64,000 nt of DNA from an uncultured Bacteroidales bacterium (GTDB taxonomy: Bacteria > Bacteroidota > Bacteroidia > Bacteroidales > JAADJA01): the NCBI GenBank assembly GCA_964421215.1, contig CAYQWA010000016.1:16530-80529 (forward strand). The letters are read 5' to 3'. Within the stretch, counting starts at the first letter, position 1; the number at the start of each line of letters is the position of its first letter. Made by a program: the position numbers and the translations under genes. Shown here piece by piece: positions 1-64,000 of this stretch. The notes under the pieces are model-generated. The model searched no databases. It was not told the origin of the DNA and worked only from the letters and a program-made list of their open reading frames with translations.

Positions 1-8
1 CCGATTAC

Positions 9-3000
9 ATGGAGGATCTGGATGCAAAAAAGCTGATGTCGGCAAAACAAGGAATAAAGGAATTACCGGTTAACTGGAAATTCGATGACAATCCCAAAAA
101 ATTTCACTTTACTGTTGACAGTATTATAAGGGCCGAACAGGAAAGCCAGGTGATTCTTTTTTGGGATGGCAAACCCCTGGATATTGAATTCAAAGGACAG
201 GACACCATAAAAATACCCTCTTTGGGATCGTTTGAAGTGGCTGATGTCAGTGTAGTTCAGCAACCCGAACAATACGTTCTTATTCATTTTTCGGATCCAA
301 TTAGAGAAGAGCAGAACCTCAAAGGAATTGTCCGCTTTGAAAATGTAGATGACCTGAAATACACTGTTGAAAGTAATGTGGTTAAAGTATTTCCCAAGTC
401 AAGGCTTTTTGGTATTCAAACTTTAAAGATCCATACCGGAATAAAGAATATAGCAGGGTATAAAATGGAAGAGCCCTATTCACTTGAAATGTCATTTGAA
501 GACATTAAACCGGCAGTACGAATGCTTGGTGATGGTGTTATCGTACCCAATTCGGAAGGACTCATATTTCCGTTTGAAGCCGTTAACCTGAAGGCCGTAG
601 ATTTTTTGGTTGTAAAAATATATGAAAACAATATCCAGCAATTTCTGCAACGGAACAGACTGGATGGAACAAACGAGCTGAAAAGAGTTGGCAGGCCTCT
701 TCTTAAAAAACGGATCGACCTCAATGAAAACTCAGCACTTGACCTGGGTCGGTGGAATGCTTTTTCAGTGGACCTTGCGGAATTGATCAAAGATGATCCG
801 GGTGCCATTTACCAGGTGGAATTATCATTCAAGAATTCCTATTCATTGTTCCATTGTACCGGAAGCACAGATAATGCAGATGAAAACCTTGCTTCAATTG
901 AAGTTGAAGAGGAAATAGATGATTCTGAATGGGATTATAATGAATATTATTATTCATACTATTACTACAGACCGCCAGGTTACAGATGGCAGGAGAGAGA
1001 CAATCCATGCCATGTTTCGTATTACAATTCTAACAGATGGGTAAAGCGAAACGTACTTGCCTCAAATCTTGGTATTATTGCCAAAGAAGGTAACGACCGA
1101 AGTTTAACTGTGGCTGTGTCCGACCTTCTGACCACCGAACCTCAGGCAGGAGTAGAGGTGGACTTGTTTAACTACCAGCAGCAGGTCATCGATAACTCAA
1201 GGACCGATGTAAATGGTTTTACACGTTTTCAGCTGGAAAAAAAGCCTTTTTTACTGGTTGCCTCCAAAGGAAGTGAACGTGGGTATTTACGACTGGATGA
1301 TGGCAGTTCTTTATCACTTAGCATGTTTGAAGTTAATGGAGAGGTGGTTAATAAAGGGATCAAAGGGTTTCTTTATGGAGAACGGGGTGTCTGGAGACCG
1401 GGTGATACATTGTATTTGAATTTTATTCTCGAGGATGAGAACAACGTATTGCCGGAAAACCATCCGGTTACCTTTGAACTGAATAATCCTCAGGGACAAT
1501 TGGTCAAAAGAATTGTTAAAACCAGCGGGATAAACGGATTTTACAATTTCACCACAAAAACAAGTGCGGATGCACCAACCGGAATGTGGGGTGCTACAGT
1601 AAATGTTGGCGGCAGCAGGTTTTATAAAAACATCCGAATAGAAACAGTAAAACCCAACCGGCTGAAGCTGAATCTTGAATATGACGCCGAAATTCTTTCT
1701 GCGGAAGACGAAGAAGAATACGGATCATTAAAAGTTAAGTGGTTGCACGGAGCAACGGCAAGGAACCTGAAAGCCAATGTGACAGTAACATTAAATACAA
1801 CAAGAACAAAATTCGATAACTTCAAGGATTACGTTTTTGAAGACAGGACAAAGAAGTTTTACTCGGAAGATAAAGTGATATTCGATGATCGGGTAAGTGC
1901 AATGGGGGAGGCAAAAGTAAAATCCAACCTTGGGAGTTATTCCAATGCACCGGGTATGCTAAAAGCAAACTTTATGGTCAGGGCTTTTGAAGAGGGAGGT
2001 GATTTTAGCACTGATTTTTTCTCTAAGAATTATGCACCATATGAACGGTTTGTAGGAATGAAGTTACCTAAAACAGGGAATTATGGAGATGAGTACATTA
2101 CTGATTCGGTTTATACTGCAGAGGTTGTTACTGTCGATAAAAACGGTAATTCGGTGGATGTAGATAAACTGGAAGTAACTGTTGTTAAAATGTACTGGAG
2201 ATGGTGGTGGGATGTTTCCTATGAAAATATCGGAAATTATGTTCGGAAGTATTACAATGACATCATATCCACACAGGAGATCAAAACCAGAAATGGCAAA
2301 GGGAAATTTGATTTTAAAGTTGAATATCCCGACTGGGGCCGCTATTTGGTTCATATTGTTGATCCGGATGGTGAGCACAGCTCCTCACAAATTATTTATG
2401 TGGACTGGCCTTCCTGGGTTAGCAGAGACAACCGCAGTCAACCTGACGGAGCTAAAGTGATCGGTATCAATACCGATAAAGACAGCTATGAAGTGGGGGA
2501 TAAGGCAGTTGTTACTTTTCCTGTTTCCGGAGAGGGCAGGGCGCTTTTAAGCATTGAGAACGGATCTGGTGTGCTGGATGCATACTGGGTTGAACCAAAA
2601 ACTGATGACAAGGAGGCGAGTATCACTTTTGAAGTTACAGACAAAATGTGTCCTAATATTTATGTTCACATTACTTATATACAACCCCATGCGCAAACGG
2701 CAAATGATCTTCCCATCAGGTTGTATGGTGTAAAACCGGTGGAGGTTAAAGATCCTGAAACAATACTGTATCCTGTAATAACAATGGAGGATGAACTTCA
2801 ACCGGAAAATGAGTTTACCGTACGTATTTCAGAAAAGAACAACAAAAAGATGACCTATACACTGGCAGTGGTAGATGACGGATTGCTTGATCTGACTCGT
2901 TTTAAAACTCCGGATCCATGGAAGAAGTTTTATGCAAAGGAAGCGCTGGGAGTTAAAACATGGGACATTTATGATCATGTACTGGGAGCATATGGTGGCA

Positions 3001-5093
3001 AAATGGAACAATTGTTTGCCATTGGTGGAGATGGAGAGGATGAAGTTGGTAAATCAGAAGCAAAGGCAAACCGGTTTAAGCCGGTCGTGATGTTCCTGGG
3101 TCCTTTTGAGCTGGATGGTAAATCACAAACACATACACTCAAAATGCCTCGGTATGTTGGATCGGTAAGGACCATGGTAATTGCAGGAAACAAAAGTGCC
3201 TATGGCCATGCCCAGAAGACCACTCCTGTGAAGAATCCGCTGATGATCCTGGGAACCCTTCCACGTGTACTTGGCCCGGGTGAATCAGTAAAACTTCCCA
3301 TCACTGTGTTTGCCATGGATGATAAAGTAAAAAAGGTAAAGGTTGAGGTACAGGTCAACGATATATTAAGTTTTAATGGGGTTTCAACTCAATACCTGAC
3401 TTTCAATAATACAGGCGACCAGGTCATCAATTTTGATCTCAAAGTAGCCGAAAAGATTGGAATTGGAAAAGTTAGTATTGTTGCTACCAGCGGAAGTGAA
3501 AAGGCCACTTTCGACATTGAACTGGATGTGAGAAATCCAAATCCTGTGGTGGCAAACTACCATGAAACCATAATTGATCCCGGAAAATCATGGGAGGTTG
3601 AATATGAGCCGGTAGGAATGGAAGGTACCAATGAAGGTTTACTGGAGATATCCAATATACCACCGGTTGACTTTGGTAAAAGGCTGAAGTACCTCATCAG
3701 GTATCCATATGGTTGTTCGGAACAAACGACTTCGTCGGCATTTCCACAATTATTTCTTGAAGATATTATGGAAATGGACCACCGGCTTAAGGATTTTACC
3801 AGTAAGAACATTAGGGCTGCCATTGAACGCTTGTCATTAATGCAAAAATCCAACGGTGGATTTCGATACTGGCCATCAGCAGTAGAAGCCCATGATTGGG
3901 TTTCGAGTTATGTAGGACATTTTATGCTTGAAGCTGAAGCCAAGGGGTATTCACTTCCTCCAGGTTTTAAAAAGAAATGGATCAAATACCAGCAGAGGGC
4001 AGCCAAAAACTGGACCCATTACAGCAAGGACCATTACAGGTATTATCATTATTATCATCTGATGCAGGCTTACAGGTTGTATACACTGGCACTGGCTGGC
4101 TCTCCCGACTTTAGCAGCATGAACAGATTCAGGCAACTATCCGGATTAAATACCCTGGCAAAGTGGAGACTAGCAGCCGCTTATGCCCTGGCAGGAAAAC
4201 CTGAAATTGCAAAAGAGATAACAGCTAACCTTGATTTTCAAACAAACGAATTTGACAGGATGAACCGTTCATTCGGATCCTCAGTCAGGGATAAAGCCAT
4301 GATCCTTGAAACTCTCGTTGTTATGAATGAAAGGGAAAAAGCTACACCCCTTGTCCTGGAATTATCAAAAAGGATAAGCAGTGGGTATTGGTACAGCACG
4401 CAATCCACGGCATTCTCACTTGTTGCCCTGGCAAAATTTGCCGGTGATAGAGAGCTTGTGGATGATCAGATGTTTTTTGATTTTAACATCAACGACATCA
4501 ATAAAGGATCGAAAAGAACAGAGTTGCCGCTGAGTCAATATCCTGTTGAGATTCCCGGCACTGAGGGAGGGAATGTTTCAGTGAAAAACAAGGGTGAGTC
4601 CATTATTTATGCACGCCTTATGCTGGAAGGAATTCCTGTTGCCGGAGAGGAAACTGCCGAAGAAAGCAAGCTGCGGATTATTGTCACTTACAAAACTTTG
4701 GCAGGTAAGATCCTGGAACCGGATAAAATAGAGCAGGGAACCGATTTTATTGCTGAAGTGACAGTAAAGAACTCAATGATCTATGGAAATTATTCAAACA
4801 TGGCACTTACCCAGATCTTCCCGTCTGGTTGGGAAATAATTAATACACGGCTTGCCGGCTATGAGCTCGCTAAAGAAACTGACCGGCCGAGCTACAGAGA
4901 CATTCGGGATGACAGGGTATATACCCATTTTGGAATAGGTTCCCAAACCCGAAAATATACAGTAATGCTACATGCAGCCTACCAGGGGCGTTTTTACCTG
5001 CCAGCTGTTTCTTGCGAAGCCATGTATGATAACACTGTTTATGCAAGGATTCCTGGTAGGTGGGTTGAGGTGGTGGAGCCGGGGGTGGAATAG
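9..5093 (+). CDS. Bacterial alpha-2-macroglobulin (YfhM/MG2 family), 5' end probably outside the window
   Basis: 1694 aa ORF with thioester motif YPYGCSEQ, ERGVWRPGD MG2 motif and C-terminal DIRDDRV...AVSCEAMYD. Directly followed by pbpC, the canonical pairing. Frame is open to the window edge and no signal peptide is seen. Confidence 0.95.
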   Translation: MEDLDAKKLMSAKQGIKELPVNWKFDDNPKKFHFTVDSIIRAEQESQVILFWDGKPLDIEFKGQDTIKIPSLGSFEVADVSVVQQPEQYVLIHFSDPIREEQNLKGIVRFENVDDLKYTVESNVVKVFPKSRLFGIQTLKIHTGIKNIAGYKMEEPYSLEMSFEDIKPAVRMLGDGVIVPNSEGLIFPFEAVNLKAVDFLVVKIYENNIQQFLQRNRLDGTNELKRVGRPLLKKRIDLNENSALDLGRWNAFSVDLAELIKDDPGAIYQVELSFKNSYSLFHCTGSTDNADENLASIEVEEEIDDSEWDYNEYYYSYYYYRPPGYRWQERDNPCHVSYYNSNRWVKRNVLASNLGIIAKEGNDRSLTVAVSDLLTTEPQAGVEVDLFNYQQQVIDNSRTDVNGFTRFQLEKKPFLLVASKGSERGYLRLDDGSSLSLSMFEVNGEVVNKGIKGFLYGERGVWRPGDTLYLNFILEDENNVLPENHPVTFELNNPQGQLVKRIVKTSGINGFYNFTTKTSADAPTGMWGATVNVGGSRFYKNIRIETVKPNRLKLNLEYDAEILSAEDEEEYGSLKVKWLHGATARNLKANVTVTLNTTRTKFDNFKDYVFEDRTKKFYSEDKVIFDDRVSAMGEAKVKSNLGSYSNAPGMLKANFMVRAFEEGGDFSTDFFSKNYAPYERFVGMKLPKTGNYGDEYITDSVYTAEVVTVDKNGNSVDVDKLEVTVVKMYWRWWWDVSYENIGNYVRKYYNDIISTQEIKTRNGKGKFDFKVEYPDWGRYLVHIVDPDGEHSSSQIIYVDWPSWVSRDNRSQPDGAKVIGINTDKDSYEVGDKAVVTFPVSGEGRALLSIENGSGVLDAYWVEPKTDDKEASITFEVTDKMCPNIYVHITYIQPHAQTANDLPIRLYGVKPVEVKDPETILYPVITMEDELQPENEFTVRISEKNNKKMTYTLAVVDDGLLDLTRFKTPDPWKKFYAKEALGVKTWDIYDHVLGAYGGKMEQLFAIGGDGEDEVGKSEAKANRFKPVVMFLGPFELDGKSQTHTLKMPRYVGSVRTMVIAGNKSAYGHAQKTTPVKNPLMILGTLPRVLGPGESVKLPITVFAMDDKVKKVKVEVQVNDILSFNGVSTQYLTFNNTGDQVINFDLKVAEKIGIGKVSIVATSGSEKATFDIELDVRNPNPVVANYHETIIDPGKSWEVEYEPVGMEGTNEGLLEISNIPPVDFGKRLKYLIRYPYGCSEQTTSSAFPQLFLEDIMEMDHRLKDFTSKNIRAAIERLSLMQKSNGGFRYWPSAVEAHDWVSSYVGHFMLEAEAKGYSLPPGFKKKWIKYQQRAAKNWTHYSKDHYRYYHYYHLMQAYRLYTLALAGSPDFSSMNRFRQLSGLNTLAKWRLAAAYALAGKPEIAKEITANLDFQTNEFDRMNRSFGSSVRDKAMILETLVVMNEREKATPLVLELSKRISSGYWYSTQSTAFSLVALAKFAGDRELVDDQMFFDFNINDINKGSKRTELPLSQYPVEIPGTEGGNVSVKNKGESIIYARLMLEGIPVAGEETAEESKLRIIVTYKTLAGKILEPDKIEQGTDFIAEVTVKNSMIYGNYSNMALTQIFPSGWEIINTRLAGYELAKETDRPSYRDIRDDRVYTHFGIGSQTRKYTVMLHAAYQGRFYLPAVSCEAMYDNTVYARIPGRWVEVVEPGVE

Positions 5094-5094
5094 A

Positions 5095-5118
5095 TGGAAG
5101 ACGGAAGACGGAAGACAG
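5095..5118. repeat. Heptamer tandem repeat (GACGGAA-like, x3)
   Basis: atggaag acggaag acggaag aca between the A2M stop and the pbpC start. Confidence 0.6.
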
Positions 5119-5136
5119 TAGATTGAGAAAATCAGA

Positions 5137-7503
5137 ATGAGAATGAGAATTAAACATAGGAAACTTAAGCTATTCGGGGTGGTAATGCTTACTGTCCTGG
5201 GGATAGCTTTTTATTTCTCCCTGCCGGATCCTCTATTCTCTGATCCAACATCAACAGTTCTTGAAGACCGGAATGGACTTTTGCTTGGTGCTATGATTGC
5301 AGAAGACGGACAATGGCGATTCCCTTCATCCCAAAACATTCCTGAAAACTATAAAACTGCAGTACTGGAGTTTGAGGACAGGTACTTCTACAAACATCCT
5401 GGTGTAAACTTATTTTCCCTGCTCAGAGCTATTAAACAGAATATCAAAAATGGTGAAATTGTCAGTGGTGGAAGCACCCTTACTATGCAAACCATAAGGT
5501 TGTCAAGAAAAGGAAAGCCACGGACCATTAGAGAAAAATTGATTGAAATAGCAATGGCTTTGCGGCTTGAACTTTCATTGTCGAAAAGTGAGATCTTTGT
5601 GCTATATGCTTCACATGCTCCTTTTGGAGGTAATGTTGTTGGACTCGAGGCTGCTTCATGGAGATATTTTGGTAGACCCGCCCATGACCTGTCCTGGGCT
5701 GAAGCAGCTACTCTTGCCGTATTGCCGAATGCTCCTTCACTAATACATCCCGGAAGAAACCAGGAAAGCTTATTGAAGAAAAGGAATCTGCTTTTGAACA
5801 GGCTGAATGAGAAATCCTTTATTGATGATATTACCCTTGAACTTGCCCTGGAGGAGCCTCTGCCCGGGAAACCATTACCATTGGGACAAAGTGCCCCTCA
5901 TTTGCTTGCCAGGGTTTACCAGGATTCAAGAGGAGAAAAACAAAAAACTACCCTTGATTATTTCCTGCAAAAGAATGTGACGGAAGTGGTACAAAAACAC
6001 CACAATGTATTAAAGCACAATGAAGTGTATAACGCTGCAGCCCTGGTAGTTAAAGTGGGAAGTGGCGAAGTACTTGCATACATTGGAAATACAAATGCGC
6101 ACAGTAAAGCTGATCATGGATGTGATGTGGATATAATTCCTGCCCGCCGTAGTACAGGAAGTATTTTAAAACCCTTGTTATATGCTGCAATGCTGGATGA
6201 GGGACTGATACTCCCTAAAACATTAATCCATGATGTACCGACAAATTATGGCAGTTTTACGCCGATGAATTTTGATCGCAAATATGCAGGTGTTGTTCCG
6301 GCAGACAAAGCCCTGTACAGGTCCTTGAATGTTCCTGCAGTAAAAATGCTTCAAAGCTATGGAGTGCCTGCGTTCCATGATCTGTTAAAAAACATTGGGA
6401 TGACCACCCTGAATAGATCATCTGACCATTATGGGCTATCGCTAATACTGGGAGGAGCCGAAACAACGATGTGGGACCTTGCCTCCATTTATGGCAGTTT
6501 TAGCAGGACTTTAACCAACTTTTATGACAACAGCAGCCAATATGATGAAGCCGACTGGCATCCTCCTTATTATCTTTATGATACTGGTAAGGTTATTGAG
6601 CCTACGGTTAATTTAAAGAAACACTATAACCTGGGTGCATCATCCATTTGGTTCGCATATGAAGCCATGCGACAGGTAAACCGGCCTGAAGAATTGACTG
6701 GATGGGAAGTGTTTTCTTCATCTCAAAAAATTGCCTGGAAGACCGGCACCAGTTTTGGATTTCGTGATGCCTGGGCTGTTGGGACTTCTAAAGAATATGT
6801 TGTCGTTGTGTGGGTTGGAAATGCCGATGGAGAAGGTCGTCCCGGATTAACAGGAGTACAGTGTGCTGCACCCATTTTGTTTGATGTGTTTAATCTTTTG
6901 CCGGAATCAGATTGGTTTGATCCACCCTATGATGAGCTTACTGAAGCGGCGATATGCAAAAATAGCGGACACCGGGCAGGCATGTATTGCACTGAAATTG
7001 ATACCATGTATGTTCCGCAGGCAGGAATAAATGTAGAAAGTTGCCCCTATCATGAACTGGTTCATTTGGATAGTACAGGTACCTACAGAGTAGACGGACA
7101 GTGTTATGATCCGGCTTCAATGATCCATACGGGCTGGTTTGTGTTACCGCCGGTAATGGAATGGTATTACAAACAAAGCAATCCTTACTATAAAAGTCTG
7201 CCTGTGTTTTCACCAGAGTGTATGGCTACACTGTCATCACCTATGGAATTTATTTACCCGAGGGAAAGATCCAGGTTCTTTATTCCTGTTAACTTGGATA
7301 GATCCGAGGAAAGTATAGTATTTGAAATAGCCCATCATGATGAATCTGCCACAATTTACTGGCATATGAATGAGAAATACTTGGGGACAACCAAACGAAA
7401 TCACCAGATCGCCATCCATCCTGAAGCAGGGAAATATCTAATTACTGCAGTTGATAATGGAGGGAATTCCATTTCGAGGCAAATTGAAATCCTTTCCAAT
7501 TAA
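5137..7503 (+). CDS. pbpC: Penicillin-binding protein 1C
   Basis: N-terminal TM, transglycosylase motifs EDRYFYKHPG and GGSTLTMQ, transpeptidase motifs SILK, SLN and KTGT, C-terminal PBP1C domain; adjacent to A2M. Confidence 0.95.
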   Translation: MRMRIKHRKLKLFGVVMLTVLGIAFYFSLPDPLFSDPTSTVLEDRNGLLLGAMIAEDGQWRFPSSQNIPENYKTAVLEFEDRYFYKHPGVNLFSLLRAIKQNIKNGEIVSGGSTLTMQTIRLSRKGKPRTIREKLIEIAMALRLELSLSKSEIFVLYASHAPFGGNVVGLEAASWRYFGRPAHDLSWAEAATLAVLPNAPSLIHPGRNQESLLKKRNLLLNRLNEKSFIDDITLELALEEPLPGKPLPLGQSAPHLLARVYQDSRGEKQKTTLDYFLQKNVTEVVQKHHNVLKHNEVYNAAALVVKVGSGEVLAYIGNTNAHSKADHGCDVDIIPARRSTGSILKPLLYAAMLDEGLILPKTLIHDVPTNYGSFTPMNFDRKYAGVVPADKALYRSLNVPAVKMLQSYGVPAFHDLLKNIGMTTLNRSSDHYGLSLILGGAETTMWDLASIYGSFSRTLTNFYDNSSQYDEADWHPPYYLYDTGKVIEPTVNLKKHYNLGASSIWFAYEAMRQVNRPEELTGWEVFSSSQKIAWKTGTSFGFRDAWAVGTSKEYVVVVWVGNADGEGRPGLTGVQCAAPILFDVFNLLPESDWFDPPYDELTEAAICKNSGHRAGMYCTEIDTMYVPQAGINVESCPYHELVHLDSTGTYRVDGQCYDPASMIHTGWFVLPPVMEWYYKQSNPYYKSLPVFSPECMATLSSPMEFIYPRERSRFFIPVNLDRSEESIVFEIAHHDESATIYWHMNEKYLGTTKRNHQIAIHPEAGKYLITAVDNGGNSISRQIEILSN

Positions 7504-7516
7504 AGCTTCCAGAGCA

Positions 7517-7560
7517 TTACTAACAATTGTTAATAACTCCTGTGGAAAACATGTGTATAT
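7517..7560. promoter_or_regulatory. Cluster of four DnaA-box-like 9-mers
   Basis: TTACTAACA 7517-7525, TGTTAATAA 7528-7536, TGTGGAAAA 7541-7549 and TGTGTATAT 7552-7560, compared with consensus TGTGGATAA/TTATCCACA. Confidence 0.5.
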
Positions 7561-7576
7561 CTACATACTTCTTTTA

Positions 7577-7609
7577 CTTGACAAGCGGACGTGTTTTGAC
7601 CTACTTTTG
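7577..7609 (+). promoter_or_regulatory. Bacteroidota sigma-A promoter for the large ncRNA
   Basis: -7 box TACTTTTG 7602-7609 (TAnnTTTG consensus) and -33-like CTTG 7577-7580, with a 21 nt spacer. Confidence 0.75.
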
Positions 7610-7614
7610 TTTAT

Positions 7615-8146
7615 ACCAGGCGAGAGATAAAAGATTAGCTTGGAACGTCAGGGATCAGGGAACAGGAAGCTCTTCGGAGCGGAAAGGAAAATGATCCGGG
7701 GAAATGAAAGGACGGGCATTAGGTTGTCGGCCGGGAATTAACCCGCCTTGAAATCAAGTGGTTCGAAAATGAAAAACCTGCAAAGGTTTGGAAGAGACGA
7801 TTCAGACATGCGGAGCCAATCCTGAGCAATTGGGAGGAAGCAAAACAAGTCAGCTTGAAAGGGCCAGAGAACAGGTCTATTAAACCGGTAACGGATTAAA
7901 GAACAGTTTTGAACTGAAAAATAGCTACCGTAAGGAAATTATATTTCAGGGAACGTGAAAAGTGATGGAATGGATGAAGAGAATCGGCAACGGTAATCGG
8001 AAACCAATCCGGACTCTGGAAGGAGAAAGCCGCAAGGCGATCACACGAAAGAGCGGTCATAATAACTGTAACCTGGCACTAACCAACCACTACGGTGATG
8101 GCATAGTGAACGGGGGTCAAATCGTCAAGATTTGGCTCCCGTTTTG
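7615..8146 (+). ncRNA. Candidate large structured noncoding RNA (~530 nt), family unassigned
   Basis: Own promoter and terminator. Hairpins capped by UUCG (7673), UACG (8091) and GNRA loops (7780, 7857, 7888, 7930, 7987, 8018, 8032, 8047). Nested long-range helices. No credible ORF. Confidence 0.75.
8109..8146 (+). terminator. Intrinsic terminator-like hairpin ending the large RNA
   Basis: 15 bp stem AACGGGGGTCAAATC/GATTTGGCTCCCGTT (2 G-U pairs, favouring the + strand) followed by a short T run. Confidence 0.65.
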
Positions 8147-8163
8147 GATTTAAATGAGACTAC

Positions 8164-8302
8164 AATTATACAAGCCGCAGGCGCAGTAGAATGGTATAGT
8201 CGAATTTACCCTGAAGTATATTAACTTCAGGGTCCCACCCACATAGGACTCCCACACGTTAATGAATGCCTCAGATACTGTAACCGCACCGTTTGAATAA
8301 TC
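8164..8302 (-). ncRNA. Candidate rod-shaped small RNA, possibly 6S-like
   Basis: On the minus strand the ends pair (AUUAU/AUAAU, CAA/UUG, GCGG/CUGC, CAGUA/UACUG), with an internal bubble and an apical 10 bp hairpin at 8208-8233. G-U asymmetry favours the minus strand. Confidence 0.4.
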
Positions 8303-8400
8303 TTGACTATCAAATTGCCAACAGCTAACAATTAACATTTAACTATTAACTGTTGAAAGTCATAAAGCCTAAAATTCTGGACAATGTTTCAATCAAAGTC

Positions 8401-9066
8401 TTACCCCTGACGACTAACCATTTCCTCAATCCAGATAGGTGCAAATGGAGAGGTGCATCCTTTTGACACAGGATAATCACTGTAGATCCCTAATTTTTCT
8501 CCAATAGCCACAGCACGTTCACGGTATTCAGGGAAATGTATACCGATATAGGCCAGCGCAAAGTTCATGGTCCATTGAACCTCAGGAGCAGCATTTCCCA
8601 TTTCACCCTCTATCCGGGATAACAGAGCCGGCAAATTAAGACCTTCTGAGTTTTTTACTATCCTATCAGCAGTTAAACTCCATCCACAACGGGCTGCCAT
8701 AGGATGATCCGAACTGAGCCATTCCAAACGCATTTTTTCCTTTTCCGGGTGGTGATTAATTACATAAGAGTTCATCCAGTCGGCTACCCTTACAAACTCC
8801 ATTGACCGAACTATTTGATCAAGTTGATCTGTTGATAATAAATTGGGCTTCATTAATAAAATGGCTAAAAATCGAGCATCAACATTCCCGGTTTCCCAAA
8901 GGGATAAAGCCAGGTCATGGTTGGTTTTAATCTTTTTCGCTAATTTTCTTAAATCGCCCAGTTTTACTCCATATTGATTATCTCCGGCACCGGCTTTAGT
9001 ATTTTGTTTTCGTACTTTTTCGCTTCCAAGTGCTTCAAGTTCAATTAGTATTTCTTTAAGAGTCAT
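8401..9066 (-). CDS. DNA alkylation repair protein (AlkD-like HEAT-repeat family)
   Basis: YGVKLGDLRKLAKKIK...LWETGNVDAR and C-terminal KGCTSPFAPIWI typical of the family; promoter TAATTTTG at 9152-9159 (-). Confidence 0.85.
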   Translation of the reverse strand: MTLKEILIELEALGSEKVRKQNTKAGAGDNQYGVKLGDLRKLAKKIKTNHDLALSLWETGNVDARFLAILLMKPNLLSTDQLDQIVRSMEFVRVADWMNSYVINHHPEKEKMRLEWLSSDHPMAARCGWSLTADRIVKNSEGLNLPALLSRIEGEMGNAAPEVQWTMNFALAYIGIHFPEYRERAVAIGEKLGIYSDYPVSKGCTSPFAPIWIEEMVSRQG

Positions 9067-9160
9067 AATTGTGAGTTTAAATTGAAGTAAATTATTAAAA
9101 GTCTTCTAAACCAACCTGTTTTTCTAATTTCTAAGTACTATCTACTAAGTACAAAATTAA

Positions 9161-9766
9161 CTACTTCCCATCTTCCTTTAAGTAATCATAAAAACCCACC
9201 CCGAACAACTGTGTCATCTCCATAAACCTCAGAATCTTATCCTTGCCGTATTTACTGATCTTTTTGTTTACTTTATCCAGTGATTTAGGTACAAGCAAGT
9301 GGTTGTTGGATTTGGAGTAGAACTTATCCGCATAGCAGATCAACTTTTCTTCCATGGTGATGGGAAGCATATCCTTATGAGGGAGTGGAAATCCTGAGTC
9401 TTTAATGTCTTTTTTTGATAAGCCAACTCCGAGGTGTCGTTCACACACCGGGGCCACTTTTTTCATGCCGTGTTTTTCTAGCATTTCTCTTCCAAGGTAG
9501 GTATGACATATGTACGGTTGTTTACCATGGCAGCCTATTTCAGGAGCATTTGTCTTGATGATACCAATGTCATGAAGCATAGAACCCTTGATGAGAAACT
9601 TTTTATTTATTTCTATTTTGGGATTAAGTTTGGCGATGAGCAGGGCCAGTTCTGTTACTTTAACAACGTGTGTATAATAAAAGTAAAATGCTTTTTCGTC
9701 TTTTGGGTAGTATTTAGTTATGATACGGTCTACTTTTTCAGGAACTTTAAAACTAGGCTTTATCAT
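9161..9766 (-). CDS. HD (HDIG) domain phosphohydrolase
   Basis: H...LHDIG...CH...ERH...ICYADKF motifs. Start placed at ATG 9766, overlapping the CDF stop; the ORF track starts at 9781. Confidence 0.85.
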   Translation of the reverse strand: MIKPSFKVPEKVDRIITKYYPKDEKAFYFYYTHVVKVTELALLIAKLNPKIEINKKFLIKGSMLHDIGIIKTNAPEIGCHGKQPYICHTYLGREMLEKHGMKKVAPVCERHLGVGLSKKDIKDSGFPLPHKDMLPITMEEKLICYADKFYSKSNNHLLVPKSLDKVNKKISKYGKDKILRFMEMTQLFGVGFYDYLKEDGK

Positions 9767-10622
9767 CTCTGCAAGGTTCAATGTGAATGTTTATGTCAAG
9801 ATTTTTAACAGTTTCTTTGAGTTCTTGTTCAATTTTATCACATAAGTCATGCGAATCGCGGACGGTCATATTATCAGGAACTTCAAAGTGAAAGTCCACA
9901 TATTTATGCGGTCCTGATTTTCGTGTTCTTAACTGATGGTACTGAAAACACCTATCAATGTATTTGTTTAATACATCCCGAATTTTTTCTATGTCTTCTT
10001 CAGGTAAACTCACATCCAGCAGTGGGGTGTATGCATTTTTAATAAGTTTCCAGGCTTCAACTACGATAAAAAGAGCAACTGCAATAGCAATTATGGGATC
10101 AAGGAAATGCATGCCTGTTATCCAGATAAGGAATATTCCTACAGCAACTCCTGCTGATGTATACACATCAGTCCTCAAGTGGAGAGCATCGGCTTCTAAA
10201 GCAATGGAGTCGGTTTCTCTGGCAACTTTGTAAAGCTTATGACTTACCCAGAAATTAATGATCGCCGATAATGCCATAACGATCATACCAAGCCAGAGGT
10301 ATGTAATTTCTTCCTTGTGAAGAAACTTTTGAACCGACTCGAATATTATCCATGCAGCAGCAACAAGGATGAGTATTCCTTCAATTACCCCGGATACATT
10401 TTCGAATTTTCCATGTCCGTAAGGGTGATCCTCATCAGGAGGCTGGCTGGAGATCTTTACTGAGAAAAATGCAATAATAGCAGCAATCAGGTCCATCATA
10501 GAATGAATAGCCTCTGAAAGGATACTTACCGAACCGCTTAAAAAGCCTGCTATTAGCTTAATAACGATCAGGAAGACGTTGGAGAAAATTGAAAGCCTAG
10601 CTGTTCTTACTTTTTTATTCAA
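9753..10622 (-). CDS. Cation diffusion facilitator (FieF-like) transporter
   Basis: SEAIHSMMD, HPYGHGKFE and ADALHLRTD metal-site motifs, 6 TM, C-terminal ZT dimer domain; promoter TATTTTTG at 10644-10651 (-). Confidence 0.92.
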   Translation of the reverse strand: MNKKVRTARLSIFSNVFLIVIKLIAGFLSGSVSILSEAIHSMMDLIAAIIAFFSVKISSQPPDEDHPYGHGKFENVSGVIEGILILVAAAWIIFESVQKFLHKEEITYLWLGMIVMALSAIINFWVSHKLYKVARETDSIALEADALHLRTDVYTSAGVAVGIFLIWITGMHFLDPIIAIAVALFIVVEAWKLIKNAYTPLLDVSLPEEDIEKIRDVLNKYIDRCFQYHQLRTRKSGPHKYVDFHFEVPDNMTVRDSHDLCDKIEQELKETVKNLDINIHIEPCRDDKA

Positions 10623-10737
10623 TGGAATTTGATCTTATGCCAACAAAAATAAATTATTTAGTGTAGAATGTACTTTGATTGGATAATAATTATTTAATAA
10701 TTGATTTAGGATTAAAATGGGATAATGTATATATTCA

Positions 10738-10765
10738 CCACAGATTGCACAGATTACACAGATTT
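10738..10765. repeat. 9-mer tandem repeat CACAGATT(G/A) x3
   Basis: ccacagattg cacagatta cacagatttt. Confidence 0.65.
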
Positions 10766-10861
10766 TGGTAGAATTGGATTGGTAGGTATCAAGTAAATAT
10801 GAGAAATCAAAACGAAAAATATTTTTGTGTTATATAATGACCATTCATTTAATATTATTTA

Positions 10862-10869
10862 TAAATTTG
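10862..10869 (+). promoter_or_regulatory. -7 promoter box of the tRNA gene
   Basis: TAAATTTG matches TAnnTTTG, ~110 nt upstream of the tRNA. Confidence 0.65.
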
Positions 10870-10883
10870 CACCCGCAATTCGG

Positions 10884-10976
10884 TTTTAGAATGTAGATTT
10901 TAAATTTTGGATTTATATTGAAACGAACATCGCTTTTCGTAAATCGTAAATCTAAAATCGTAATTCGTAAATCAAC
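10884..10976. repeat. Imperfect palindrome built from heptamer repeats (TCGTAAA/TCTAAAA)
   Basis: Left arm ttttagaatgtagattttaaattttggattta; right arm tcgtaaatcgtaaatctaaaatcgtaattcgtaaatcaac. Confidence 0.65.
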
Positions 10977-10978
10977 AT

Positions 10979-11052
<74 letters not shown>

Positions 11053-11055
11053 CGC

Positions 11056-11095
11056 GCCCTGAAGTGAATTTATTCTACTTCAGGGCATTTTTTTT
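11056..11095 (+). terminator. Intrinsic terminator after the tRNA
   Basis: GCCCTGAAGT...ACTTCAGGGC stem followed by A and T8. Confidence 0.85.
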
Positions 11096-11136
11096 ACCCG
11101 GAAATAATTATCCCCAAAACTTAATATCCAATCCCT

Positions 11137-14100
11137 TTACCTCACCAAAACCTTCTTCGTAACAATACCCTTTTCACTCACAACCCGTACAACATAATTC
11201 CCACCCTCTGTTAAAACAAACCTGTTAAATTGATCATTTGTGGTAGTAGAGGTAACCTGCTGTCCATGCATGTTGTAAATAATAATGTTACCCTTTATGT
11301 TTTCCAACATTTCAACATAAATTGCTTTATCAAAGGAATAGATATAGGCAAAGTCAATAAAACTATTGTGGCTTCCAAACTCATCATCCAGGTAAATGAG
11401 GAACCTCAAAGGTTCATCTTCAGGACCTGCAGTATAACTGTAAGAAACTCCAGCTTCAACTTTCGTAATAGCCCCTGTTTTTAGGTCTTCAAGGTAGATC
11501 TTTTCAAATGGCTCAAACCCAATCATATTCTCAACTGAAAGTGTGTAAATTTCATACGATCCGACTTCCAGTCCAAGCGGGATTATTTTATAGCTATCAT
11601 CATTTGCGAAAGCATTTACAGACAATTCTACATTATCTTTAGATAAGGAGTAAAACTGAGGAGCTACTTCATCGCCCCTGAATTTCAATGCATCATAACG
11701 CTTATCGTAATCAGCGGTTGAGTTTTCATCGAACACAATTAGTAACTCATCAGCTAAATTATTTCCTGCCACTTTTAATTTAAGTATTGGATCAGAAGTT
11801 ATTTTGCTTTCTTTTAAAACATCTTTCGAATGGTGTAACCTGGCACCGTCATCAACAGCAATAAAACCGGTAGCTTCAGAACAATGGATGAAAAATCCCT
11901 GTTGGGAAGGAATGATACTATCCACATCGTTGGTCCCAGTAGAATTGTCTTTGACATATACCCCATAATTGCCAACTGTTCCATTCCAGATGTAAATAGT
12001 AGGATCAATATTTCCTACGGTTCTGATCCAACCGCTGCCGTCATCGATGTTCCAGTTGACAGCAGAAGGATACGGATTACCTGTGAAACAAAATCCCCGG
12101 TTATTATGAGTAGCTCCTGAAGTATTGGTAGCATTAAAGGATTTAGTTCCTGTATTCAAATCGCCGGAAAAAGTGACTGTTCCAATATCATTTGTCCAAA
12201 CGGCAAAACCTTCCATATCTGTACTCATTACATAATCAGGATCAGTGATGTATGACCATTCTCCTGATGGTTCATCCCACTGCATCATGTACATTCCAAG
12301 GAATATTCCGGCTATTGGGTCATCCACAGGGGCTGAAACATAATGCCATTGATCTTCTGTAAGGTAACGCTCAAGATTTGCCGTTCCAGTTCCAGCTATT
12401 AAACCCAAATCTAGGAAAGAACCGGTACCCGTTTCATCAGAATGAATTGTTAAACTGCCATTGTTCTGGAAAATTCCATGAACAGTCAACATACCATTTA
12501 CACCAATTTCCACGGTAGCTTCATTTTCTACGATTAAATTCAAACTTTCAGCGGAACCGTTTATGACAGGGGATTCACCTTTGGCACCTCCAACATCAGG
12601 TATAACAGCACTCATGGATTGATCAGGTTTGCTGATGGTCCAGTTACCGTTATTACCCCAGTTACTGTCAATGGTTCCGAGCCATTCAGTGCAGGGTGCA
12701 TCTTCATTTGATACCGGTAAAACAGTATTGAAAAAATAATCCACAGAGCTGGTATGTGCTGGATTACCACCTGCATTTCCGGCATATGTGCCAACTGCTG
12801 ATACGTTTATGGAATGAGTGAATGATGCTCCGGGATCCCAATTGATACCATCAGTGGAATAGGATTGTGTCCATTGGTCTCCGCTACGGTTTACTCGCAT
12901 GTACAAAGGAGCAATACCTGTGGATCCAATGGATTGATTGAAAACAATATCATCGGTAAGAGGAAATGTTGACGGACCAGGGACGAAAGTAGCTGCCAAT
13001 ACGTTTGTATTGCTTGCACTGCTGTAAAATTCAAATCGAAGGAAATTTGAGTCGTCTTGTTTTATCAATATCCCTTGCTCCTGGAATGCACCACTAACAG
13101 AAGACTCAAACTTGATTTCTACCTCGAAATTGCCATTTCCGGTTCCCTGCAATATGTGGGGTGCCATTATTCCGTCGGTCCATAGTTCATGTGATGAACC
13201 TGCCGGAACGCTGATATTGATCCAGGCATCATCAGTACATGAGCCTGTCATAGTATAACCTCCACCACCAAGAGGATCAATGAAGGACCAAATGGTCTCA
13301 TTCAGTACCGGATCATTGAAATCATCAGAAACGAATTCGGTTGCAGGATCGAAGTCCATTACGTGGATCACAAAATTCTGGGTGTCGGCTGAGGGAATGG
13401 TATTGATTGCCTCCACTGATACAGCAAAATCGCCGGGGGCAGCAGGTGTCCATTCAATAAGACCTGAATTGCTATTTATTGTCATTCCTCCCGGTGCTGT
13501 CAGCAATGAATAGGTCGGTGCCGGATCACCATCAGCTTCAACGTCATAGCTGTATAAATGTCCCACAAGGGCATCGGTCAGTGGTATAGACGTGATTACT
13601 GCTATATTGGGATTGATTGAATCCTCGGGAATTACAGGATTCTCAATATTAAAAAAGTAATCGATGGATCCGGTGTGAGCCGGGCTTGATGCTCCAACAG
13701 CATTACCAGCATATGGACCGACTCCTGTTACTGTGATATCAAAGTTGAAGATGGCTGACTGAGACCAGGTTGAACCATCCAGGGAGTGGGTCATGGTCCA
13801 TTGCTCGTTCTGGCGTTTTACCCTCATGTATAAAGGCGCTATACCAGTACTGCCAATAACTGTATTGGCGTGTGTAGTATGGTCACCGGGTGTAAAACTG
13901 GCTACATAAACCTTTGTTTCGCTAGCATTGCAATAAAATTCAAAACGCATAAAAGTGTCATCATCCTGGCGCACCAGAATACCCTGTTCCTGGTATTGAA
14001 GGTTCAGTGTTGATTCAAATTTTGCTTCCACCTCAAAGTTGGCATTGTTACAGCTTTGCCTCACATGTGGAACTTTCAGACCACTTGTCCAGAGCTGGTG

Positions 14101-15555
14101 TTCGGTTCCGCCCGGTACTAAAAAGTTCAGCCAGGCATCTGCAGTGTTACTTCCAACGAGTTCGTAGTCACAGTCTCCTACGGGATCAACAAATGTCCAC
14201 AAACTGGCATTCAACTGAGGCAGATGAAAATCGTCAGAAACAATGTCCGATATCTCGGTTATAAATGTCAGATCACCGGTTATTGCTTCATCACCTTCAG
14301 AGTTTTCAGAGGTGATCTGGTAATGATACTCTGTATTTGGTGTCAGGCCAGTTAGTTCAATACTATGAGAAGTTATCAGAGTGGCATCGTAAAGCGTGTC
14401 CAACTCATATCCTGTTGTAAGGCCATAGGCCACCTGACTACTTGCAGGAACATTAGTATTCCATGTGATGGTTGCACCATCGGCTCCCTCACTGATTTGT
14501 GCATTTACATTGGTAACAGAGATGGGTATACCGGTAATGGAAAGATTGCCATAGGTAACATCGCCATGATGGCTGATGAGCATTAGGCTACCGTTTTGAG
14601 GGTCGCTTAATGATTCCTGTGCCGTAATATCCCATCCAATTGGTTCCGACTCACTTTGTTTCCAGACCTTAAAGCTATATTGCCCACCAACACCAGGGTT
14701 GGTTTCTACTCGTGCCCTGAACATATAGGTAGTATCGAAGGTCAAGGATCGAGTTTGAGTAGCAAGAATATCCCCATCGTTTCCATATATTTCCAACCTG
14801 TTGCCTCTGTACCAGCAGATGGCACCAAGTGGGAGCCAGCCACATTTCGGTTGGGAACAGCTTACCGGATCATCCGTATGCCCCATCCAACGCAGCAATA
14901 CGCCAACACCACCTCCGCCACTCATGCTGTGAATGGTCACGGGTACCAGGATCTCATAGTCAAACCAGGTGGTATCTCCAATAGCCACCAGCCGGTCATA
15001 ACCAGTGACAACAGTGTGAATACCTTCAGAAGTTACCTCCCAGTTTCCATCAACAGCCTGAGAAACCTCATTGACAGCAACTTTGGACTGCCAATCGATG
15101 TCATAAGGAAGGGGCCATACATTGGTGTTTGAATAATTTACCGTTACAGTATGTTCTGTCCTGTTATCCAGGTTGTCGGTGGCAATGATCATCACTGTAT
15201 TGGCTCCATTTATCAGGTCCTGGGTAGCCAGATCGATATTAAAATCCCCTGAGGATTGTAGCCTCCTGCCGTCAGAACCTATTGATAGCATAACCTTCGG
15301 ACCTCCGTTCAGTGTATAATATAGCGAGTCAACTCCATCAGCATCTGATACGTTCCCCAGCAGGTTTACCCAACGTTGTGGAACACCATGCTGCCCGAAG
15401 TTCTGAGTGTCTCCATACCACATAATGACATCAGGTCCGTCAAGCAATGGAGCTGCTAAAGGAACACTTTTAACTAGTTCCGTAAATAGAAATAAAAATG
15501 CAATCAGCATAATCAATTTAATGACTGCCTTGCGAATATTGCTACATTTTTTCAT
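11137..15555 (-). CDS. Large T9SS-secreted multidomain protein (FN3-like, two DUF1349/ConA-like repeats, Ig-like, type A CTD)
   Basis: Signal peptide; duplicated SDDF...W.F.DP.G...SxDYFFN modules; C-terminal IYNMHGQQV...GNYVVRV...TKKVLVR sorting domain; promoter TATATTTG at 15713-15720 (-). Confidence 0.85.
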   Translation of the reverse strand: MKKCSNIRKAVIKLIMLIAFLFLFTELVKSVPLAAPLLDGPDVIMWYGDTQNFGQHGVPQRWVNLLGNVSDADGVDSLYYTLNGGPKVMLSIGSDGRRLQSSGDFNIDLATQDLINGANTVMIIATDNLDNRTEHTVTVNYSNTNVWPLPYDIDWQSKVAVNEVSQAVDGNWEVTSEGIHTVVTGYDRLVAIGDTTWFDYEILVPVTIHSMSGGGGVGVLLRWMGHTDDPVSCSQPKCGWLPLGAICWYRGNRLEIYGNDGDILATQTRSLTFDTTYMFRARVETNPGVGGQYSFKVWKQSESEPIGWDITAQESLSDPQNGSLMLISHHGDVTYGNLSITGIPISVTNVNAQISEGADGATITWNTNVPASSQVAYGLTTGYELDTLYDATLITSHSIELTGLTPNTEYHYQITSENSEGDEAITGDLTFITEISDIVSDDFHLPQLNASLWTFVDPVGDCDYELVGSNTADAWLNFLVPGGTEHQLWTSGLKVPHVRQSCNNANFEVEAKFESTLNLQYQEQGILVRQDDDTFMRFEFYCNASETKVYVASFTPGDHTTHANTVIGSTGIAPLYMRVKRQNEQWTMTHSLDGSTWSQSAIFNFDITVTGVGPYAGNAVGASSPAHTGSIDYFFNIENPVIPEDSINPNIAVITSIPLTDALVGHLYSYDVEADGDPAPTYSLLTAPGGMTINSNSGLIEWTPAAPGDFAVSVEAINTIPSADTQNFVIHVMDFDPATEFVSDDFNDPVLNETIWSFIDPLGGGGYTMTGSCTDDAWINISVPAGSSHELWTDGIMAPHILQGTGNGNFEVEIKFESSVSGAFQEQGILIKQDDSNFLRFEFYSSASNTNVLAATFVPGPSTFPLTDDIVFNQSIGSTGIAPLYMRVNRSGDQWTQSYSTDGINWDPGASFTHSINVSAVGTYAGNAGGNPAHTSSVDYFFNTVLPVSNEDAPCTEWLGTIDSNWGNNGNWTISKPDQSMSAVIPDVGGAKGESPVINGSAESLNLIVENEATVEIGVNGMLTVHGIFQNNGSLTIHSDETGTGSFLDLGLIAGTGTANLERYLTEDQWHYVSAPVDDPIAGIFLGMYMMQWDEPSGEWSYITDPDYVMSTDMEGFAVWTNDIGTVTFSGDLNTGTKSFNATNTSGATHNNRGFCFTGNPYPSAVNWNIDDGSGWIRTVGNIDPTIYIWNGTVGNYGVYVKDNSTGTNDVDSIIPSQQGFFIHCSEATGFIAVDDGARLHHSKDVLKESKITSDPILKLKVAGNNLADELLIVFDENSTADYDKRYDALKFRGDEVAPQFYSLSKDNVELSVNAFANDDSYKIIPLGLEVGSYEIYTLSVENMIGFEPFEKIYLEDLKTGAITKVEAGVSYSYTAGPEDEPLRFLIYLDDEFGSHNSFIDFAYIYSFDKAIYVEMLENIKGNIIIYNMHGQQVTSTTTNDQFNRFVLTEGGNYVVRVVSEKGIVTKKVLVR

Positions 15556-15932
15556 GACTTGTTAATTTGAAAATTTATAAAGTAAAAGCGTGAAAAAAGT
15601 GGGTTTATATTAAATATTGCAATGAAATCTCCGAACTGAAATAATCCACCTATCTCTTTTCTATAAGTCAAAAAAATTACACTAGCGTATTTAGTTTGAA
15701 GGGATTGAGTAACAAATATACTAATTAAATTTCAGGAATCCAATATTAGATAGAAAGGGACTAAGGTATTAGAGAGGTCAGGATAACTTTCAATCCTTAG
15801 CCTAACAACCTTAATTCCCATGAAAAATAGGTATTATAGATATGATATCATCATTAATAAAAGTTGCCACATTAAACATTTTGTATTTTTACATATAAAA
15901 TAGGTGAGTTGTGATATCCTGATATATTCCCG

Positions 15933-17006
15933 ATGAAAAAGACAAATTTTTACAAGGTTCTGTTTTTAGTCTGTTTTTGGGTAGTGTGTAGTTTATTTAT
16001 AGTGTTGTACGATTCTGCCCTATTAGGATTTGAATCTGAATTTGGAGGTAGTACTTACAGCTTTTTGCTAACATTAATAACTGTTGTACTAACAACCATT
16101 ATAGGAGCTTCTATTCTGGGAACCATTGATGTTTTATATTTAAGCAAAATTGTACGAAAGAAAACTTTTGGTATTTCTATTCTTATCAGGACAGCGATAT
16201 ATATGGGATTTATATTGTTTTTTGTTACTCTAGCTATCCTCTATATTATTCATTTGGAACTGAATCTTCCATTATTTAGTCGGGATGTATTGATTGAGTT
16301 GAAGGAATACCTTCTGAGTTCTCGATTTCTGATGAATTTTATTTATTGGGGAGGTGCCTGTATTGCAGCACTATTTGTTCTTCAGGTGAGTGAAAAATTC
16401 GGGCAGGGAATTTTAAAGAATTTTTTATTGGGAAAATATCACAAACCAAAGGAAGAAGAGAGAATTTTCCTGTTTATGGATCTAAAATCTTCAACAACAC
16501 ATGCCGAAAGATTAGGTCATATAAAGTACAGTCAACTTATCCAGGATTGTTATTATGAACTGACGGATGTTGTTTTGAAATATCATGCTGTTATTTACCA
16601 GTATGTAGGTGATGAAGTGGTATTGACCTGGAAAGTGAAGAAAGAATTTGAATACAAGAATTGTATCCAATTTTTGTTTGAAATTGACAAAATTCTTTTA
16701 TCCCGGTCAGATTACTATATTGACAAATATGGATTTGTTCCAGAGTTTAAGGCGGGAATTGATATAGGATTTGCTACTGTTGTTGAAGTAGGTCAGATCA
16801 AAAAAGAACTTGCTTACCACGGTGATGTATTGAATACTGCTTCACGGATACAAAGCAAGTGCAACGATTATTACGCTCGTTTACTCATTTCCCATAAGCT
16901 TTATAAAAATTTGGATAGTCAAATCAAGTCATCCTTTGAATTGGTGGATGATTTGGTGCTCAAAGGTAAAAATCAAGCTATAAAGATATACAGGTATAAA
17001 AGTTAG
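15933..17006 (+). CDS. Membrane-bound class III adenylate/guanylate cyclase domain protein
   Basis: 4 N-terminal TM segments; FLFMDLKSST, YVGDE, GDVLNTASRIQ and LKGK motifs. Confidence 0.9.
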   Translation: MKKTNFYKVLFLVCFWVVCSLFIVLYDSALLGFESEFGGSTYSFLLTLITVVLTTIIGASILGTIDVLYLSKIVRKKTFGISILIRTAIYMGFILFFVTLAILYIIHLELNLPLFSRDVLIELKEYLLSSRFLMNFIYWGGACIAALFVLQVSEKFGQGILKNFLLGKYHKPKEEERIFLFMDLKSSTTHAERLGHIKYSQLIQDCYYELTDVVLKYHAVIYQYVGDEVVLTWKVKKEFEYKNCIQFLFEIDKILLSRSDYYIDKYGFVPEFKAGIDIGFATVVEVGQIKKELAYHGDVLNTASRIQSKCNDYYARLLISHKLYKNLDSQIKSSFELVDDLVLKGKNQAIKIYRYKS

Positions 17007-17007
17007 C

Positions 17008-20000
17008 TTATTTGGATTTCAGTTTATATCCCTTATAACTCACTTTGAAAAACATTTTGTACAAAACCGGAACAAATATCAAAGTGATCGTTGTTGCGAA
17101 CAGCAATCCGAATAAAATGGCAATAGCCATGGGCTCAAACATAATTCCTCCGCCCAGCCAAAGAGGTAAAAGCCCCAATGAAGTTGTAGCGGTTGTAAGG
17201 AGTATAGGCCTGAAGCGTTGTTTAGCTGCAAATAGTATAGCATCCGTATGAGATCTTTTTTTCTCTTCCAGTTCTATCTTAATCCGATCAAGTAAAACAA
17301 TAGCATTGTTGATAACAATTCCCGCAAGAGAAATTACTCCGAGAAATGTCATAAATCCATAATACGAATTGGTTATCAACAAACCTGAAGTTACACCAAT
17401 TAATCCCAATGGGATCGTTAATAATACAATCGTTGCTTTTCTCATGGAGTTAAATTGCCCAACTAAAAGAAGTAAAATAATAAATCCTGAAAGCGGGAGT
17501 TTTTCCATTACGGCATTCATTCCTTCAGAGCTTTCTTCGGCTTCGCCCCCCAGTTCATAGGAATACCCAACAGGCCATGACCTTTGTAAATTTTCGAGCA
17601 CAGGTCCTAAGGCCACCGTAACTTCGTTTGCTGTATATCCAGCTTGAATATCAGATGTTACTGTAATTGTTCGATCTAAATCACGTCGAAGAATTTTTGA
17701 AGCCTGCCAGACAATTTCAATGTCGGCAACTTGTTTTAATGGTACATTCACTCCTGATAATTGCGCATAAATATTTAAGCTTTCAAGCTTTTGTAAACTA
17801 TTTAAGTTGGTTGGCGTATTTCTCATGATAATTGGAATAACTTTATCATCTTCACGAAACTGGCCAACATCAGCACCCGTTAATATGGCCTGCAATGAGG
17901 CTGCAATATCCTGGCTGGAGATGCCTGCTAATTTTGCCTTGGCCTGGTTGATATGGACTACAAACTTTTTGGTTTGCATTCCCCAGGTATCATCAATATT
18001 TTTAGTTCCTGGCAATTGATTCAGAACAGATTTGGTTGATTCAGCAAGTGCATATAATATTTTTTCATCCTGACCGGCTATCCTCACTTCAATCGGATTG
18101 GCAGACCCTCCTCCCATCAATAACCTGGAAACATTTGCTGACATCTCAGGATAGTTTCTAAAACAATAAGAATCCAATTTGTCGATCACATATTGATTAT
18201 CATCTCCTGAAGTAGTGTTCATGAATATATGTGCTGCATTCGGACTTGACTCCGGAGGGGTATATCCAAGGTCATATTTTGGTGCGCCTTCACCAATATA
18301 GACGGACCAATCAATAACACCTCTTTCTTCTGATCCTTGTACAAGCAAACTGTCATGGATATATTGTTCTAATTCCTGAACAATATTGTCCGTGAGTGTA
18401 ATATCTGTGCCTAATGGTAAATCGATATTTGCTGTTACAACGGGTCTTTCAGAGTCAGGCATAAATATTACCGGAACATATCCCATGCCCCATATGGAAA
18501 TAATAAAAACCACAATGGTAATGGCTAAAACCAGTATAGGTCTCTTTAAACTTCCCAGTAAGAATTTCCCATATAAGTTGTTAAATCTATCAAACCGGGA
18601 TTGGCCTTCTTTTTTTGGTTTTACCTTCAAAAAGAATACACACAACATGGTTATTAAAGTAAGAGACAATAACCATGATGACAAAAGTGCTGTTGCAACC
18701 ACAATGAATATCGGACCGACTATTTCTCCCATTACGGATTCAGCCAGGAAGAAAGCCAGAAAGGCTGCTGCTGTAGTAAGAGAAGCCACCAACAATGGAA
18801 CAAATAATTCTTTTGCCGCTTCCAGGGCGGCATCCATGGCTTTGACTCCTCTTGCCATCTTTACCATAATGGATTCGGACATTACGATGGCATTGTCTAC
18901 CAACATTCCCAGTGCTATTATTAAAGATGCCAGGGAAACTGTATTTAATCCAACTCCAAGATAAGGCATTAGAAATAAGGTCATAATAATGGCAGCAGGA
19001 ATAAGACTGGCAACAACCAGCCCAGTCCTGAATCCCAAAAACAGAAGCATCACAATCAAAACGACTATAACAGCTTGTAAAAGATTGTTAATAAAGTCTT
19101 TAACCTGTTTATCAACTTCTATATCCTGAGAAGCCACTCGTTCAATTTCAACTCCTATCGGATAATGAGATTTATATTGTTCTACCTTTTTATCAACCTC
19201 AGCTCCCAGATCAATAATGTTACCCCCCTCTTTAAGAGAGATCCCAATTACCAGGCCTGGCATTCCGTTAACACGCACTATACTCCGCTTTGGTTCTATA
19301 TATCCCCTGTAAATGTTACTGATATCCCCCAGATATGCTAGCTGTCCACCCTGAGATGAAATAATTGTTTGTTTAATATCTTCAATTTCCTCAAAACTAC
19401 CTGTTGGTTCAAGGATGATACGTTCGTTCTCAAGTTTGATATTACCGCCGGGAAAAATGATATTAGTTGATGAAATAATATTTTGAAGCATGCTGGAAGT
19501 AAGCCCCATTTCAGCAAGTCGGGCATTGTCATAATCAATGAATATCCGTTCTTCCTGTATGCCTGCTATTTCCACTTTTGCTGAATTGGAGAGTTTTATT
19601 AAGTCGTCCCTGATATCATCTGCTATTTCCTTCAGTTCAGCATACGAATAACCTTCACCAGTCAAACCTAGCATTATCCCAAAAACATCACCTAGTTCGT
19701 CATTAACATCAGGATGTACTCCTTGTGGTAATTGAGATTGAGCCGATTCCACTTTTCTCCTGATATCATCAAATACCGGTCTTAATTCATTTACATCCTC
19801 TTTCAGGGCTATGGTTATAACAGATATCCCTGTTCGGCTTTCACTTGCAATATAATCCACTTCAGGTATTTCCTGAATTACTTTTTCAATTTTATCAGTA
19901 ACCAACATTTCAACCCGCTCAGGACTGGCACCTGGAAATTGTGAAACGACTGTAGCAAATCGTATTAAAAACGGGGGCATGTCATCACGAGGCATATTAT

Positions 20001-20088
20001 TAAAGGCCATGATGCCCATAAACAAAACAATGAATACTAAAATGAAGGTAACCCTGTTATTCTTTATTGCTCGTAGTGTTATTGACAT
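17008..20088 (-). CDS. RND efflux permease (AcrB/AcrD/AcrF family)
   Basis: 1026 aa with PGASPERVE, LGMLVDNAIV and RFRPILLT motifs. Confidence 0.95.
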   Translation of the reverse strand: MSITLRAIKNNRVTFILVFIVLFMGIMAFNNMPRDDMPPFLIRFATVVSQFPGASPERVEMLVTDKIEKVIQEIPEVDYIASESRTGISVITIALKEDVNELRPVFDDIRRKVESAQSQLPQGVHPDVNDELGDVFGIMLGLTGEGYSYAELKEIADDIRDDLIKLSNSAKVEIAGIQEERIFIDYDNARLAEMGLTSSMLQNIISSTNIIFPGGNIKLENERIILEPTGSFEEIEDIKQTIISSQGGQLAYLGDISNIYRGYIEPKRSIVRVNGMPGLVIGISLKEGGNIIDLGAEVDKKVEQYKSHYPIGVEIERVASQDIEVDKQVKDFINNLLQAVIVVLIVMLLFLGFRTGLVVASLIPAAIIMTLFLMPYLGVGLNTVSLASLIIALGMLVDNAIVMSESIMVKMARGVKAMDAALEAAKELFVPLLVASLTTAAAFLAFFLAESVMGEIVGPIFIVVATALLSSWLLSLTLITMLCVFFLKVKPKKEGQSRFDRFNNLYGKFLLGSLKRPILVLAITIVVFIISIWGMGYVPVIFMPDSERPVVTANIDLPLGTDITLTDNIVQELEQYIHDSLLVQGSEERGVIDWSVYIGEGAPKYDLGYTPPESSPNAAHIFMNTTSGDDNQYVIDKLDSYCFRNYPEMSANVSRLLMGGGSANPIEVRIAGQDEKILYALAESTKSVLNQLPGTKNIDDTWGMQTKKFVVHINQAKAKLAGISSQDIAASLQAILTGADVGQFREDDKVIPIIMRNTPTNLNSLQKLESLNIYAQLSGVNVPLKQVADIEIVWQASKILRRDLDRTITVTSDIQAGYTANEVTVALGPVLENLQRSWPVGYSYELGGEAEESSEGMNAVMEKLPLSGFIILLLLVGQFNSMRKATIVLLTIPLGLIGVTSGLLITNSYYGFMTFLGVISLAGIVINNAIVLLDRIKIELEEKKRSHTDAILFAAKQRFRPILLTTATTSLGLLPLWLGGGIMFEPMAIAILFGLLFATTITLIFVPVLYKMFFKVSYKGYKLKSK

Positions 20089-20117
20089 AATTTACTTTAT
20101 TATGGTAATTTAGGGTG

Positions 20118-21215
20118 TTAATTAATTTCTCCATCCAATACTTTAACTTTCATTCCATCAGTAAGTTTACTCACACCAGCAGTGACAACAAATTGTCCCT
20201 CATTTATTCCCGCGAGGACTTCGAATCCATTATCCGTAATTTTCCCTACTTCAATTTTTTGTTTATTCACAATAGCTGTATCACCTGAAAGTCTTTTAAG
20301 AACAAAAATATAATTGCTCCCTTCTTCATGAGCTACTGATACAATTGGAACGAAAATGGCATTTTCAAGAATACCGCCGTGAATTTTGAAACTTACATCA
20401 GCCGTCATTCCAGGACGTAAAAATTCATCCGAATTGGAGATTTTTACTGTAACAGGATATGTTGAGGATTGCTGTCCTGAACTGTAAGAAACTTCTGTTA
20501 TTGTTCCTTCATAGTGTAGATCAGGTTGGGATGGAAACTGAATCTTAACTTCTTCATTTACAGATATTCTCGAAATGTAGGCTTCTGGCATTCCAACTAC
20601 CACTTCCAGGTCACTTCCGGAGTTAAATTCAACAATGGTTTGGCCTTGGGAAACATTTTCATTTCTTTCAGCAAGCACCTGTCCCACAATTCCATCCATT
20701 GGTGCATACAATTTGGTGTATGAAATCTGCTTTCGAAGTTGGTCGGTCTGTTTATCAATCTGTTTTACCTGCTCTTTAGCAGATTCATAAGTTGTTTTGG
20801 ATTGCTCGTATTCGCTTAAAGATACATTGCCGTTTTCATAAAGTGTTTCAATCCTATGATAGGATGACTTGGCAAGATCGCGCTGTGCTTTGGCACTCTT
20901 CTCAGCAGCACGCGACTGCTCATATTGTAATTCGTAATCTGTTTGATCAATGGAGGCTATAAGTTGTCCTTTGCGAACCTGTTGTCCAACCTTTACTTTT
21001 ATACTCTCAATGGTTCCGGATACTTTGAAACTAAGGTTAGATTCAATTGCAGCTTTCGACACACCGGAAAGTGTTCTTGACTGGTCCTTAGCCAGGTTTG
21101 TAACTTCCTGATACCTGACAGGTCTGATTAATTCCTGAGTTGATTGTTCTTCGTTTGAACAGGATATTAAAAGCAGAATAACTAAATATCCGAAAATATA
21201 CCTTAACTTTTTCAT
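20118..21215 (-). CDS. RND periplasmic adaptor (MFP) lipoprotein
   Basis: Lipobox LISC, LSFKVSG, lipoyl-type APMDG, LRPGM motifs. Confidence 0.93.
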   Translation of the reverse strand: MKKLRYIFGYLVILLLISCSNEEQSTQELIRPVRYQEVTNLAKDQSRTLSGVSKAAIESNLSFKVSGTIESIKVKVGQQVRKGQLIASIDQTDYELQYEQSRAAEKSAKAQRDLAKSSYHRIETLYENGNVSLSEYEQSKTTYESAKEQVKQIDKQTDQLRKQISYTKLYAPMDGIVGQVLAERNENVSQGQTIVEFNSGSDLEVVVGMPEAYISRISVNEEVKIQFPSQPDLHYEGTITEVSYSSGQQSSTYPVTVKISNSDEFLRPGMTADVSFKIHGGILENAIFVPIVSVAHEEGSNYIFVLKRLSGDTAIVNKQKIEVGKITDNGFEVLAGINEGQFVVTAGVSKLTDGMKVKVLDGEIN

Positions 21216-21224
21216 AGGAATGAA

Positions 21225-23678
21225 TTATTGTGAGTTACTATTTTGATTATCAGAAATGTATTCATCCAGCCTGTAAAAGAAATCCGAGGTTTCTTCAAGA
21301 GGATGCAAAATAAAAAATTTACCCATTGCTCGTTGAAGTGCCAGTACATCGATGAGATAGGTGTATATGGAAATTGAAGCATATGAATTTGCTTGCACCG
21401 CTGCTTGCTGTGCGTCAAGAAGTTGTGTGATTGAAACTACTCCATGTGAATATGAATCCTGAACTATGTTGTAGCTTTTCATTGCATACTCCGCTGCACT
21501 GGCTGATAGTTCTATTTTAGGGTAGGATAAACTTGCCCTTTCAAACAGGGAAACCACTTGCCGGGTAAATTTTCTTGAAATATTATAACGGTCTTCCTTC
21601 AATTTTAATAATTCTATTTCAGCTTGTTGTCTGTCAATATGTAGACGACCACCTTGTGAAATGGGAAGGGTAGCATTAACACCTATATTCCAGGAAAAAT
21701 CCTCCGGTTCGGAGAACATATCCAGAACCAGTGGAGGTTCATCAGGATCGATAGGTATTTCGATGGGATCAACTGTACTTCCTTCACCTCCACGGTAGAA
21801 ATCATAATCAGCCTGAGCTGATATACCAACATCAGGAAGGAAATGGCTTCTTTTTGCTGCTGTTAAATATCTTTCCTGGGCTGCAATCGCGGCATCCAGC
21901 TGTTTAAGTTCCGGTACATTGGATAAAGCTTCGTCTACTAAGAAATTCCTGAATAATTCTTTATTCTGCATATTATCAATATACATACTTATACTGGCAT
22001 CGCTCATTACGAATATGCTTGTATCATTAATGTCAATTGCATCAGTCGAAAACCTTTGTTCAAAAGGCCTGTTAAGCATTTCCATTAATGCATATTCTGT
22101 TAACCTGCGGGTTTCATTGGCGCTTAATAACTCTATCTTATCACTGGCGATTTTACTTTCCCATCGATAAACATCAGAAGTGCCGGAGTAACCAACACTT
22201 TCACGCATCCTGGCTATTTCGAGGTTTTTCCGTGAAGATTTAAGATTTTCCCGGGCAATGGTTTCCATGGAAATGGCTTGAAGGACATTTAAATATATTG
22301 TAGAAACATCCAGAACAATGTCCATTTCAGTGCTTTGATAACCGAATTCCATGCTTTCATACACACGCTTCTGAATCTTCAGGTTTGCAAAAGCCTTTGC
22401 AGAATATATCAACTGGGATAAAGAAGCTGTACCATAACCAGATCTTTCCGGATTTTGACCTAAAGAACTGCTTGCCCTGTATTTATCTATTAATACTCCC
22501 GAGGCACTAATGTCAAGTTGAGGCAGGAGGTTGGCTCGTGCAAGATTTATTTCTTTTGAGTCAGATTCAAGTTCAAGGCTGGCAACTTTTAAATCCAGGT
22601 TTTTTTCAATTGCCTCATAAATAACGTCTTTGAAACGTAAAACTTCAAGATTTACCGACTCGTTTTCAAACAATACTTCAGCTTCTGACAATATGTCCCA
22701 GTTAGGATAAAAATTTATCTGGTTCATCGTTCTCTGATTGAGGACCAGTGATTGGGTATATTTTACAATAACGGGTATATTTTTAGGATTTTTTTCATCC
22801 AGTATTTTTTCAATATTAAGTGCCGTTCTGCGACTTATTCTTTGACCTACTTGTTCAGACGATACAGAAGCCATTGCACCTAGTTTTACGTATTCTTGAC
22901 CACCTAAGGCAAATGAAGGCAATCTTTTTGCATTTATGGATTTATAAATGTTTCTAATCTGATCTTCTGAAAAATCAAAAAACAACCCGGTATAAACAGC
23001 GTCAATTCCTTCAGGTATTGAACTTTCAAAAGACATACTATCTATACTTACCGGTATAATTTTGTATTCAAATCCCATGTCCTTGATTAAGTTATCGAAA
23101 TAATACCTTGCCGATTTGTCCTTTGGAATAGAGTTCAGGATATTCTTCGAAAACATGATACCCAGATTTTTGAATTGTATTATAGAGCTGAAAACCTCCA
23201 TATCACGTTTGGGTGAAAAAGGAAGTGTTATATAGTTAAAATTGTCCACCCCTGAAGTTTGATCACTGGTTAAGGGAATTTCCTGGAACCTTGGATTAAT
23301 GATCCCAATTGCTATGGTGGGTTTACTGAGATCCCCTCTTCTGGAGATATTCACAGCTACAATCGTCCCGATTCCAATAATAATGTCAACTTCCGGGTCA
23401 ATTAATAACCTGTCAATTTCGATTGTTGCAATCGAATCATTAAAATTTGCTAAAACTCTTTTATTTGTTGGAAAAGTAAGATCTTTAAACTTTGATGAAA
23501 CGAGTACCTCTATTTCTTTTTTAATAGATTTTTCAAGCTCATAAAAGGCCTGATTCTCCCCATCCAGAATGAAACCTATTCTAACAGGTTCTTTATCATC
23601 GAATTTCTGCCCATATGATTTAAAGCAGAAGTTGATTAAAAAAAATGTTGCTATGAATGAATATAGAATGGTTTTCAT
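21225..23678 (-). CDS. TolC-family outer membrane factor with an N-terminal solute-binding-protein-like domain
   Basis: C-terminal ~480 aa OEP repeats (ANLLPQLD, SHFLPDV, TQLLDAQ). N-terminal ~330 aa resembles ABC_sub_bind (DAVY...RLPSF...GAMAS...LVLNQRT). Promoter TAATTTTG at 23706-23713 (-). Confidence 0.85.
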   Translation of the reverse strand: MKTILYSFIATFFLINFCFKSYGQKFDDKEPVRIGFILDGENQAFYELEKSIKKEIEVLVSSKFKDLTFPTNKRVLANFNDSIATIEIDRLLIDPEVDIIIGIGTIVAVNISRRGDLSKPTIAIGIINPRFQEIPLTSDQTSGVDNFNYITLPFSPKRDMEVFSSIIQFKNLGIMFSKNILNSIPKDKSARYYFDNLIKDMGFEYKIIPVSIDSMSFESSIPEGIDAVYTGLFFDFSEDQIRNIYKSINAKRLPSFALGGQEYVKLGAMASVSSEQVGQRISRRTALNIEKILDEKNPKNIPVIVKYTQSLVLNQRTMNQINFYPNWDILSEAEVLFENESVNLEVLRFKDVIYEAIEKNLDLKVASLELESDSKEINLARANLLPQLDISASGVLIDKYRASSSLGQNPERSGYGTASLSQLIYSAKAFANLKIQKRVYESMEFGYQSTEMDIVLDVSTIYLNVLQAISMETIARENLKSSRKNLEIARMRESVGYSGTSDVYRWESKIASDKIELLSANETRRLTEYALMEMLNRPFEQRFSTDAIDINDTSIFVMSDASISMYIDNMQNKELFRNFLVDEALSNVPELKQLDAAIAAQERYLTAAKRSHFLPDVGISAQADYDFYRGGEGSTVDPIEIPIDPDEPPLVLDMFSEPEDFSWNIGVNATLPISQGGRLHIDRQQAEIELLKLKEDRYNISRKFTRQVVSLFERASLSYPKIELSASAAEYAMKSYNIVQDSYSHGVVSITQLLDAQQAAVQANSYASISIYTYLIDVLALQRAMGKFFILHPLEETSDFFYRLDEYISDNQNSNSQ

Positions 23679-23790
23679 AGAAGTATATTTTGGTAAGCCT
23701 TAAAACAAAATTAGTAAATAAAAGTATCGATTTGGTACATATATGATAGCATTAAAATACACAAAGGACCATTTTATTACAGAGAAGAGT

Positions 23791-25638
23791 CTAATCTTTA
23801 ACACACCGAACACTATACCCCCTGAACTTTGCACTAAAAAACAGACCGGCGGTAGGAAGACCGTAATTTAGTTTCATGAGCCAGGCATAACCAGGATAAT
23901 CTTCGGTTGTGGACCAGATATAGGTGAACAAATAAAGGTCGTCAAAGTGGTAAATGCCCATACAGCCTCCGGGAAGTGCATTAAATCCGGATTCGTTGGT
24001 GCCGCTTCCTCCGCTGCTCCATCCCCAGGTGGATTTTAGCTTGGTGCCACCATCGGTTCCATTATAGCCTGTTATGTTACAATCGAAGGTAGAGTCAACA
24101 GTCTGGGCCAGGATACACCACTCGCCGTAGCTTGGGATATGCCAGCCTTCCGGACAAATACCCTGGACACCGCTGGGGACTGAGCTGCTTCCTGATTCAC
24201 CCTGCATAATGGTGTTCCAGTCATATAGCCTGCCATAAACATCACAATAGGAAGAACTGTTGTAGTAACACCAGTTAACACCCGTATTGTAGTTTAGGTT
24301 TTCTGCCATCCAGCACTGGTTTCCGATTTTAACCGATTCGTAATTTTGTCCGTCACGGGGATCAATAAAATCAGTGCCACAAGGAAAGGGGAGGTGAGTC
24401 GTATCAGGTATCCAATGTGAACTACCTGAATTAATTTCCCATATTTTATCGAGGTCAAACTGGTCCACAGTTCCATCCATGTTAAAATCACCTGAATAGT
24501 AACCTGAATTTCCTTGTTGTTCCATCCAGACTTCATACTTGTCACCATTGTTGATCTGGCCGTCAACGTTACCGTCTCCACCCATAATGACCCATTTATC
24601 TCCACTGATCTGCTTCATGGCGTATTTCCCATAAATGGCAGATTTATACCCGCTTGTAAAGTCATAAACAGGAACTTCTTCATCAAATCTAATCATCTGT
24701 GAAGACATTACTGAAAAATGATTTCTGTGGTGAATCCAGAGGTGTAAACTATCTTCCTCCGGCAAGCTAAATACCAAAGAGCTGCTTCCGTTCATTCCCG
24801 TGACTCTTCCGTCTTGCAGTAAAAAACCTGCCTGCCTTAATGCGAGGGTGTATTCGGGTTGAGCTCCGGTTTCCTTCTTCCAGAGCTCCACGAGTACCCA
24901 GTCTGTTATGTCGGTATCCGGGATCTGCTCTACACTTTCAGGACCATTGTAATACCATGGATCACCGGAAAATGGTTGTTCCAAAGGAAGGTAGTTCTGG
25001 GTGTTGAGATGGTTCGACATTTGTCCTTCTACCATTGCACCTTCAAGTAGTAATGTCAGTTCTAATCCACGCGGATTATACAATCGAAAATCATCGAAAT
25101 ACCAGAAATCTAAATTCCAGAGATTGCCCTGAACATACGCACAAATTTGAAAGTCGGATTGCCCGACATCATCATTTGATATTTCCAGGTCAATGGTCTC
25201 TGGTCCTATGTTCCCCTGGGGGAGTATCTCCCAGACGCTTGTCCAATCATTATTCCCGGATCGTGTTGCAATTCCAACGGCCGGTCCTTCACCGTCATAA
25301 TCATCGTATAAATGTTTAAACTGAAAATTGACAGTTTCGATATTTGACAGATCAACAGTAGGAGAGATCAATCTGGTGGTTACAATACTGTCGGTCCAAC
25401 CTAGGCTGCCTTCAGGTTCGGATCCTCCTGCATTGGACGTATTACTGGAAGTCCACTGAGCAGGCAAAATGTCTATGGTCCAGCCGGGTGGAGGCATTTC
25501 TCCTGAACTGAAATCCTCGTCAAGGAAAGTTTGGGCAACAGCATGATATGAAATGAAAAATGAACATAGAAAAAGTAAAATATCCCATCTTCTGAAGACA
25601 GATCTACTACTTCTATATTTCAGAGTATTGATTGACAC
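23791..25638 (-). CDS. Secreted FISUMP (Fib_succ_major) domain protein with an N-terminal adhesin-like domain and a central dockerin-like module
   Basis: DPRDGQNY..VKIGNQCWMAENLN, YGRLYDW, GICPEGWHIPS and GYSVRCVKD motifs. Confidence 0.88.
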   Translation of the reverse strand: MSINTLKYRSSRSVFRRWDILLFLCSFFISYHAVAQTFLDEDFSSGEMPPPGWTIDILPAQWTSSNTSNAGGSEPEGSLGWTDSIVTTRLISPTVDLSNIETVNFQFKHLYDDYDGEGPAVGIATRSGNNDWTSVWEILPQGNIGPETIDLEISNDDVGQSDFQICAYVQGNLWNLDFWYFDDFRLYNPRGLELTLLLEGAMVEGQMSNHLNTQNYLPLEQPFSGDPWYYNGPESVEQIPDTDITDWVLVELWKKETGAQPEYTLALRQAGFLLQDGRVTGMNGSSSLVFSLPEEDSLHLWIHHRNHFSVMSSQMIRFDEEVPVYDFTSGYKSAIYGKYAMKQISGDKWVIMGGDGNVDGQINNGDKYEVWMEQQGNSGYYSGDFNMDGTVDQFDLDKIWEINSGSSHWIPDTTHLPFPCGTDFIDPRDGQNYESVKIGNQCWMAENLNYNTGVNWCYYNSSSYCDVYGRLYDWNTIMQGESGSSSVPSGVQGICPEGWHIPSYGEWCILAQTVDSTFDCNITGYNGTDGGTKLKSTWGWSSGGSGTNESGFNALPGGCMGIYHFDDLYLFTYIWSTTEDYPGYAWLMKLNYGLPTAGLFFSAKFRGYSVRCVKD

Positions 25639-25690
25639 TCTGTAAAGTTACTATTTATCTTTGAATAAGAAAATGGTGGAAATAAAAGAT

Positions 25691-26419
25691 TTATTTCGAC
25701 TTTAACAGGTAATAAAAGAAAACAGGTATCCCAATGAAGTACCTTTTAAAAAGTCTTGCTGGTTCCTGCAATAACCGGAACAGCCACTCGATACCGGCTT
25801 TCTGCATCCAAAGAGGAGCACGGTAAACCTTGCCGGAAATAAAATCCAAAACCGCACCCGCAGCTATACTGATCTTAACGTTGGTTAGTTTATCCTGGTT
25901 TTTTATCAGCCACATCTCCTGTCGTGGAACACCCATACCAACAATTAATAGTTCTGTTCCCTTTTTTATGATATCATCTAAAATTTCCTGGTCATCATCA
26001 AAATCAAAAAAACCATTTCTGTAACCTACAATGGAAATTCCCGGAAACCTTTCTTCAAGCTGTGCTTTGGCTTTAAAAGCAATATCACCTTCACTTCCAA
26101 GCAGGTAAACCTTGATTTTTTTGTCGCGGGACCAGGCCATGATTTTGGGTACAAGGTCGGTCCCGTTCATGTTTTCCTTCAGGTTGATCCCCTTTATCAA
26201 GGCCCCAATTTTTATTCCTATTCCATCATTTAGGAGAACATCGCAACTGTTAAGTGCATTTTTGTAGTCTGTATTTTTTTGTGCAATGTTAAAACAATGG
26301 GCGTTGATAAAGAAAACCAGCTTGTTTGAATTTTCTGTTACAAAATCTGAACAGGCATTCAGAAATTCCTCTGTATCGGGAAGGCTTAATTTAATACCGT
26401 AATAATCTACTTTTTCCAT
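25691..26419 (-). CDS. WecB/TagA/CpsF glycosyltransferase
   Basis: NAH, DGIG, GTDL, VGMGVPRQE, RAPLW and EPARL motifs. Confidence 0.93.
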   Translation of the reverse strand: MEKVDYYGIKLSLPDTEEFLNACSDFVTENSNKLVFFINAHCFNIAQKNTDYKNALNSCDVLLNDGIGIKIGALIKGINLKENMNGTDLVPKIMAWSRDKKIKVYLLGSEGDIAFKAKAQLEERFPGISIVGYRNGFFDFDDDQEILDDIIKKGTELLIVGMGVPRQEMWLIKNQDKLTNVKISIAAGAVLDFISGKVYRAPLWMQKAGIEWLFRLLQEPARLFKRYFIGIPVFFYYLLKSK

Positions 26420-26463
26420 TTAGCGTTTAAGGATATGTAATTATTAAAGGATCAGTTATTGAA

Positions 26464-27333
26464 TCAACTAAATATAGACTTTATGTGACGTTTAAGATAG
26501 GTAGCTTGTTTTTTTCTCAAAAACTTTCTCATTTCTTTATCGAACAGTCTTTCTTCATTTTTAAGAAAAGCAAAGACATATCCTCCAATTATTCCAAGAC
26601 CACCAATAACATAAGGCCTTTCTGGGATTCTGTATAATCCTTTTATAATGGCATAAAACACATTGTAACCGTACCTGAACAGGAACCTGCCTAATAAGAA
26701 TTTTCCTTCTGTGATACCGCTTCTTCGGGAGCCTGATTCCCTGTAATGTAAAATTTTATAGTCATCAAAACAATGGGTTTCCCATCCTTTCATTTGAGCC
26801 GACAATAAATCAGCAAGATCCCAGCCGGGGATAGGTTTTAATCCGCCAATTTCATCAAAACAGGTTTTACGGTATACTTTTGATGCTCCCCAGGGATGGT
26901 CGGACTGGGACTTTTCTTTGATCAGTTCCTCGCCGGTATTTAAAAATACTGCACCGCTTGCAATTCCAAGTTTATCGTTTTTCTGAAACTCTTTTATCAG
27001 GTTTTCGAAATAATCTTCTTCAACCGTAATATCACAGTCCAGTTTTACCAAAAATTCCCATCCGTTTTGGGTTATGTTTTCAAGGCCTTTTTTAACAACA
27101 TTTACAACTCCGGTCCCTGGGTAATAGTATCCCCTGTCTTCAATGGATACAAGTTTTATCCATTTGTGTTGATCGGTATATTTTTTAACGATTTCTGCAG
27201 TTTTATCAGTGGACCCGTCGTTAACAATGATCCATTCTACCGGCCTTTTGGTCTGTTTCAATACAGCTTGAATCGTCTGCTCCACAAGATCTTCCTCGTT
27301 TCTGACCGACGATATTATTAAATATTCTGACAT
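26464..27333 (-). CDS. GT2 family glycosyltransferase
   Basis: RNEE, VNDGSTD and LDCD motifs; promoter TATCTTTG at 27459-27466 (-). Confidence 0.92.
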   Translation of the reverse strand: MSEYLIISSVRNEEDLVEQTIQAVLKQTKRPVEWIIVNDGSTDKTAEIVKKYTDQHKWIKLVSIEDRGYYYPGTGVVNVVKKGLENITQNGWEFLVKLDCDITVEEDYFENLIKEFQKNDKLGIASGAVFLNTGEELIKEKSQSDHPWGASKVYRKTCFDEIGGLKPIPGWDLADLLSAQMKGWETHCFDDYKILHYRESGSRRSGITEGKFLLGRFLFRYGYNVFYAIIKGLYRIPERPYVIGGLGIIGGYVFAFLKNEERLFDKEMRKFLRKKQATYLKRHIKSIFS

Positions 27334-27615
27334 TATTTCTTTACCTCAATATGGTTATGTAGGTTTATACTAAACTGTAGTGAAAAAGTTTTATAATCCT
27401 GTCTTTAATGTATTCTGTAAGAAACACACCAGCTTAAGATATGTTTAAGATTTTAATACAAAGATATTACATTCCGAAACTGTAACGGATTGCCTTAAAG
27501 ATAAAAATATGCAATTTATCATACATTACCAGGGCATAATTAGCGGACAGCATGAGTTGTATGGAATTTGCATGTGCCAGAAGAATAGGTGATGGAATTA
27601 TTATTTTTACAAAAA

Positions 27616-27688
27616 CTAGTTGTTTCCAGCCATTTTTTAAAATAGCTGAAAACAGCGATGCATTTTGATTAATAAGTATGTAATTTTG
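27616..27688 (+). promoter_or_regulatory. Promoter with upstream bipartite inverted-repeat operator (copy 1)
   Basis: CTAGTTGTTTCCAGC-N14-GCTGAAAACAGCGATG-N20-TAATTTTG; near-identical architecture at 36295-36367. Confidence 0.65.
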
Positions 27689-27795
27689 TGGAAAGTGGTT
27701 ATTTGTTTAATTTATTTTCCTATGGTAGTTTTTTAATAACATCATGATTGTGTTGTACCATGAGGAATTTGGAAATGTAATTAAAACTAAATCCC

Positions 27796-28353
27796 ATGAC
27801 TGAGGTTTCAAGTGAGTTTTTGAAGATTACTGATATTGTTGCCAATATAGCCACAGTTACGGGTATAATTGTCATAATAGTTGGTTTATTTTCTTATATT
27901 ATTGAGAAGAAAAATTTAAACTTCACTGCTGTACAGCATTGCATTAAAGTATACAAAGAAAACTATCAAAACATCGGAGTAAACGACATTGACAAGATCA
28001 AACAATACACCTCCTTTATCAATGAAGAACTTTTTTATTTTGAGAAGAAGTACCTTCCATATTCCATTGCTGATGAATGGTTAGACGGTTTGATCGATTT
28101 TGTTCCTGTTTTTAATTCTTCCGGAACATTCGTAAACGAGATGAAAGCCTTGCCAAATGTTGTTCATGAAGTGATGGACGGAAAAATGCCGTCCCGCATA
28201 AGAAGAATTTTCACCATACGGGGTGATTATAATGTGCAACTGATCTATTCCAGAAATCACAATGATTCAAAAGCTAAAACAATTGCTAGGAAAGGGTTGG
28301 TGAAAGAAATTAAGCATAACCTGGGATACCGGTGGTGGAAACGATTTCTGTAG
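27796..28353 (+). CDS. Hypothetical protein with an N-terminal TM helix
   Basis: 185 aa ORF with an A-rich translation start context (aaaactaaatcccATG) and an upstream promoter; no recognised motif. Confidence 0.7.
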   Translation: MTEVSSEFLKITDIVANIATVTGIIVIIVGLFSYIIEKKNLNFTAVQHCIKVYKENYQNIGVNDIDKIKQYTSFINEELFYFEKKYLPYSIADEWLDGLIDFVPVFNSSGTFVNEMKALPNVVHEVMDGKMPSRIRRIFTIRGDYNVQLIYSRNHNDSKAKTIARKGLVKEIKHNLGYRWWKRFL

Positions 28354-28577
28354 TTACAATTCTTAATATCTGAAGGCTTGATTTATAATGGATGGTATCT
28401 TCCCTTGTTTCCAGCATTTGCTCTTCACTAAACTCAATTATCCCTTTCATTCGGTGCCATGCAAAATCTTAAAAAGTTGCTCCAATGCATATATTTCAAA
28501 CAAATTTTGTTAATCAAGCGTTAATAATATGTCCGATTTTTTTTATTTTAGTACAAATTATTTTCACAAGCTAAATT

Positions 28578-29654
28578 ATGGCCATCGAAAGCACATCCAG
28601 TTATAAACTATTTGATGATCCATTAAAGTATTACAATGCGATGCTGGATGACATTGGCCTTGCTAAGAAATACATTTATCTTGAGACCTACCGTTTCAAC
28701 AACGACCTGATCGGGGTTAAATTCCGGGATGCACTTACCAAAAAAAGCAATGAAGGTGTTGAGATAAAATTGTTAATGGATTCATGGGGAACCAGCCTTC
28801 CCAAAAATTTTTTTAGCGAGATTGAAAACAATGGGGGTGAGGTGAGGTATTTTCAAAAGTTGCGGATCGTTTGGGATTTTTTTACCCGAAATCATAAAAG
28901 AAATCACCGGAAGTTGATAGTTATCGATGATGTGATCAGTTACATCGGATCAGCAAACCTGACTGATTATTCGTTGAACTGGCGCGAATCGATCCTCAGA
29001 ATGAGATCTGATATTTCCCAGGTGTTTAAAAGAGTATTTCTCCAGCATTTTGAGATGTTTAACAAGTACCGTTTCGAAAAGATGATCCGGATAAGAAAAA
29101 TTACACACGGCAACTGTGAAATAATCCGTGATATACCATCCCTGACCAAGCAGAGGATTAGAAAAAGGTACATCCAATTAATTAAAACTGCTACAAAGGA
29201 AGTGGTTATTGAAACACCTTATTTCCTCCCGAGTTTTTATATCCGTAAAGCCTTGTCAGATGCTGCCAGAAGGGGAGTGGATGTAAAAGTGATCATGCCA
29301 AAAAACAGCGATGTTGGTCTGGTGGATGTGCTAAGAAACCGTTTCCTTGGACCACTTCATAAAGCCGGCATCCAACAATTGTTTTATATGCCTCATAACC
29401 TGCATGCTAAAATGATGATGGTTGATAAAGAAGTATTTTCCATCGGATCACCAAATTTTGACTACAGAAGTTTCCGCTTTCAGCATGAAATAGTTATTGT
29501 TGGCAAGGAAAACCAAATACTTGAACAGATACAGCAACACATAGCTGAAACCATAAAAAACAGTGAAGCATTTAATTATGAATCCTGGCTAAATCGTCCG
29601 TTTATTCAGAAATTTTTCGAATGGTTAATCCTGCCTTTCAGGCATCTTTTGTAA
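28578..29654 (+). CDS. Cardiolipin synthase / phospholipase D family (ClsB-like)
   Basis: Two HKD motifs: HRKLIVID and HAKMMMVD. Confidence 0.92.
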   Translation: MAIESTSSYKLFDDPLKYYNAMLDDIGLAKKYIYLETYRFNNDLIGVKFRDALTKKSNEGVEIKLLMDSWGTSLPKNFFSEIENNGGEVRYFQKLRIVWDFFTRNHKRNHRKLIVIDDVISYIGSANLTDYSLNWRESILRMRSDISQVFKRVFLQHFEMFNKYRFEKMIRIRKITHGNCEIIRDIPSLTKQRIRKRYIQLIKTATKEVVIETPYFLPSFYIRKALSDAARRGVDVKVIMPKNSDVGLVDVLRNRFLGPLHKAGIQQLFYMPHNLHAKMMMVDKEVFSIGSPNFDYRSFRFQHEIVIVGKENQILEQIQQHIAETIKNSEAFNYESWLNRPFIQKFFEWLILPFRHLL

Positions 29655-30585
29655 GTTGGTCCAGCTTTTCGAATACTTCAGGAAGTTTTCTGATCAAGGC
29701 AAGTTCTTTCCATTTTTCCCTTGCTTCAACTGCAGGAGCACCAAAATAGGTTTTTCCGCCTTCCAGGTTTTTGCCAACTGCTGACGTCCCAAGCAATACA
29801 GCTCCTTTGCCGATTACCAGGTCCTTGTTGATGGCTACTTGACCCCAAAGGATCACATCATCTTCAATCCGAGTTACACCTGCAATTAAAACTGCGGAAG
29901 CAAATAAACAACGTTTGCCTACATAGGTATCATGGCCTATCTGGATATGGTTGTCGAATTTGGTGTATTCGTCAATAATAGTATCACCCGAAACACCTTT
30001 ATCTATAGTACAACAGGCTCCGATTTCCACATTATCTTTAATAATTACTCTACCGCAGGATTCGAACTTTACCGTTTCCTTTTCTCTTTTTTGAAAATAA
30101 AAAGCATCTGCTCCTATTACGGTTCCGGAATGAACAGTCACATTGTCCCCCAGTATGCAATGGTCATAAATACTGGCATTTGCATGTACAATACAGTTTT
30201 TCCCAATGGTGACATTGTTTCCTACGAAAGCGCCTGGTTGAATAATAGTTCCTTCCCCAATATTAGCAGACTCGCTAACCATATTAACGGCTGCCACAAA
30301 AGGTCTGAATCTTTTTACCAGCTTCATGTAATCATCAAATGGCGATTCAGAAAAGAGGAGTGCCTTCCCTGAAGGGCAGTTCACCTTTTTATTGATGAGG
30401 ATGGTAGTAGCGTTTGAATTTAAAGCCTTATTGTAATATTTGGGATGATCCACAAACGTGAGGTCTCCGGGTTCAACCATATGGATCTCATTGATCCCGT
30501 TTACCTCAAATTCAGGATCTCCGATCATTTCAGCCTGGATGATCTGTGCAATCTCTTTAAGCGAATGCGGTCTGTAAAGTTTCAT
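29638..30585 (-). CDS. lpxD: UDP-3-O-(3-hydroxyacyl)glucosamine N-acyltransferase paralog (LpxD2)
   Basis: LpxD N-domain, hexapeptide repeats, DNHIQIGHD catalytic His. Confidence 0.85.
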   Translation of the reverse strand: MKLYRPHSLKEIAQIIQAEMIGDPEFEVNGINEIHMVEPGDLTFVDHPKYYNKALNSNATTILINKKVNCPSGKALLFSESPFDDYMKLVKRFRPFVAAVNMVSESANIGEGTIIQPGAFVGNNVTIGKNCIVHANASIYDHCILGDNVTVHSGTVIGADAFYFQKREKETVKFESCGRVIIKDNVEIGACCTIDKGVSGDTIIDEYTKFDNHIQIGHDTYVGKRCLFASAVLIAGVTRIEDDVILWGQVAINKDLVIGKGAVLLGTSAVGKNLEGGKTYFGAPAVEAREKWKELALIRKLPEVFEKLDQLTKDA

Positions 30586-30600
30586 CCTTAAGAACTATGG

Positions 30601-30688
30601 AAATTTATATTTTGAATGATGAATTATAATTGAACTTTTTAAGAAATAATTCAATTCGTATTTCGTAAATCGTATTTCGTAAATCAAC
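30601..30688. repeat. Heptamer-repeat palindromic element (TCGTAAA/TCGTATT)
   Basis: ...attcgtatttcgtaaatcgtatttcgtaaatcaac, with the same terminal TCGTAAATCAAC as the element at 10884-10976. Confidence 0.6.
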
Positions 30689-30689
30689 C

Positions 30690-31256
30690 TTACTCTTTTA
30701 CTCTTTCAGAATATTCACCTGTCCTGGTATCCACTTTAATCTTTTCACCTTCATTCACAAACAATGGAACTTTTACAGTGGCTCCTGTTTCTACGGTAGC
30801 TTCTTTAAGTGTGTTGGTAGCAGTATTTCCTCTTTCACCTGGCTCAGTATAGGTAATCTCAAGTACAACATATGCCGGCATATCACAGGTTAATGGAGTT
30901 TCCGTATCGGCATGAAACAATATTTCAACATCCTGTCCCTCCTTCAGGAATGGAGGGGCACTTATAATTTCTTCAGGGATAGTTACCTGCTCATAAGTTT
31001 CTCTGTGCATGAAATAGTGTCCCAGATCGTCTTTATACAGGTACTGATATGGCCGTCTTTCAACACGGGCGACATCTACTTTTACCCCGGCAGTAAAAGT
31101 ATGTGGTATCACTCTGCCTGTTTTAAGGCTTTTTAGTTTGGTCCTGACAAAAGCAGGTCCTTTCCCAGGTTTTACATGCTGGAATTCAACGATAGTCATA
31201 AGATCGTGATTCATCTCTATAGTTAGTCCGTTTCTGAAATCAGAAGTTGATGCCAT
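30690..31256 (-). CDS. efp: Elongation factor P
   Basis: [24 protein letters not shown] and VDTRTGEY motifs. Confidence 0.98.
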
Positions 31257-31453
31257 GATATAATAATTATATTAAACAAATTGAGATTGCGAAATTAATG
31301 ATTTATAACGGAAGGTTGGTAGTTCATAATAAAAATAATAAAGATCGCTGAATAGCTTATGATCACCCATCAGAATTTTAAGGATGAGAACTCGAGAAAT
31401 AATCAAATGATTACCCGATTCGGGGTAGAGCAATGCTTAAATAGTAAAATGGA

Positions 31454-32263
31454 CTACAAATTCAATGGAGCATTCCCGGCAATTTTTGAGTACCCTTTCA
31501 TGATTCCACGAGTTGATTTTGATATGAAAGAAAGGATCTCATCCCGTTCAGGAGAACTGGGCATGTTGGTCTCTATATACCTAACCGCCTGTGTTACGTT
31601 AAATCCTTTTTTTACATAAAGGTAACGGTAAATGTCCTGGATTTCATTGATGGTTTCGTTTTTTACCCCTCGACGTCTGAGGCCGATGGAATTTACACCT
31701 GCATAGGAAAGTGGTTCTCTTGCTGCTTTGGTAAATGGCGGTACATCTTTACGAACGAGTGATCCTCCGCCAATATAAACATGAGCCCCGATTTTAACGA
31801 ACTGATGCACGGCACAGATCCCTCCTAAAATGGCCCAGTCGCCAATATGAATATGGCCTGCAAGATTGGTAGCATTCCCGAGGATAACATGATCGCCTAT
31901 AAAACAGTCATGGGCAATATGAACATAAGCCATTAAAAGGCAGTCTTCGCCGATAACAGTTTTCCAGCTTTCACTGGTACCTCTGTTAATGGTAACAAAT
32001 TCCCTGATGGTTGTGTTGTCGCCTATCTCCACGATAGTATCTTCACCCTGGTACTTCAGGTCCTGTGGGATAGCACCAATTACAGCTCCCGGAAAGACTT
32101 TGCAATTTTTGCCAATCTTAACGCCCTCCATGATGGTGACATTGGACCCTACCCAGGTGCCCTCACCAATTTCAACATTTCTTTCAATGTTTACAAAGGG
32201 TTCAATAACTGCATTTTTAGCGATCCTTGCCTGAGGATGTACATATGCTAGTGGTTGATTCAT
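31454..32263 (-). CDS. lpxA: Acyl-ACP--UDP-N-acetylglucosamine O-acyltransferase
   Basis: PQDLKY, IREFVTINRGT, HIAHDC and GLRRRG motifs; start reassigned to MNQPLAYVHP at 32263. Confidence 0.96.
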   Translation of the reverse strand: MNQPLAYVHPQARIAKNAVIEPFVNIERNVEIGEGTWVGSNVTIMEGVKIGKNCKVFPGAVIGAIPQDLKYQGEDTIVEIGDNTTIREFVTINRGTSESWKTVIGEDCLLMAYVHIAHDCFIGDHVILGNATNLAGHIHIGDWAILGGICAVHQFVKIGAHVYIGGGSLVRKDVPPFTKAAREPLSYAGVNSIGLRRRGVKNETINEIQDIYRYLYVKKGFNVTQAVRYIETNMPSSPERDEILSFISKSTRGIMKGYSKIAGNAPLNL

Positions 32264-32273
32264 GTTTTTGGTT

Positions 32274-33674
32274 TTATGAGTTTGGCTTTTTTGATATCTG
32301 GGCAAGCATTTCGGCTTCAATTACCGGTTTATTATTTACATAGCCGACTCCACGCATATGACATAATCCGCGACGAATCGGAGACAGAAGTGTTAAACTG
32401 AATACTAGGGTATCACCGGGAACTACTTTATTCCTGAATTTAACATTCTCGATCTTAAGAAAAAAAGTAAGGTAGCTTTTAGGATCTTCAACTGTGTTTA
32501 GTGTAAAGATTCCACCAACCTGTGCCATGGCCTCAATTTGAAGAACCCCTGGCATTACGGGTTCATCAGGAAAATGTCCAACAAAAAAATCTTCGTTCAT
32601 GGTAACGTTTTTTACACCAATTACGTGCTGGTCGTCCATGTCAATAATTTTGTCTACTAGTAAAAAGGGAGGCCGGTGCGGCAATACTTTTTTAATCCCG
32701 TTTATATCGAAGATGGGTTTCTTCGACAGATCAAATGGGGGATTAAACCTGTTTTTCTCTTTTTCCACGATATATTGTTTTATAATTTTTGCAAATTCAA
32801 CATTGGCTTTATGCCCCGGCCTTCTGGCAATGATATGTGCCTTTATAGGAATTCCTGTAAGTGAAAGATCTCCGACCACATCCAATAATTTATGACGGGC
32901 AGGTTCATTTTCAAAATAAAGGTCAAGGTTGTTTAATATTCCCTTGTTCAAAACTTTTACTGTAGGCTTATTAAATAATTTTGCCAGTCTGTCCAGTTCT
33001 TCCTGCGATACCTGTCGGTTAACAAACACTATGGCATTGCTTAAATCTCCTCCTTTGATCAGGTTGTTTTGCAAAAGGAACTCCAATTCGTGCAGGAATA
33101 CAAAAGTTCTGCATTTAGAAATCTCAGTATTGAAATCTTCCATGGATTCCAAAACCGCATTTTGCGTTGACAAGACCTCAGTTTCAAAGTTGATCATGAC
33201 CGACACTTTAAAGTCATCGGCTGGGATTGCCATGAGCTCAACTTTGTTATCAGGATCTGAATAAGTAAGCACTTTATCAAGCTCAAAGAATTTTTTATCG
33301 GCCTCTTGCTCAACTATTTCTGTAGATTGGAGTGCTTCAGTGAAATACTTTGAACTGCCATCTTTGATCGGGGTTTCAAGTCCGTCGATCTCAACAATTG
33401 CATTGTCGATACCCATACCGCACAACGCGGCCATCACGTGCTCAACTGTAGATATCTGTCCGCCATTAGCTTCAAGGGTAGTACCCCGGTTGGTTTCCAC
33501 AACATAATCACAGTTTGCCGGGATAATTGGCTTTCCTTCGAGATCAATTCGTTGAAAAGATATTCCTGATCCGGCAGGGGCAGGCTTAAAAGTTATGTTA
33601 ACGTCTACACCTGTATGCAAACCTCTACCTGAAACGCTAACCGGAGTTGAAATAGTTTTTTGTTTTTCGCTCAT
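32274..33674 (-). CDS. lpxC-fabZ: Bifunctional LpxC/FabZ
   Basis: GLHTG, TVEH and HKLLD (LpxC); LPHRPPFLLVD and GHFPDEPVMPGVLQIE (FabZ); promoter TATATTTG at 33688-33695 (-). Confidence 0.97.
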   Translation of the reverse strand: MSEKQKTISTPVSVSGRGLHTGVDVNITFKPAPAGSGISFQRIDLEGKPIIPANCDYVVETNRGTTLEANGGQISTVEHVMAALCGMGIDNAIVEIDGLETPIKDGSSKYFTEALQSTEIVEQEADKKFFELDKVLTYSDPDNKVELMAIPADDFKVSVMINFETEVLSTQNAVLESMEDFNTEISKCRTFVFLHELEFLLQNNLIKGGDLSNAIVFVNRQVSQEELDRLAKLFNKPTVKVLNKGILNNLDLYFENEPARHKLLDVVGDLSLTGIPIKAHIIARRPGHKANVEFAKIIKQYIVEKEKNRFNPPFDLSKKPIFDINGIKKVLPHRPPFLLVDKIIDMDDQHVIGVKNVTMNEDFFVGHFPDEPVMPGVLQIEAMAQVGGIFTLNTVEDPKSYLTFFLKIENVKFRNKVVPGDTLVFSLTLLSPIRRGLCHMRGVGYVNNKPVIEAEMLAQISKKPNS

Positions 33675-33867
33675 AATAGTTCGGCGGCAAATATAAATAT
33701 ATTTCGATAATTAAAGTTGTTAATTCTCAATTGATCCATGCATAACAGGCAGGGAACAGCAATAACAGTAAGAAACATTTGGTAAGACAGGCACATGAAC
33801 GAAAATAACCGTTCAATATTTTGATGGTACTACATTGATTTCAATATGCAATGGAAAGTTGCAATCG

Positions 33868-34899
33868 TTATTCCAGCTCTTTGATGCGCTTTTCCAGTTC
33901 ATCAATCTTCAGTTTCATATTGTGCAGGTTGCGGAAATGAACATAGGATTTCCTGTAGGTGCTGATGTCAAAGGCAGGTGATCCCTGCACAATTTCACCC
34001 TTTTTGGTTAAACTCTTTCCTATTCCGGATTGAGCTGCAATTTTAACTTCATCAGCAATGGTTAAATGATTTACAATTCCAACCTGACCTCCAATCATAC
34101 AGTTCTTCCCGATTTTTGTGGATCCTGATATTCCGGTCTGTGCACTGATTACTGTATTTTCTCCAAGCTCAACATTATGCGCGATCTGAATGAGATTATC
34201 CAGCTTAACTCCTTTACAGATAATAGTAGAACCCATAGTAGCCCTGTCGATGGTTGTATTTGCCCCGATCTCAACATCATCTTCGATAATAACATTTCCA
34301 ATCTGTGCAATTTTTTTGTAATTGCCGTCTTCTTGGGGAGCAAATCCAAATCCATCACTACCGATAACTGCTCCGGAATGTAAGATGCAATTATTACCGA
34401 TAACAATATCGGAATATATATTTACGCCGGCAAACAATGTTGTATTTGCTCCAACTTTTGAGTTTTCTCCAATAAAAACCCGACCGTAAATCTTAGCATT
34501 ATCGCCAATAACAACATTTTTACTGATGACTGCAAGTTCACCGATATAAACATTCTTACCAATTTTAGCCTCAGGATCAATGGAGGCATTGGCTGCAATT
34601 CCTGTTTTATTGAGTTTAATTGTATTATACACTTCCAGCAATTTGGCAAAAGCAGAATAGGCATCCTCAACAACAACAAGGGTAGGATTAACATTTTCCT
34701 CAATCTCTATTTCCTGGCTTACAAGTACAATGGATGCTTTGGTTTCAAAAATGTAGTGTTTGTATTTGGGATTGGCCAAAAAACTGATGGTACCGGGTTT
34801 TCCTTCTTCAATTTTTGAAACATAGGAAACTGTTGAGTCAGGATCTCCAATGATCTTTCCGTCAATAATTTCTGCTATTTGTCGGGCTGAAAACTCCAT
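33868..34899 (-). CDS. lpxD: UDP-3-O-(3-hydroxyacyl)glucosamine N-acyltransferase
   Basis: FLANPKY, DGFGF and DNLIQIAHNV motifs. Start reassigned to MEFSARQ (34899) because a -7 box at 34927-34934 overlaps the longer start. Confidence 0.96.
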   Translation of the reverse strand: MEFSARQIAEIIDGKIIGDPDSTVSYVSKIEEGKPGTISFLANPKYKHYIFETKASIVLVSQEIEIEENVNPTLVVVEDAYSAFAKLLEVYNTIKLNKTGIAANASIDPEAKIGKNVYIGELAVISKNVVIGDNAKIYGRVFIGENSKVGANTTLFAGVNIYSDIVIGNNCILHSGAVIGSDGFGFAPQEDGNYKKIAQIGNVIIEDDVEIGANTTIDRATMGSTIICKGVKLDNLIQIAHNVELGENTVISAQTGISGSTKIGKNCMIGGQVGIVNHLTIADEVKIAAQSGIGKSLTKKGEIVQGSPAFDISTYRKSYVHFRNLHNMKLKIDELEKRIKELE

Positions 34900-34967
34900 A
34901 AAATGCTGTTTATTATTAAGATGTGACAAAAGTAAATAAATTTCATCCTGTTTCGAAATCCTTTGTC

Positions 34968-36203
34968 TTAATTATTAACAAGCTTTGGATAACAAATGAA
35001 ATGTTTGGTTACTGGTTTTGAAGAAGTAAAGTTGGTAAACTGGTCGGAAGCTTCGGTCAGATCCAGGATTTTTCCTTCGTTGGTCATTATATTGATGGTA
35101 TCCGCTCCATAATTGTAGAAATAGTTTGAAGTGGTATCACTGATAAAGAAATATTTCAGATCTTCCTGAGTTATCTTCATTGTTTCCGAGATCCGCTGCT
35201 GGGTTTGTTCGATATAAAAATAGTCGAAAGGCTCAGGCTGAATTTCGCACCTGAACAACTTCCTGTTTACTATAGCATTACAAAGATGGCTGAGTATGAT
35301 GTCGCTGTGGTTTGACCAGACTTTGATGGCAGATAAGATGTCAACATCATCCAGCTTGGCAAAATGTTTTAATACGTCGGGATTTTCTTCCAGGTCTACA
35401 ATGCTGATTTCATTTTCAAGGAAAAATGCAAGTGCAGGAGTTGCGAAAAGTTTTTCGCCCGATTGGCTCAGGTATTTTGCTCGCTCAAGAATTTTAATGA
35501 GCATGGTTTCAGCCGAAAGTACAGCTTTATGAAGGTAAACCTGCCAGTACATGATCCTCCGTGCCACAATAAATTTTTCGATGGAATAAATCCCTTTAGC
35601 TTCCACAAGGAGATTTCCGTTTGCTACATTCAGCATTTTAATAATTCTTTGTGTCCCGATAACTCCTTCGGAAACCCCAGTGAAGAAACTATCCCGGGTA
35701 AGGTAATCCAGCCGGTCAACATCAAGCTGGCTGCTAACCAGTTGAGAAAGAAAAACCTTTGTGTACTGGTTATTGAAAATCTTTATACCCAATTCCAGTT
35801 TGCCATCAAATTCCTGGTTAAGCTTATCCATCATGTGCCTGGATATTATTTCATGATTAATGTTACTGATCAATGAATGTTCCAGTGCATGTGAAAATGG
35901 CCCATGTCCAATGTCGTGAAGTAAGATGGCAATAATTGCTCCCTGACGTTCTTCATCATTTATTTTGTTTCCTTTTCGTCGCAAAGCATTCAATGTCTCC
36001 TGCATGAGGTGCATAGCTCCCAGGGAATGATGAAACCTGGTGTGCAATGCTCCGGGATAAACCAGATGGGTAAGACCAAGTTGTTTAATCCTTCTCAAGC
36101 GCTGAAACCAGGGATGTTCGATGATATCAAAAGTAAGTTCACTGGGAATGTTGATAAACCCATAAACAGGATCATTAATAATTTTGCGCTTGTTCTGAAT
36201 CAA
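34968..36203 (-). CDS. HD-domain phosphohydrolase (SAMHD1/YwfO-like dNTP triphosphohydrolase family)
   Basis: QRLRRIKQLG, HTRFHHSLG, HDIGHGPFSH and DVDRLDY motifs; promoter TATCTTTG at 36223-36230 (-). Confidence 0.9.
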   Translation of the reverse strand: MIQNKRKIINDPVYGFINIPSELTFDIIEHPWFQRLRRIKQLGLTHLVYPGALHTRFHHSLGAMHLMQETLNALRRKGNKINDEERQGAIIAILLHDIGHGPFSHALEHSLISNINHEIISRHMMDKLNQEFDGKLELGIKIFNNQYTKVFLSQLVSSQLDVDRLDYLTRDSFFTGVSEGVIGTQRIIKMLNVANGNLLVEAKGIYSIEKFIVARRIMYWQVYLHKAVLSAETMLIKILERAKYLSQSGEKLFATPALAFFLENEISIVDLEENPDVLKHFAKLDDVDILSAIKVWSNHSDIILSHLCNAIVNRKLFRCEIQPEPFDYFYIEQTQQRISETMKITQEDLKYFFISDTTSNYFYNYGADTINIMTNEGKILDLTEASDQFTNFTSSKPVTKHFICYPKLVNN

Positions 36204-36294
36204 GTTTAATTAATTTTATTGACAAAGATAATATTACCTGCCAAATCCAAAATCCAATACCCGGAACTTCAAACTTCGAACCAAGAACAAACAT

Positions 36295-36367
36295 CTAGTT
36301 GTTTTCCGCTAATTTTATTTTTCGCTGAAAACAGTGATGTTTTTGTGAAAGCACGAAAGTATTTTTA
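36295..36367 (+). promoter_or_regulatory. Promoter with upstream bipartite inverted-repeat operator (copy 2)
   Basis: CTAGTTGTTTTCCGC-N14-GCTGAAAACAGTGATG-N20-TATTTTTA. Confidence 0.6.
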
Positions 36368-36371
36368 CCAA

Positions 36372-36501
36372 CTCAATTTTAGACGAATTTCAACATAGAA
36401 AGGCAATGCCTGATTAATAACACTCTCAATTGAGGAAAGGCCCCTTTAATATAGTTGGTTTTTCCTGTAGTGAATCGCAGCTTCGGCTGCGATTTTTTTT
36501 T
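36372..36501 (+). ncRNA. Candidate small RNA (~130 nt) upstream of porX
   Basis: Lies between a -7-like box (36360-36367) and a strong terminator; no ORF; porX has its own downstream promoter. Confidence 0.5.
36473..36501 (+). terminator. Intrinsic terminator with cUUCGg loop
   Basis: AATCGCAGC-TTCG-GCTGCGATT followed by a T run. Confidence 0.88.
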
Positions 36502-36531
36502 CTAAACAATAAATATTGAAAAAACCCTTTA

Positions 36532-36539
36532 TACCTTTG
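36532..36539 (+). promoter_or_regulatory. -7 promoter box of porX
   Basis: TACCTTTG, a perfect TAnnTTTG match. Confidence 0.7.
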
Positions 36540-36702
36540 TACCGGTTTATTAATTATCGAATTTCACATAAGGAAAAAGTACTTTTATGTAAAACTCTAC
36601 CCTCTGTTGCGGGTAAAATACCCGGATCATTGAACTGACAATGAGCAAAGAACTGTTGGAGAAGGTCAGTAAATAAATCACAAAAAACTAAAATTTACAT
36701 TT

Positions 36703-38256
36703 ATGGAGAACATAAGCATTTTATGGGTTGATGATGAAATTGATGTGCTAAGGCCACATATTTTATTCCTGGAACAAAAAGGTTACCAGGTGGATGTTTC
36801 AAACAACGGTTCGGAGGCACTCGATATGGTTAAAAGTACACCTTATGATATTATTTTCCTTGATGAACAAATGCCTGGCTTATCAGGTATTGAAACCCTG
36901 GAACTGATCAAAGTGGATTATCCGAATCTGCCAGTGGTGATGATAACAAAGAGTGAAGAAGAAACCATTATGGAGGATGCCATTGGATCCAATATTGCAG
37001 ATTATCTCATCAAACCAGTGAACCCAAAACAAATATTGCTGAGCCTAAAAAAGAACCTGGAAGATAAAAAGCTGCGCAGTGAAAAAAGCACAACTCAATA
37101 CCAGCAAGCATTCAGCCAATTAGGCATGCGAATTTCTCCGGGATTGGACCACCATGAATGGGCAGATATCTACAAGCAACTTGTACGCTGGGAATTAAAA
37201 CTTGAAAAGTCAGACGATCCCGGTATCAAGGAAGTACTTAACATGCAGAAAACGGAAGCCAACCAGGTATTTTCTAAATTCATCGAAAGGAATTATTACG
37301 ATTGGATCAATGGTAAAACGGATAACCGACCTGTATTGTCCCATACATTGTTGAAAGAAAAATTGTTTCCCAACCTGAGTGATCATAAGCCAACATTTCT
37401 GATCTTAATTGATAACCTTCGCTACGACCAGTGGAAGACTATCCAACCTGTAATTGAAGATGGCTTTCGTGTAAAAAACGATGAGATATTTTTCAGCATA
37501 TTACCAACTGTTACACAATATGCACGTAATGCTATGTTTTCAGGACTGATGCCTGCTGAAATTCAACGAAAATATCCCCAGTATTGGACTGGAGAGGACG
37601 AGGAAGGGACCAAAAATCAATTTGAGGATAAGTTATTGGATGAATACCTAAAGCGGTACGGAAAAAATATTAAAACCAGTTATACCAAAGTTTTAAATCT
37701 GAATGTAGGACGGAAATTGGTGGATAATCTTCCGAACCTCATGAACAACAACCTGAATGTCATTGTCTATAATTTTGTGGATATGTTGTCGCATGCCAGG
37801 ACTGAAATGGAGATCATCAGGGAACTAGCTGATGATGAGCCCGCTTACAGGTCGCTTAGCCTGTCGTGGTTTCAGCACTCACCTTTACGTGATATTCTGA
37901 ACTACATAAGTGAGAAGAAAGCAAATGTGGTGATCACAACAGATCATGGTTCTGTTCGGGTAGGCGATCCTGTGAAAGTACTTGGCGACAGGAATACCAA
38001 TACCAACCTGAGGTATAAAATCGGGAGATCATTGCAGTATAAAGCAAAGGAGGTTTATGAAGTTCGTAATCCGGATGACATTTATCTTCCACGGCTTAAT
38101 GTCAGTTCGTCTTATATTTTTTGCCGGACAAATGATTTTTTCGCTTATCCCAACAACTACAACTATTATGTTAATTATTACAGGAACACGTTCCAGCATG
38201 GCGGAATTTCTATGGAGGAAGTGATGATTCCTTATATTGAGTTAACTGCGAAATAG
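36703..38256 (+). CDS. porX: T9SS response regulator PorX (REC + PglZ domain)
   Basis: WVDDE...LDEQMPG...KP receiver domain; PglZ motifs IDNLRYDQW, TTDHG and FQHGGIS; conserved Bacteroidota synteny with HD-lpxD and tsaE. Confidence 0.93.
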   Translation: MENISILWVDDEIDVLRPHILFLEQKGYQVDVSNNGSEALDMVKSTPYDIIFLDEQMPGLSGIETLELIKVDYPNLPVVMITKSEEETIMEDAIGSNIADYLIKPVNPKQILLSLKKNLEDKKLRSEKSTTQYQQAFSQLGMRISPGLDHHEWADIYKQLVRWELKLEKSDDPGIKEVLNMQKTEANQVFSKFIERNYYDWINGKTDNRPVLSHTLLKEKLFPNLSDHKPTFLILIDNLRYDQWKTIQPVIEDGFRVKNDEIFFSILPTVTQYARNAMFSGLMPAEIQRKYPQYWTGEDEEGTKNQFEDKLLDEYLKRYGKNIKTSYTKVLNLNVGRKLVDNLPNLMNNNLNVIVYNFVDMLSHARTEMEIIRELADDEPAYRSLSLSWFQHSPLRDILNYISEKKANVVITTDHGSVRVGDPVKVLGDRNTNTNLRYKIGRSLQYKAKEVYEVRNPDDIYLPRLNVSSSYIFCRTNDFFAYPNNYNYYVNYYRNTFQHGGISMEEVMIPYIELTAK

Positions 38257-38272
38257 GTTTGAATGGAATTAA

Positions 38273-38290
38273 TCCTGATAGCTATCGGGA
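38273..38290. repeat. REP-like palindrome TCCTGATAGCTATCGGGA
   Basis: Near-perfect 18 bp palindrome 16 nt after the porX stop. Confidence 0.55.
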
Positions 38291-38414
38291 GGTATCAATG
38301 GTAAATAGATGGACTATTAAATCGGTGATTTAGAAAATAGGTGAAATTGTAAATAGATTAATAAGTTGATTAGTAAAAAATTCAGCCATTAGACTGGATG
38401 AGATTGACAGTAAT

Positions 38415-38828
38415 ATGGAAATTATTTGCAAAAGTACAGATCAGTTAAGGGATGTAGCAAATGCACTTCTTCATGCATATCCCGACAACAGGATATTTGC
38501 AATGTATGGAGACATGGGTGCAGGAAAAACTACCTTTATAAAGGCATTGTGTGAAGTATTGCAAGTTGAGGATGTCATCTCCAGCCCTACATTTGCCATT
38601 GTGAATGTATACAGTACCATTGACAACGACCAGGTAAACCACTTCGATTTTTACAGGGTGAAAAAGCACGAAGAGGTTTTTGACATTGGATATGAAGATT
38701 ACTTCTTTAGTGGAGATTATTGTTTTCTTGAATGGCCGGAGATCATTGAGACCCTTTTGCCGGCCGATACAGTTAATGTAACAATAACCGTAAATGAGAC
38801 AGATAATTCCAGGCTGATCTCATTTTAG
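38415..38828 (+). CDS. tsaE: tRNA threonylcarbamoyladenosine biosynthesis ATPase
   Basis: GDMGAGKTT, SSPTF, HFDFYR and EWPE motifs. Confidence 0.97.
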   Translation: MEIICKSTDQLRDVANALLHAYPDNRIFAMYGDMGAGKTTFIKALCEVLQVEDVISSPTFAIVNVYSTIDNDQVNHFDFYRVKKHEEVFDIGYEDYFFSGDYCFLEWPEIIETLLPADTVNVTITVNETDNSRLISF

Positions 38829-38937
38829 CATTTTCATATATTTTTCCTTCAGGAATTTGAGGCTGCAAAAATTCGTTTGCGTTTTATCCCTATGTTTTAT
38901 ATTTTTAGAGCAGATTTCTACCCCTCAAAAATTCAAC

Positions 38938-40158
38938 ATGGCAGAACAAAACGGATTCTTAAAATACTCGGATGGCGAAAAACTTTTGCCCCAGGAGGAA
39001 ATCCTGGATTTTGATGTTAAAAAAAGCAATCTTACCATTGGTGTACCCAGGGAAATTTCTTTCCAGGAATGTCGTATACCACTTGCCCCACAGGCAGTTG
39101 GGCTTTTGGTTGCCAACGGCCACCGTATTTTAATTGAAAAGGATGCAGGTAAACTGGCCCATTTTAAGGAAGAAGAGTTTAGTGAAGTAGGAGCTGAGAT
39201 TGTGTATTCCCGTGAAGAGGTTTACCAGGCAGATATCGTATTGAAAGTTGCACCTCCTTCTTTTGATGAAGTTGAGCTGATGAAATCCCGTCAAACAATA
39301 CTATCATCCCTGCATCTTGCAGGACAAAGCCGCGAGTATTTTGAAAAATTGATGGCCAAAAAAATCACCGCCATCGGATTTGAGTTTGTGAAAGATAAAG
39401 AAGGATCATTTCCTATAATCCGGTCGATGAGTGAGATTGTTGGAGCAGCATCCATTTTTATTGCTAACGAATACCTTCAAAATCCGGAATATGGAAAAGG
39501 CATACTCATTGGAGGATTTCCCGGGATATCACCTACAGAGGTTGTTATACTGGGATCAGGCACAGTTGCTGAATACGCTGCACGTGCTGCACTTGGAATG
39601 GGAGCAACAGTGAAGGTATTTGATAATTCCATCTATAAATTGCGAAGGTTGCAAAATATGATGGATACCAGGATATTCACTTCAATTATCCAGCCTAAAG
39701 TCCTTTCCAAAGCCCTGCGAACCGCTGATGTTGCAATTGGGGCTGTCCATTCTACCGAAGGAATGACTCCTTGCTTAGTAACAGAGGAGATGGTTCAAAA
39801 CATGAAGTTCGGTTCGGTTATAATTGATGTTAGTATTGACCAGGGGGGCTGTTTCGAAACATCCAGGGTCACAAATCATAATGAACCAGTATTTAAAAAG
39901 CACGATGTAACCCACTATTGTGTTCCTAATATTGCCTCAAATATACCCCATACGGCAAGTTATGCATTGAGCAATTTCTTTACCCCAATATTACTGAAGG
40001 TTGGCGATATTGGCGGAGTTGAAAAAATGCTTCGTCTTGACTACGGATTGAGACAAGGAACCTATCTTTTTAACGGAACGCTAACCAAACCCTACATCGG
40101 TGAATATTTTACATTGCCCTACCAGGATATTGAGCTATTGATTGCGGCATTCAGGTAG
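38938..40158 (+). CDS. ald: Alanine dehydrogenase family protein
   Basis: IGVPRE...ECR, VLKV, LHL, MSEIVG, DVSIDQGG and HYCVPN motifs; start reassigned to MAEQ at 38938. Confidence 0.88.
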   Translation: MAEQNGFLKYSDGEKLLPQEEILDFDVKKSNLTIGVPREISFQECRIPLAPQAVGLLVANGHRILIEKDAGKLAHFKEEEFSEVGAEIVYSREEVYQADIVLKVAPPSFDEVELMKSRQTILSSLHLAGQSREYFEKLMAKKITAIGFEFVKDKEGSFPIIRSMSEIVGAASIFIANEYLQNPEYGKGILIGGFPGISPTEVVILGSGTVAEYAARAALGMGATVKVFDNSIYKLRRLQNMMDTRIFTSIIQPKVLSKALRTADVAIGAVHSTEGMTPCLVTEEMVQNMKFGSVIIDVSIDQGGCFETSRVTNHNEPVFKKHDVTHYCVPNIASNIPHTASYALSNFFTPILLKVGDIGGVEKMLRLDYGLRQGTYLFNGTLTKPYIGEYFTLPYQDIELLIAAFR

Positions 40159-40636
40159 TTAAGGGTTCTGTGTTCCGGGTTATGGGTTCATGTTTTGGAT
40201 TATCAAGAAATTTTTTCAGGTTATTTTGGATGAAGTATTCCCAGCCTTGTGTGCAACTTTCCCTTGAAAACTCCGGAATATCTTCAGGAAAAGATTCAAG
40301 GCCTTCGTTAGTTACCCGGAGTAATGTTTGATTTTCCTTTTCAAATAGCTCAAATATCACGAAACCAACTCCTTCATACTCTTCGTAGCTCCAGTGATAC
40401 TTGATCTTTTTGTTGTTAATCACCTCAAGAATTCTCCACACATGGGTAAAGATCCTTTTTCCTGAACTAACCTTAAACCGTGTGTTAAATCCAACCTCCG
40501 ACTTAAAATCAGGAATGTTGTTAAAGAACCATTGGATCATTTGTTTATGGTTGGTAAGGGCATCCCATACTGGCTGAAGTGGCATATTGAAAGATTGTTC
40601 AACGGTAATTGGGGGGTGATGCTTATTGCTTTTCAT
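40151..40636 (-). CDS. SRPBCC/AHSA1 (START-like) domain protein
   Basis: VWDALT...QWF...GWEYF pattern. The C-terminal tail is encoded by a degenerate heptamer repeat tract. Confidence 0.85.
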   Translation of the reverse strand: MKSNKHHPPITVEQSFNMPLQPVWDALTNHKQMIQWFFNNIPDFKSEVGFNTRFKVSSGKRIFTHVWRILEVINNKKIKYHWSYEEYEGVGFVIFELFEKENQTLLRVTNEGLESFPEDIPEFSRESCTQGWEYFIQNNLKKFLDNPKHEPITRNTEPLTT

Positions 40637-40709
40637 GAGTGTTTTTTAGTTAGGTGGATTAACAGTAAAATAATAAGCTACAATGATGCATTTAATATTC
40701 TGTTGTTTT

Positions 40710-42533
40710 TCAAATCTCCCATTCTTCTTCTACATCCCAGTTTGCCCGGATAGTAATGATCTCCTCAAAGAACATAACCTTTTCGGGCTGCCTTGAAAGG
40801 ATGTAATGTCCGGTATCCCATTTTTCATTGTTATTGCTGTCGATAATTACTTTCAAACGGTAGTCACCAGGAATCAGGTATTCATAGTCGAGTCGTGTGT
40901 TCTCTGTAATTATTGTTTCTTTAAGAACAGACTCTCCCTGGATAAGCTGGATAATATGATTGGTTCCTTCCTGTATAATTGATGTGTTTATATACAAATT
41001 GCCATAATCCGAAAGTGCCTTTGTTTGAAGATTAAAACGTAAGGTGTCATGTGATTGTCCGCCAATGCCAAAAAATACGCTATCAGGAATAATGAGGTTA
41101 TAGGCAGCTTCTTCCAACCATTTATGCCTGATCTCCCCATAAAGTTGTAAAGAATCTGCAAAATGGAAATCGGGTGTAAGGGTATCTCCATTTTCAACAA
41201 GCATGGCTCCCACAATATTATAGGATCTCACAGGATAATTGAACAGTAATTTCAGGGCTTTATTCAACTCTGTCTTTTTACCGAACTTAACATTCAATTT
41301 ATCGATCCTTTCTTTTTGATCTTTCTTTTTCCTTCCCCTTTCCTTCACAGTTAAAGCTACTTCTGCAGTATCAAGTATTTCCCCTTGATCTGAAACTACA
41401 AAAGTCAGGCTGTCAGAAATATTTTCCTTTATCCAGAAAGTTAGTGTGTCTCTTGTTTTATTGATGTCCTGAAGTTTCCAGTTAAGCTCAGGATCGATGT
41501 TTATTGCTTGAATTTCCGGGTTTAGTGCCGGACGTTTAAAAATGAACTGCAGCTTATAAGGATTGATCACGCTTGCTTTAAGGAATTTCTGAACGGAATC
41601 ATATTCCTGGAACATGTACAAGGAAACAGGATCCGGTTCTTCAAACTCCGGCTCAAAATCATCAATGGCCAAAGTATCATTTATCTCAGGATCATGAAGC
41701 AATGAATCATGGTGAATAGGCTCAACCCGGATAATGGTATCTCTTACCTCAACCTCCATCTGAAGAGAATCAGTAAGCAGGCTGTCAGCAGATATAAGGG
41801 TGTCTGGTTCAGGGGGAGGGGGGATGTAGTATGGTTTGATCAAACTGTCGGAAAAAGCAATTCTTTCGGTGATCAGGTCGAACAGTAAATTTGTATTAGC
41901 GTCTTCCAGAACAAAAAGTTTGTAGGCTTTGTCGGACAGGTTGTTGAATTGAAAATGCCCGAATTCATCTGTTTTAGATAGGTAGTAAGGTTTTACAAAG
42001 AAGGGAAGGGAATCAAATGGAATGGTATCGTTGTTGTTGATATAAAGCATAACATTTAAGCCTGCAGACGGCTCAAATGTAAAAGCATCCGATACATTTC
42101 CCCTGAATGTCAGAGAGTCAAGAACATCCCCTGTTGAAAAGACATATTGAAAGTTGGAAACGGGGTTGTTCTCGGTAAGATCAACAATTGCATCGCCGAA
42201 AAAAATGTTGTAAGTGGTATTTTCTTTAAGTTCCTCCTGAAATTCAATAACAACAGATTTCCCTTTGATCCTGATCTCAGGTTTTTCATCCATTGGAGGG
42301 CTTATGATCAGTTGTTGATTCAACTCTTTCAACTCGACAAATTCATCAAACCATATCCTCACACGCTCCTCCGAAAAATTTGTTGTAAGAAGCGGAGGTT
42401 CTGCTTTTGTAAGACCAGGCGGGGTGGTATCTTTAGGCCCTCCGGTAGGGGAGACAGGATTAGCACATTCGGCAAGGAGAACAGCCATTGCCAAAAATAC
42501 CGTCAGTTTTATAATTGTTTGAATTGACCTCAA
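40710..42533 (-). CDS. Ig-like (Big_5) domain lipoprotein
   Basis: Lipobox before CANPVSPTGGPKDTTPP; FDEFV; C-terminal DSNNNEKWDTG...QPE...IRANWD. Confidence 0.85.
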   Translation of the reverse strand: MRSIQTIIKLTVFLAMAVLLAECANPVSPTGGPKDTTPPGLTKAEPPLLTTNFSEERVRIWFDEFVELKELNQQLIISPPMDEKPEIRIKGKSVVIEFQEELKENTTYNIFFGDAIVDLTENNPVSNFQYVFSTGDVLDSLTFRGNVSDAFTFEPSAGLNVMLYINNNDTIPFDSLPFFVKPYYLSKTDEFGHFQFNNLSDKAYKLFVLEDANTNLLFDLITERIAFSDSLIKPYYIPPPPEPDTLISADSLLTDSLQMEVEVRDTIIRVEPIHHDSLLHDPEINDTLAIDDFEPEFEEPDPVSLYMFQEYDSVQKFLKASVINPYKLQFIFKRPALNPEIQAINIDPELNWKLQDINKTRDTLTFWIKENISDSLTFVVSDQGEILDTAEVALTVKERGRKKKDQKERIDKLNVKFGKKTELNKALKLLFNYPVRSYNIVGAMLVENGDTLTPDFHFADSLQLYGEIRHKWLEEAAYNLIIPDSVFFGIGGQSHDTLRFNLQTKALSDYGNLYINTSIIQEGTNHIIQLIQGESVLKETIITENTRLDYEYLIPGDYRLKVIIDSNNNEKWDTGHYILSRQPEKVMFFEEIITIRANWDVEEEWEI

Positions 42534-42565
42534 TTGTTACGTTTAAAATGCAAATTTGAGAATTT

Positions 42566-43189
42566 TTATAGTAATTCTTCAGTTATTGCTTTGAATTTAT
42601 ACCCTTTCTTTTGAAAATGCTCAAGAACTCCTTCCAGTGCAAACATCATTTTATCATAAAATTTACTATTGTCATGCAAAACGATAATGCTTCCGTTTTT
42701 GGTATATTTAATACTTCGACTTAGTACTTCCTCTTTCGAAATCTTTCTCTCGAAATCGCCTGGCAATACTGACCACATTATGATCTTGTAATCTTTTCTT
42801 AATTGTTTTATTTGATAGGGAGAGATTTTGCCATAGGGAGGCCTGAAAAGTGTAGACTGAATGAGTGCAGCAGCCTTTTTAACATTGTTGAGATAATCGG
42901 TAACTGATGATTTGTTTCCTTTCAGATGATTGTAGGAATGGTTGCCTGTTTGGTGTCCTTTTTCAATAATCGAATTATAGATCTCAGGATTCTGTTTTAC
43001 TTTTTCCCCGACACAAAAAAAGGTCGCTTTTGCCTGATATTTGTCTAAAAGGCTTAAAACGGCAGGGGTGACTTTTTCATCAGGACCATCATCAAATGTC
43101 AGGTAAATATTTTTTTGTGTGTCTTTAATTCTCCAGATCAGTCCTGGATAAAATAGGTTCGCGAAGGCAGGTGTCTTTACAAAATACAT
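42566..43189 (-). CDS. Polysaccharide deacetylase (CE4/NodB)
   Basis: LTFDDGP, HSYNH, FRPPYG and VLHD motifs. Confidence 0.95.
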   Translation of the reverse strand: MYFVKTPAFANLFYPGLIWRIKDTQKNIYLTFDDGPDEKVTPAVLSLLDKYQAKATFFCVGEKVKQNPEIYNSIIEKGHQTGNHSYNHLKGNKSSVTDYLNNVKKAAALIQSTLFRPPYGKISPYQIKQLRKDYKIIMWSVLPGDFERKISKEEVLSRSIKYTKNGSIIVLHDNSKFYDKMMFALEGVLEHFQKKGYKFKAITEELL

Positions 43190-43195
43190 AATGGA

Positions 43196-44575
43196 TCATT
43201 TGTTTGTTGGAAGCTCAAGTCCGTAGCCTGAAACTTTATCTTCACGTTTCAGGAGAATCGCAAATAATAATCCAAATATTCCGAGCATTGCCAGCATGAT
43301 GATAGCATATTTGTAATTATAGGATGCCTGTCCATCGGCTACCATTTCAGGTGTTATGCCGGGATTTGTTTTGTCGAGGACAATACCGATAAGTAGCGGG
43401 AAAGCCCACAACCCAAGATTTTGAATAGCAAACATGGTTCCATATGCACTTCCTATTCTTTTTTCAGCAACGATTTTTGCCACAGAAGGCCACATGGCAG
43501 CAGGAACCAGAGAAAAGGCTATTCCCAGCATGATCATTAGAAATACCGGGGATATATAAGTGAATGCAAAGCATAGATGGATTCCTACCAGCATTAATGA
43601 GCCAATAATCATCAATGAAGCACTTTTCCCTTTTCTATCTACAAGCAATCCAACTAATGGTGTAAAAAACAATGTTCCAATGGCTAAAAGTGATGATATC
43701 TTTCCACTCATAGTCTGGGTCATGCCAAATTTATTCAGGAAGAAATCGGGAGCAAAGGATTGAAAAGGAAAAACGGCTGAATAAAAAGTCATGCATAATA
43801 AAGTGACAAATATGAACGACCTGTTTGTAACAAGCCTAACAAGGTCGCTGACGTGGAATTTGGCTGCCTCAGTCATTTTACTTGTATCAAGCAATTGTTT
43901 GTCGAATTTCATGTCGTAAATTGAATACACCAGGAAAAACAAAAGTGCTATAGCGAGCAGCATGGCAGCAAACCAAATGGCATTGTTCCAGTGGCTGGAA
44001 TTTTCTGCAATTATCGGTGAGAAATAAAAAGCAGCAAAGGATCCCAACCTAGCAATCCCTATTTTTAATCCAAATGCAAGTGCAAGTTCCTTGCCTTTAA
44101 ACCATTTTACGATCACCTTACTAACAACCACAATACTGGTTTCAGCTCCCAATCCGAATAAAAATCGGCCCAGTAACATCATTTTTAACTGAGGAGAGTA
44201 ATCCGGTAAAAATGAGTTAAAAAGGGTAAAACCAAATCCGCCATTGCTGTAATAATCACTTGCACCGTAAGCAGTTAAGAATGCACCTGCCGTCATTAAA
44301 ACAATAAAAAGGAAACCTGTTCGGCGTATACCTATTTTGTCAAGAATAATACCTCCCCAAATGCACATAAGGAAAAAGATATTCGGAATGGAGTAAGCCG
44401 ATACGAATAACCCGAAATCAGTATTTGTAAAATTGAAATTGTCTTCAAGCATTCTCTTAAGTGGAGAAATCGCATCATAGAAGTAATAATTAGCAGCCTG
44501 TACAGAAGCAATTAAAATTAGAATCCCAAAACGTAATATTATGTTGTCGTTAAGTTTTGCTTTCAAATCATTCAT
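43196..44575 (-). CDS. MFS transporter
   Basis: 12 TM segments; GIILDKIGIR motif A; GRFLFGLGAE. Confidence 0.92.
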   Translation of the reverse strand: MNDLKAKLNDNIILRFGILILIASVQAANYYFYDAISPLKRMLEDNFNFTNTDFGLFVSAYSIPNIFFLMCIWGGIILDKIGIRRTGFLFIVLMTAGAFLTAYGASDYYSNGGFGFTLFNSFLPDYSPQLKMMLLGRFLFGLGAETSIVVVSKVIVKWFKGKELALAFGLKIGIARLGSFAAFYFSPIIAENSSHWNNAIWFAAMLLAIALLFFLVYSIYDMKFDKQLLDTSKMTEAAKFHVSDLVRLVTNRSFIFVTLLCMTFYSAVFPFQSFAPDFFLNKFGMTQTMSGKISSLLAIGTLFFTPLVGLLVDRKGKSASLMIIGSLMLVGIHLCFAFTYISPVFLMIMLGIAFSLVPAAMWPSVAKIVAEKRIGSAYGTMFAIQNLGLWAFPLLIGIVLDKTNPGITPEMVADGQASYNYKYAIIMLAMLGIFGLLFAILLKREDKVSGYGLELPTNK

Positions 44576-44801
44576 TTGAAGATTGTATTTTTCCTGTGAA
44601 GCGTGTAAAAGTACTAAAAATAATAAGTGAACAATCCGGCAAGTTTGAACGATAAATTGTTAAAGAAAATCCCTCAAGAAATGATTAATAATTGATTATC
44701 AGGTCAATTATAAGTTGTCCGGAGAAGGTCCATTACTTTTTGTATTTTTGGAACGAAATCAGGTCGGTTATCGTTTTATAGTAAATGGACATTGTTTTTT
44801 A

Positions 44802-47800
44802 ATGTCGAAAAAATTAGGTAGAAAACATTACATGTTGTCAGGGAAACTATTAAGGGTCGGAATATTTATTTTACTTTTTGTTCTTATTTCTCCAGAAATA
44901 ATCGGGCAAGGGTACACTTTCTATTGGATTGGTGACGAAGGCAACTGGTCGGATGAGTCAAACTGGGAATCGACGATTGGAGGATTACCCTCTCAGTTTG
45001 ACAACGTAGTTTTTAATGAAGATTCCTTCAAAGAACTTGGCCACTCACTGATCATAGATATACCTGCCCAATGCCACAGCATGGATTGGAGTGATGTTAT
45101 AAATGATCCAATAATTACAGGCAGCTTTCCTTTGGAGATATGGGGATCCCTTACTTTATCACCAGTAGTTAAACTGAATTATTTCGAAGATATTCACTTC
45201 CTGTCTGAGGAAATGAACAACCTCATTGACCCTGCTGGCCTTGAGTTTACATCGGATATGTACTTCTCGGGACAGGGAAGCTGGAACCTGGTGGATACTC
45301 TAAAGGTTGGAATTAATTCCATTTACCTTGAATCAGGTATCCTGAATACCAACAATTGGGATTTGTGTTGTGGATCATTTATTGCACAGTCTGATCTTTC
45401 AAAGTCTCTGAATCTCAATTCATCCCTTGTGAAGATCCAGAATGATAACCCTGAGTGGTATGTGGATGAATATCTTATTCTAACCCAGGAGGGCAGCACA
45501 ATAATTCTGGGAAACGAAAACCTGAACTCAACTATTTTATTTGCAGGTGGTGGTCATTCATATGGCCATGTTATCCTACAAAATGATGCAGGTATACAAG
45601 GTGGCAATACATTTGGTTCCCTGAGCCTGAGTGCAGGACATTCTTACAATTTTGAAAGTGAAAAAACCCAGTTGATCCAGAACAATTTAAAAGCAAGAGG
45701 ATGTGCGGGTTTAATTGAAATAAAAGCTGGTGGAGCAGGTCAGGCAACCCTATCGAAAAGTTCCGGGGACCTGAAGATCTCTTTTGTGTCACTTGAATCT
45801 ATCCACGCACAAATGGGCAACGGGACTTTGATTGCGGATTATTCAATTGATGTTGAAAATAATTCAGGTGATCTCTTAATTAATGAAGAAAGCCGAAACA
45901 TGTACTGGGTAAATGGAACAGGATACTGGACGGATACTACTCATTGGTCCACGTTGAATGGAGGCCCTGATGAAGATTGTCTCCCGTTGTTGTATGATAA
46001 TTTATTCTTTAATGAAAATTCATTTGTTGACCAGGATACGGTAATCGTTGATATAGATGAGATCTACTGCAACAACATGTTCTGGACAGGCAATGACCAG
46101 CCGGTATTTACCCAGGAACCTGCCATTGTTCCATTGACCATTACCGGTTCACTGGAGTTTAATCCGAACATGGAAAATAACATAACCGGCCCGATTCAAT
46201 TTATCAGCGATCTTCCTACGAATGTGGTTAAGACTGCCAGCGTGGGACTCAACGGCGATGTGGATTTTATTGGAGAAGGGAGTTGGACGGTTCCTGATAG
46301 CTTGCACATTTTTGGTAACCTAACATTTTACAGCGGCACTTTAAATTTCACTGGGAATTACATGGAATGCAACACCTTCCATTCAGATTCTGCATTTAAC
46401 CGTGCATTATATCTCGGACAAACCGATGTAATTATTAAATACAGGTCACCAATTCCTGCCTGGAGCCTTAACAATGAAAACTTGCTGTTTAATGCGGGAA
46501 CATCTTTTATAGAGTTTTTATCAAGCAGCAGCAAGTTATACACTTACGGAGGAGATACCGTTGCTTATTATGATGCTGAATTCGATGAGGAAAAAGGCAA
46601 TTCGGAGATATATACTTTCAATGGTGAAATAGGGAATACCTACTGTAAATTCAACTGGTCAGGATTTAATAGTAATGGTAAAATTTACGGTAATAATACC
46701 TTTGATTCTATTTCGTTAACCGGGGGAAATTATTATTCTCTGCAAGGTGGAAAAACGCAAAGAATCAATCATCAAATAGTCACTCCTGATACCTGTACAG
46801 GGATCGCTTTATTACAGTCAACTTCCTCCGGAACGCAGACTTACATCCAAAAACCCTCTGATACACTGCTTGTTAATTATATCGCCCTGCAGGATATTCA
46901 TGCTGTGGGTGAAGCTGTTTATATTGCAGAGCATTCCATCGACCTTTTTAACAATGATGGTTGGGATACAATTACAGGTCCTGGTTCTCGAAAACTATAT
47001 TGGGTTGGAGGTGCAGGAGACTGGGAAGATCCGTCTCACTGGTCATTAATGAGCAATGGCAGCGGTGGGGAGTGCATTCCAACTCCTGCCGACACCGTAA
47101 TTTTTGATTATTATTCCTTTTCTGAAGAAAGCCAGGAAGTAACAATAAATTTCAATAATGCTTTTGCGAGAAACTTAATTTGGGAAGATGTTCAGTTTAT
47201 GCCTGAGTTTTCAGGAAATTTCAGTGGTTCTTTTTTTAGGATTTATGGCTCACTTCTTTTTGATCCAAACATGTATTTTACGTTTCCCGGATACATCCTT
47301 TTCGGATCCAGAAATAAAAATGAATTCATTCATACCAATAACATCAAATTACACAACATAAATAACCATGTTTATTTTGATGGTGCTGATGGCGGCTGGG
47401 AATTGCTTGATAACTTCGATCTAGGAAAAAGTTTGGAAAACAGAAACAACATCTATTACAATTATGGCGATCTCACAACTAACGGGTATCCAATGACCTG
47501 TTTTACATTTTCTTCACGAACATCTGCAAACCGGGTATTAACACTCGACACCTCTAAAATTTATATAAAGCACCATTGGGATGTTGATGGTAACAACCTT
47601 CAAATACCAGAAAATACATCTTCCATTAAAATCGATTCAGGCAATTTTTTGCAAAGGAATGGAATTGGATTGCATTACAATGATCTTTTGATGGCGGCTG
47701 AATTAAACGATCAGCAGGTCAATTTAAGGAGCACCGATTCGGTCTTCTTTGAGGATGTTATGTTTAATTACGACGGAGAGGTAACAGGTTACAGCAGTGA

Positions 47801-49742
47801 TGTTTATGCTGACAGTATATTGTTCAAAGGAACTGGAATTGTTTCCGGCCCGGGGAATGTGTACATGGTGGATAGCCTGATTTTTCACTCAACCGGGGAA
47901 TTGTACGGCAATGATACCATCAACATGATCAGGTTTGATTCAACCGGATTTATTGAAGGAAATGGAATTTATGGCCATGTGGATTTTACGAATAACGGTA
48001 GCGTTTATGGCAATAATCAATTCGATACCTTATTGTTCTCACCTGGCTATACCTATGTTATGCAGGAAATGGCTTCACAAACCATCATTGATAGTTTAAG
48101 GATCTGGGGAAACAATTGCCAGTTCGTAACATTGCTTTCCTCAGGTGGGTTGCAGGCTGAAATTCACAAGGACACAGGGATGATTGCCGGGGAGTTTATA
48201 GAGATGCAAAACATTAGCGCCACTGGCAATGCAATTTTTGATGCGGGACATTTTAGCCTCGATGTGAATGAATCCAATACTGGTTGGATCTTTCATCCTT
48301 CGCCCATGAACTACCAATTGCCCAATGACACAAGTATTCTTGAGGGAGATACCCTCTTATTGTGTGCAGAGAATTTTAATGGTAACCTTACAACTACTTA
48401 TTTATGGGAAGATGGCTCAGGAAATACGATAGGAGCTGATTCATGCCTTGAAATTACACAGAACGGTACCTATATTCTTACCGTTTTCTATGATGAAGGT
48501 CCTGGTTGCACCCGACAGGATACGATCGTTGTTAGTTGTTACCTTGATTTTTTGATTGAGCCAACTGACATCAGCTGCTTTGGATTTTCAGACGGGAAAG
48601 TTGAGGTAACACCTCAGGTAGGGGAGGCTCCATTTACTGTTAACTGGTTTGATGAGCAGAACAACATTATTGGCAATATGCTGAACCTTGAAAATGTAAA
48701 AGCCGGCAAATACCGGTTCACCATTGAAGATGTTCAACTTTGTTTTTCTGAAGACAGCATTACATTGATCCAACCTGACACCCTTTTACTCGATCATGAA
48801 AAAACCGATGCGTGTTACCAAATGAATAATGGTACAATCTCGTTGATTCCTTCCGGAGGAACTTTACCTTATTCATTTAGTTGGAATAATGGAGATACCG
48901 TAAGTTTTAGATCAAATCTCGAACCAGGGGTTTATTCGGTTTCAATGACAGATGCTCAATGCCCTGCTGTTAATAAGGATATAGAAATACTGGCACTGGA
49001 CCAATTGAATTTTGAATTAAATGGCAGTGACCTTATCTGTTATCACGACAGCAGTGGTGCAATATCTGTTTTAGATATTACAGGGGGAAATGGGCTTTAT
49101 ACCCATTTTCTCTGGGAAAAGGACGGATTGGAATTTGAGCATGTCCAGGATATAGATAGTTTAATGCCTGGTCATTATACTTTAACCATATCAGATGAGA
49201 TTGGCTGTCAGGCTTCCGGATCTATTGAGATCTCAGAACCTGAGGAAGTTATTGTTGTTCTGGATACAGTCAAATACCCCGGTGGATTGGGTGGAGTTGA
49301 CTTAAGTGTGTCAGGTGGTATTCCCCCATACTGGTTTGAATGGAGCAACGGAGCGTATACCGAAGATCTGTCCAATCTGGAGGGAGGGATGTATACTGTT
49401 GCAGTTGAAGACGACAATGGATGCATCACTATGAAGAGTATATATGTTCATGTCCGTTACAGGATCAATGCACCAACAGCATTTTCACCCAATAACGACG
49501 GTATGAACGATGAGTTCACGTTTATGTCTTTCGGGACCAACTTAAAATCGTTTGAAATAAACATATTTAACCGGTGGGGCCAGGAGGTATTCACATCAAG
49601 AGATGGTGATTTTTCATGGAACGGAAGCTTGTTCAACTCGGGAGAATTGTTGCCGACAGGTGTTTACACATGGCAGGCCAGGGTTGAGTTTACTGACGAA
49701 GCTAAGATCCTTGAGGTCGGCAATGTTACATTGTTAAGATAA
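44802..49742 (+). CDS. Large T9SS type B cargo adhesin (three YW.G..G.W.D repeats, SprB repeats, gliding-motility C-terminal domain)
   Basis: PTAFSPNNDGMND...IFNRWG...WNG...GNVTLLR CTD and SGGT.PYSFSW SprB repeats. Start is 44802 or 44832, since the -7 box TATTTTTG at 44743-44750 lies inside the longer ORF. Confidence 0.88.
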   Translation: MSKKLGRKHYMLSGKLLRVGIFILLFVLISPEIIGQGYTFYWIGDEGNWSDESNWESTIGGLPSQFDNVVFNEDSFKELGHSLIIDIPAQCHSMDWSDVINDPIITGSFPLEIWGSLTLSPVVKLNYFEDIHFLSEEMNNLIDPAGLEFTSDMYFSGQGSWNLVDTLKVGINSIYLESGILNTNNWDLCCGSFIAQSDLSKSLNLNSSLVKIQNDNPEWYVDEYLILTQEGSTIILGNENLNSTILFAGGGHSYGHVILQNDAGIQGGNTFGSLSLSAGHSYNFESEKTQLIQNNLKARGCAGLIEIKAGGAGQATLSKSSGDLKISFVSLESIHAQMGNGTLIADYSIDVENNSGDLLINEESRNMYWVNGTGYWTDTTHWSTLNGGPDEDCLPLLYDNLFFNENSFVDQDTVIVDIDEIYCNNMFWTGNDQPVFTQEPAIVPLTITGSLEFNPNMENNITGPIQFISDLPTNVVKTASVGLNGDVDFIGEGSWTVPDSLHIFGNLTFYSGTLNFTGNYMECNTFHSDSAFNRALYLGQTDVIIKYRSPIPAWSLNNENLLFNAGTSFIEFLSSSSKLYTYGGDTVAYYDAEFDEEKGNSEIYTFNGEIGNTYCKFNWSGFNSNGKIYGNNTFDSISLTGGNYYSLQGGKTQRINHQIVTPDTCTGIALLQSTSSGTQTYIQKPSDTLLVNYIALQDIHAVGEAVYIAEHSIDLFNNDGWDTITGPGSRKLYWVGGAGDWEDPSHWSLMSNGSGGECIPTPADTVIFDYYSFSEESQEVTINFNNAFARNLIWEDVQFMPEFSGNFSGSFFRIYGSLLFDPNMYFTFPGYILFGSRNKNEFIHTNNIKLHNINNHVYFDGADGGWELLDNFDLGKSLENRNNIYYNYGDLTTNGYPMTCFTFSSRTSANRVLTLDTSKIYIKHHWDVDGNNLQIPENTSSIKIDSGNFLQRNGIGLHYNDLLMAAELNDQQVNLRSTDSVFFEDVMFNYDGEVTGYSSDVYADSILFKGTGIVSGPGNVYMVDSLIFHSTGELYGNDTINMIRFDSTGFIEGNGIYGHVDFTNNGSVYGNNQFDTLLFSPGYTYVMQEMASQTIIDSLRIWGNNCQFVTLLSSGGLQAEIHKDTGMIAGEFIEMQNISATGNAIFDAGHFSLDVNESNTGWIFHPSPMNYQLPNDTSILEGDTLLLCAENFNGNLTTTYLWEDGSGNTIGADSCLEITQNGTYILTVFYDEGPGCTRQDTIVVSCYLDFLIEPTDISCFGFSDGKVEVTPQVGEAPFTVNWFDEQNNIIGNMLNLENVKAGKYRFTIEDVQLCFSEDSITLIQPDTLLLDHEKTDACYQMNNGTISLIPSGGTLPYSFSWNNGDTVSFRSNLEPGVYSVSMTDAQCPAVNKDIEILALDQLNFELNGSDLICYHDSSGAISVLDITGGNGLYTHFLWEKDGLEFEHVQDIDSLMPGHYTLTISDEIGCQASGSIEISEPEEVIVVLDTVKYPGGLGGVDLSVSGGIPPYWFEWSNGAYTEDLSNLEGGMYTVAVEDDNGCITMKSIYVHVRYRINAPTAFSPNNDGMNDEFTFMSFGTNLKSFEINIFNRWGQEVFTSRDGDFSWNGSLFNSGELLPTGVYTWQARVEFTDEAKILEVGNVTLLR

Positions 49743-49778
49743 AAAAAGGCGGTGTTCATTAGCACCGCCTTACTTTTT
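49741..49778. terminator. Bidirectional intrinsic terminator
   Basis: A7-flanked AAGGCGGTG/CACCGCCTT stem with a T tract, between convergent genes. Confidence 0.85.
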
Positions 49779-49792
49779 ATAATGAAAAAGGA

Positions 49793-50428
49793 TTATTGTT
49801 TGGCCAAATAGTTTGCAACACCTTCTGCTGTTGCTTCCATTGCATCTTCACCTGGCTTCCAGTCTGCAGGACAAACTTCACCATGCTCTTCGAAATACTG
49901 AAGTGCATCTACCATCCTGATGGCTTCATCAACACTTCTGCCGAGAGGAAGATCATTCACCACCTGGTGACGAACAACTCCTTGTTTGTCGATAAGGAAT
50001 AATCCCCTATATGCTACAGGATCTCCGTCGAACAATGAAAGATCGTCATCTTCGTCATAATCATACTCGCCAGCCAGAACGTCATAATTTTCAGAAATTG
50101 TTTTTGAAAGATCAGAAACCAAAGGATATTTAACTCCCTTAATTCCACCATCCTTTAATTCAGTATTGAGCCATGCCCAATGTGAAAATTTGGAGTCAAC
50201 AGAACATCCAACAACAGCAACGTCTCTTTTATCAAAATCTTCCATTTTCTTTTGGAAAGCTAATATCTCAGTTGGACATACAAAGGTGAAATCCAATGGA
50301 TAAAAGAAGAAAACTACATATTTTTTCCCGATGTATTGTTCAAGGGAAAATTTCTCTATGAACTCGCCACCGTTTACTACAGCGTCCGCTTCAAATAAAG
50401 GTGCTTTTTTACCTACTAATACTCCCAT
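49793..50428 (-). CDS. ahpC: 2-Cys peroxiredoxin (AhpC/Tsa family)
   Basis: FYPLDFTFVCPTE and GEVCPA motifs; promoter TATCTTTG at 50477-50484 (-). Confidence 0.95.
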   Translation of the reverse strand: MGVLVGKKAPLFEADAVVNGGEFIEKFSLEQYIGKKYVVFFFYPLDFTFVCPTEILAFQKKMEDFDKRDVAVVGCSVDSKFSHWAWLNTELKDGGIKGVKYPLVSDLSKTISENYDVLAGEYDYDEDDDLSLFDGDPVAYRGLFLIDKQGVVRHQVVNDLPLGRSVDEAIRMVDALQYFEEHGEVCPADWKPGEDAMEATAEGVANYLAKQ

Positions 50429-50582
50429 TTTAAATATTTTAGATAGTTAATACTGTATTGTATTCAAAATTTTCGGCAAAGATAGAAAAATCAAAAAATC
50501 CATCTAAACCTTTCTTAAAGATATTATTAACAAATCAAAAATTAAATTGTTTAATTCTTAAATAGGAATTATTCTTGATAAA

Positions 50583-50789
50583 TTAAAACAGTTGAGTAAA
50601 AAAGTTACAGCACCACTTGAAGTAAGAATAAATGTTGGATGTGATGTGGGAGGCAAAATTACTGCGAAATGAAACCACCATGATCAGGGCAAACACTGTA
50701 ACACCATAAACCGAGTACACAGTAAATATACCTTCTAAGAAAGCTTTTATTGCAGCATTTGATTTCACTCGTTTGACGTTTTCTGCCAT
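50583..50789 (-). CDS. Small hypothetical single-TM protein (68 aa)
   Basis: A-rich start context (aatcaatcaaagacgATG), hydrophobic segment IFTVYSVYGVTVFALIMVV, upstream -7-like box. Confidence 0.5.
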   Translation of the reverse strand: MAENVKRVKSNAAIKAFLEGIFTVYSVYGVTVFALIMVVSFRSNFASHITSNIYSYFKWCCNFFTQLF

Positions 50790-50902
50790 CGTCTTTGATT
50801 GATTATAAGTTAACGGCATGTGTTTGTAAAAAGTATGTTAACAAAAGTTAACAAGGGTTAAATCTGCTGGCCATAATTTTAACTATTTATCACTGTGGTA
50901 AT

Positions 50903-53275
50903 TTATTCATACTTAATTGCATCCACCGGTTTTTTTAATGCTGAAGAAATCGATTGATAAGTTACAGTTACCAAAGCTATACATATGGAGATCAGCAAAG
51001 CAATTCCAAAAATGTCCACACTTATTTTTGTGTGATAGGTATAACCGTCTAACCAGTCGCGCATAGCAAACCAGGCCACCGGCCAGGCGATTACATTAGC
51101 AATCACCACCCATTTTATAAATTCACGCGATACAAGGGAGACGATATTGGAAGTTCTGGCTCCCATTACTTTTCTTATTCCTATTTCCTTGGTCCGTTGT
51201 TCTGCCATATAGGTTGACAGTGCGAATAATCCCAGGCAGGAGATCAGTATGGCCAGAACGGCAAAATAACCGATAATCCTTATCAACCGAGCCTCATCGG
51301 TATACACTTGTTCATAGATGTCTTTTAACATCCTGGGTTCATAAGGAAAACCTGAAACATTAGCCTCCCAAATATTTCTTAGATCTTCTTTTAGCTGATC
51401 ATGATTTCCCGGGACGGTTTTAACTAACATTTGTCTGCATCGATCCGGTGCATAATACATAGTTAGTGGATCAATCCCCATTTGCATAGGCAGGTGGTGA
51501 AAGTCCCTGATCACTCCGATGATCTTTAACTTTGTATCATCCCCCCAGGTAATCCATTTTCCAACTGCGCTTTCCATTCCAAAAGCTTTTGCTGCTGTTT
51601 GATTGATAATAACTGCCGCGGTATCGGATTGAATATCCCTGGAAAAATACCTGCCTTCCACCATCTCCATTCCCATTGTTTGCGAATAGTCGGATCCGGT
51701 AAAAGTAAAGCCAACAATGATATCATCCTCTGTGTCTTTGCCTTCCCATTCCATTCCGCCGCTGTTGCTTCCGATATAAAAAGGAATTGCATTAGACCGT
51801 GTAACGGATAGAACATTAGGACTCTGTAAAAAGTCATTTTTCAGAACATCAAATTTGTCGGCCGTATTCCCACGAAGGGAGAAAACCATAACATTGTTAA
51901 GATCCATGCCCAGTTTATTGTTGTACAGGTAATCAAGTTGACGTTTTACAACTATAGTACTTATGATAAGCCCGACAGATAATACAAATTGAAATACGAC
52001 CAGTGCACGTCTGAAATAAAAGTTTCCCTTTCCTTTGTTAATACCGTTACGGAGTGCTTTTACCGGATTAAAAGCTGACAAGTAGAATGCGGGATAACTT
52101 CCTGCAAGGATTCCGACCGAAATAGTAATGCCGAAAAGTAATAACCACAGACGAATATCTGAGAAGTTATAAACAAGTTCTTTTTCAACAAGCAGGTTAA
52201 AATAGGGTAAAAGTACAGATACAAGAATGATGGCCACAATCATTGCCAAAAAGGAAATGATCAGGGATTCTCCAAGGAATTGAAGAATTAAGTTGTTCCG
52301 GTCTGCACCCATGGATTTCCGGATCGAAATCTCCTTCGCCCGTCTTGCTGACCTTGCAGTTGCCAGGTTCATAAAGTTTATGCATGCTATCACAATGATA
52401 AAGATGGCAATCGCCGAAAAGATGTAGATAAACTGAATCGGTCCCCGTTCACCCCGATAGGAGTGAAGATGGATCTTATCCAGTGGGAAAAGGAACAAAT
52501 CAATATCACTGTTGTATTCTTCTTCGCCATCGGCCTGGTTCTGATCCCTGGATTTACCTTCAAGGTATTTATGGATCTTCGCATTAACATCTTTGTAATT
52601 GACATTCTCAGCAAGCTCTGTATACACATAAAAGGTATTCCAACCGTACCTGTCGATAGTATAACCCATATCTTTTATATTTTCGAATGGGAAACAGAGG
52701 TCGAATCGGAAAGATGAGTTTTCAGGTGTTTCTTTGATAATACCGGTTACTTTAAAATCCAGCTCCTGGTTAATGGTGATGGTCTTTCCGAAGGCATCTT
52801 CGTCATCAAAAAGCTTTTTTGCCATTTTATCGGTGATCACAATTGATTTCAGATCTTCGAATACATGTTGAGGACTACCTTCGATAAAATCAAAGTCAAA
52901 CATATTAAACAATTCGGGATCAGAAAGCCGCACATCTTCTGTAAAAGCAACGTCCTTGTAACTTACTGTCATGGACATTGAATAGTACATGAAAGAATTC
53001 ACGATCTCCGGAATATCTGTCCGGATATCCTTCGCAATAGGACCTGGCATACACACAGTTGTTAACGGACCGGAAGAATAATGCTGGGTCTGTACCAACC
53101 TATATAAACGGTCGTAGTTGGAATTGAATTTATTGTAACTCAACTCGAAACTAACCCAAAGGTAAATCAAAATGGCAATAGCCATTCCAATAGCAAGGCC
53201 ACTAATGTTAATGAGGGAATATCCTTTTTGACGTAACAGTTGCCGTATGGTGATGGTGAAAAAATTTCTTATCAT
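50903..53275 (-). CDS. ABC transporter permease (MacB/FtsX duplicated type)
   Basis: INISGLAIG, ACINFMNL..R.KE..IRK, GSYPAF and RTKEIGIRKVMGA motifs. Confidence 0.94.
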   Translation of the reverse strand: MIRNFFTITIRQLLRQKGYSLINISGLAIGMAIAILIYLWVSFELSYNKFNSNYDRLYRLVQTQHYSSGPLTTVCMPGPIAKDIRTDIPEIVNSFMYYSMSMTVSYKDVAFTEDVRLSDPELFNMFDFDFIEGSPQHVFEDLKSIVITDKMAKKLFDDEDAFGKTITINQELDFKVTGIIKETPENSSFRFDLCFPFENIKDMGYTIDRYGWNTFYVYTELAENVNYKDVNAKIHKYLEGKSRDQNQADGEEEYNSDIDLFLFPLDKIHLHSYRGERGPIQFIYIFSAIAIFIIVIACINFMNLATARSARRAKEISIRKSMGADRNNLILQFLGESLIISFLAMIVAIILVSVLLPYFNLLVEKELVYNFSDIRLWLLLFGITISVGILAGSYPAFYLSAFNPVKALRNGINKGKGNFYFRRALVVFQFVLSVGLIISTIVVKRQLDYLYNNKLGMDLNNVMVFSLRGNTADKFDVLKNDFLQSPNVLSVTRSNAIPFYIGSNSGGMEWEGKDTEDDIIVGFTFTGSDYSQTMGMEMVEGRYFSRDIQSDTAAVIINQTAAKAFGMESAVGKWITWGDDTKLKIIGVIRDFHHLPMQMGIDPLTMYYAPDRCRQMLVKTVPGNHDQLKEDLRNIWEANVSGFPYEPRMLKDIYEQVYTDEARLIRIIGYFAVLAILISCLGLFALSTYMAEQRTKEIGIRKVMGARTSNIVSLVSREFIKWVVIANVIAWPVAWFAMRDWLDGYTYHTKISVDIFGIALLISICIALVTVTYQSISSALKKPVDAIKYE

Positions 53276-53297
53276 GGTTCAAATGGTTGTTACAAAT

Positions 53298-53325
53298 ATG
53301 ACTCTTGAAGCTTAGAATTGTTACA
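53298..53325 (-). promoter_or_regulatory. Putative ECF sigma promoter (TGTAAC-N16-AGTCAT)
   Basis: Same motif and spacing as the site upstream of the ECF sigma gene. Confidence 0.6.
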
Positions 53326-53335
53326 GCTTTTTGCT

Positions 53336-54022
53336 CTAATTTTTTCGCAGGTACATTGTACCGTTTATGGTGGACAGGTTTATTTCAGGACCGCCACCAT
53401 TTAACTTCGTATCCACATCTCCTCCCACTTTACATAAACTGCCTTTTTTCTGAATTAACTCCATGTCCAGGTCTGTGTACATTGTGCCGTTTATGGTTTC
53501 CATACTCAGGTCTGCTTTCGCATCAGGTGAAATGTAAAGGTCAATATCGCCATTTATGGTGTTAAGTTCGAAAGGGCCGGAAAATCCTGTGGATACTATA
53601 TCTCCGTTGATGGTTTCTACGATAAGCTCAGGGTCATTGGGTAAAAATACTTCAAAGTATAAATCCATTTTTGTTCTGTTTCCATCAATAAGAACGGTAT
53701 CGCCATCCTTAATAACAATGGTGGTACAATCTCTGTAGAGGTTATTGAGGTTCCCAATTTCTGATTCAATGCTCAACCGGGAAGGGCTATCATTTACCTT
53801 CAATTTGAAATTGTCGTTGTGCTTGCCATCGTTTATATTAACGAGTACTTTTACAAATACTTCATTTTTCTCCCATTTGGTTAGCTTTATTTCATTGGCA
53901 AAGTCGAATTCAAGGTGAATTTTCTGGCCAGGTGATAGGGAATATTTTTCTTCAACGGTTCGTTGAGCATTAACCTGACTGTATACGAAGATCATCCCAG
54001 CTAACAAAAGCAAAGTTTTCAT
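53336..54022 (-). CDS. DUF4097 beta-strand repeat protein
   Basis: Signal peptide; repeated TINGDI motifs; LNGGG..I.LSTING. Confidence 0.85.
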   Translation of the reverse strand: MKTLLLLAGMIFVYSQVNAQRTVEEKYSLSPGQKIHLEFDFANEIKLTKWEKNEVFVKVLVNINDGKHNDNFKLKVNDSPSRLSIESEIGNLNNLYRDCTTIVIKDGDTVLIDGNRTKMDLYFEVFLPNDPELIVETINGDIVSTGFSGPFELNTINGDIDLYISPDAKADLSMETINGTMYTDLDMELIQKKGSLCKVGGDVDTKLNGGGPEINLSTINGTMYLRKN

Positions 54023-54092
54023 GGTTTAAATTGTTTGGTTGTTAAGAATCTGTTGGTTTCGTACCACTTAATTGTGGCATGGCATTAAAATG

Positions 54093-54890
54093 TTATTTTT
54101 TCCTTAAATAAATAGAGCCGTTTATGGATGAGAGTGTTAATTCCACACCACCACCATTGAGTTTTCCATTTGTTTTGCTATGGCCTCCTATCATGGTAAG
54201 GTGTGATTCTTTGTTATCCGATTTGCTTTCAAATTCTATGTCACAATCCGTGTAGATCTCACCATGCATGGTGCTGAGTTTTAAATCTACAGCTGTGCTT
54301 GATGGAATCGTTATGTTCACCTCTCCATTGATGGATGTAATTGAAGAGGGACTTTTTTGGTTCAGGCTTTTAAAATCGATATCAATATTACCATTTATGG
54401 TATGAATGGTCATTGGTCCTGTTACTTTTTCCAGATCAATTCCTTCATTGAGCATGCTAACCTCCAATTCACCTGAAAATCCATTCACTTCAATGTCATC
54501 GTAACCAAACGGACTTGAATAATCAATTTTCAGATTTACATTTCCAGGGACCAGAAACGTATAGGTTGCATCTTCTGATCGTTTGGTAGCTCCGCTCACC
54601 ATTATGAGTTTTTCACTTTGTTTTACATTCAGCCCGATCCCGGTATTATCAGCTCCACCGCCGTAGATCTCTTTTAATCCTTTGGCTTTCTCTGGCAATT
54701 CTGCCATTTTATTCCCTTCAATCACAAAGTTCGAACCCGAATGATTTTTAATGATGATCTTCCCCAAAAGATTTTCAATCACTATCTTCTGACCTGTAGT
54801 AACGTTTACTTCGTGTTTTTGCTGAGCAACCGATAATGTTCCAATTGCCATTACAGCTATCAAAGTTGCTAAAAATTTAATCGTTCTCAT
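54093..54890 (-). CDS. DUF4097 beta-strand repeat protein
   Basis: Signal peptide; TINGNI/SINGEV/TMHGEI repeats; LNGGG..L.LSSING. Confidence 0.85.
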   Translation of the reverse strand: MRTIKFLATLIAVMAIGTLSVAQQKHEVNVTTGQKIVIENLLGKIIIKNHSGSNFVIEGNKMAELPEKAKGLKEIYGGGADNTGIGLNVKQSEKLIMVSGATKRSEDATYTFLVPGNVNLKIDYSSPFGYDDIEVNGFSGELEVSMLNEGIDLEKVTGPMTIHTINGNIDIDFKSLNQKSPSSITSINGEVNITIPSSTAVDLKLSTMHGEIYTDCDIEFESKSDNKESHLTMIGGHSKTNGKLNGGGVELTLSSINGSIYLRKK

Positions 54891-54908
54891 GTTTAAATGT
54901 TTTATGGT

Positions 54909-55718
54909 TTAAATAAATGTTGTAATTCCTTTTTCTGCCATTTGTTTTACAGCTTCGATGGTCTCCTCCTTATCGAGAAGTTCCCGCATGACCTGGATGG
55001 CATCCTCTTCCTGTATTTCCACAAGGATGTTGATGAGCGTAATCTGGAGCAAAGCATCCTCCTGTAAACGAAGGGATTGCACAAGGGCTTCACGTACATA
55101 ACTCTCATTTGAGAATTTTGATAAGGCATGCATGGAAGCCATCCTCACATTGATGTTGTCGTCGTTGTTCATCGTATGTACCAGCGCCTCCATTACCTGT
55201 TTATCAGCTTCATTAAAGTCCTGAGTATAATTTACTGCCATGATTCTTTGGCTGGCAGAAGCCTGATCCAATTTTGCATGGAAGAGCATTTGTTTCATAT
55301 CCAAAACCTCATTTTTTAATTGGGCTACTTCAACAGTATCCTGTGGACGATTATTCATTAAAAAACCAAGGAACAATCCGGTAATCAGGATTGCCAAACC
55401 GGCAGCAAGCTGACTCATGGGATTATATAGCCATATTTGTTTTTTCGAAGCGTGCATTTTAATAGATCCCTGACTTTCAAGTTTAGCTTTTTCCTGGTTC
55501 AATTCACTCAGGAATTTTTCTTTTATTGATCCGGGAGGTTTCCTGTCAGCAATTGTGTTCAGGTCGGTTATCAAAACAAGGGTTTGTTCCAGTTCAAGCT
55601 GGCAGGATTTACAGGATTTAAGATGATCTTTTACACCTTCGGTGGTCATCTCATCCAGGTTCTTATCGATAAAGTCGACAAGGACTGTTCTAATATGTTT
55701 ACATTCCAATGACTTCAT
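54909..55718 (-). CDS. Anti-sigma factor (zf-HC2, TM, HEAT repeats)
   Basis: HLKSCKSC zinc motif, a TM helix and DDNINVRMA HEAT repeat; directly downstream of the ECF sigma. Confidence 0.9.
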   Translation of the reverse strand: MKSLECKHIRTVLVDFIDKNLDEMTTEGVKDHLKSCKSCQLELEQTLVLITDLNTIADRKPPGSIKEKFLSELNQEKAKLESQGSIKMHASKKQIWLYNPMSQLAAGLAILITGLFLGFLMNNRPQDTVEVAQLKNEVLDMKQMLFHAKLDQASASQRIMAVNYTQDFNEADKQVMEALVHTMNNDDNINVRMASMHALSKFSNESYVREALVQSLRLQEDALLQITLINILVEIQEEDAIQVMRELLDKEETIEAVKQMAEKGITTFI

Positions 55719-55721
55719 TCT

Positions 55722-56282
55722 TTAGGCGATTTGAAAATATACTTCCTTTAGTTTTTTAATAGCTCTGTGTACTTTTACCCGAACAGCTCCTACTGAATTT
55801 CCGGTAATTTTTGAGATCTCCTCATGCTTTAAGTCCTGGAACCTGCTTAGTTCAATTATTTCGCGTTGTTCCGGGGATAATAAACCCAGAGCTTCGTGAA
55901 TTGTCTGGATTTTTTGGTCGTTTTCCATACTTTCCATGGCAGCCCTGTTTTCTCTATTATCGTGTTCTGATGATTCATACCCGGATACATAATGTTTATT
56001 CTTACTGTAATGGTCAACATGAACATTTCGAGCCACCTGGTAGATCCACGATTTAAAACTGTACATTTCGTTGTAGGATCTCCGGTAACTGAGGATTCTG
56101 CTGAACACAGTCTGTGTTAGATCTTCGCTGATAACAGAGTCATGGGTTACCCGAAGAAAAAAGTTGTACATCTTGCTGTTGTACTTGTCGAAAAGTGGAA
56201 CCAAAGCATCCAGGTTACCATTTTTTACTTCCAGCATTTGTTTTTCCTCGTTAAATTCTATCATCTTATTTAGGCTGTTCAT
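55722..56282 (-). CDS. ECF RNA polymerase sigma-70 factor
   Basis: EDLTQTVF, FKSWIYQVARN and EIS...SVGAVRVKVHRA regions 2 and 4. Confidence 0.95.
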   Translation of the reverse strand: MNSLNKMIEFNEEKQMLEVKNGNLDALVPLFDKYNSKMYNFFLRVTHDSVISEDLTQTVFSRILSYRRSYNEMYSFKSWIYQVARNVHVDHYSKNKHYVSGYESSEHDNRENRAAMESMENDQKIQTIHEALGLLSPEQREIIELSRFQDLKHEEISKITGNSVGAVRVKVHRAIKKLKEVYFQIA

Positions 56283-56287
56283 TAAAG

Positions 56288-56315
56288 ATTACCGTCAAAA
56301 ACAGCAAACGTTACA
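56288..56315 (-). promoter_or_regulatory. Putative autoregulatory ECF promoter (TGTAAC-N16-GGTAAT)
   Basis: -10 element ends 5 nt before the ATG at 56282; matching copy at 53298-53325. Confidence 0.6.
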
Positions 56316-56549
56316 AGCGCTAATAAAAATAATTGAATTCATCGAAACTTTGGTTGCTATTCCTAAATCATTTATCTGAAATGATCCTATCAACCAATGA
56401 TGGATGTAGCAGGATAAAATTCCTCGCTATTAAAGGAATAAATAAAAATGGGATGATTCCTTAGAAACCCCACTATTCTGGAGGATGAGTTTCATGTAAT
56501 TTCGAAAACGAATTGTTAGAATGAAATTATTGAAATTTCTGAAAATAAA

Positions 56550-58616
56550 TTATGGGATGTATGATGTTTTGTAAAGATTCATAAGGAGGTTGTCGTTCTT
56601 GTCCTTATTGTTTACCTGTCCATCAAGGTTAAAATCTCCCGGTAAATAACCCTTGGTTCCCATGAAAGGATTCAATGTTTCGCTTTTATCCTCTATATCA
56701 ATTGTTGAGTTGGCAACTCCATTGCCGGAGATCATACCATACATTCCCAGCCCGATTTGATTTTGCCCATCCATACCCCCTAATACCTGGCTGGGTCCAG
56801 ATGTAAAATCGTATGAAAAGACATCGTTGGTTTCAACAATTGGAATGGATGACATTATTCCAAGGTGGTTTCGATGATGGACCACTACAAACAAATGATT
56901 GGTTATTGTATTGTAAAACCTTGGCTTTGATACACCATCATGCTGAACAATTGACCCATTGTTTAATAATAGTAATGCTTGTCTGCTGTGAAATGTTTCC
57001 TGTGTTGCAGTTTCAGGATTTTCAGCATCCCTGAGTTCAATCATCACCCAATCCACCGCATCAGATCCTGGTACTGAATTGTAGCTCTCAATTCCCGGGA
57101 AATCCCAGGGTTCAGTATTATATGGCTGCATTTCAGGTAAAATTCCATTGGTGACCAGTTCATTTTTCATGGTGCCATTATTAAACGGTCCCTCCAGAAA
57201 TACTTTAAGGTCCAAATGGGCAAACAAAGGATCGAACAGTTCACATACTGACGGATAAGGATTCAATTCTACAGGATATCCAGTTACTAGCTCTTTTCCT
57301 TCAAAGCCTTTAAATTCAGGGCTGTAACGTTCTATTTTAAACACCATGTTTTGCATGGGATTTTCTCCCTGGCTTACCGGGCCATTAAGCCCATCCGGAT
57401 TGATATAGCTCCAAACAAGTTCTTTGTTCAATGTCACCTCATGAAAAGTTCCCGGTGCACCTTCACATATCAGGGTATTGCCATTGGGCAGCCTGTGCGC
57501 TCCTGATACTCCACCTGAATACATTTCCGGATCTGAATAGGACCAGTCGAAAGTGGGGGGGCCATAAGGAGATGATCCAGGATCTGTATAAAATCCCGGA
57601 CTTGTGGTGGGCGGGTCAAAAACATCTACTGATGAATATGTTCCTCCTGACTGGTTATTGTAAACAATTATTTTTCCCCCATCAGGATACGATAAAGGGA
57701 TCCATTGGGCATCATGCTGGAAAAACAGGGTTCTGTCATCTGCTGATCCTCTGTCATAGGCCTCCGGGTTACCATACCTGTACAAAATATCACCACCTTT
57801 TCCATAAATACCTCCTGTATGGCTGGCTGCCTCGGCAGTTGTTGTACTATGATCAATAATAAAAACTTCACTCAGGTTCCTGGAACTTATAATGATCTGG
57901 TCCAAATCGCTGCTATAATCGATTGAATTAGCATGAATCCAATCTTTGTTAGCATTGGGTCCCTGTGCAGCAGAATAATTGATGTTAAATAATTCAGGAT
58001 GATTTGCAATTACTCCATAATTATTTTTTGTGGGATCAAAGTCCTGTACCATATGATCCCAAAGTCTCCATTCCCAAACAATATTTGCTTCGTTGGACCC
58101 AATAGGTTCAATCTCAATAATTTTTTCTGACCAAAAGGTTGGAGCAACATTTTCTGGATCACGGCCGTTTTCAATGGCCACAGTTTCTGTGAACAATTCC
58201 CAGCAAATAACCAGGATATTTCCATTCGGTAAGAGTTCAATATCGTGATGAGGATGAATATTAGTGCCCGGAAATTCATAAGACCATAAGAGATCGTTGT
58301 TCCAATCTGCAATTTCGATAATACCTCCTAATCCTGCAGCCCCGGTAAAGTTCGGATTGGTTTGTTTTCCAGTGCGAACAAGGTTCCCGCTCTCCTGAAG
58401 ATATACCGACATGGCTGGGAAATAGTCACTTGTCCATGTTTTTACCACACTGCCGCAATTATCAATGAGGTAAGTTGTTTTTGACCGGTTTGGATGAAAG
58501 AGGGTATATCCGTTAAATGAGAGGCTATCATTTAAAAATAAACCAACGGTTTGCTCTTGTCCCTGTATGTTGATAACTTGTACACTTATTAATAATAAAA
58601 AGAGAATCTTTTTCAT
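56550..58616 (-). CDS. Arylsulfate sulfotransferase (ASST-like) with a C-terminal dockerin-like module
   Basis: Signal peptide; HHDI, DWIHANSIDY, SSRN, QHDA and RLPNGNTLI motifs; start reassigned to MKKILF. Confidence 0.88.
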   Translation of the reverse strand: MKKILFLLLISVQVINIQGQEQTVGLFLNDSLSFNGYTLFHPNRSKTTYLIDNCGSVVKTWTSDYFPAMSVYLQESGNLVRTGKQTNPNFTGAAGLGGIIEIADWNNDLLWSYEFPGTNIHPHHDIELLPNGNILVICWELFTETVAIENGRDPENVAPTFWSEKIIEIEPIGSNEANIVWEWRLWDHMVQDFDPTKNNYGVIANHPELFNINYSAAQGPNANKDWIHANSIDYSSDLDQIIISSRNLSEVFIIDHSTTTAEAASHTGGIYGKGGDILYRYGNPEAYDRGSADDRTLFFQHDAQWIPLSYPDGGKIIVYNNQSGGTYSSVDVFDPPTTSPGFYTDPGSSPYGPPTFDWSYSDPEMYSGGVSGAHRLPNGNTLICEGAPGTFHEVTLNKELVWSYINPDGLNGPVSQGENPMQNMVFKIERYSPEFKGFEGKELVTGYPVELNPYPSVCELFDPLFAHLDLKVFLEGPFNNGTMKNELVTNGILPEMQPYNTEPWDFPGIESYNSVPGSDAVDWVMIELRDAENPETATQETFHSRQALLLLNNGSIVQHDGVSKPRFYNTITNHLFVVVHHRNHLGIMSSIPIVETNDVFSYDFTSGPSQVLGGMDGQNQIGLGMYGMISGNGVANSTIDIEDKSETLNPFMGTKGYLPGDFNLDGQVNNKDKNDNLLMNLYKTSYIP

Positions 58617-58908
58617 ATTGGTTAAATAGTTTATGCTCAAAGGATTAATGCATATTAATACCCAGAGCTGTTAATAATTTGATCAGTCCAGTTGTAAAAT
58701 AGCAGATAAAGGCTCAGGTAACAAGCCGTTATTTTAGATAAATTGGAAGCAAAAAATATCAGCCGGTTTAAGGACTGATATGCCTTAAACGACAAGATTT
58801 TCGGTGTGGAGGTTGTTTCACAGCTGAAATATAAATTGAAAATTTTTTCATCCTGTTTTTTTTAAGGGATCGAATTCATTATTATTGATAAAAATTAATT
58901 GGGATAAA

Positions 58909-59352
58909 ATGCAGATTAAAAAGGATTTACTGTTAAAGTGCAAGGAAATCATTGAGGAAGGTATTGAAAAATTGAATGATGAAATAAAAAGTGCTCAAAA
59001 AAGTGCAAACGAATACGGAGCACCAAAAGACAGGTATGATTCCTTCAGAACCCAATTATTGCGCAAACGGGATATGTTTGCTCAGCAACTTGCAAAAGTC
59101 CAGGAACAGTGGAACGTACTTGACAGGATTGATCCGGAGAAGAAATTTGAACAAGTCGAATTTGGTGCCCTGGTTATTACTTCCAATCAAAAAATATTTG
59201 TTTCTACAGGAATAGGTAAAATCGAAATCAATAATGAAACCTATTATGCTATATCTGCAGCAGTTCCGATATTTAAAGCTATGCAAGGGAAGAAAGCAGG
59301 GGAGGAGTTTGAGTTAAACGGAAGGAAAATTAAGATCAGGGAAATTCTTTAA
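58909..59352 (+). CDS. GreA/GreB C-terminal-domain protein
   Basis: N-terminal coiled coil, then VEFGALV...IS..PI.KAM.GKKAGEEF. Confidence 0.8.
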   Translation: MQIKKDLLLKCKEIIEEGIEKLNDEIKSAQKSANEYGAPKDRYDSFRTQLLRKRDMFAQQLAKVQEQWNVLDRIDPEKKFEQVEFGALVITSNQKIFVSTGIGKIEINNETYYAISAAVPIFKAMQGKKAGEEFELNGRKIKIREIL

Positions 59353-61601
59353 ATCACAGTAATTTCTGATTTACCTAATGCTTCAATTTTCTCAATAAGG
59401 TCAGGGAATTTTTTAAGTAGCAATTCTACACCTTCAATGTCAAATAAGTCAAGGTCGGCTTGCATTTCAGCAACATATGAATCCAGGAGAGGTACTTTAT
59501 AAGTTTCCGACAGACTTTGCAACTTCTTACAAAATTCCTCAATCTTAAAAATGACCAGTTTGTCGTTAAGCGCTTCATATTGCTTGTAAAATTCCTTTTT
59601 CAGAATTTCCAATAATTCGGGTAGTTTTTGTTTTGCCTCCGGGGTGATCTTTATCTGTGTCCCTTTCTCATTATTCATATTTTCAGGAAAGGTTGTTGAA
59701 TGTGACACATACGGGTGAATTTTGCTGCATAAACCGTGTTTACTTGCTGGTTTGTAGATCACCTCGTCAAATAATCCTGATCCAAGGATTTTGCTTTTTT
59801 CTTTGTCTAACACGGATGCTGTAAAAGCAATAAGCGGAATGGCTTTTAAATCCGGATCTTTGCGGATCATTCGCGCGAGTTCAAATCCGTCCATTACCGG
59901 CATCATCAAATCGATCAGGATTACATCCGGTGTTGAGTTGTTTAAAATTTGCAGGGCGATTTGTCCATTTGCAGCCTCCAGGTAAGAAATTCCATCAGAG
60001 CCCAATAAAAACTTAGTGGATTCAATGTTTTGCCGAACGTCATCCACAATCATAATGGTTACGTCCTTGTACTTGACATCCGGAAGTGGCGGGTATTCCT
60101 TATCCTTTTCAGAATCCCTATTTGAGGTGTACTCCGGTACTTCTATATTCGGAAGGGTGATAATAAACTCCGATCCTTCTCCTGTAACACTCTTTACCTT
60201 AATATCACCATCCATTTCAGAAAGTAATTTTTTAACAATAGCGAGCCCTAGGCCGGTCCCGGCAAATTCTTTGTTCAGGTAATGACTTTGTTGTTTAAAA
60301 GCTTCAAATATATTGTCCAGATCTTCTTCGGGGATCCCAATGCCTGTATCCTTAACCTTTATGGTTAAATCATTTCGGTCGATTTTCCCGTATTGCATAA
60401 ATTCAACAGATAATTGAATATATCCTTTGTTGGTGAATTTAACTGCATTGCTCATCAGGTTAACCAAAACCTGCCGCAGATGTATCTCATCCAGAACTAA
60501 ATATTCCGGTACATTTTCCTCATAACTGATGTTGATAGAAAGACCTTTTTTATCAGCGCTGCCTTTAAACACATCCTTTACTTCCCTACTCATCAATTTT
60601 AAGTTAACAGGATTGTATTTAATCTCCATTTTGCCTGCATCAATTTTTGACATATCAAGAATGTCATTGATAATGGAAAGCAGCATTTGTCCACTGGTCA
60701 AAATGGAGTCCAGCATTCTTTTATGACTTTTGTCCGTTGTTTTATGGTAAAGTGATTCGCTAAAGCCAAGAATCGCATTCATTGGTGTTCTTATTTCATG
60801 GCTCATGTTGGCTAAAAATTCACTTTTCGCCTGGCTTGCTTTTTCTGCTCGCTCTTTGGCAAGGATAAGTTCTTCTTTAGCTTTAATTTCTGCAGTGATG
60901 TCCTGAATACTTCCTTCCATGAAATAGTCTCCGCTATCAACATCAAAGCTTAACTGTGCAATGTCTTTAACCCATATTTTTTTTCCGTTATAACAATTGT
61001 ACTGTGTTACTATTTCAGGCAGGTCACCTTTATCTCCATGTTTATTGATCCATTCCGTTCTGTTAACAGATTCTGAGAAGATTTTCTCAGAATTTACCTG
61101 CAAGAGTGTTTCCTTATCCGGATAGCCTAAAATTTTAACAATGGCAGGATTAACATCAAGGATTTTTCCATCTTTCGTTGAACGGTAGATTCCTATGGGA
61201 ACATTTTTAAACAGAGTCTCGTATTTTTTTCGGCTTTGCTGAAGTTCATTGAGGGTGTTTTCCAATTCAACCTGTGATTCTTCCAGATTAAAATTAATGT
61301 CCTCCAGTTCGCGCATCAGGTCTGATAATTCGATGGACTTTCTAACAAGGCTCACATTTTCATTCTTAAGTTTTGAATGAAATTCTTCCATCTCGAAATT
61401 CTGATCTTCAAGCTTCCTGCGTATATCAGCCAATTCGACCGATTTCCTGGCCAGTTTAATGTTGTGTCCCTTCAGGTTCTTTTCCCTGTTGGCCAGGTCT
61501 TTTCTGGCTTTTTGAAGCTCTTCAGATTCCAGCTCTAGCTGTCGGACTCTTTCTTCCAGCTCAGCATAAGTGGGTTTTATATTTTTTGATTTTTTTGCCA
61601 C
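59349..61601 (-). CDS. Soluble hybrid sensor histidine kinase (coiled coil-PAS-HisKA-HATPase-REC)
   Basis: FLANMSHEIRTPMN, NLMSNAVKFT, DTGIGI, GTGLGL, IVDD...DLMMP motifs; no TM. Confidence 0.95.
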   Translation of the reverse strand: MAKKSKNIKPTYAELEERVRQLELESEELQKARKDLANREKNLKGHNIKLARKSVELADIRRKLEDQNFEMEEFHSKLKNENVSLVRKSIELSDLMRELEDINFNLEESQVELENTLNELQQSRKKYETLFKNVPIGIYRSTKDGKILDVNPAIVKILGYPDKETLLQVNSEKIFSESVNRTEWINKHGDKGDLPEIVTQYNCYNGKKIWVKDIAQLSFDVDSGDYFMEGSIQDITAEIKAKEELILAKERAEKASQAKSEFLANMSHEIRTPMNAILGFSESLYHKTTDKSHKRMLDSILTSGQMLLSIINDILDMSKIDAGKMEIKYNPVNLKLMSREVKDVFKGSADKKGLSINISYEENVPEYLVLDEIHLRQVLVNLMSNAVKFTNKGYIQLSVEFMQYGKIDRNDLTIKVKDTGIGIPEEDLDNIFEAFKQQSHYLNKEFAGTGLGLAIVKKLLSEMDGDIKVKSVTGEGSEFIITLPNIEVPEYTSNRDSEKDKEYPPLPDVKYKDVTIMIVDDVRQNIESTKFLLGSDGISYLEAANGQIALQILNNSTPDVILIDLMMPVMDGFELARMIRKDPDLKAIPLIAFTASVLDKEKSKILGSGLFDEVIYKPASKHGLCSKIHPYVSHSTTFPENMNNEKGTQIKITPEAKQKLPELLEILKKEFYKQYEALNDKLVIFKIEEFCKKLQSLSETYKVPLLDSYVAEMQADLDLFDIEGVELLLKKFPDLIEKIEALGKSEITVI

Positions 61602-61622
61602 AAAAATTATTTTGTGTTTTGT

Positions 61623-62831
61623 TTATTTTTCACCCAGTGCCCAGAGCACAACAGTTTCGTTATGAAACTTGGTTGCTTTCAGGTCATTTTTTAGCTTATC
61701 GATAGGACCTATTTCTCCGTAGGTGTAAAATCCAATGATTGGTACATCCTTCCCCAATACATTTTTAACAGCATCAATCTCCTCCTGAGTTCTTCTTCCG
61801 AGGACCAGTTTTCGGCCAACACAGCTAAACATCATAATCGCTTTTGGTTTCGCTCCTTCAAGTGATTCTAGCGCTTGCTGTGCGGCTTGTTCTGCTCCTT
61901 TGATTATATCGTTTCGTGAGGCTGTGGTTAATGTAATTGCACTACCTTCAGGTATTGAGGCAGCAAGACTGATGGTTCCTTTATCGTGATCGACAGCAAG
62001 GCCACAACGCAATTGAAAGTATTCTTTATCTCCGATCGAAACCTTTTCGTCGATCAATCCAAATGGATATTCCAGGGCAATGCCTGGAAGACGTTGGGCA
62101 CGTTCTTCTCCTAAAAATTCTTTATACAAATCCAAAGCACTTTCTCCGTCAAACTGCTTTACCACATTTCCTTCAGCAGCTGAACAATAGAAGCGGTTGC
62201 CGATGGATTCAAATCCGCTTCTTACACCTATGCCGGTCTTATAGCCGTTTTGTTTGTTACACAATAAAACGCCCGGAATGGCATCTTTGTAAACTTTTCC
62301 GTTATAGTACTGGTATGTTTGTTCAAATCTTTCGTCATCTCCCAGATAACCACCTACAATTTCGAAATCCTGTCCCAGCTCTTCCTGTAAACCTTCGATC
62401 ATTTTTATTCCATCACCTCCCATACCATTAGGAAAAATCAACAATGAACTGGCTTTACTTAATTCAGTTTTGGAGGCCAGGTCTTTCGTAAGTGATTTAC
62501 TGCAGGCTTTTTCATCCTTGCTCATATCCTGGCCAATTCCAGTAACAAAATCGAGATTGTCGGAACTCATGGCCATGATCGTAACAGACTGGGAAGAAAA
62601 TCCTGATGAGGCTATCTCGCCAGCTGTAGTACCTCCTACCAAAGGGATCTCGCCGGTTACAGATTGTATTCCGTTTAACAGTTCTTTGTGGTTATAAAGC
62701 ATAGCACTGAAAATAAACAATACTTCAGGTTTCCCTTTATGATCTTCAAGTGCGTTTAAAGCAGCGGCTTTACCTGCTTCATAAGAATCGGATAGGTTGC
62801 TGGTGCCTACACCAACTAATAATTCGTTCAT
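61623..62831 (-). CDS. FIST domain protein (NosP-like)
   Basis: GGTTAGEI, VGG..GD, FSCVGR, GFYTYGEI and HNET motifs. Confidence 0.93.
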   Translation of the reverse strand: MNELLVGVGTSNLSDSYEAGKAAALNALEDHKGKPEVLFIFSAMLYNHKELLNGIQSVTGEIPLVGGTTAGEIASSGFSSQSVTIMAMSSDNLDFVTGIGQDMSKDEKACSKSLTKDLASKTELSKASSLLIFPNGMGGDGIKMIEGLQEELGQDFEIVGGYLGDDERFEQTYQYYNGKVYKDAIPGVLLCNKQNGYKTGIGVRSGFESIGNRFYCSAAEGNVVKQFDGESALDLYKEFLGEERAQRLPGIALEYPFGLIDEKVSIGDKEYFQLRCGLAVDHDKGTISLAASIPEGSAITLTTASRNDIIKGAEQAAQQALESLEGAKPKAIMMFSCVGRKLVLGRRTQEEIDAVKNVLGKDVPIIGFYTYGEIGPIDKLKNDLKATKFHNETVVLWALGEK

Positions 62832-62976
62832 TTTGGGTTGTATTAATTTGTGGACAACTGTTTTATACTGTAAAAGTTAAACTAGGTTGTACAAATTAAT
62901 TAAAAATTTGATAATATTGTGAAAAGAATACATCGATTAATGATGGTAAAGTGTTGGTTTACTGCTGACTGTATTC

Positions 62977-63999
62977 TTATTCTTCAGGATTATCCATATT
63001 GGTAACGATGGTTTCCAGTTCTTTAATTTTATCCTTCAGTTCTTTGATCCTGAATTCCCTGCCAATGAACAGATTGTTAAAATGTTCGAGCTTTTCGTTT
63101 TTCTCTTCCAGTGTTTTGGTCCGCTCTTTTACAAGTTCTTCAAGGTGTTCCTGATGTTTGTGTAATTCATCCTGGGCGTTTTTTCTGATAGAAATATCAC
63201 GTAAAGCTGTAATTCTAACCTTTTTATCACCATGGTTGGCCATTTTTCCCTGAATTTCACATGGGAACGTGCTTCCGTCTTTACGAAGAGCTAAGGCTTC
63301 ATAAGGGTATTCAAAACCCTCAATCATGTTTTTCATAACCAGGTCACGGTAATCAGGATGGATCCAGTTTGTCCCGGGTTGACCAATGGCTTCTTCATTG
63401 GTATAACCGAACATATTTTCAGCAGTTTTATTTTGTCCGGTACAAATGCCTTTTTCTGAAAAGAAAATGCTTTCAAAAGAAGCATCAGCAAGCCTTTCGG
63501 TTTGTTCCTCACTTTTTTTAAGTTCCCGTTCTGTGATTTTTTGCGTTGTAATATCGTTTTTGATGGCAACAAAATTGGTGATTTCTCCAGTTTTGTTTTT
63601 TATCGGAGCGATAACAGCATGTTCCCAGAATATTGAATCATCCTTCCTTTTGTTTTTGAATTCACCCTTCCAGGGATCACCATTTAAAATTGTTGCCCAC
63701 ATCTTTTTATAGAAATCATCGGAGTAGAAATCCGTTTTAAGAATACGGGGATTCATGCCTTTTGCTTCTTCTATGGAATAGCCTGTTGTTGCTTCAAATC
63801 GTGGGTTAACATACTCAATTTTTCCTTGAACATCAGTAATTACCACCGTTGAATAACTTTGTTCTATAGCTGTAAACAGTTTTAGTATTTCTTCTTCTGC
63901 TCTTTTACGTTCGGTTATGTTAATAGCTGAAGAATACAGGTATTTGCTACCGTGAATATCAATTTCCTCAATCGATAACAAAACATTCAGCTGTTTGCC
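62977..63999 (-). CDS. Multi-PAS domain protein with a C-terminal coiled coil, 5' truncated by the window
   Basis: ITDVQGKIEYVNPRF...GYS..E, W.GEF.N..KD and DIT/DIS PAC motifs; frame is open to the window edge. Confidence 0.9.
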   Translation of the reverse strand, partial: GKQLNVLLSIEEIDIHGSKYLYSSAINITERKRAEEEILKLFTAIEQSYSTVVITDVQGKIEYVNPRFEATTGYSIEEAKGMNPRILKTDFYSDDFYKKMWATILNGDPWKGEFKNKRKDDSIFWEHAVIAPIKNKTGEITNFVAIKNDITTQKITERELKKSEEQTERLADASFESIFFSEKGICTGQNKTAENMFGYTNEEAIGQPGTNWIHPDYRDLVMKNMIEGFEYPYEALALRKDGSTFPCEIQGKMANHGDKKVRITALRDISIRKNAQDELHKHQEHLEELVKERTKTLEEKNEKLEHFNNLFIGREFRIKELKDKIKELETIVTNMDNPEE

Positions 64000-64000
64000 G

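Follow-up and report, generated by a model that had tools for sequence, protein, structure and literature searches.

Positions 7615 to ~8147 (+ strand) of the window, the term used here for the whole 64,000-nt stretch of DNA that was analyzed, hold a stand-alone gene with its own promoter and intrinsic terminator, the product of which is an abundant and stable noncoding RNA (ncRNA) with a high degree of structure. The RNA is present as a single copy in the source genome, and the gene downstream of it is convergent. The features of the locus are listed below.

7577–7581, + strand: −33 promoter element TTGAC (TGAC invariant in 19/19 genus homologues)
7602–7609, + strand: −7 promoter element TAnnTTTG, here TACTTTTG (T, A, and TTTG invariant in 19/19 genus homologues)
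7615–8147, + strand: ncRNA transcript (5′ end, A7615; 3′ end in the U-tract after the terminator, as inferred from the terminator)
7616–7620, + strand: 5′ strand of helix P1, CCAGG, pairing with 8072–8076
7622–7633, + strand: conserved A-rich 5′ junction strand flanking P1, GAGNGAUAAAAG
7638–7643, + strand: alternative partner GCUUGG, which can pair with 7616–7621 in place of P1
7652–8054, + strand: variable central domain, a branched set of hairpins most of which have GNRA caps (from RNAalifold on the 19 sequences of the genus, with counts per helix)
8058–8071, + strand: conserved A-rich 3′ junction strand flanking P1, CAUAAUAACNGUAA
8072–8076, + strand: 3′ strand of helix P1, CCUGG, pairing with 7616–7620
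8077–8108, + strand: conserved 3′ hairpin, tipped by C(UACG)G and interrupted by an internal loop
8109–8143, + strand: 15-bp terminator hairpin with invariant GGG/CCC, followed by UUUUGG

Promoter, transcript, and coding potential

A preliminary description of this DNA had placed a Bacteroidota promoter at 7577–7609; both of its elements are found there, kept across 19/19 same-genus homologues. The TAnnTTTG-type box is the Bacteroidota promoter consensus. In 54/54 family members a TAnnTTT(G/A) box ends 3 to 5 nt 5′ of the first RNA base, and the printed flanks of family loci carry a CTTGAC or CTTGC-like sequence upstream of most members (sigma-ABfr is treated in PMC7366714). A generic scan for terminators and sigma-70 promoters returned nothing relevant at the locus, because Bacteroidota promoters lie outside its sigma-70 models and because the T-run of the terminator reads TTTTGG.

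Transcript evidence comes from the contigs of four RNA-library runs (metatranscriptomes) in three studies, one of which produced both the DNA and the two best runs; the strand and 3′ end of the transcript cannot be read from these contigs. Depth in the four runs was confined to 7604–8147 and was zero over both flanks (7400–7603 and 8148–8400). Run X3 yielded a single 497-nt contig over 7614–8091 (0 differences, depth 261), while contigs covered 7628–8102 in run X4 (depth 829 to 16,312) and 7628–8118 in run X6. Adapter-like loose letters directly abut base 7614 in the X3 and X4 contigs. X6 and X7, from other studies, contain relatives of the window RNA that differ by 0 to 12 letters in each piece. 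The earlier proposal of a stand-alone RNA starting near 7615 is borne out by RNA-library contigs that begin at 7614/7615, with both flanks at zero depth.

Depth in X4 was uneven, at 12,500 to 16,300 over 7628–7773 versus 829 over 7744–8102, and the contigs give no reading of the difference. Contig cover is missing over 8103–8146, from which no finding is drawn.

The RNA is without coding capacity. In most homologues, the three + strand open reading frames (31 to 63 amino acids) lack the start codon, contain additional stops, or differ in length. For the 63-amino-acid frame (7962–8153), the start codon is kept in 0/18 homologues and 1 to 6 in-frame stops occur in 17/18; the two smaller frames are likewise broken in most. 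None of the three is conserved in frame, in keeping with the original reading that the region holds no credible open reading frame.

The family and its conserved core

The locus was compared with Rfam 15 (4227 models, including OLE, ROOL, GOLLD, HEARO, raiA, and the Bacteroides/Bacteroidales motifs), as the preliminary description had proposed, and no family reached its gathering score here or at the relatives' loci. Over the whole window the single match at gathering scores was a tRNA at 10979–11052, outside the RNA. At E ≤ 10, the interval 7400–8450 gave four chance-level matches (best E, 0.42); no more than two of them, both weak (E, 4.7 and 7.7), overlap the RNA, at its terminator end. Another 34 loci of relatives (14 plus 20) gave nothing over the RNA. 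Signatures of RNase P, tmRNA, and SRP had been reported as lacking, and all three RNAs do sit elsewhere in the source genome, with no match at the locus: type A RNase P RNA (RF00010) on contig C16 at 13495–13943 (234.6 bits), tmRNA (RF00023) on contig C41 at 6316–6712 (149.3 bits), and SRP RNA (RF00169) on contig C31 at 10–108 (52.1 bits).

A full-text literature search returned nothing matching the RNA. The Bacteroidota RNAs presented in the main text of 2026 bioRxiv preprints (a PhoH2-associated RNA, UG27 arrays, and a uS2/uS9-linked element) do not match it either. The suggestion that the RNA is possibly undescribed stands as far as Rfam 15 and the full-text search reach. A roughly 530-nt, + strand, stand-alone structured ncRNA without a recognized family is supported, and it is a new RNA family of the OLE/ROOL/GOLLD kind, absent from Rfam 15 and from the literature found.

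More than 55 diverse homologues were collected, 231 to 636 nt long, and the earlier assignment to the size class of OLE, ROOL, and GOLLD therefore fits some members only. BLAST homologues occur in 18/24 other genomes of the same genus and in 0/16 other families. A covariance model of the 3′ domain matched 35/151 genomes, that is, 34/148 sampled genera of the order, whereas a phylum sample gave 3/151 matched genomes, the source genome included. The family is essentially confined to the GTDB order of these uncultured Bacteroidales. The window copy, no lone oddity, is one of the enlarged forms in a family spread across Bacteroidales. Members also occur in genomes of one to five contigs (G129, G081, and G305). 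One further genome (G066) holds only the 5′ part of the RNA, at a contig end.

There were 61 plus-strand matches, 54 of which were used for the promoter-box, P1, conservation, and core counts. Left out were L018 (which nearly duplicates L022), L017 (whose motif has lost 1 nt), L073, L083, and L109 (variant junctions, with P1 pairing confirmed in all three), and L105 and L112 (weak, at 29 to 37 bits, with no 5′ motif found). Another 16 minus-strand or overlapping weak matches correspond to the palindromic terminator.

The + strand folds with a z-score of −4.8, versus −1.3 for the − strand, and RNAalifold on 19 genus sequences found 54/95 pairs compensatory. A 92-pair structure is 93.1% paired over the 19-sequence alignment versus 81.7% in shuffles (0/500 shuffles reach this level), 57 pairs change on both sides, and slid controls stay at or below 46%; these figures favor the structure since it was taken from the very alignment used to score it. 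The core structure, scored on the 54 sequences in an alignment whose middle is MAFFT-based and poor, is 92.2% paired versus 76.6% in shuffles, 26/29 pairs change on both sides, and slid controls stay at or below 49%. The consensus fold is multibranched: the window copy has 21 helices, and two additional hairpins follow P1 on its 3′ side.

All members share one core, which consists of P1, two A-rich flanking strands, the UACG hairpin, and a sequence-conserved terminator. P1 (5 bp) pairs the 5′ end with a segment of the 3′ region; all five pairs are standard in 54/54 sequences, four of the five change on both sides, 11 different strand combinations occur, and the helix also pairs in the three further loci with variant junctions (L073, L083, and L109). 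In the 5′ junction, RNA positions A9, G10, A13, T14, A15, A16, and A17 are invariant in 54/54 aligned sequences, and the variants GAUCAAAAG, GCGAAAAAGG, and CGAUACGG occur in three loci outside that alignment. The A-rich 3′ strand common to the family core is AAUAACNGUAA; A450, T455, and A456 of the 3′ junction are invariant and several adjoining positions are at least 90% conserved in the 54 sequences, while among 32 sequences the invariant positions of this junction are A10, T11, A12, A13, G16, T17, and A18. The UACG hairpin has nine pairs in two helices (93.8% and 86.3% paired over the 54 sequences), all nine changing on both sides, and its CTACGG is nearly invariant among the 32 sequences. 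The 15-bp terminator hairpin first described at 8109–8143 is present and covaries, with 97.9% paired over 15 pairs in the 19 genus sequences (nine changing on both sides) and 91.5% paired over 15 pairs in the 54 family sequences (13 changing on both sides). Unusually for a plain terminator, part of its sequence is shared between families.

Within the genus, each strand of P1 has another possible partner. Pairing of 7616–7621 with 7638–7643 excludes P1; its six pairs are compatible in nearly all of the 24 genus sequences and two change on both sides, but it is seen in close relatives only and is not conserved beyond them. Meanwhile, 7647–7652 can pair with 8072–8077; the two pairings are those of the minimum free energy fold and are compatible in the 24-sequence screen. 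These alternatives, and the length of P1 (only 5 bp), speak against a simple single fold: the RNA may switch folds, or the core model may be incomplete.

The central domain, between the two P1 strands, is lineage specific; its length varies among family members between about 100 and 500 nt. Its supported helices in the window copy, all on the + strand, are as follows.

7652–7656/7693–7697; 7670–7672/7677–7679; 7715–7718/7725–7728
7745–7749/7860–7864; 7754–7759/7853–7858; 7805–7806/7850–7851
7810–7811/7845–7846; 7821–7823/7833–7835; 7884–7886/7893–7895
7916–7918/7945–7947; 7921–7924/7939–7942; 7927–7929/7934–7936
7967–7969/8008–8010; 7972–7973/8004–8005; 7983–7986/7991–7994
8013–8016/8051–8054; 8030–8031/8036–8037

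Nine tetraloop hairpins had been listed from the letters of the window, and seven are kept in relatives. Those at 7669 (helix 3), 7885 (helix 12), 7928 (helix 14), 7983 (helix 16), 8029 (helix 18), and 8088 (helix 20) hold by the 19-sequence helix counts; the hairpin at 7774 recurs, judged by eye, as a GNRA-capped hairpin in every genus sequence, differing in sequence or carrying an insertion. The remaining two are unsupported: GCTT-GAAA-GGGC (7853) is displaced by the long-range helices 7745–7749/7860–7864 and 7754–7759/7853–7858, and CTCT-GGAA-GGAG (8014) by helix 8013–8016/8051–8054. Among six long-range helices proposed alongside them, three hold, namely 7616/8072 (which is P1), 7652/7692, and 8077/8104, the last in three of its five pairs. 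The other three (7633/7994, 7646/7711, and 7722/7796) failed an all-against-all helix screen of 24 sequences (≥85% standard pairs and ≥3 stacked pairs), a naive screen with many false stacks driven by G-U pairs and hence used as a filter only.

Neighboring genes, a candidate partner, and possible functions

The family has no conserved neighbor gene. None common to all was found at 30 family loci, where the largest neighbor clusters were RelA/SpoT (5/30) and DnaG (4/30). A convergent gene for an HDIG protein (window positions 9161–9781) flanks the RNA throughout the genus and lies beside it in 1/14 more distant loci (L055); the arrangement was therefore taken as inherited synteny. As a partner this HD-domain neighbor was rejected, being rare beyond the genus and of the HDIG type, not a small alarmone hydrolase.

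In four genomes (four families), the gene directly upstream of the RNA encodes an uncharacterized protein with two OB-like barrels. In two further genomes that gene lies ≤3.3 kb from the RNA, and in the source genome it is on another contig than the RNA. Homologues occur in 16/35 RNA-positive versus 21/116 RNA-negative genomes, for which Fisher's test (p, 0.0016; one protein family on 151 genomes) overstates the link, because related genomes are not independent. A single query missed the protein in 19/35 RNA-positive genomes. Its AF2 model (pLDDT, 90.2) has two beta1-3/helix/beta4-5 barrels, with weak fold matches in the PDB (TM, 0.2 to 0.3). The protein is a weakly supported candidate for an RNA partner, and its absence from many RNA-positive genomes, its presence in RNA-negative ones, its separate contig in the source genome, and its weak fold matches tell against an obligate partnership.

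IMG/VR gave only two matches (L127 and L128), each the 3′ half of a family member at a contig end. Open reading frames on L127 encode an RdRP, an RNA helicase, and a CRPV capsid, and L128 has a weak RdRP; these RNA-virus polyproteins rule out an attachment site or phage integration and identify both as chimeric metatranscriptome contigs. They are a hint that family RNAs are plentiful in RNA libraries.

Our best guess is that the window RNA acts in trans, as an RNP or scaffold RNA built on a conserved core. Taken whole, the explanation that this is an independent ncRNA gene of a new family, acting in trans through a core that is its functional site, is probably right. The RNA would act away from its own locus and the invariant core would be where it functions; service as a platform for a protein partner, in an RNP, is the likeliest role for that core and is proposed tentatively. 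By analogy with the peripheral elements of RNase P RNA and group I introns, the variable GNRA hairpins may brace the fold via tertiary contacts. It is possible, and we put it no higher, that the invariant junction flanking P1 is a catalytic, ligand-binding, or protein-binding site and that the RNA works with the two-OB-barrel protein, as a new RNP or ribozyme.

Other functions would draw on the same features. A large ribozyme, with the invariant junction nucleotides around P1 as its active site and the GNRA hairpins as peripheral stabilizers, would account for a conserved unpaired core within a lineage-specific periphery (231 to 636 nt), for the dense GNRA loops, and for the high abundance of the RNA. 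RNase P RNA and group I/II introns likewise combine a conserved core and a variable periphery. This core is small, however (about 30 conserved unpaired nucleotides), and the GAUAAAAG strand varies in three members; RNA-library contigs pass through the molecule without joints, and no candidate substrate, conserved neighbor, or processing signature was found. We consider a ribozyme unlikely.

Size, an ornate branched fold, many GNRA tetraloops, abundance, and the lack of an obligate protein neighbor would also suit an RNA-only homo-oligomer in which GNRA loops and A-rich strands make the contacts between copies, as ROOL, GOLLD, and OLE are reported to form oligomers (PMC12286853). Such an assembly is quite improbable here: the RNA has no similarity to those three at E ≤ 10, a nearly 3-fold length range among members is awkward for a fixed cage geometry, and the RNA is not phage borne, the IMG/VR matches being the two chimeric RNA-virus contigs.

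The invariant A/U-rich unpaired strands, the trans-encoded gene architecture, and the many loops rich in GGA or GAA raise the question of a base-pairing regulator or sponge, in which GAUAAAAG and AUAAUAAC would pair with A/U-rich translation starts or small RNAs or would titrate an RRM-type RNA-binding protein. Yet the conserved strands flank a helix and resemble a structured junction, and a variable structured body of 230 to 640 nt is needless for seed pairing, which leaves this function very unlikely.

The chance is slimmer still for an RNA polymerase-binding regulator like 6S RNA or mycobacterial Ms1, despite the great abundance of the RNA, its paired ends, the large conserved unpaired strands beside its closing helix, and a relA/spoT gene nearby in 5/30 family loci. 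6S RNA is near-universal, whereas this family occurs in only 34/148 sampled genera. A 6S RNA is also a rod of about 150 to 200 nt (closing stem, central bubble, and terminal stem), which the window family, multibranched, 231 to 636 nt long, and with two extra 3′ hairpins, is not. The 6S model RF00013 has no match at the locus or elsewhere in the source genome, but this silence proves little, because the model also misses a Bacteroides thetaiotaomicron control with a validated 6S RNA (PMC7366714). A weak match to 6S-Flavo (RF01685; 35.4 bits against a cut-off of 85) that folds as a rod lies elsewhere in the source genome.

A cis-regulatory leader or riboswitch, or a small-protein mRNA, is close to refuted and highly improbable: the RNA does end in a terminator, and a same-strand relA/spoT-type gene lies 50 to 113 nt downstream in 2/30 family loci, but the next gene in the window is convergent, neighbors vary over 30 loci, RNA-library depth is zero beyond 8148, and the open reading frames are not conserved.

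Few large ornate bacterial RNAs are without an assigned function, and OLE, ROOL, GOLLD, HEARO, and raiA each opened new biology. If the reading with a catalytic or binding junction and the two-OB-barrel protein is true, the window RNA would found a new class of large functional RNAs, confined to Bacteroidales, very abundant in marine communities, and with a freely expandable periphery. It is ready for experiment, with a mapped 5′ end, very high environmental expression, a proven core helix, and a candidate partner protein. Natural minimal versions (231 to 330 nt; L104 and L081 are examples) suit structure determination, and genetics may be possible if the hosts of G129, G081, and G305 are cultured isolates. 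The family would also fill an annotation gap, an unlabeled intergenic stretch of ~0.5 kb in about a quarter of the sampled Bacteroidales genera.

Comparison with known RNAs

OLE, from Bacillota, is like the window RNA a large, abundant ncRNA (about 600 nt) whose fold is intricate and covarying and includes highly conserved unpaired nucleotides. It acts as an RNP with dedicated proteins (PMC9723947), which is also the favored reading for the window RNA. The two differ in phylum and share no Rfam match; whereas OLE keeps one length and lies beside conserved partner genes, members of the window family measure 231 to 636 nt and share no constant neighbor.

With ROOL and GOLLD the window RNA shares its size class, an ornate multihairpin architecture, and discovery by comparative genomics, again without a match at E ≤ 10. 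Phages or prophages often carry ROOL and GOLLD; the window RNA, in contrast, is chromosomal, mostly single copy, and absent from genuine phage contigs.

6S RNA and Ms1 are likewise abundant trans-acting RNAs with paired ends and conserved unpaired strands beside the closing helix, but they have a rod-shaped body where that of the window RNA is branched, and the window RNA is much longer and more variable, has extra 3′ hairpins, and has no Rfam match.

Type A RNase P RNA has the same plan as the window family, with ends joined by P1, a small invariant junction core, and variable GNRA peripheral helices, and like the window RNA it is an abundant, stable transcript of a lone gene; RNase P is universal, whereas the window family is patchy (34/148 genera).

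Locus, promoter and expression

The RNA under study lies on the forward strand from window 7615 to about 8147, as a single copy in the genome carrying the window (G000). The following features were placed around it.

5137-7503, forward strand: penicillin-binding protein 1C gene, upstream of the RNA
7577-7581, forward strand: promoter element TTGAC, read in the sequence of window 7300-8500
7602-7609, forward strand: promoter element (-7 box) TACTTTTG, read in the same stretch
8109-8143, forward strand: terminator hairpin of 15 bp, then TTTTGG, read in the sequence
Downstream of the RNA, convergent: genes for a DNA-alkylation-repair protein, an HD/HDIG protein and a cation-efflux protein

The promoter and terminator that a preliminary description had assigned to the RNA were both present, and the promoter boxes were invariant, with a variable spacer, in a 19-sequence genus alignment. 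Downstream of the promoter, the stretch is purine rich (GC skew up to +0.30, AT skew up to +0.36). The same contig holds an RNase P RNA gene (G000:C16:13495-13943), ∼2.6 kb before the first base of the window and ∼10 kb upstream of the RNA under study. A tRNA gene at 10979-11052 (64.8 bits) was the sole Rfam match in the whole window.

An index search gave two DNA runs that may represent the source sample, and 14 rows labelled as RNA. Contigs from four RNA-library runs of three studies (X3, X4, X6, and X7) were compared with window 7400-8400; being contigs, they are silent on strand, 3' end, and relative levels. All four runs had depth in every bin of 7604-8113 and zero in every bin of 7400-7603 and 8148-8400. 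X3 gave one 497-nt contig (7614-8091, 0 differences, depth 261), X4 gave contigs across 7628-8102 (depths, 829 to 16,312), and X6 and X7, from other studies, gave close relatives, each piece differing by 0 to 12 letters. One contig each of X3 and X4 carried 16 to 19 loose letters directly before 7614, which we take to be the end of an Illumina adapter. T7614 could be the adapter's last letter, in which case the RNA would begin at A7615, 6 nt downstream of the -7 box; a transcript start near 7615 had been predicted. X3 and X4 come from a study that was probably also the source of the DNA; the zero depth of both flanks, one of which contains the last part of the upstream gene, speaks against DNA carry-over.

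In X4, unitigs over the first ∼160 nt (7628-7773) had depths of 12,500 to 16,300, versus 829 for the contig over 7744-8102; this step could reflect a 5' fragment that is stable, conserved sequence common to several strains, or an assembly effect. In two IMG/VR sequences, filed in a viral collection, the 3' half of a family member (L127:9530-9866 and L128:1-300) is joined to the 3' end of an RNA-virus polyprotein gene, with RdRP, helicase, and CRPV-like capsid in L127 and a weak RdRP in L128. They are most likely chimeric metatranscriptome contigs.

Fold and conserved core

The forward strand folded far better than its shuffles (z, -4.8; 0/100 as good) and the reverse strand did not (z, -1.3), which agrees with the highly structured forward-strand RNA described earlier. 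ORFs were not conserved among homologues, bearing out the reading of a region without a credible ORF. Covariation, proposed as a check, was found on 19 genus sequences, where RNAalifold gave 95 pairs, 54 with compensatory changes. A curated 92-pair structure replaced two conflicting local helices with P1, a 5-bp helix (7616-7620 with 8072-8076) joining the 5' end to the 3' region. It was 93.1% paired across the 19 sequences, versus 81.7% in column shuffles (0/500 reached this) and at most 46% in slid controls, a test that favours the structure because it was derived from the alignment on which it was scored.

An alternative, being both the single-sequence minimum free energy fold and the RNAalifold choice, pairs the RNA 5' strand with 7638-7643, and 7647-7652 then closes on 8072-8077; its pairs are compatible across 24 genus sequences. 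Positions 8073 and 7619 covary perfectly (of 19 sequences, 7 have G-C and 12 have A-U; of 24 in the larger set, 9 and 15), and 8073 with G7651 alternates only between G-C and G-U. P1 is the sole version kept family-wide, and a fold switch within the genus is possible.

Family-wide, P1 joins the five bases that follow the initial A to the five after a conserved AAUAACNGUAR, all five pairs being standard in 54/54 sequences with 11 different strand combinations (among them CCAGG/CCUGG, CCAAG/CUUGG, UCAAG/CUUGA, UCAGG/CCUGA, CCAGA/UCUGG, UCAGA/UCUGA, UCAAA/UUUGA, and CCGAG/CUCGG). It also formed in three members omitted for variant junction sequences. On the full-length alignment (A6, 54 sequences), a core of P1, 3' hairpin, and terminator (29 pairs) was 92.2% paired, versus 76.6% in shuffles (0/500 reached this) and at most 49% in slid controls, with both-side changes in 26/29 pairs. 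Across families, the terminator stem is similar in shape and its GGG/CCC is invariant. Letter conservation within the family is highest in the two junction strands.

7622-7633, forward strand: 5' junction strand GAGNGAUAAAAG
8058-8071, forward strand: 3' junction strand CAUAAUAACNGUAA

Distribution and gene context

BLAST found the RNA at 65 to 75% identity in 18/24 other same-genus genomes and in 0/16 genomes from other families; with nhmmer, all genus copies were full length except one ended by a contig edge (L015). Pattern scanning across GTDB species genomes yielded 25 loci, nearly all in MAGs titled uncultured Bacteroidales or Bacteroidetes; two carried Chlorobiota titles, and one 593-nt contig belonged to an Aliidiomarina bin. 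R1, a covariance model built on the 5' domain of the genus, matched 16/151 genomes of the order; what its distant matches had in common was limited to the first ∼35 and last ∼100 nt. A model of that 3' domain (R2; 32 sequences, 23 pairs, 20 compensatory) matched 35/151 genomes (34/148 genera) of the order, twice each in G057, G100, G139, and G150. Across a phylum-wide sample, R2 matched 3/151 genomes: G000, a clear match from a different order of the class, and a weak one. The 54 members with both ends located span 231 to 636 nt, and in each a TAnnTTT(G/A) box ends 3 to 5 nt before the first base. One bin (G021) had two near-identical copies on two contigs (L018 and L022), each beside an HDIG gene; either a genuine duplication or the binning of two strains together could account for them.

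No neighbour gene was constant across 30 family loci, and the HDIG gene beside the window's RNA was conserved among close relatives only. The largest clusters were RelA/SpoT-type genes (5 loci, either side of the RNA) and convergent DnaG (4 loci). The former, (p)ppGpp synthetase/hydrolase genes 50 to 670 nt from the RNA on the same strand, occurred in different families (L059, L084, L087, L096, and L098).

In three families, a small candidate partner protein, without a Pfam or NCBIfam family, was encoded 83 to 180 nt upstream of the RNA on its strand; in a fourth, its gene adjoined the RNA.

L084:717-1178, forward strand: candidate partner gene
L082:2011-2511, reverse strand: candidate partner gene
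L087:613-1122, forward strand: candidate partner gene
L109:535-987, reverse strand: candidate partner gene
G000 C3:171694-172530: tandem form of the candidate partner

It belongs to an unnamed Bacteroidota protein family of ∼150 to 175 amino acids, or ∼300 as a tandem, with the invariant motif KINC.G..LEP.HP; a further two genomes have the tandem within 3.3 kb of the RNA, and others have it elsewhere. Homologues occurred in 16/35 RNA-positive versus 21/116 RNA-negative genomes of the sample (Fisher P = 0.0016, a significance that kinship inflates). An AF2 model (13 sequences; pLDDT, 90.2) predicted two barrels with OB-like strand order. PDB fold matches were weak (ModG, Teb1 OB domains, and eS4; TM, 0.2 to 0.3), and an Atlas search gave unnamed Bacteroidota clusters only, plus an S1 lead at 0.88. 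We regard this protein, with its two predicted OB-like barrels, as a lead to a possible partner of the RNA, not a finding.

Interpretation and comparison with filed families

Given its own promoter and terminator, discrete abundant transcript, and deep covarying fold, together with a small invariant core and expandable periphery, variable gene context, and patchy, lineage-restricted range, we define this as a structured RNA that acts in trans and belongs to a new family. We favour a core that would serve as a protein-binding or RNP scaffold; a ribozyme, an RNA-only assembly, an RNA acting through polymerase binding, and a base-pairing regulator are live alternatives.

Rfam 15, named earlier as a check on novelty, gave no match over the RNA at gathering scores (whole window), chance-level matches only at an E value of ≤10 (RNA region), and 0 matches over the RNA in 34 family loci. 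No description of the family was found in Rfam 15 or in the full-text literature searched, supplements lying outside the search's reach. The 6S model RF00013 found nothing in G000 and also missed the control, Bacteroides thetaiotaomicron, for which a validated 6S RNA is described (PMC7366714). On another contig, G000:C18:23859-23996 (L113:1501-1638) matched 6S-Flavo at 35.4 bits, below the cut-off of 85. Its fold is an elongated, irregular rod, and it is possibly the true 6S RNA of G000. The RNA is distinct from RNase P, tmRNA, and SRP RNA, whose signatures the preliminary description had not seen in it; the genome's own copies of these were found elsewhere with scores above cut-off.
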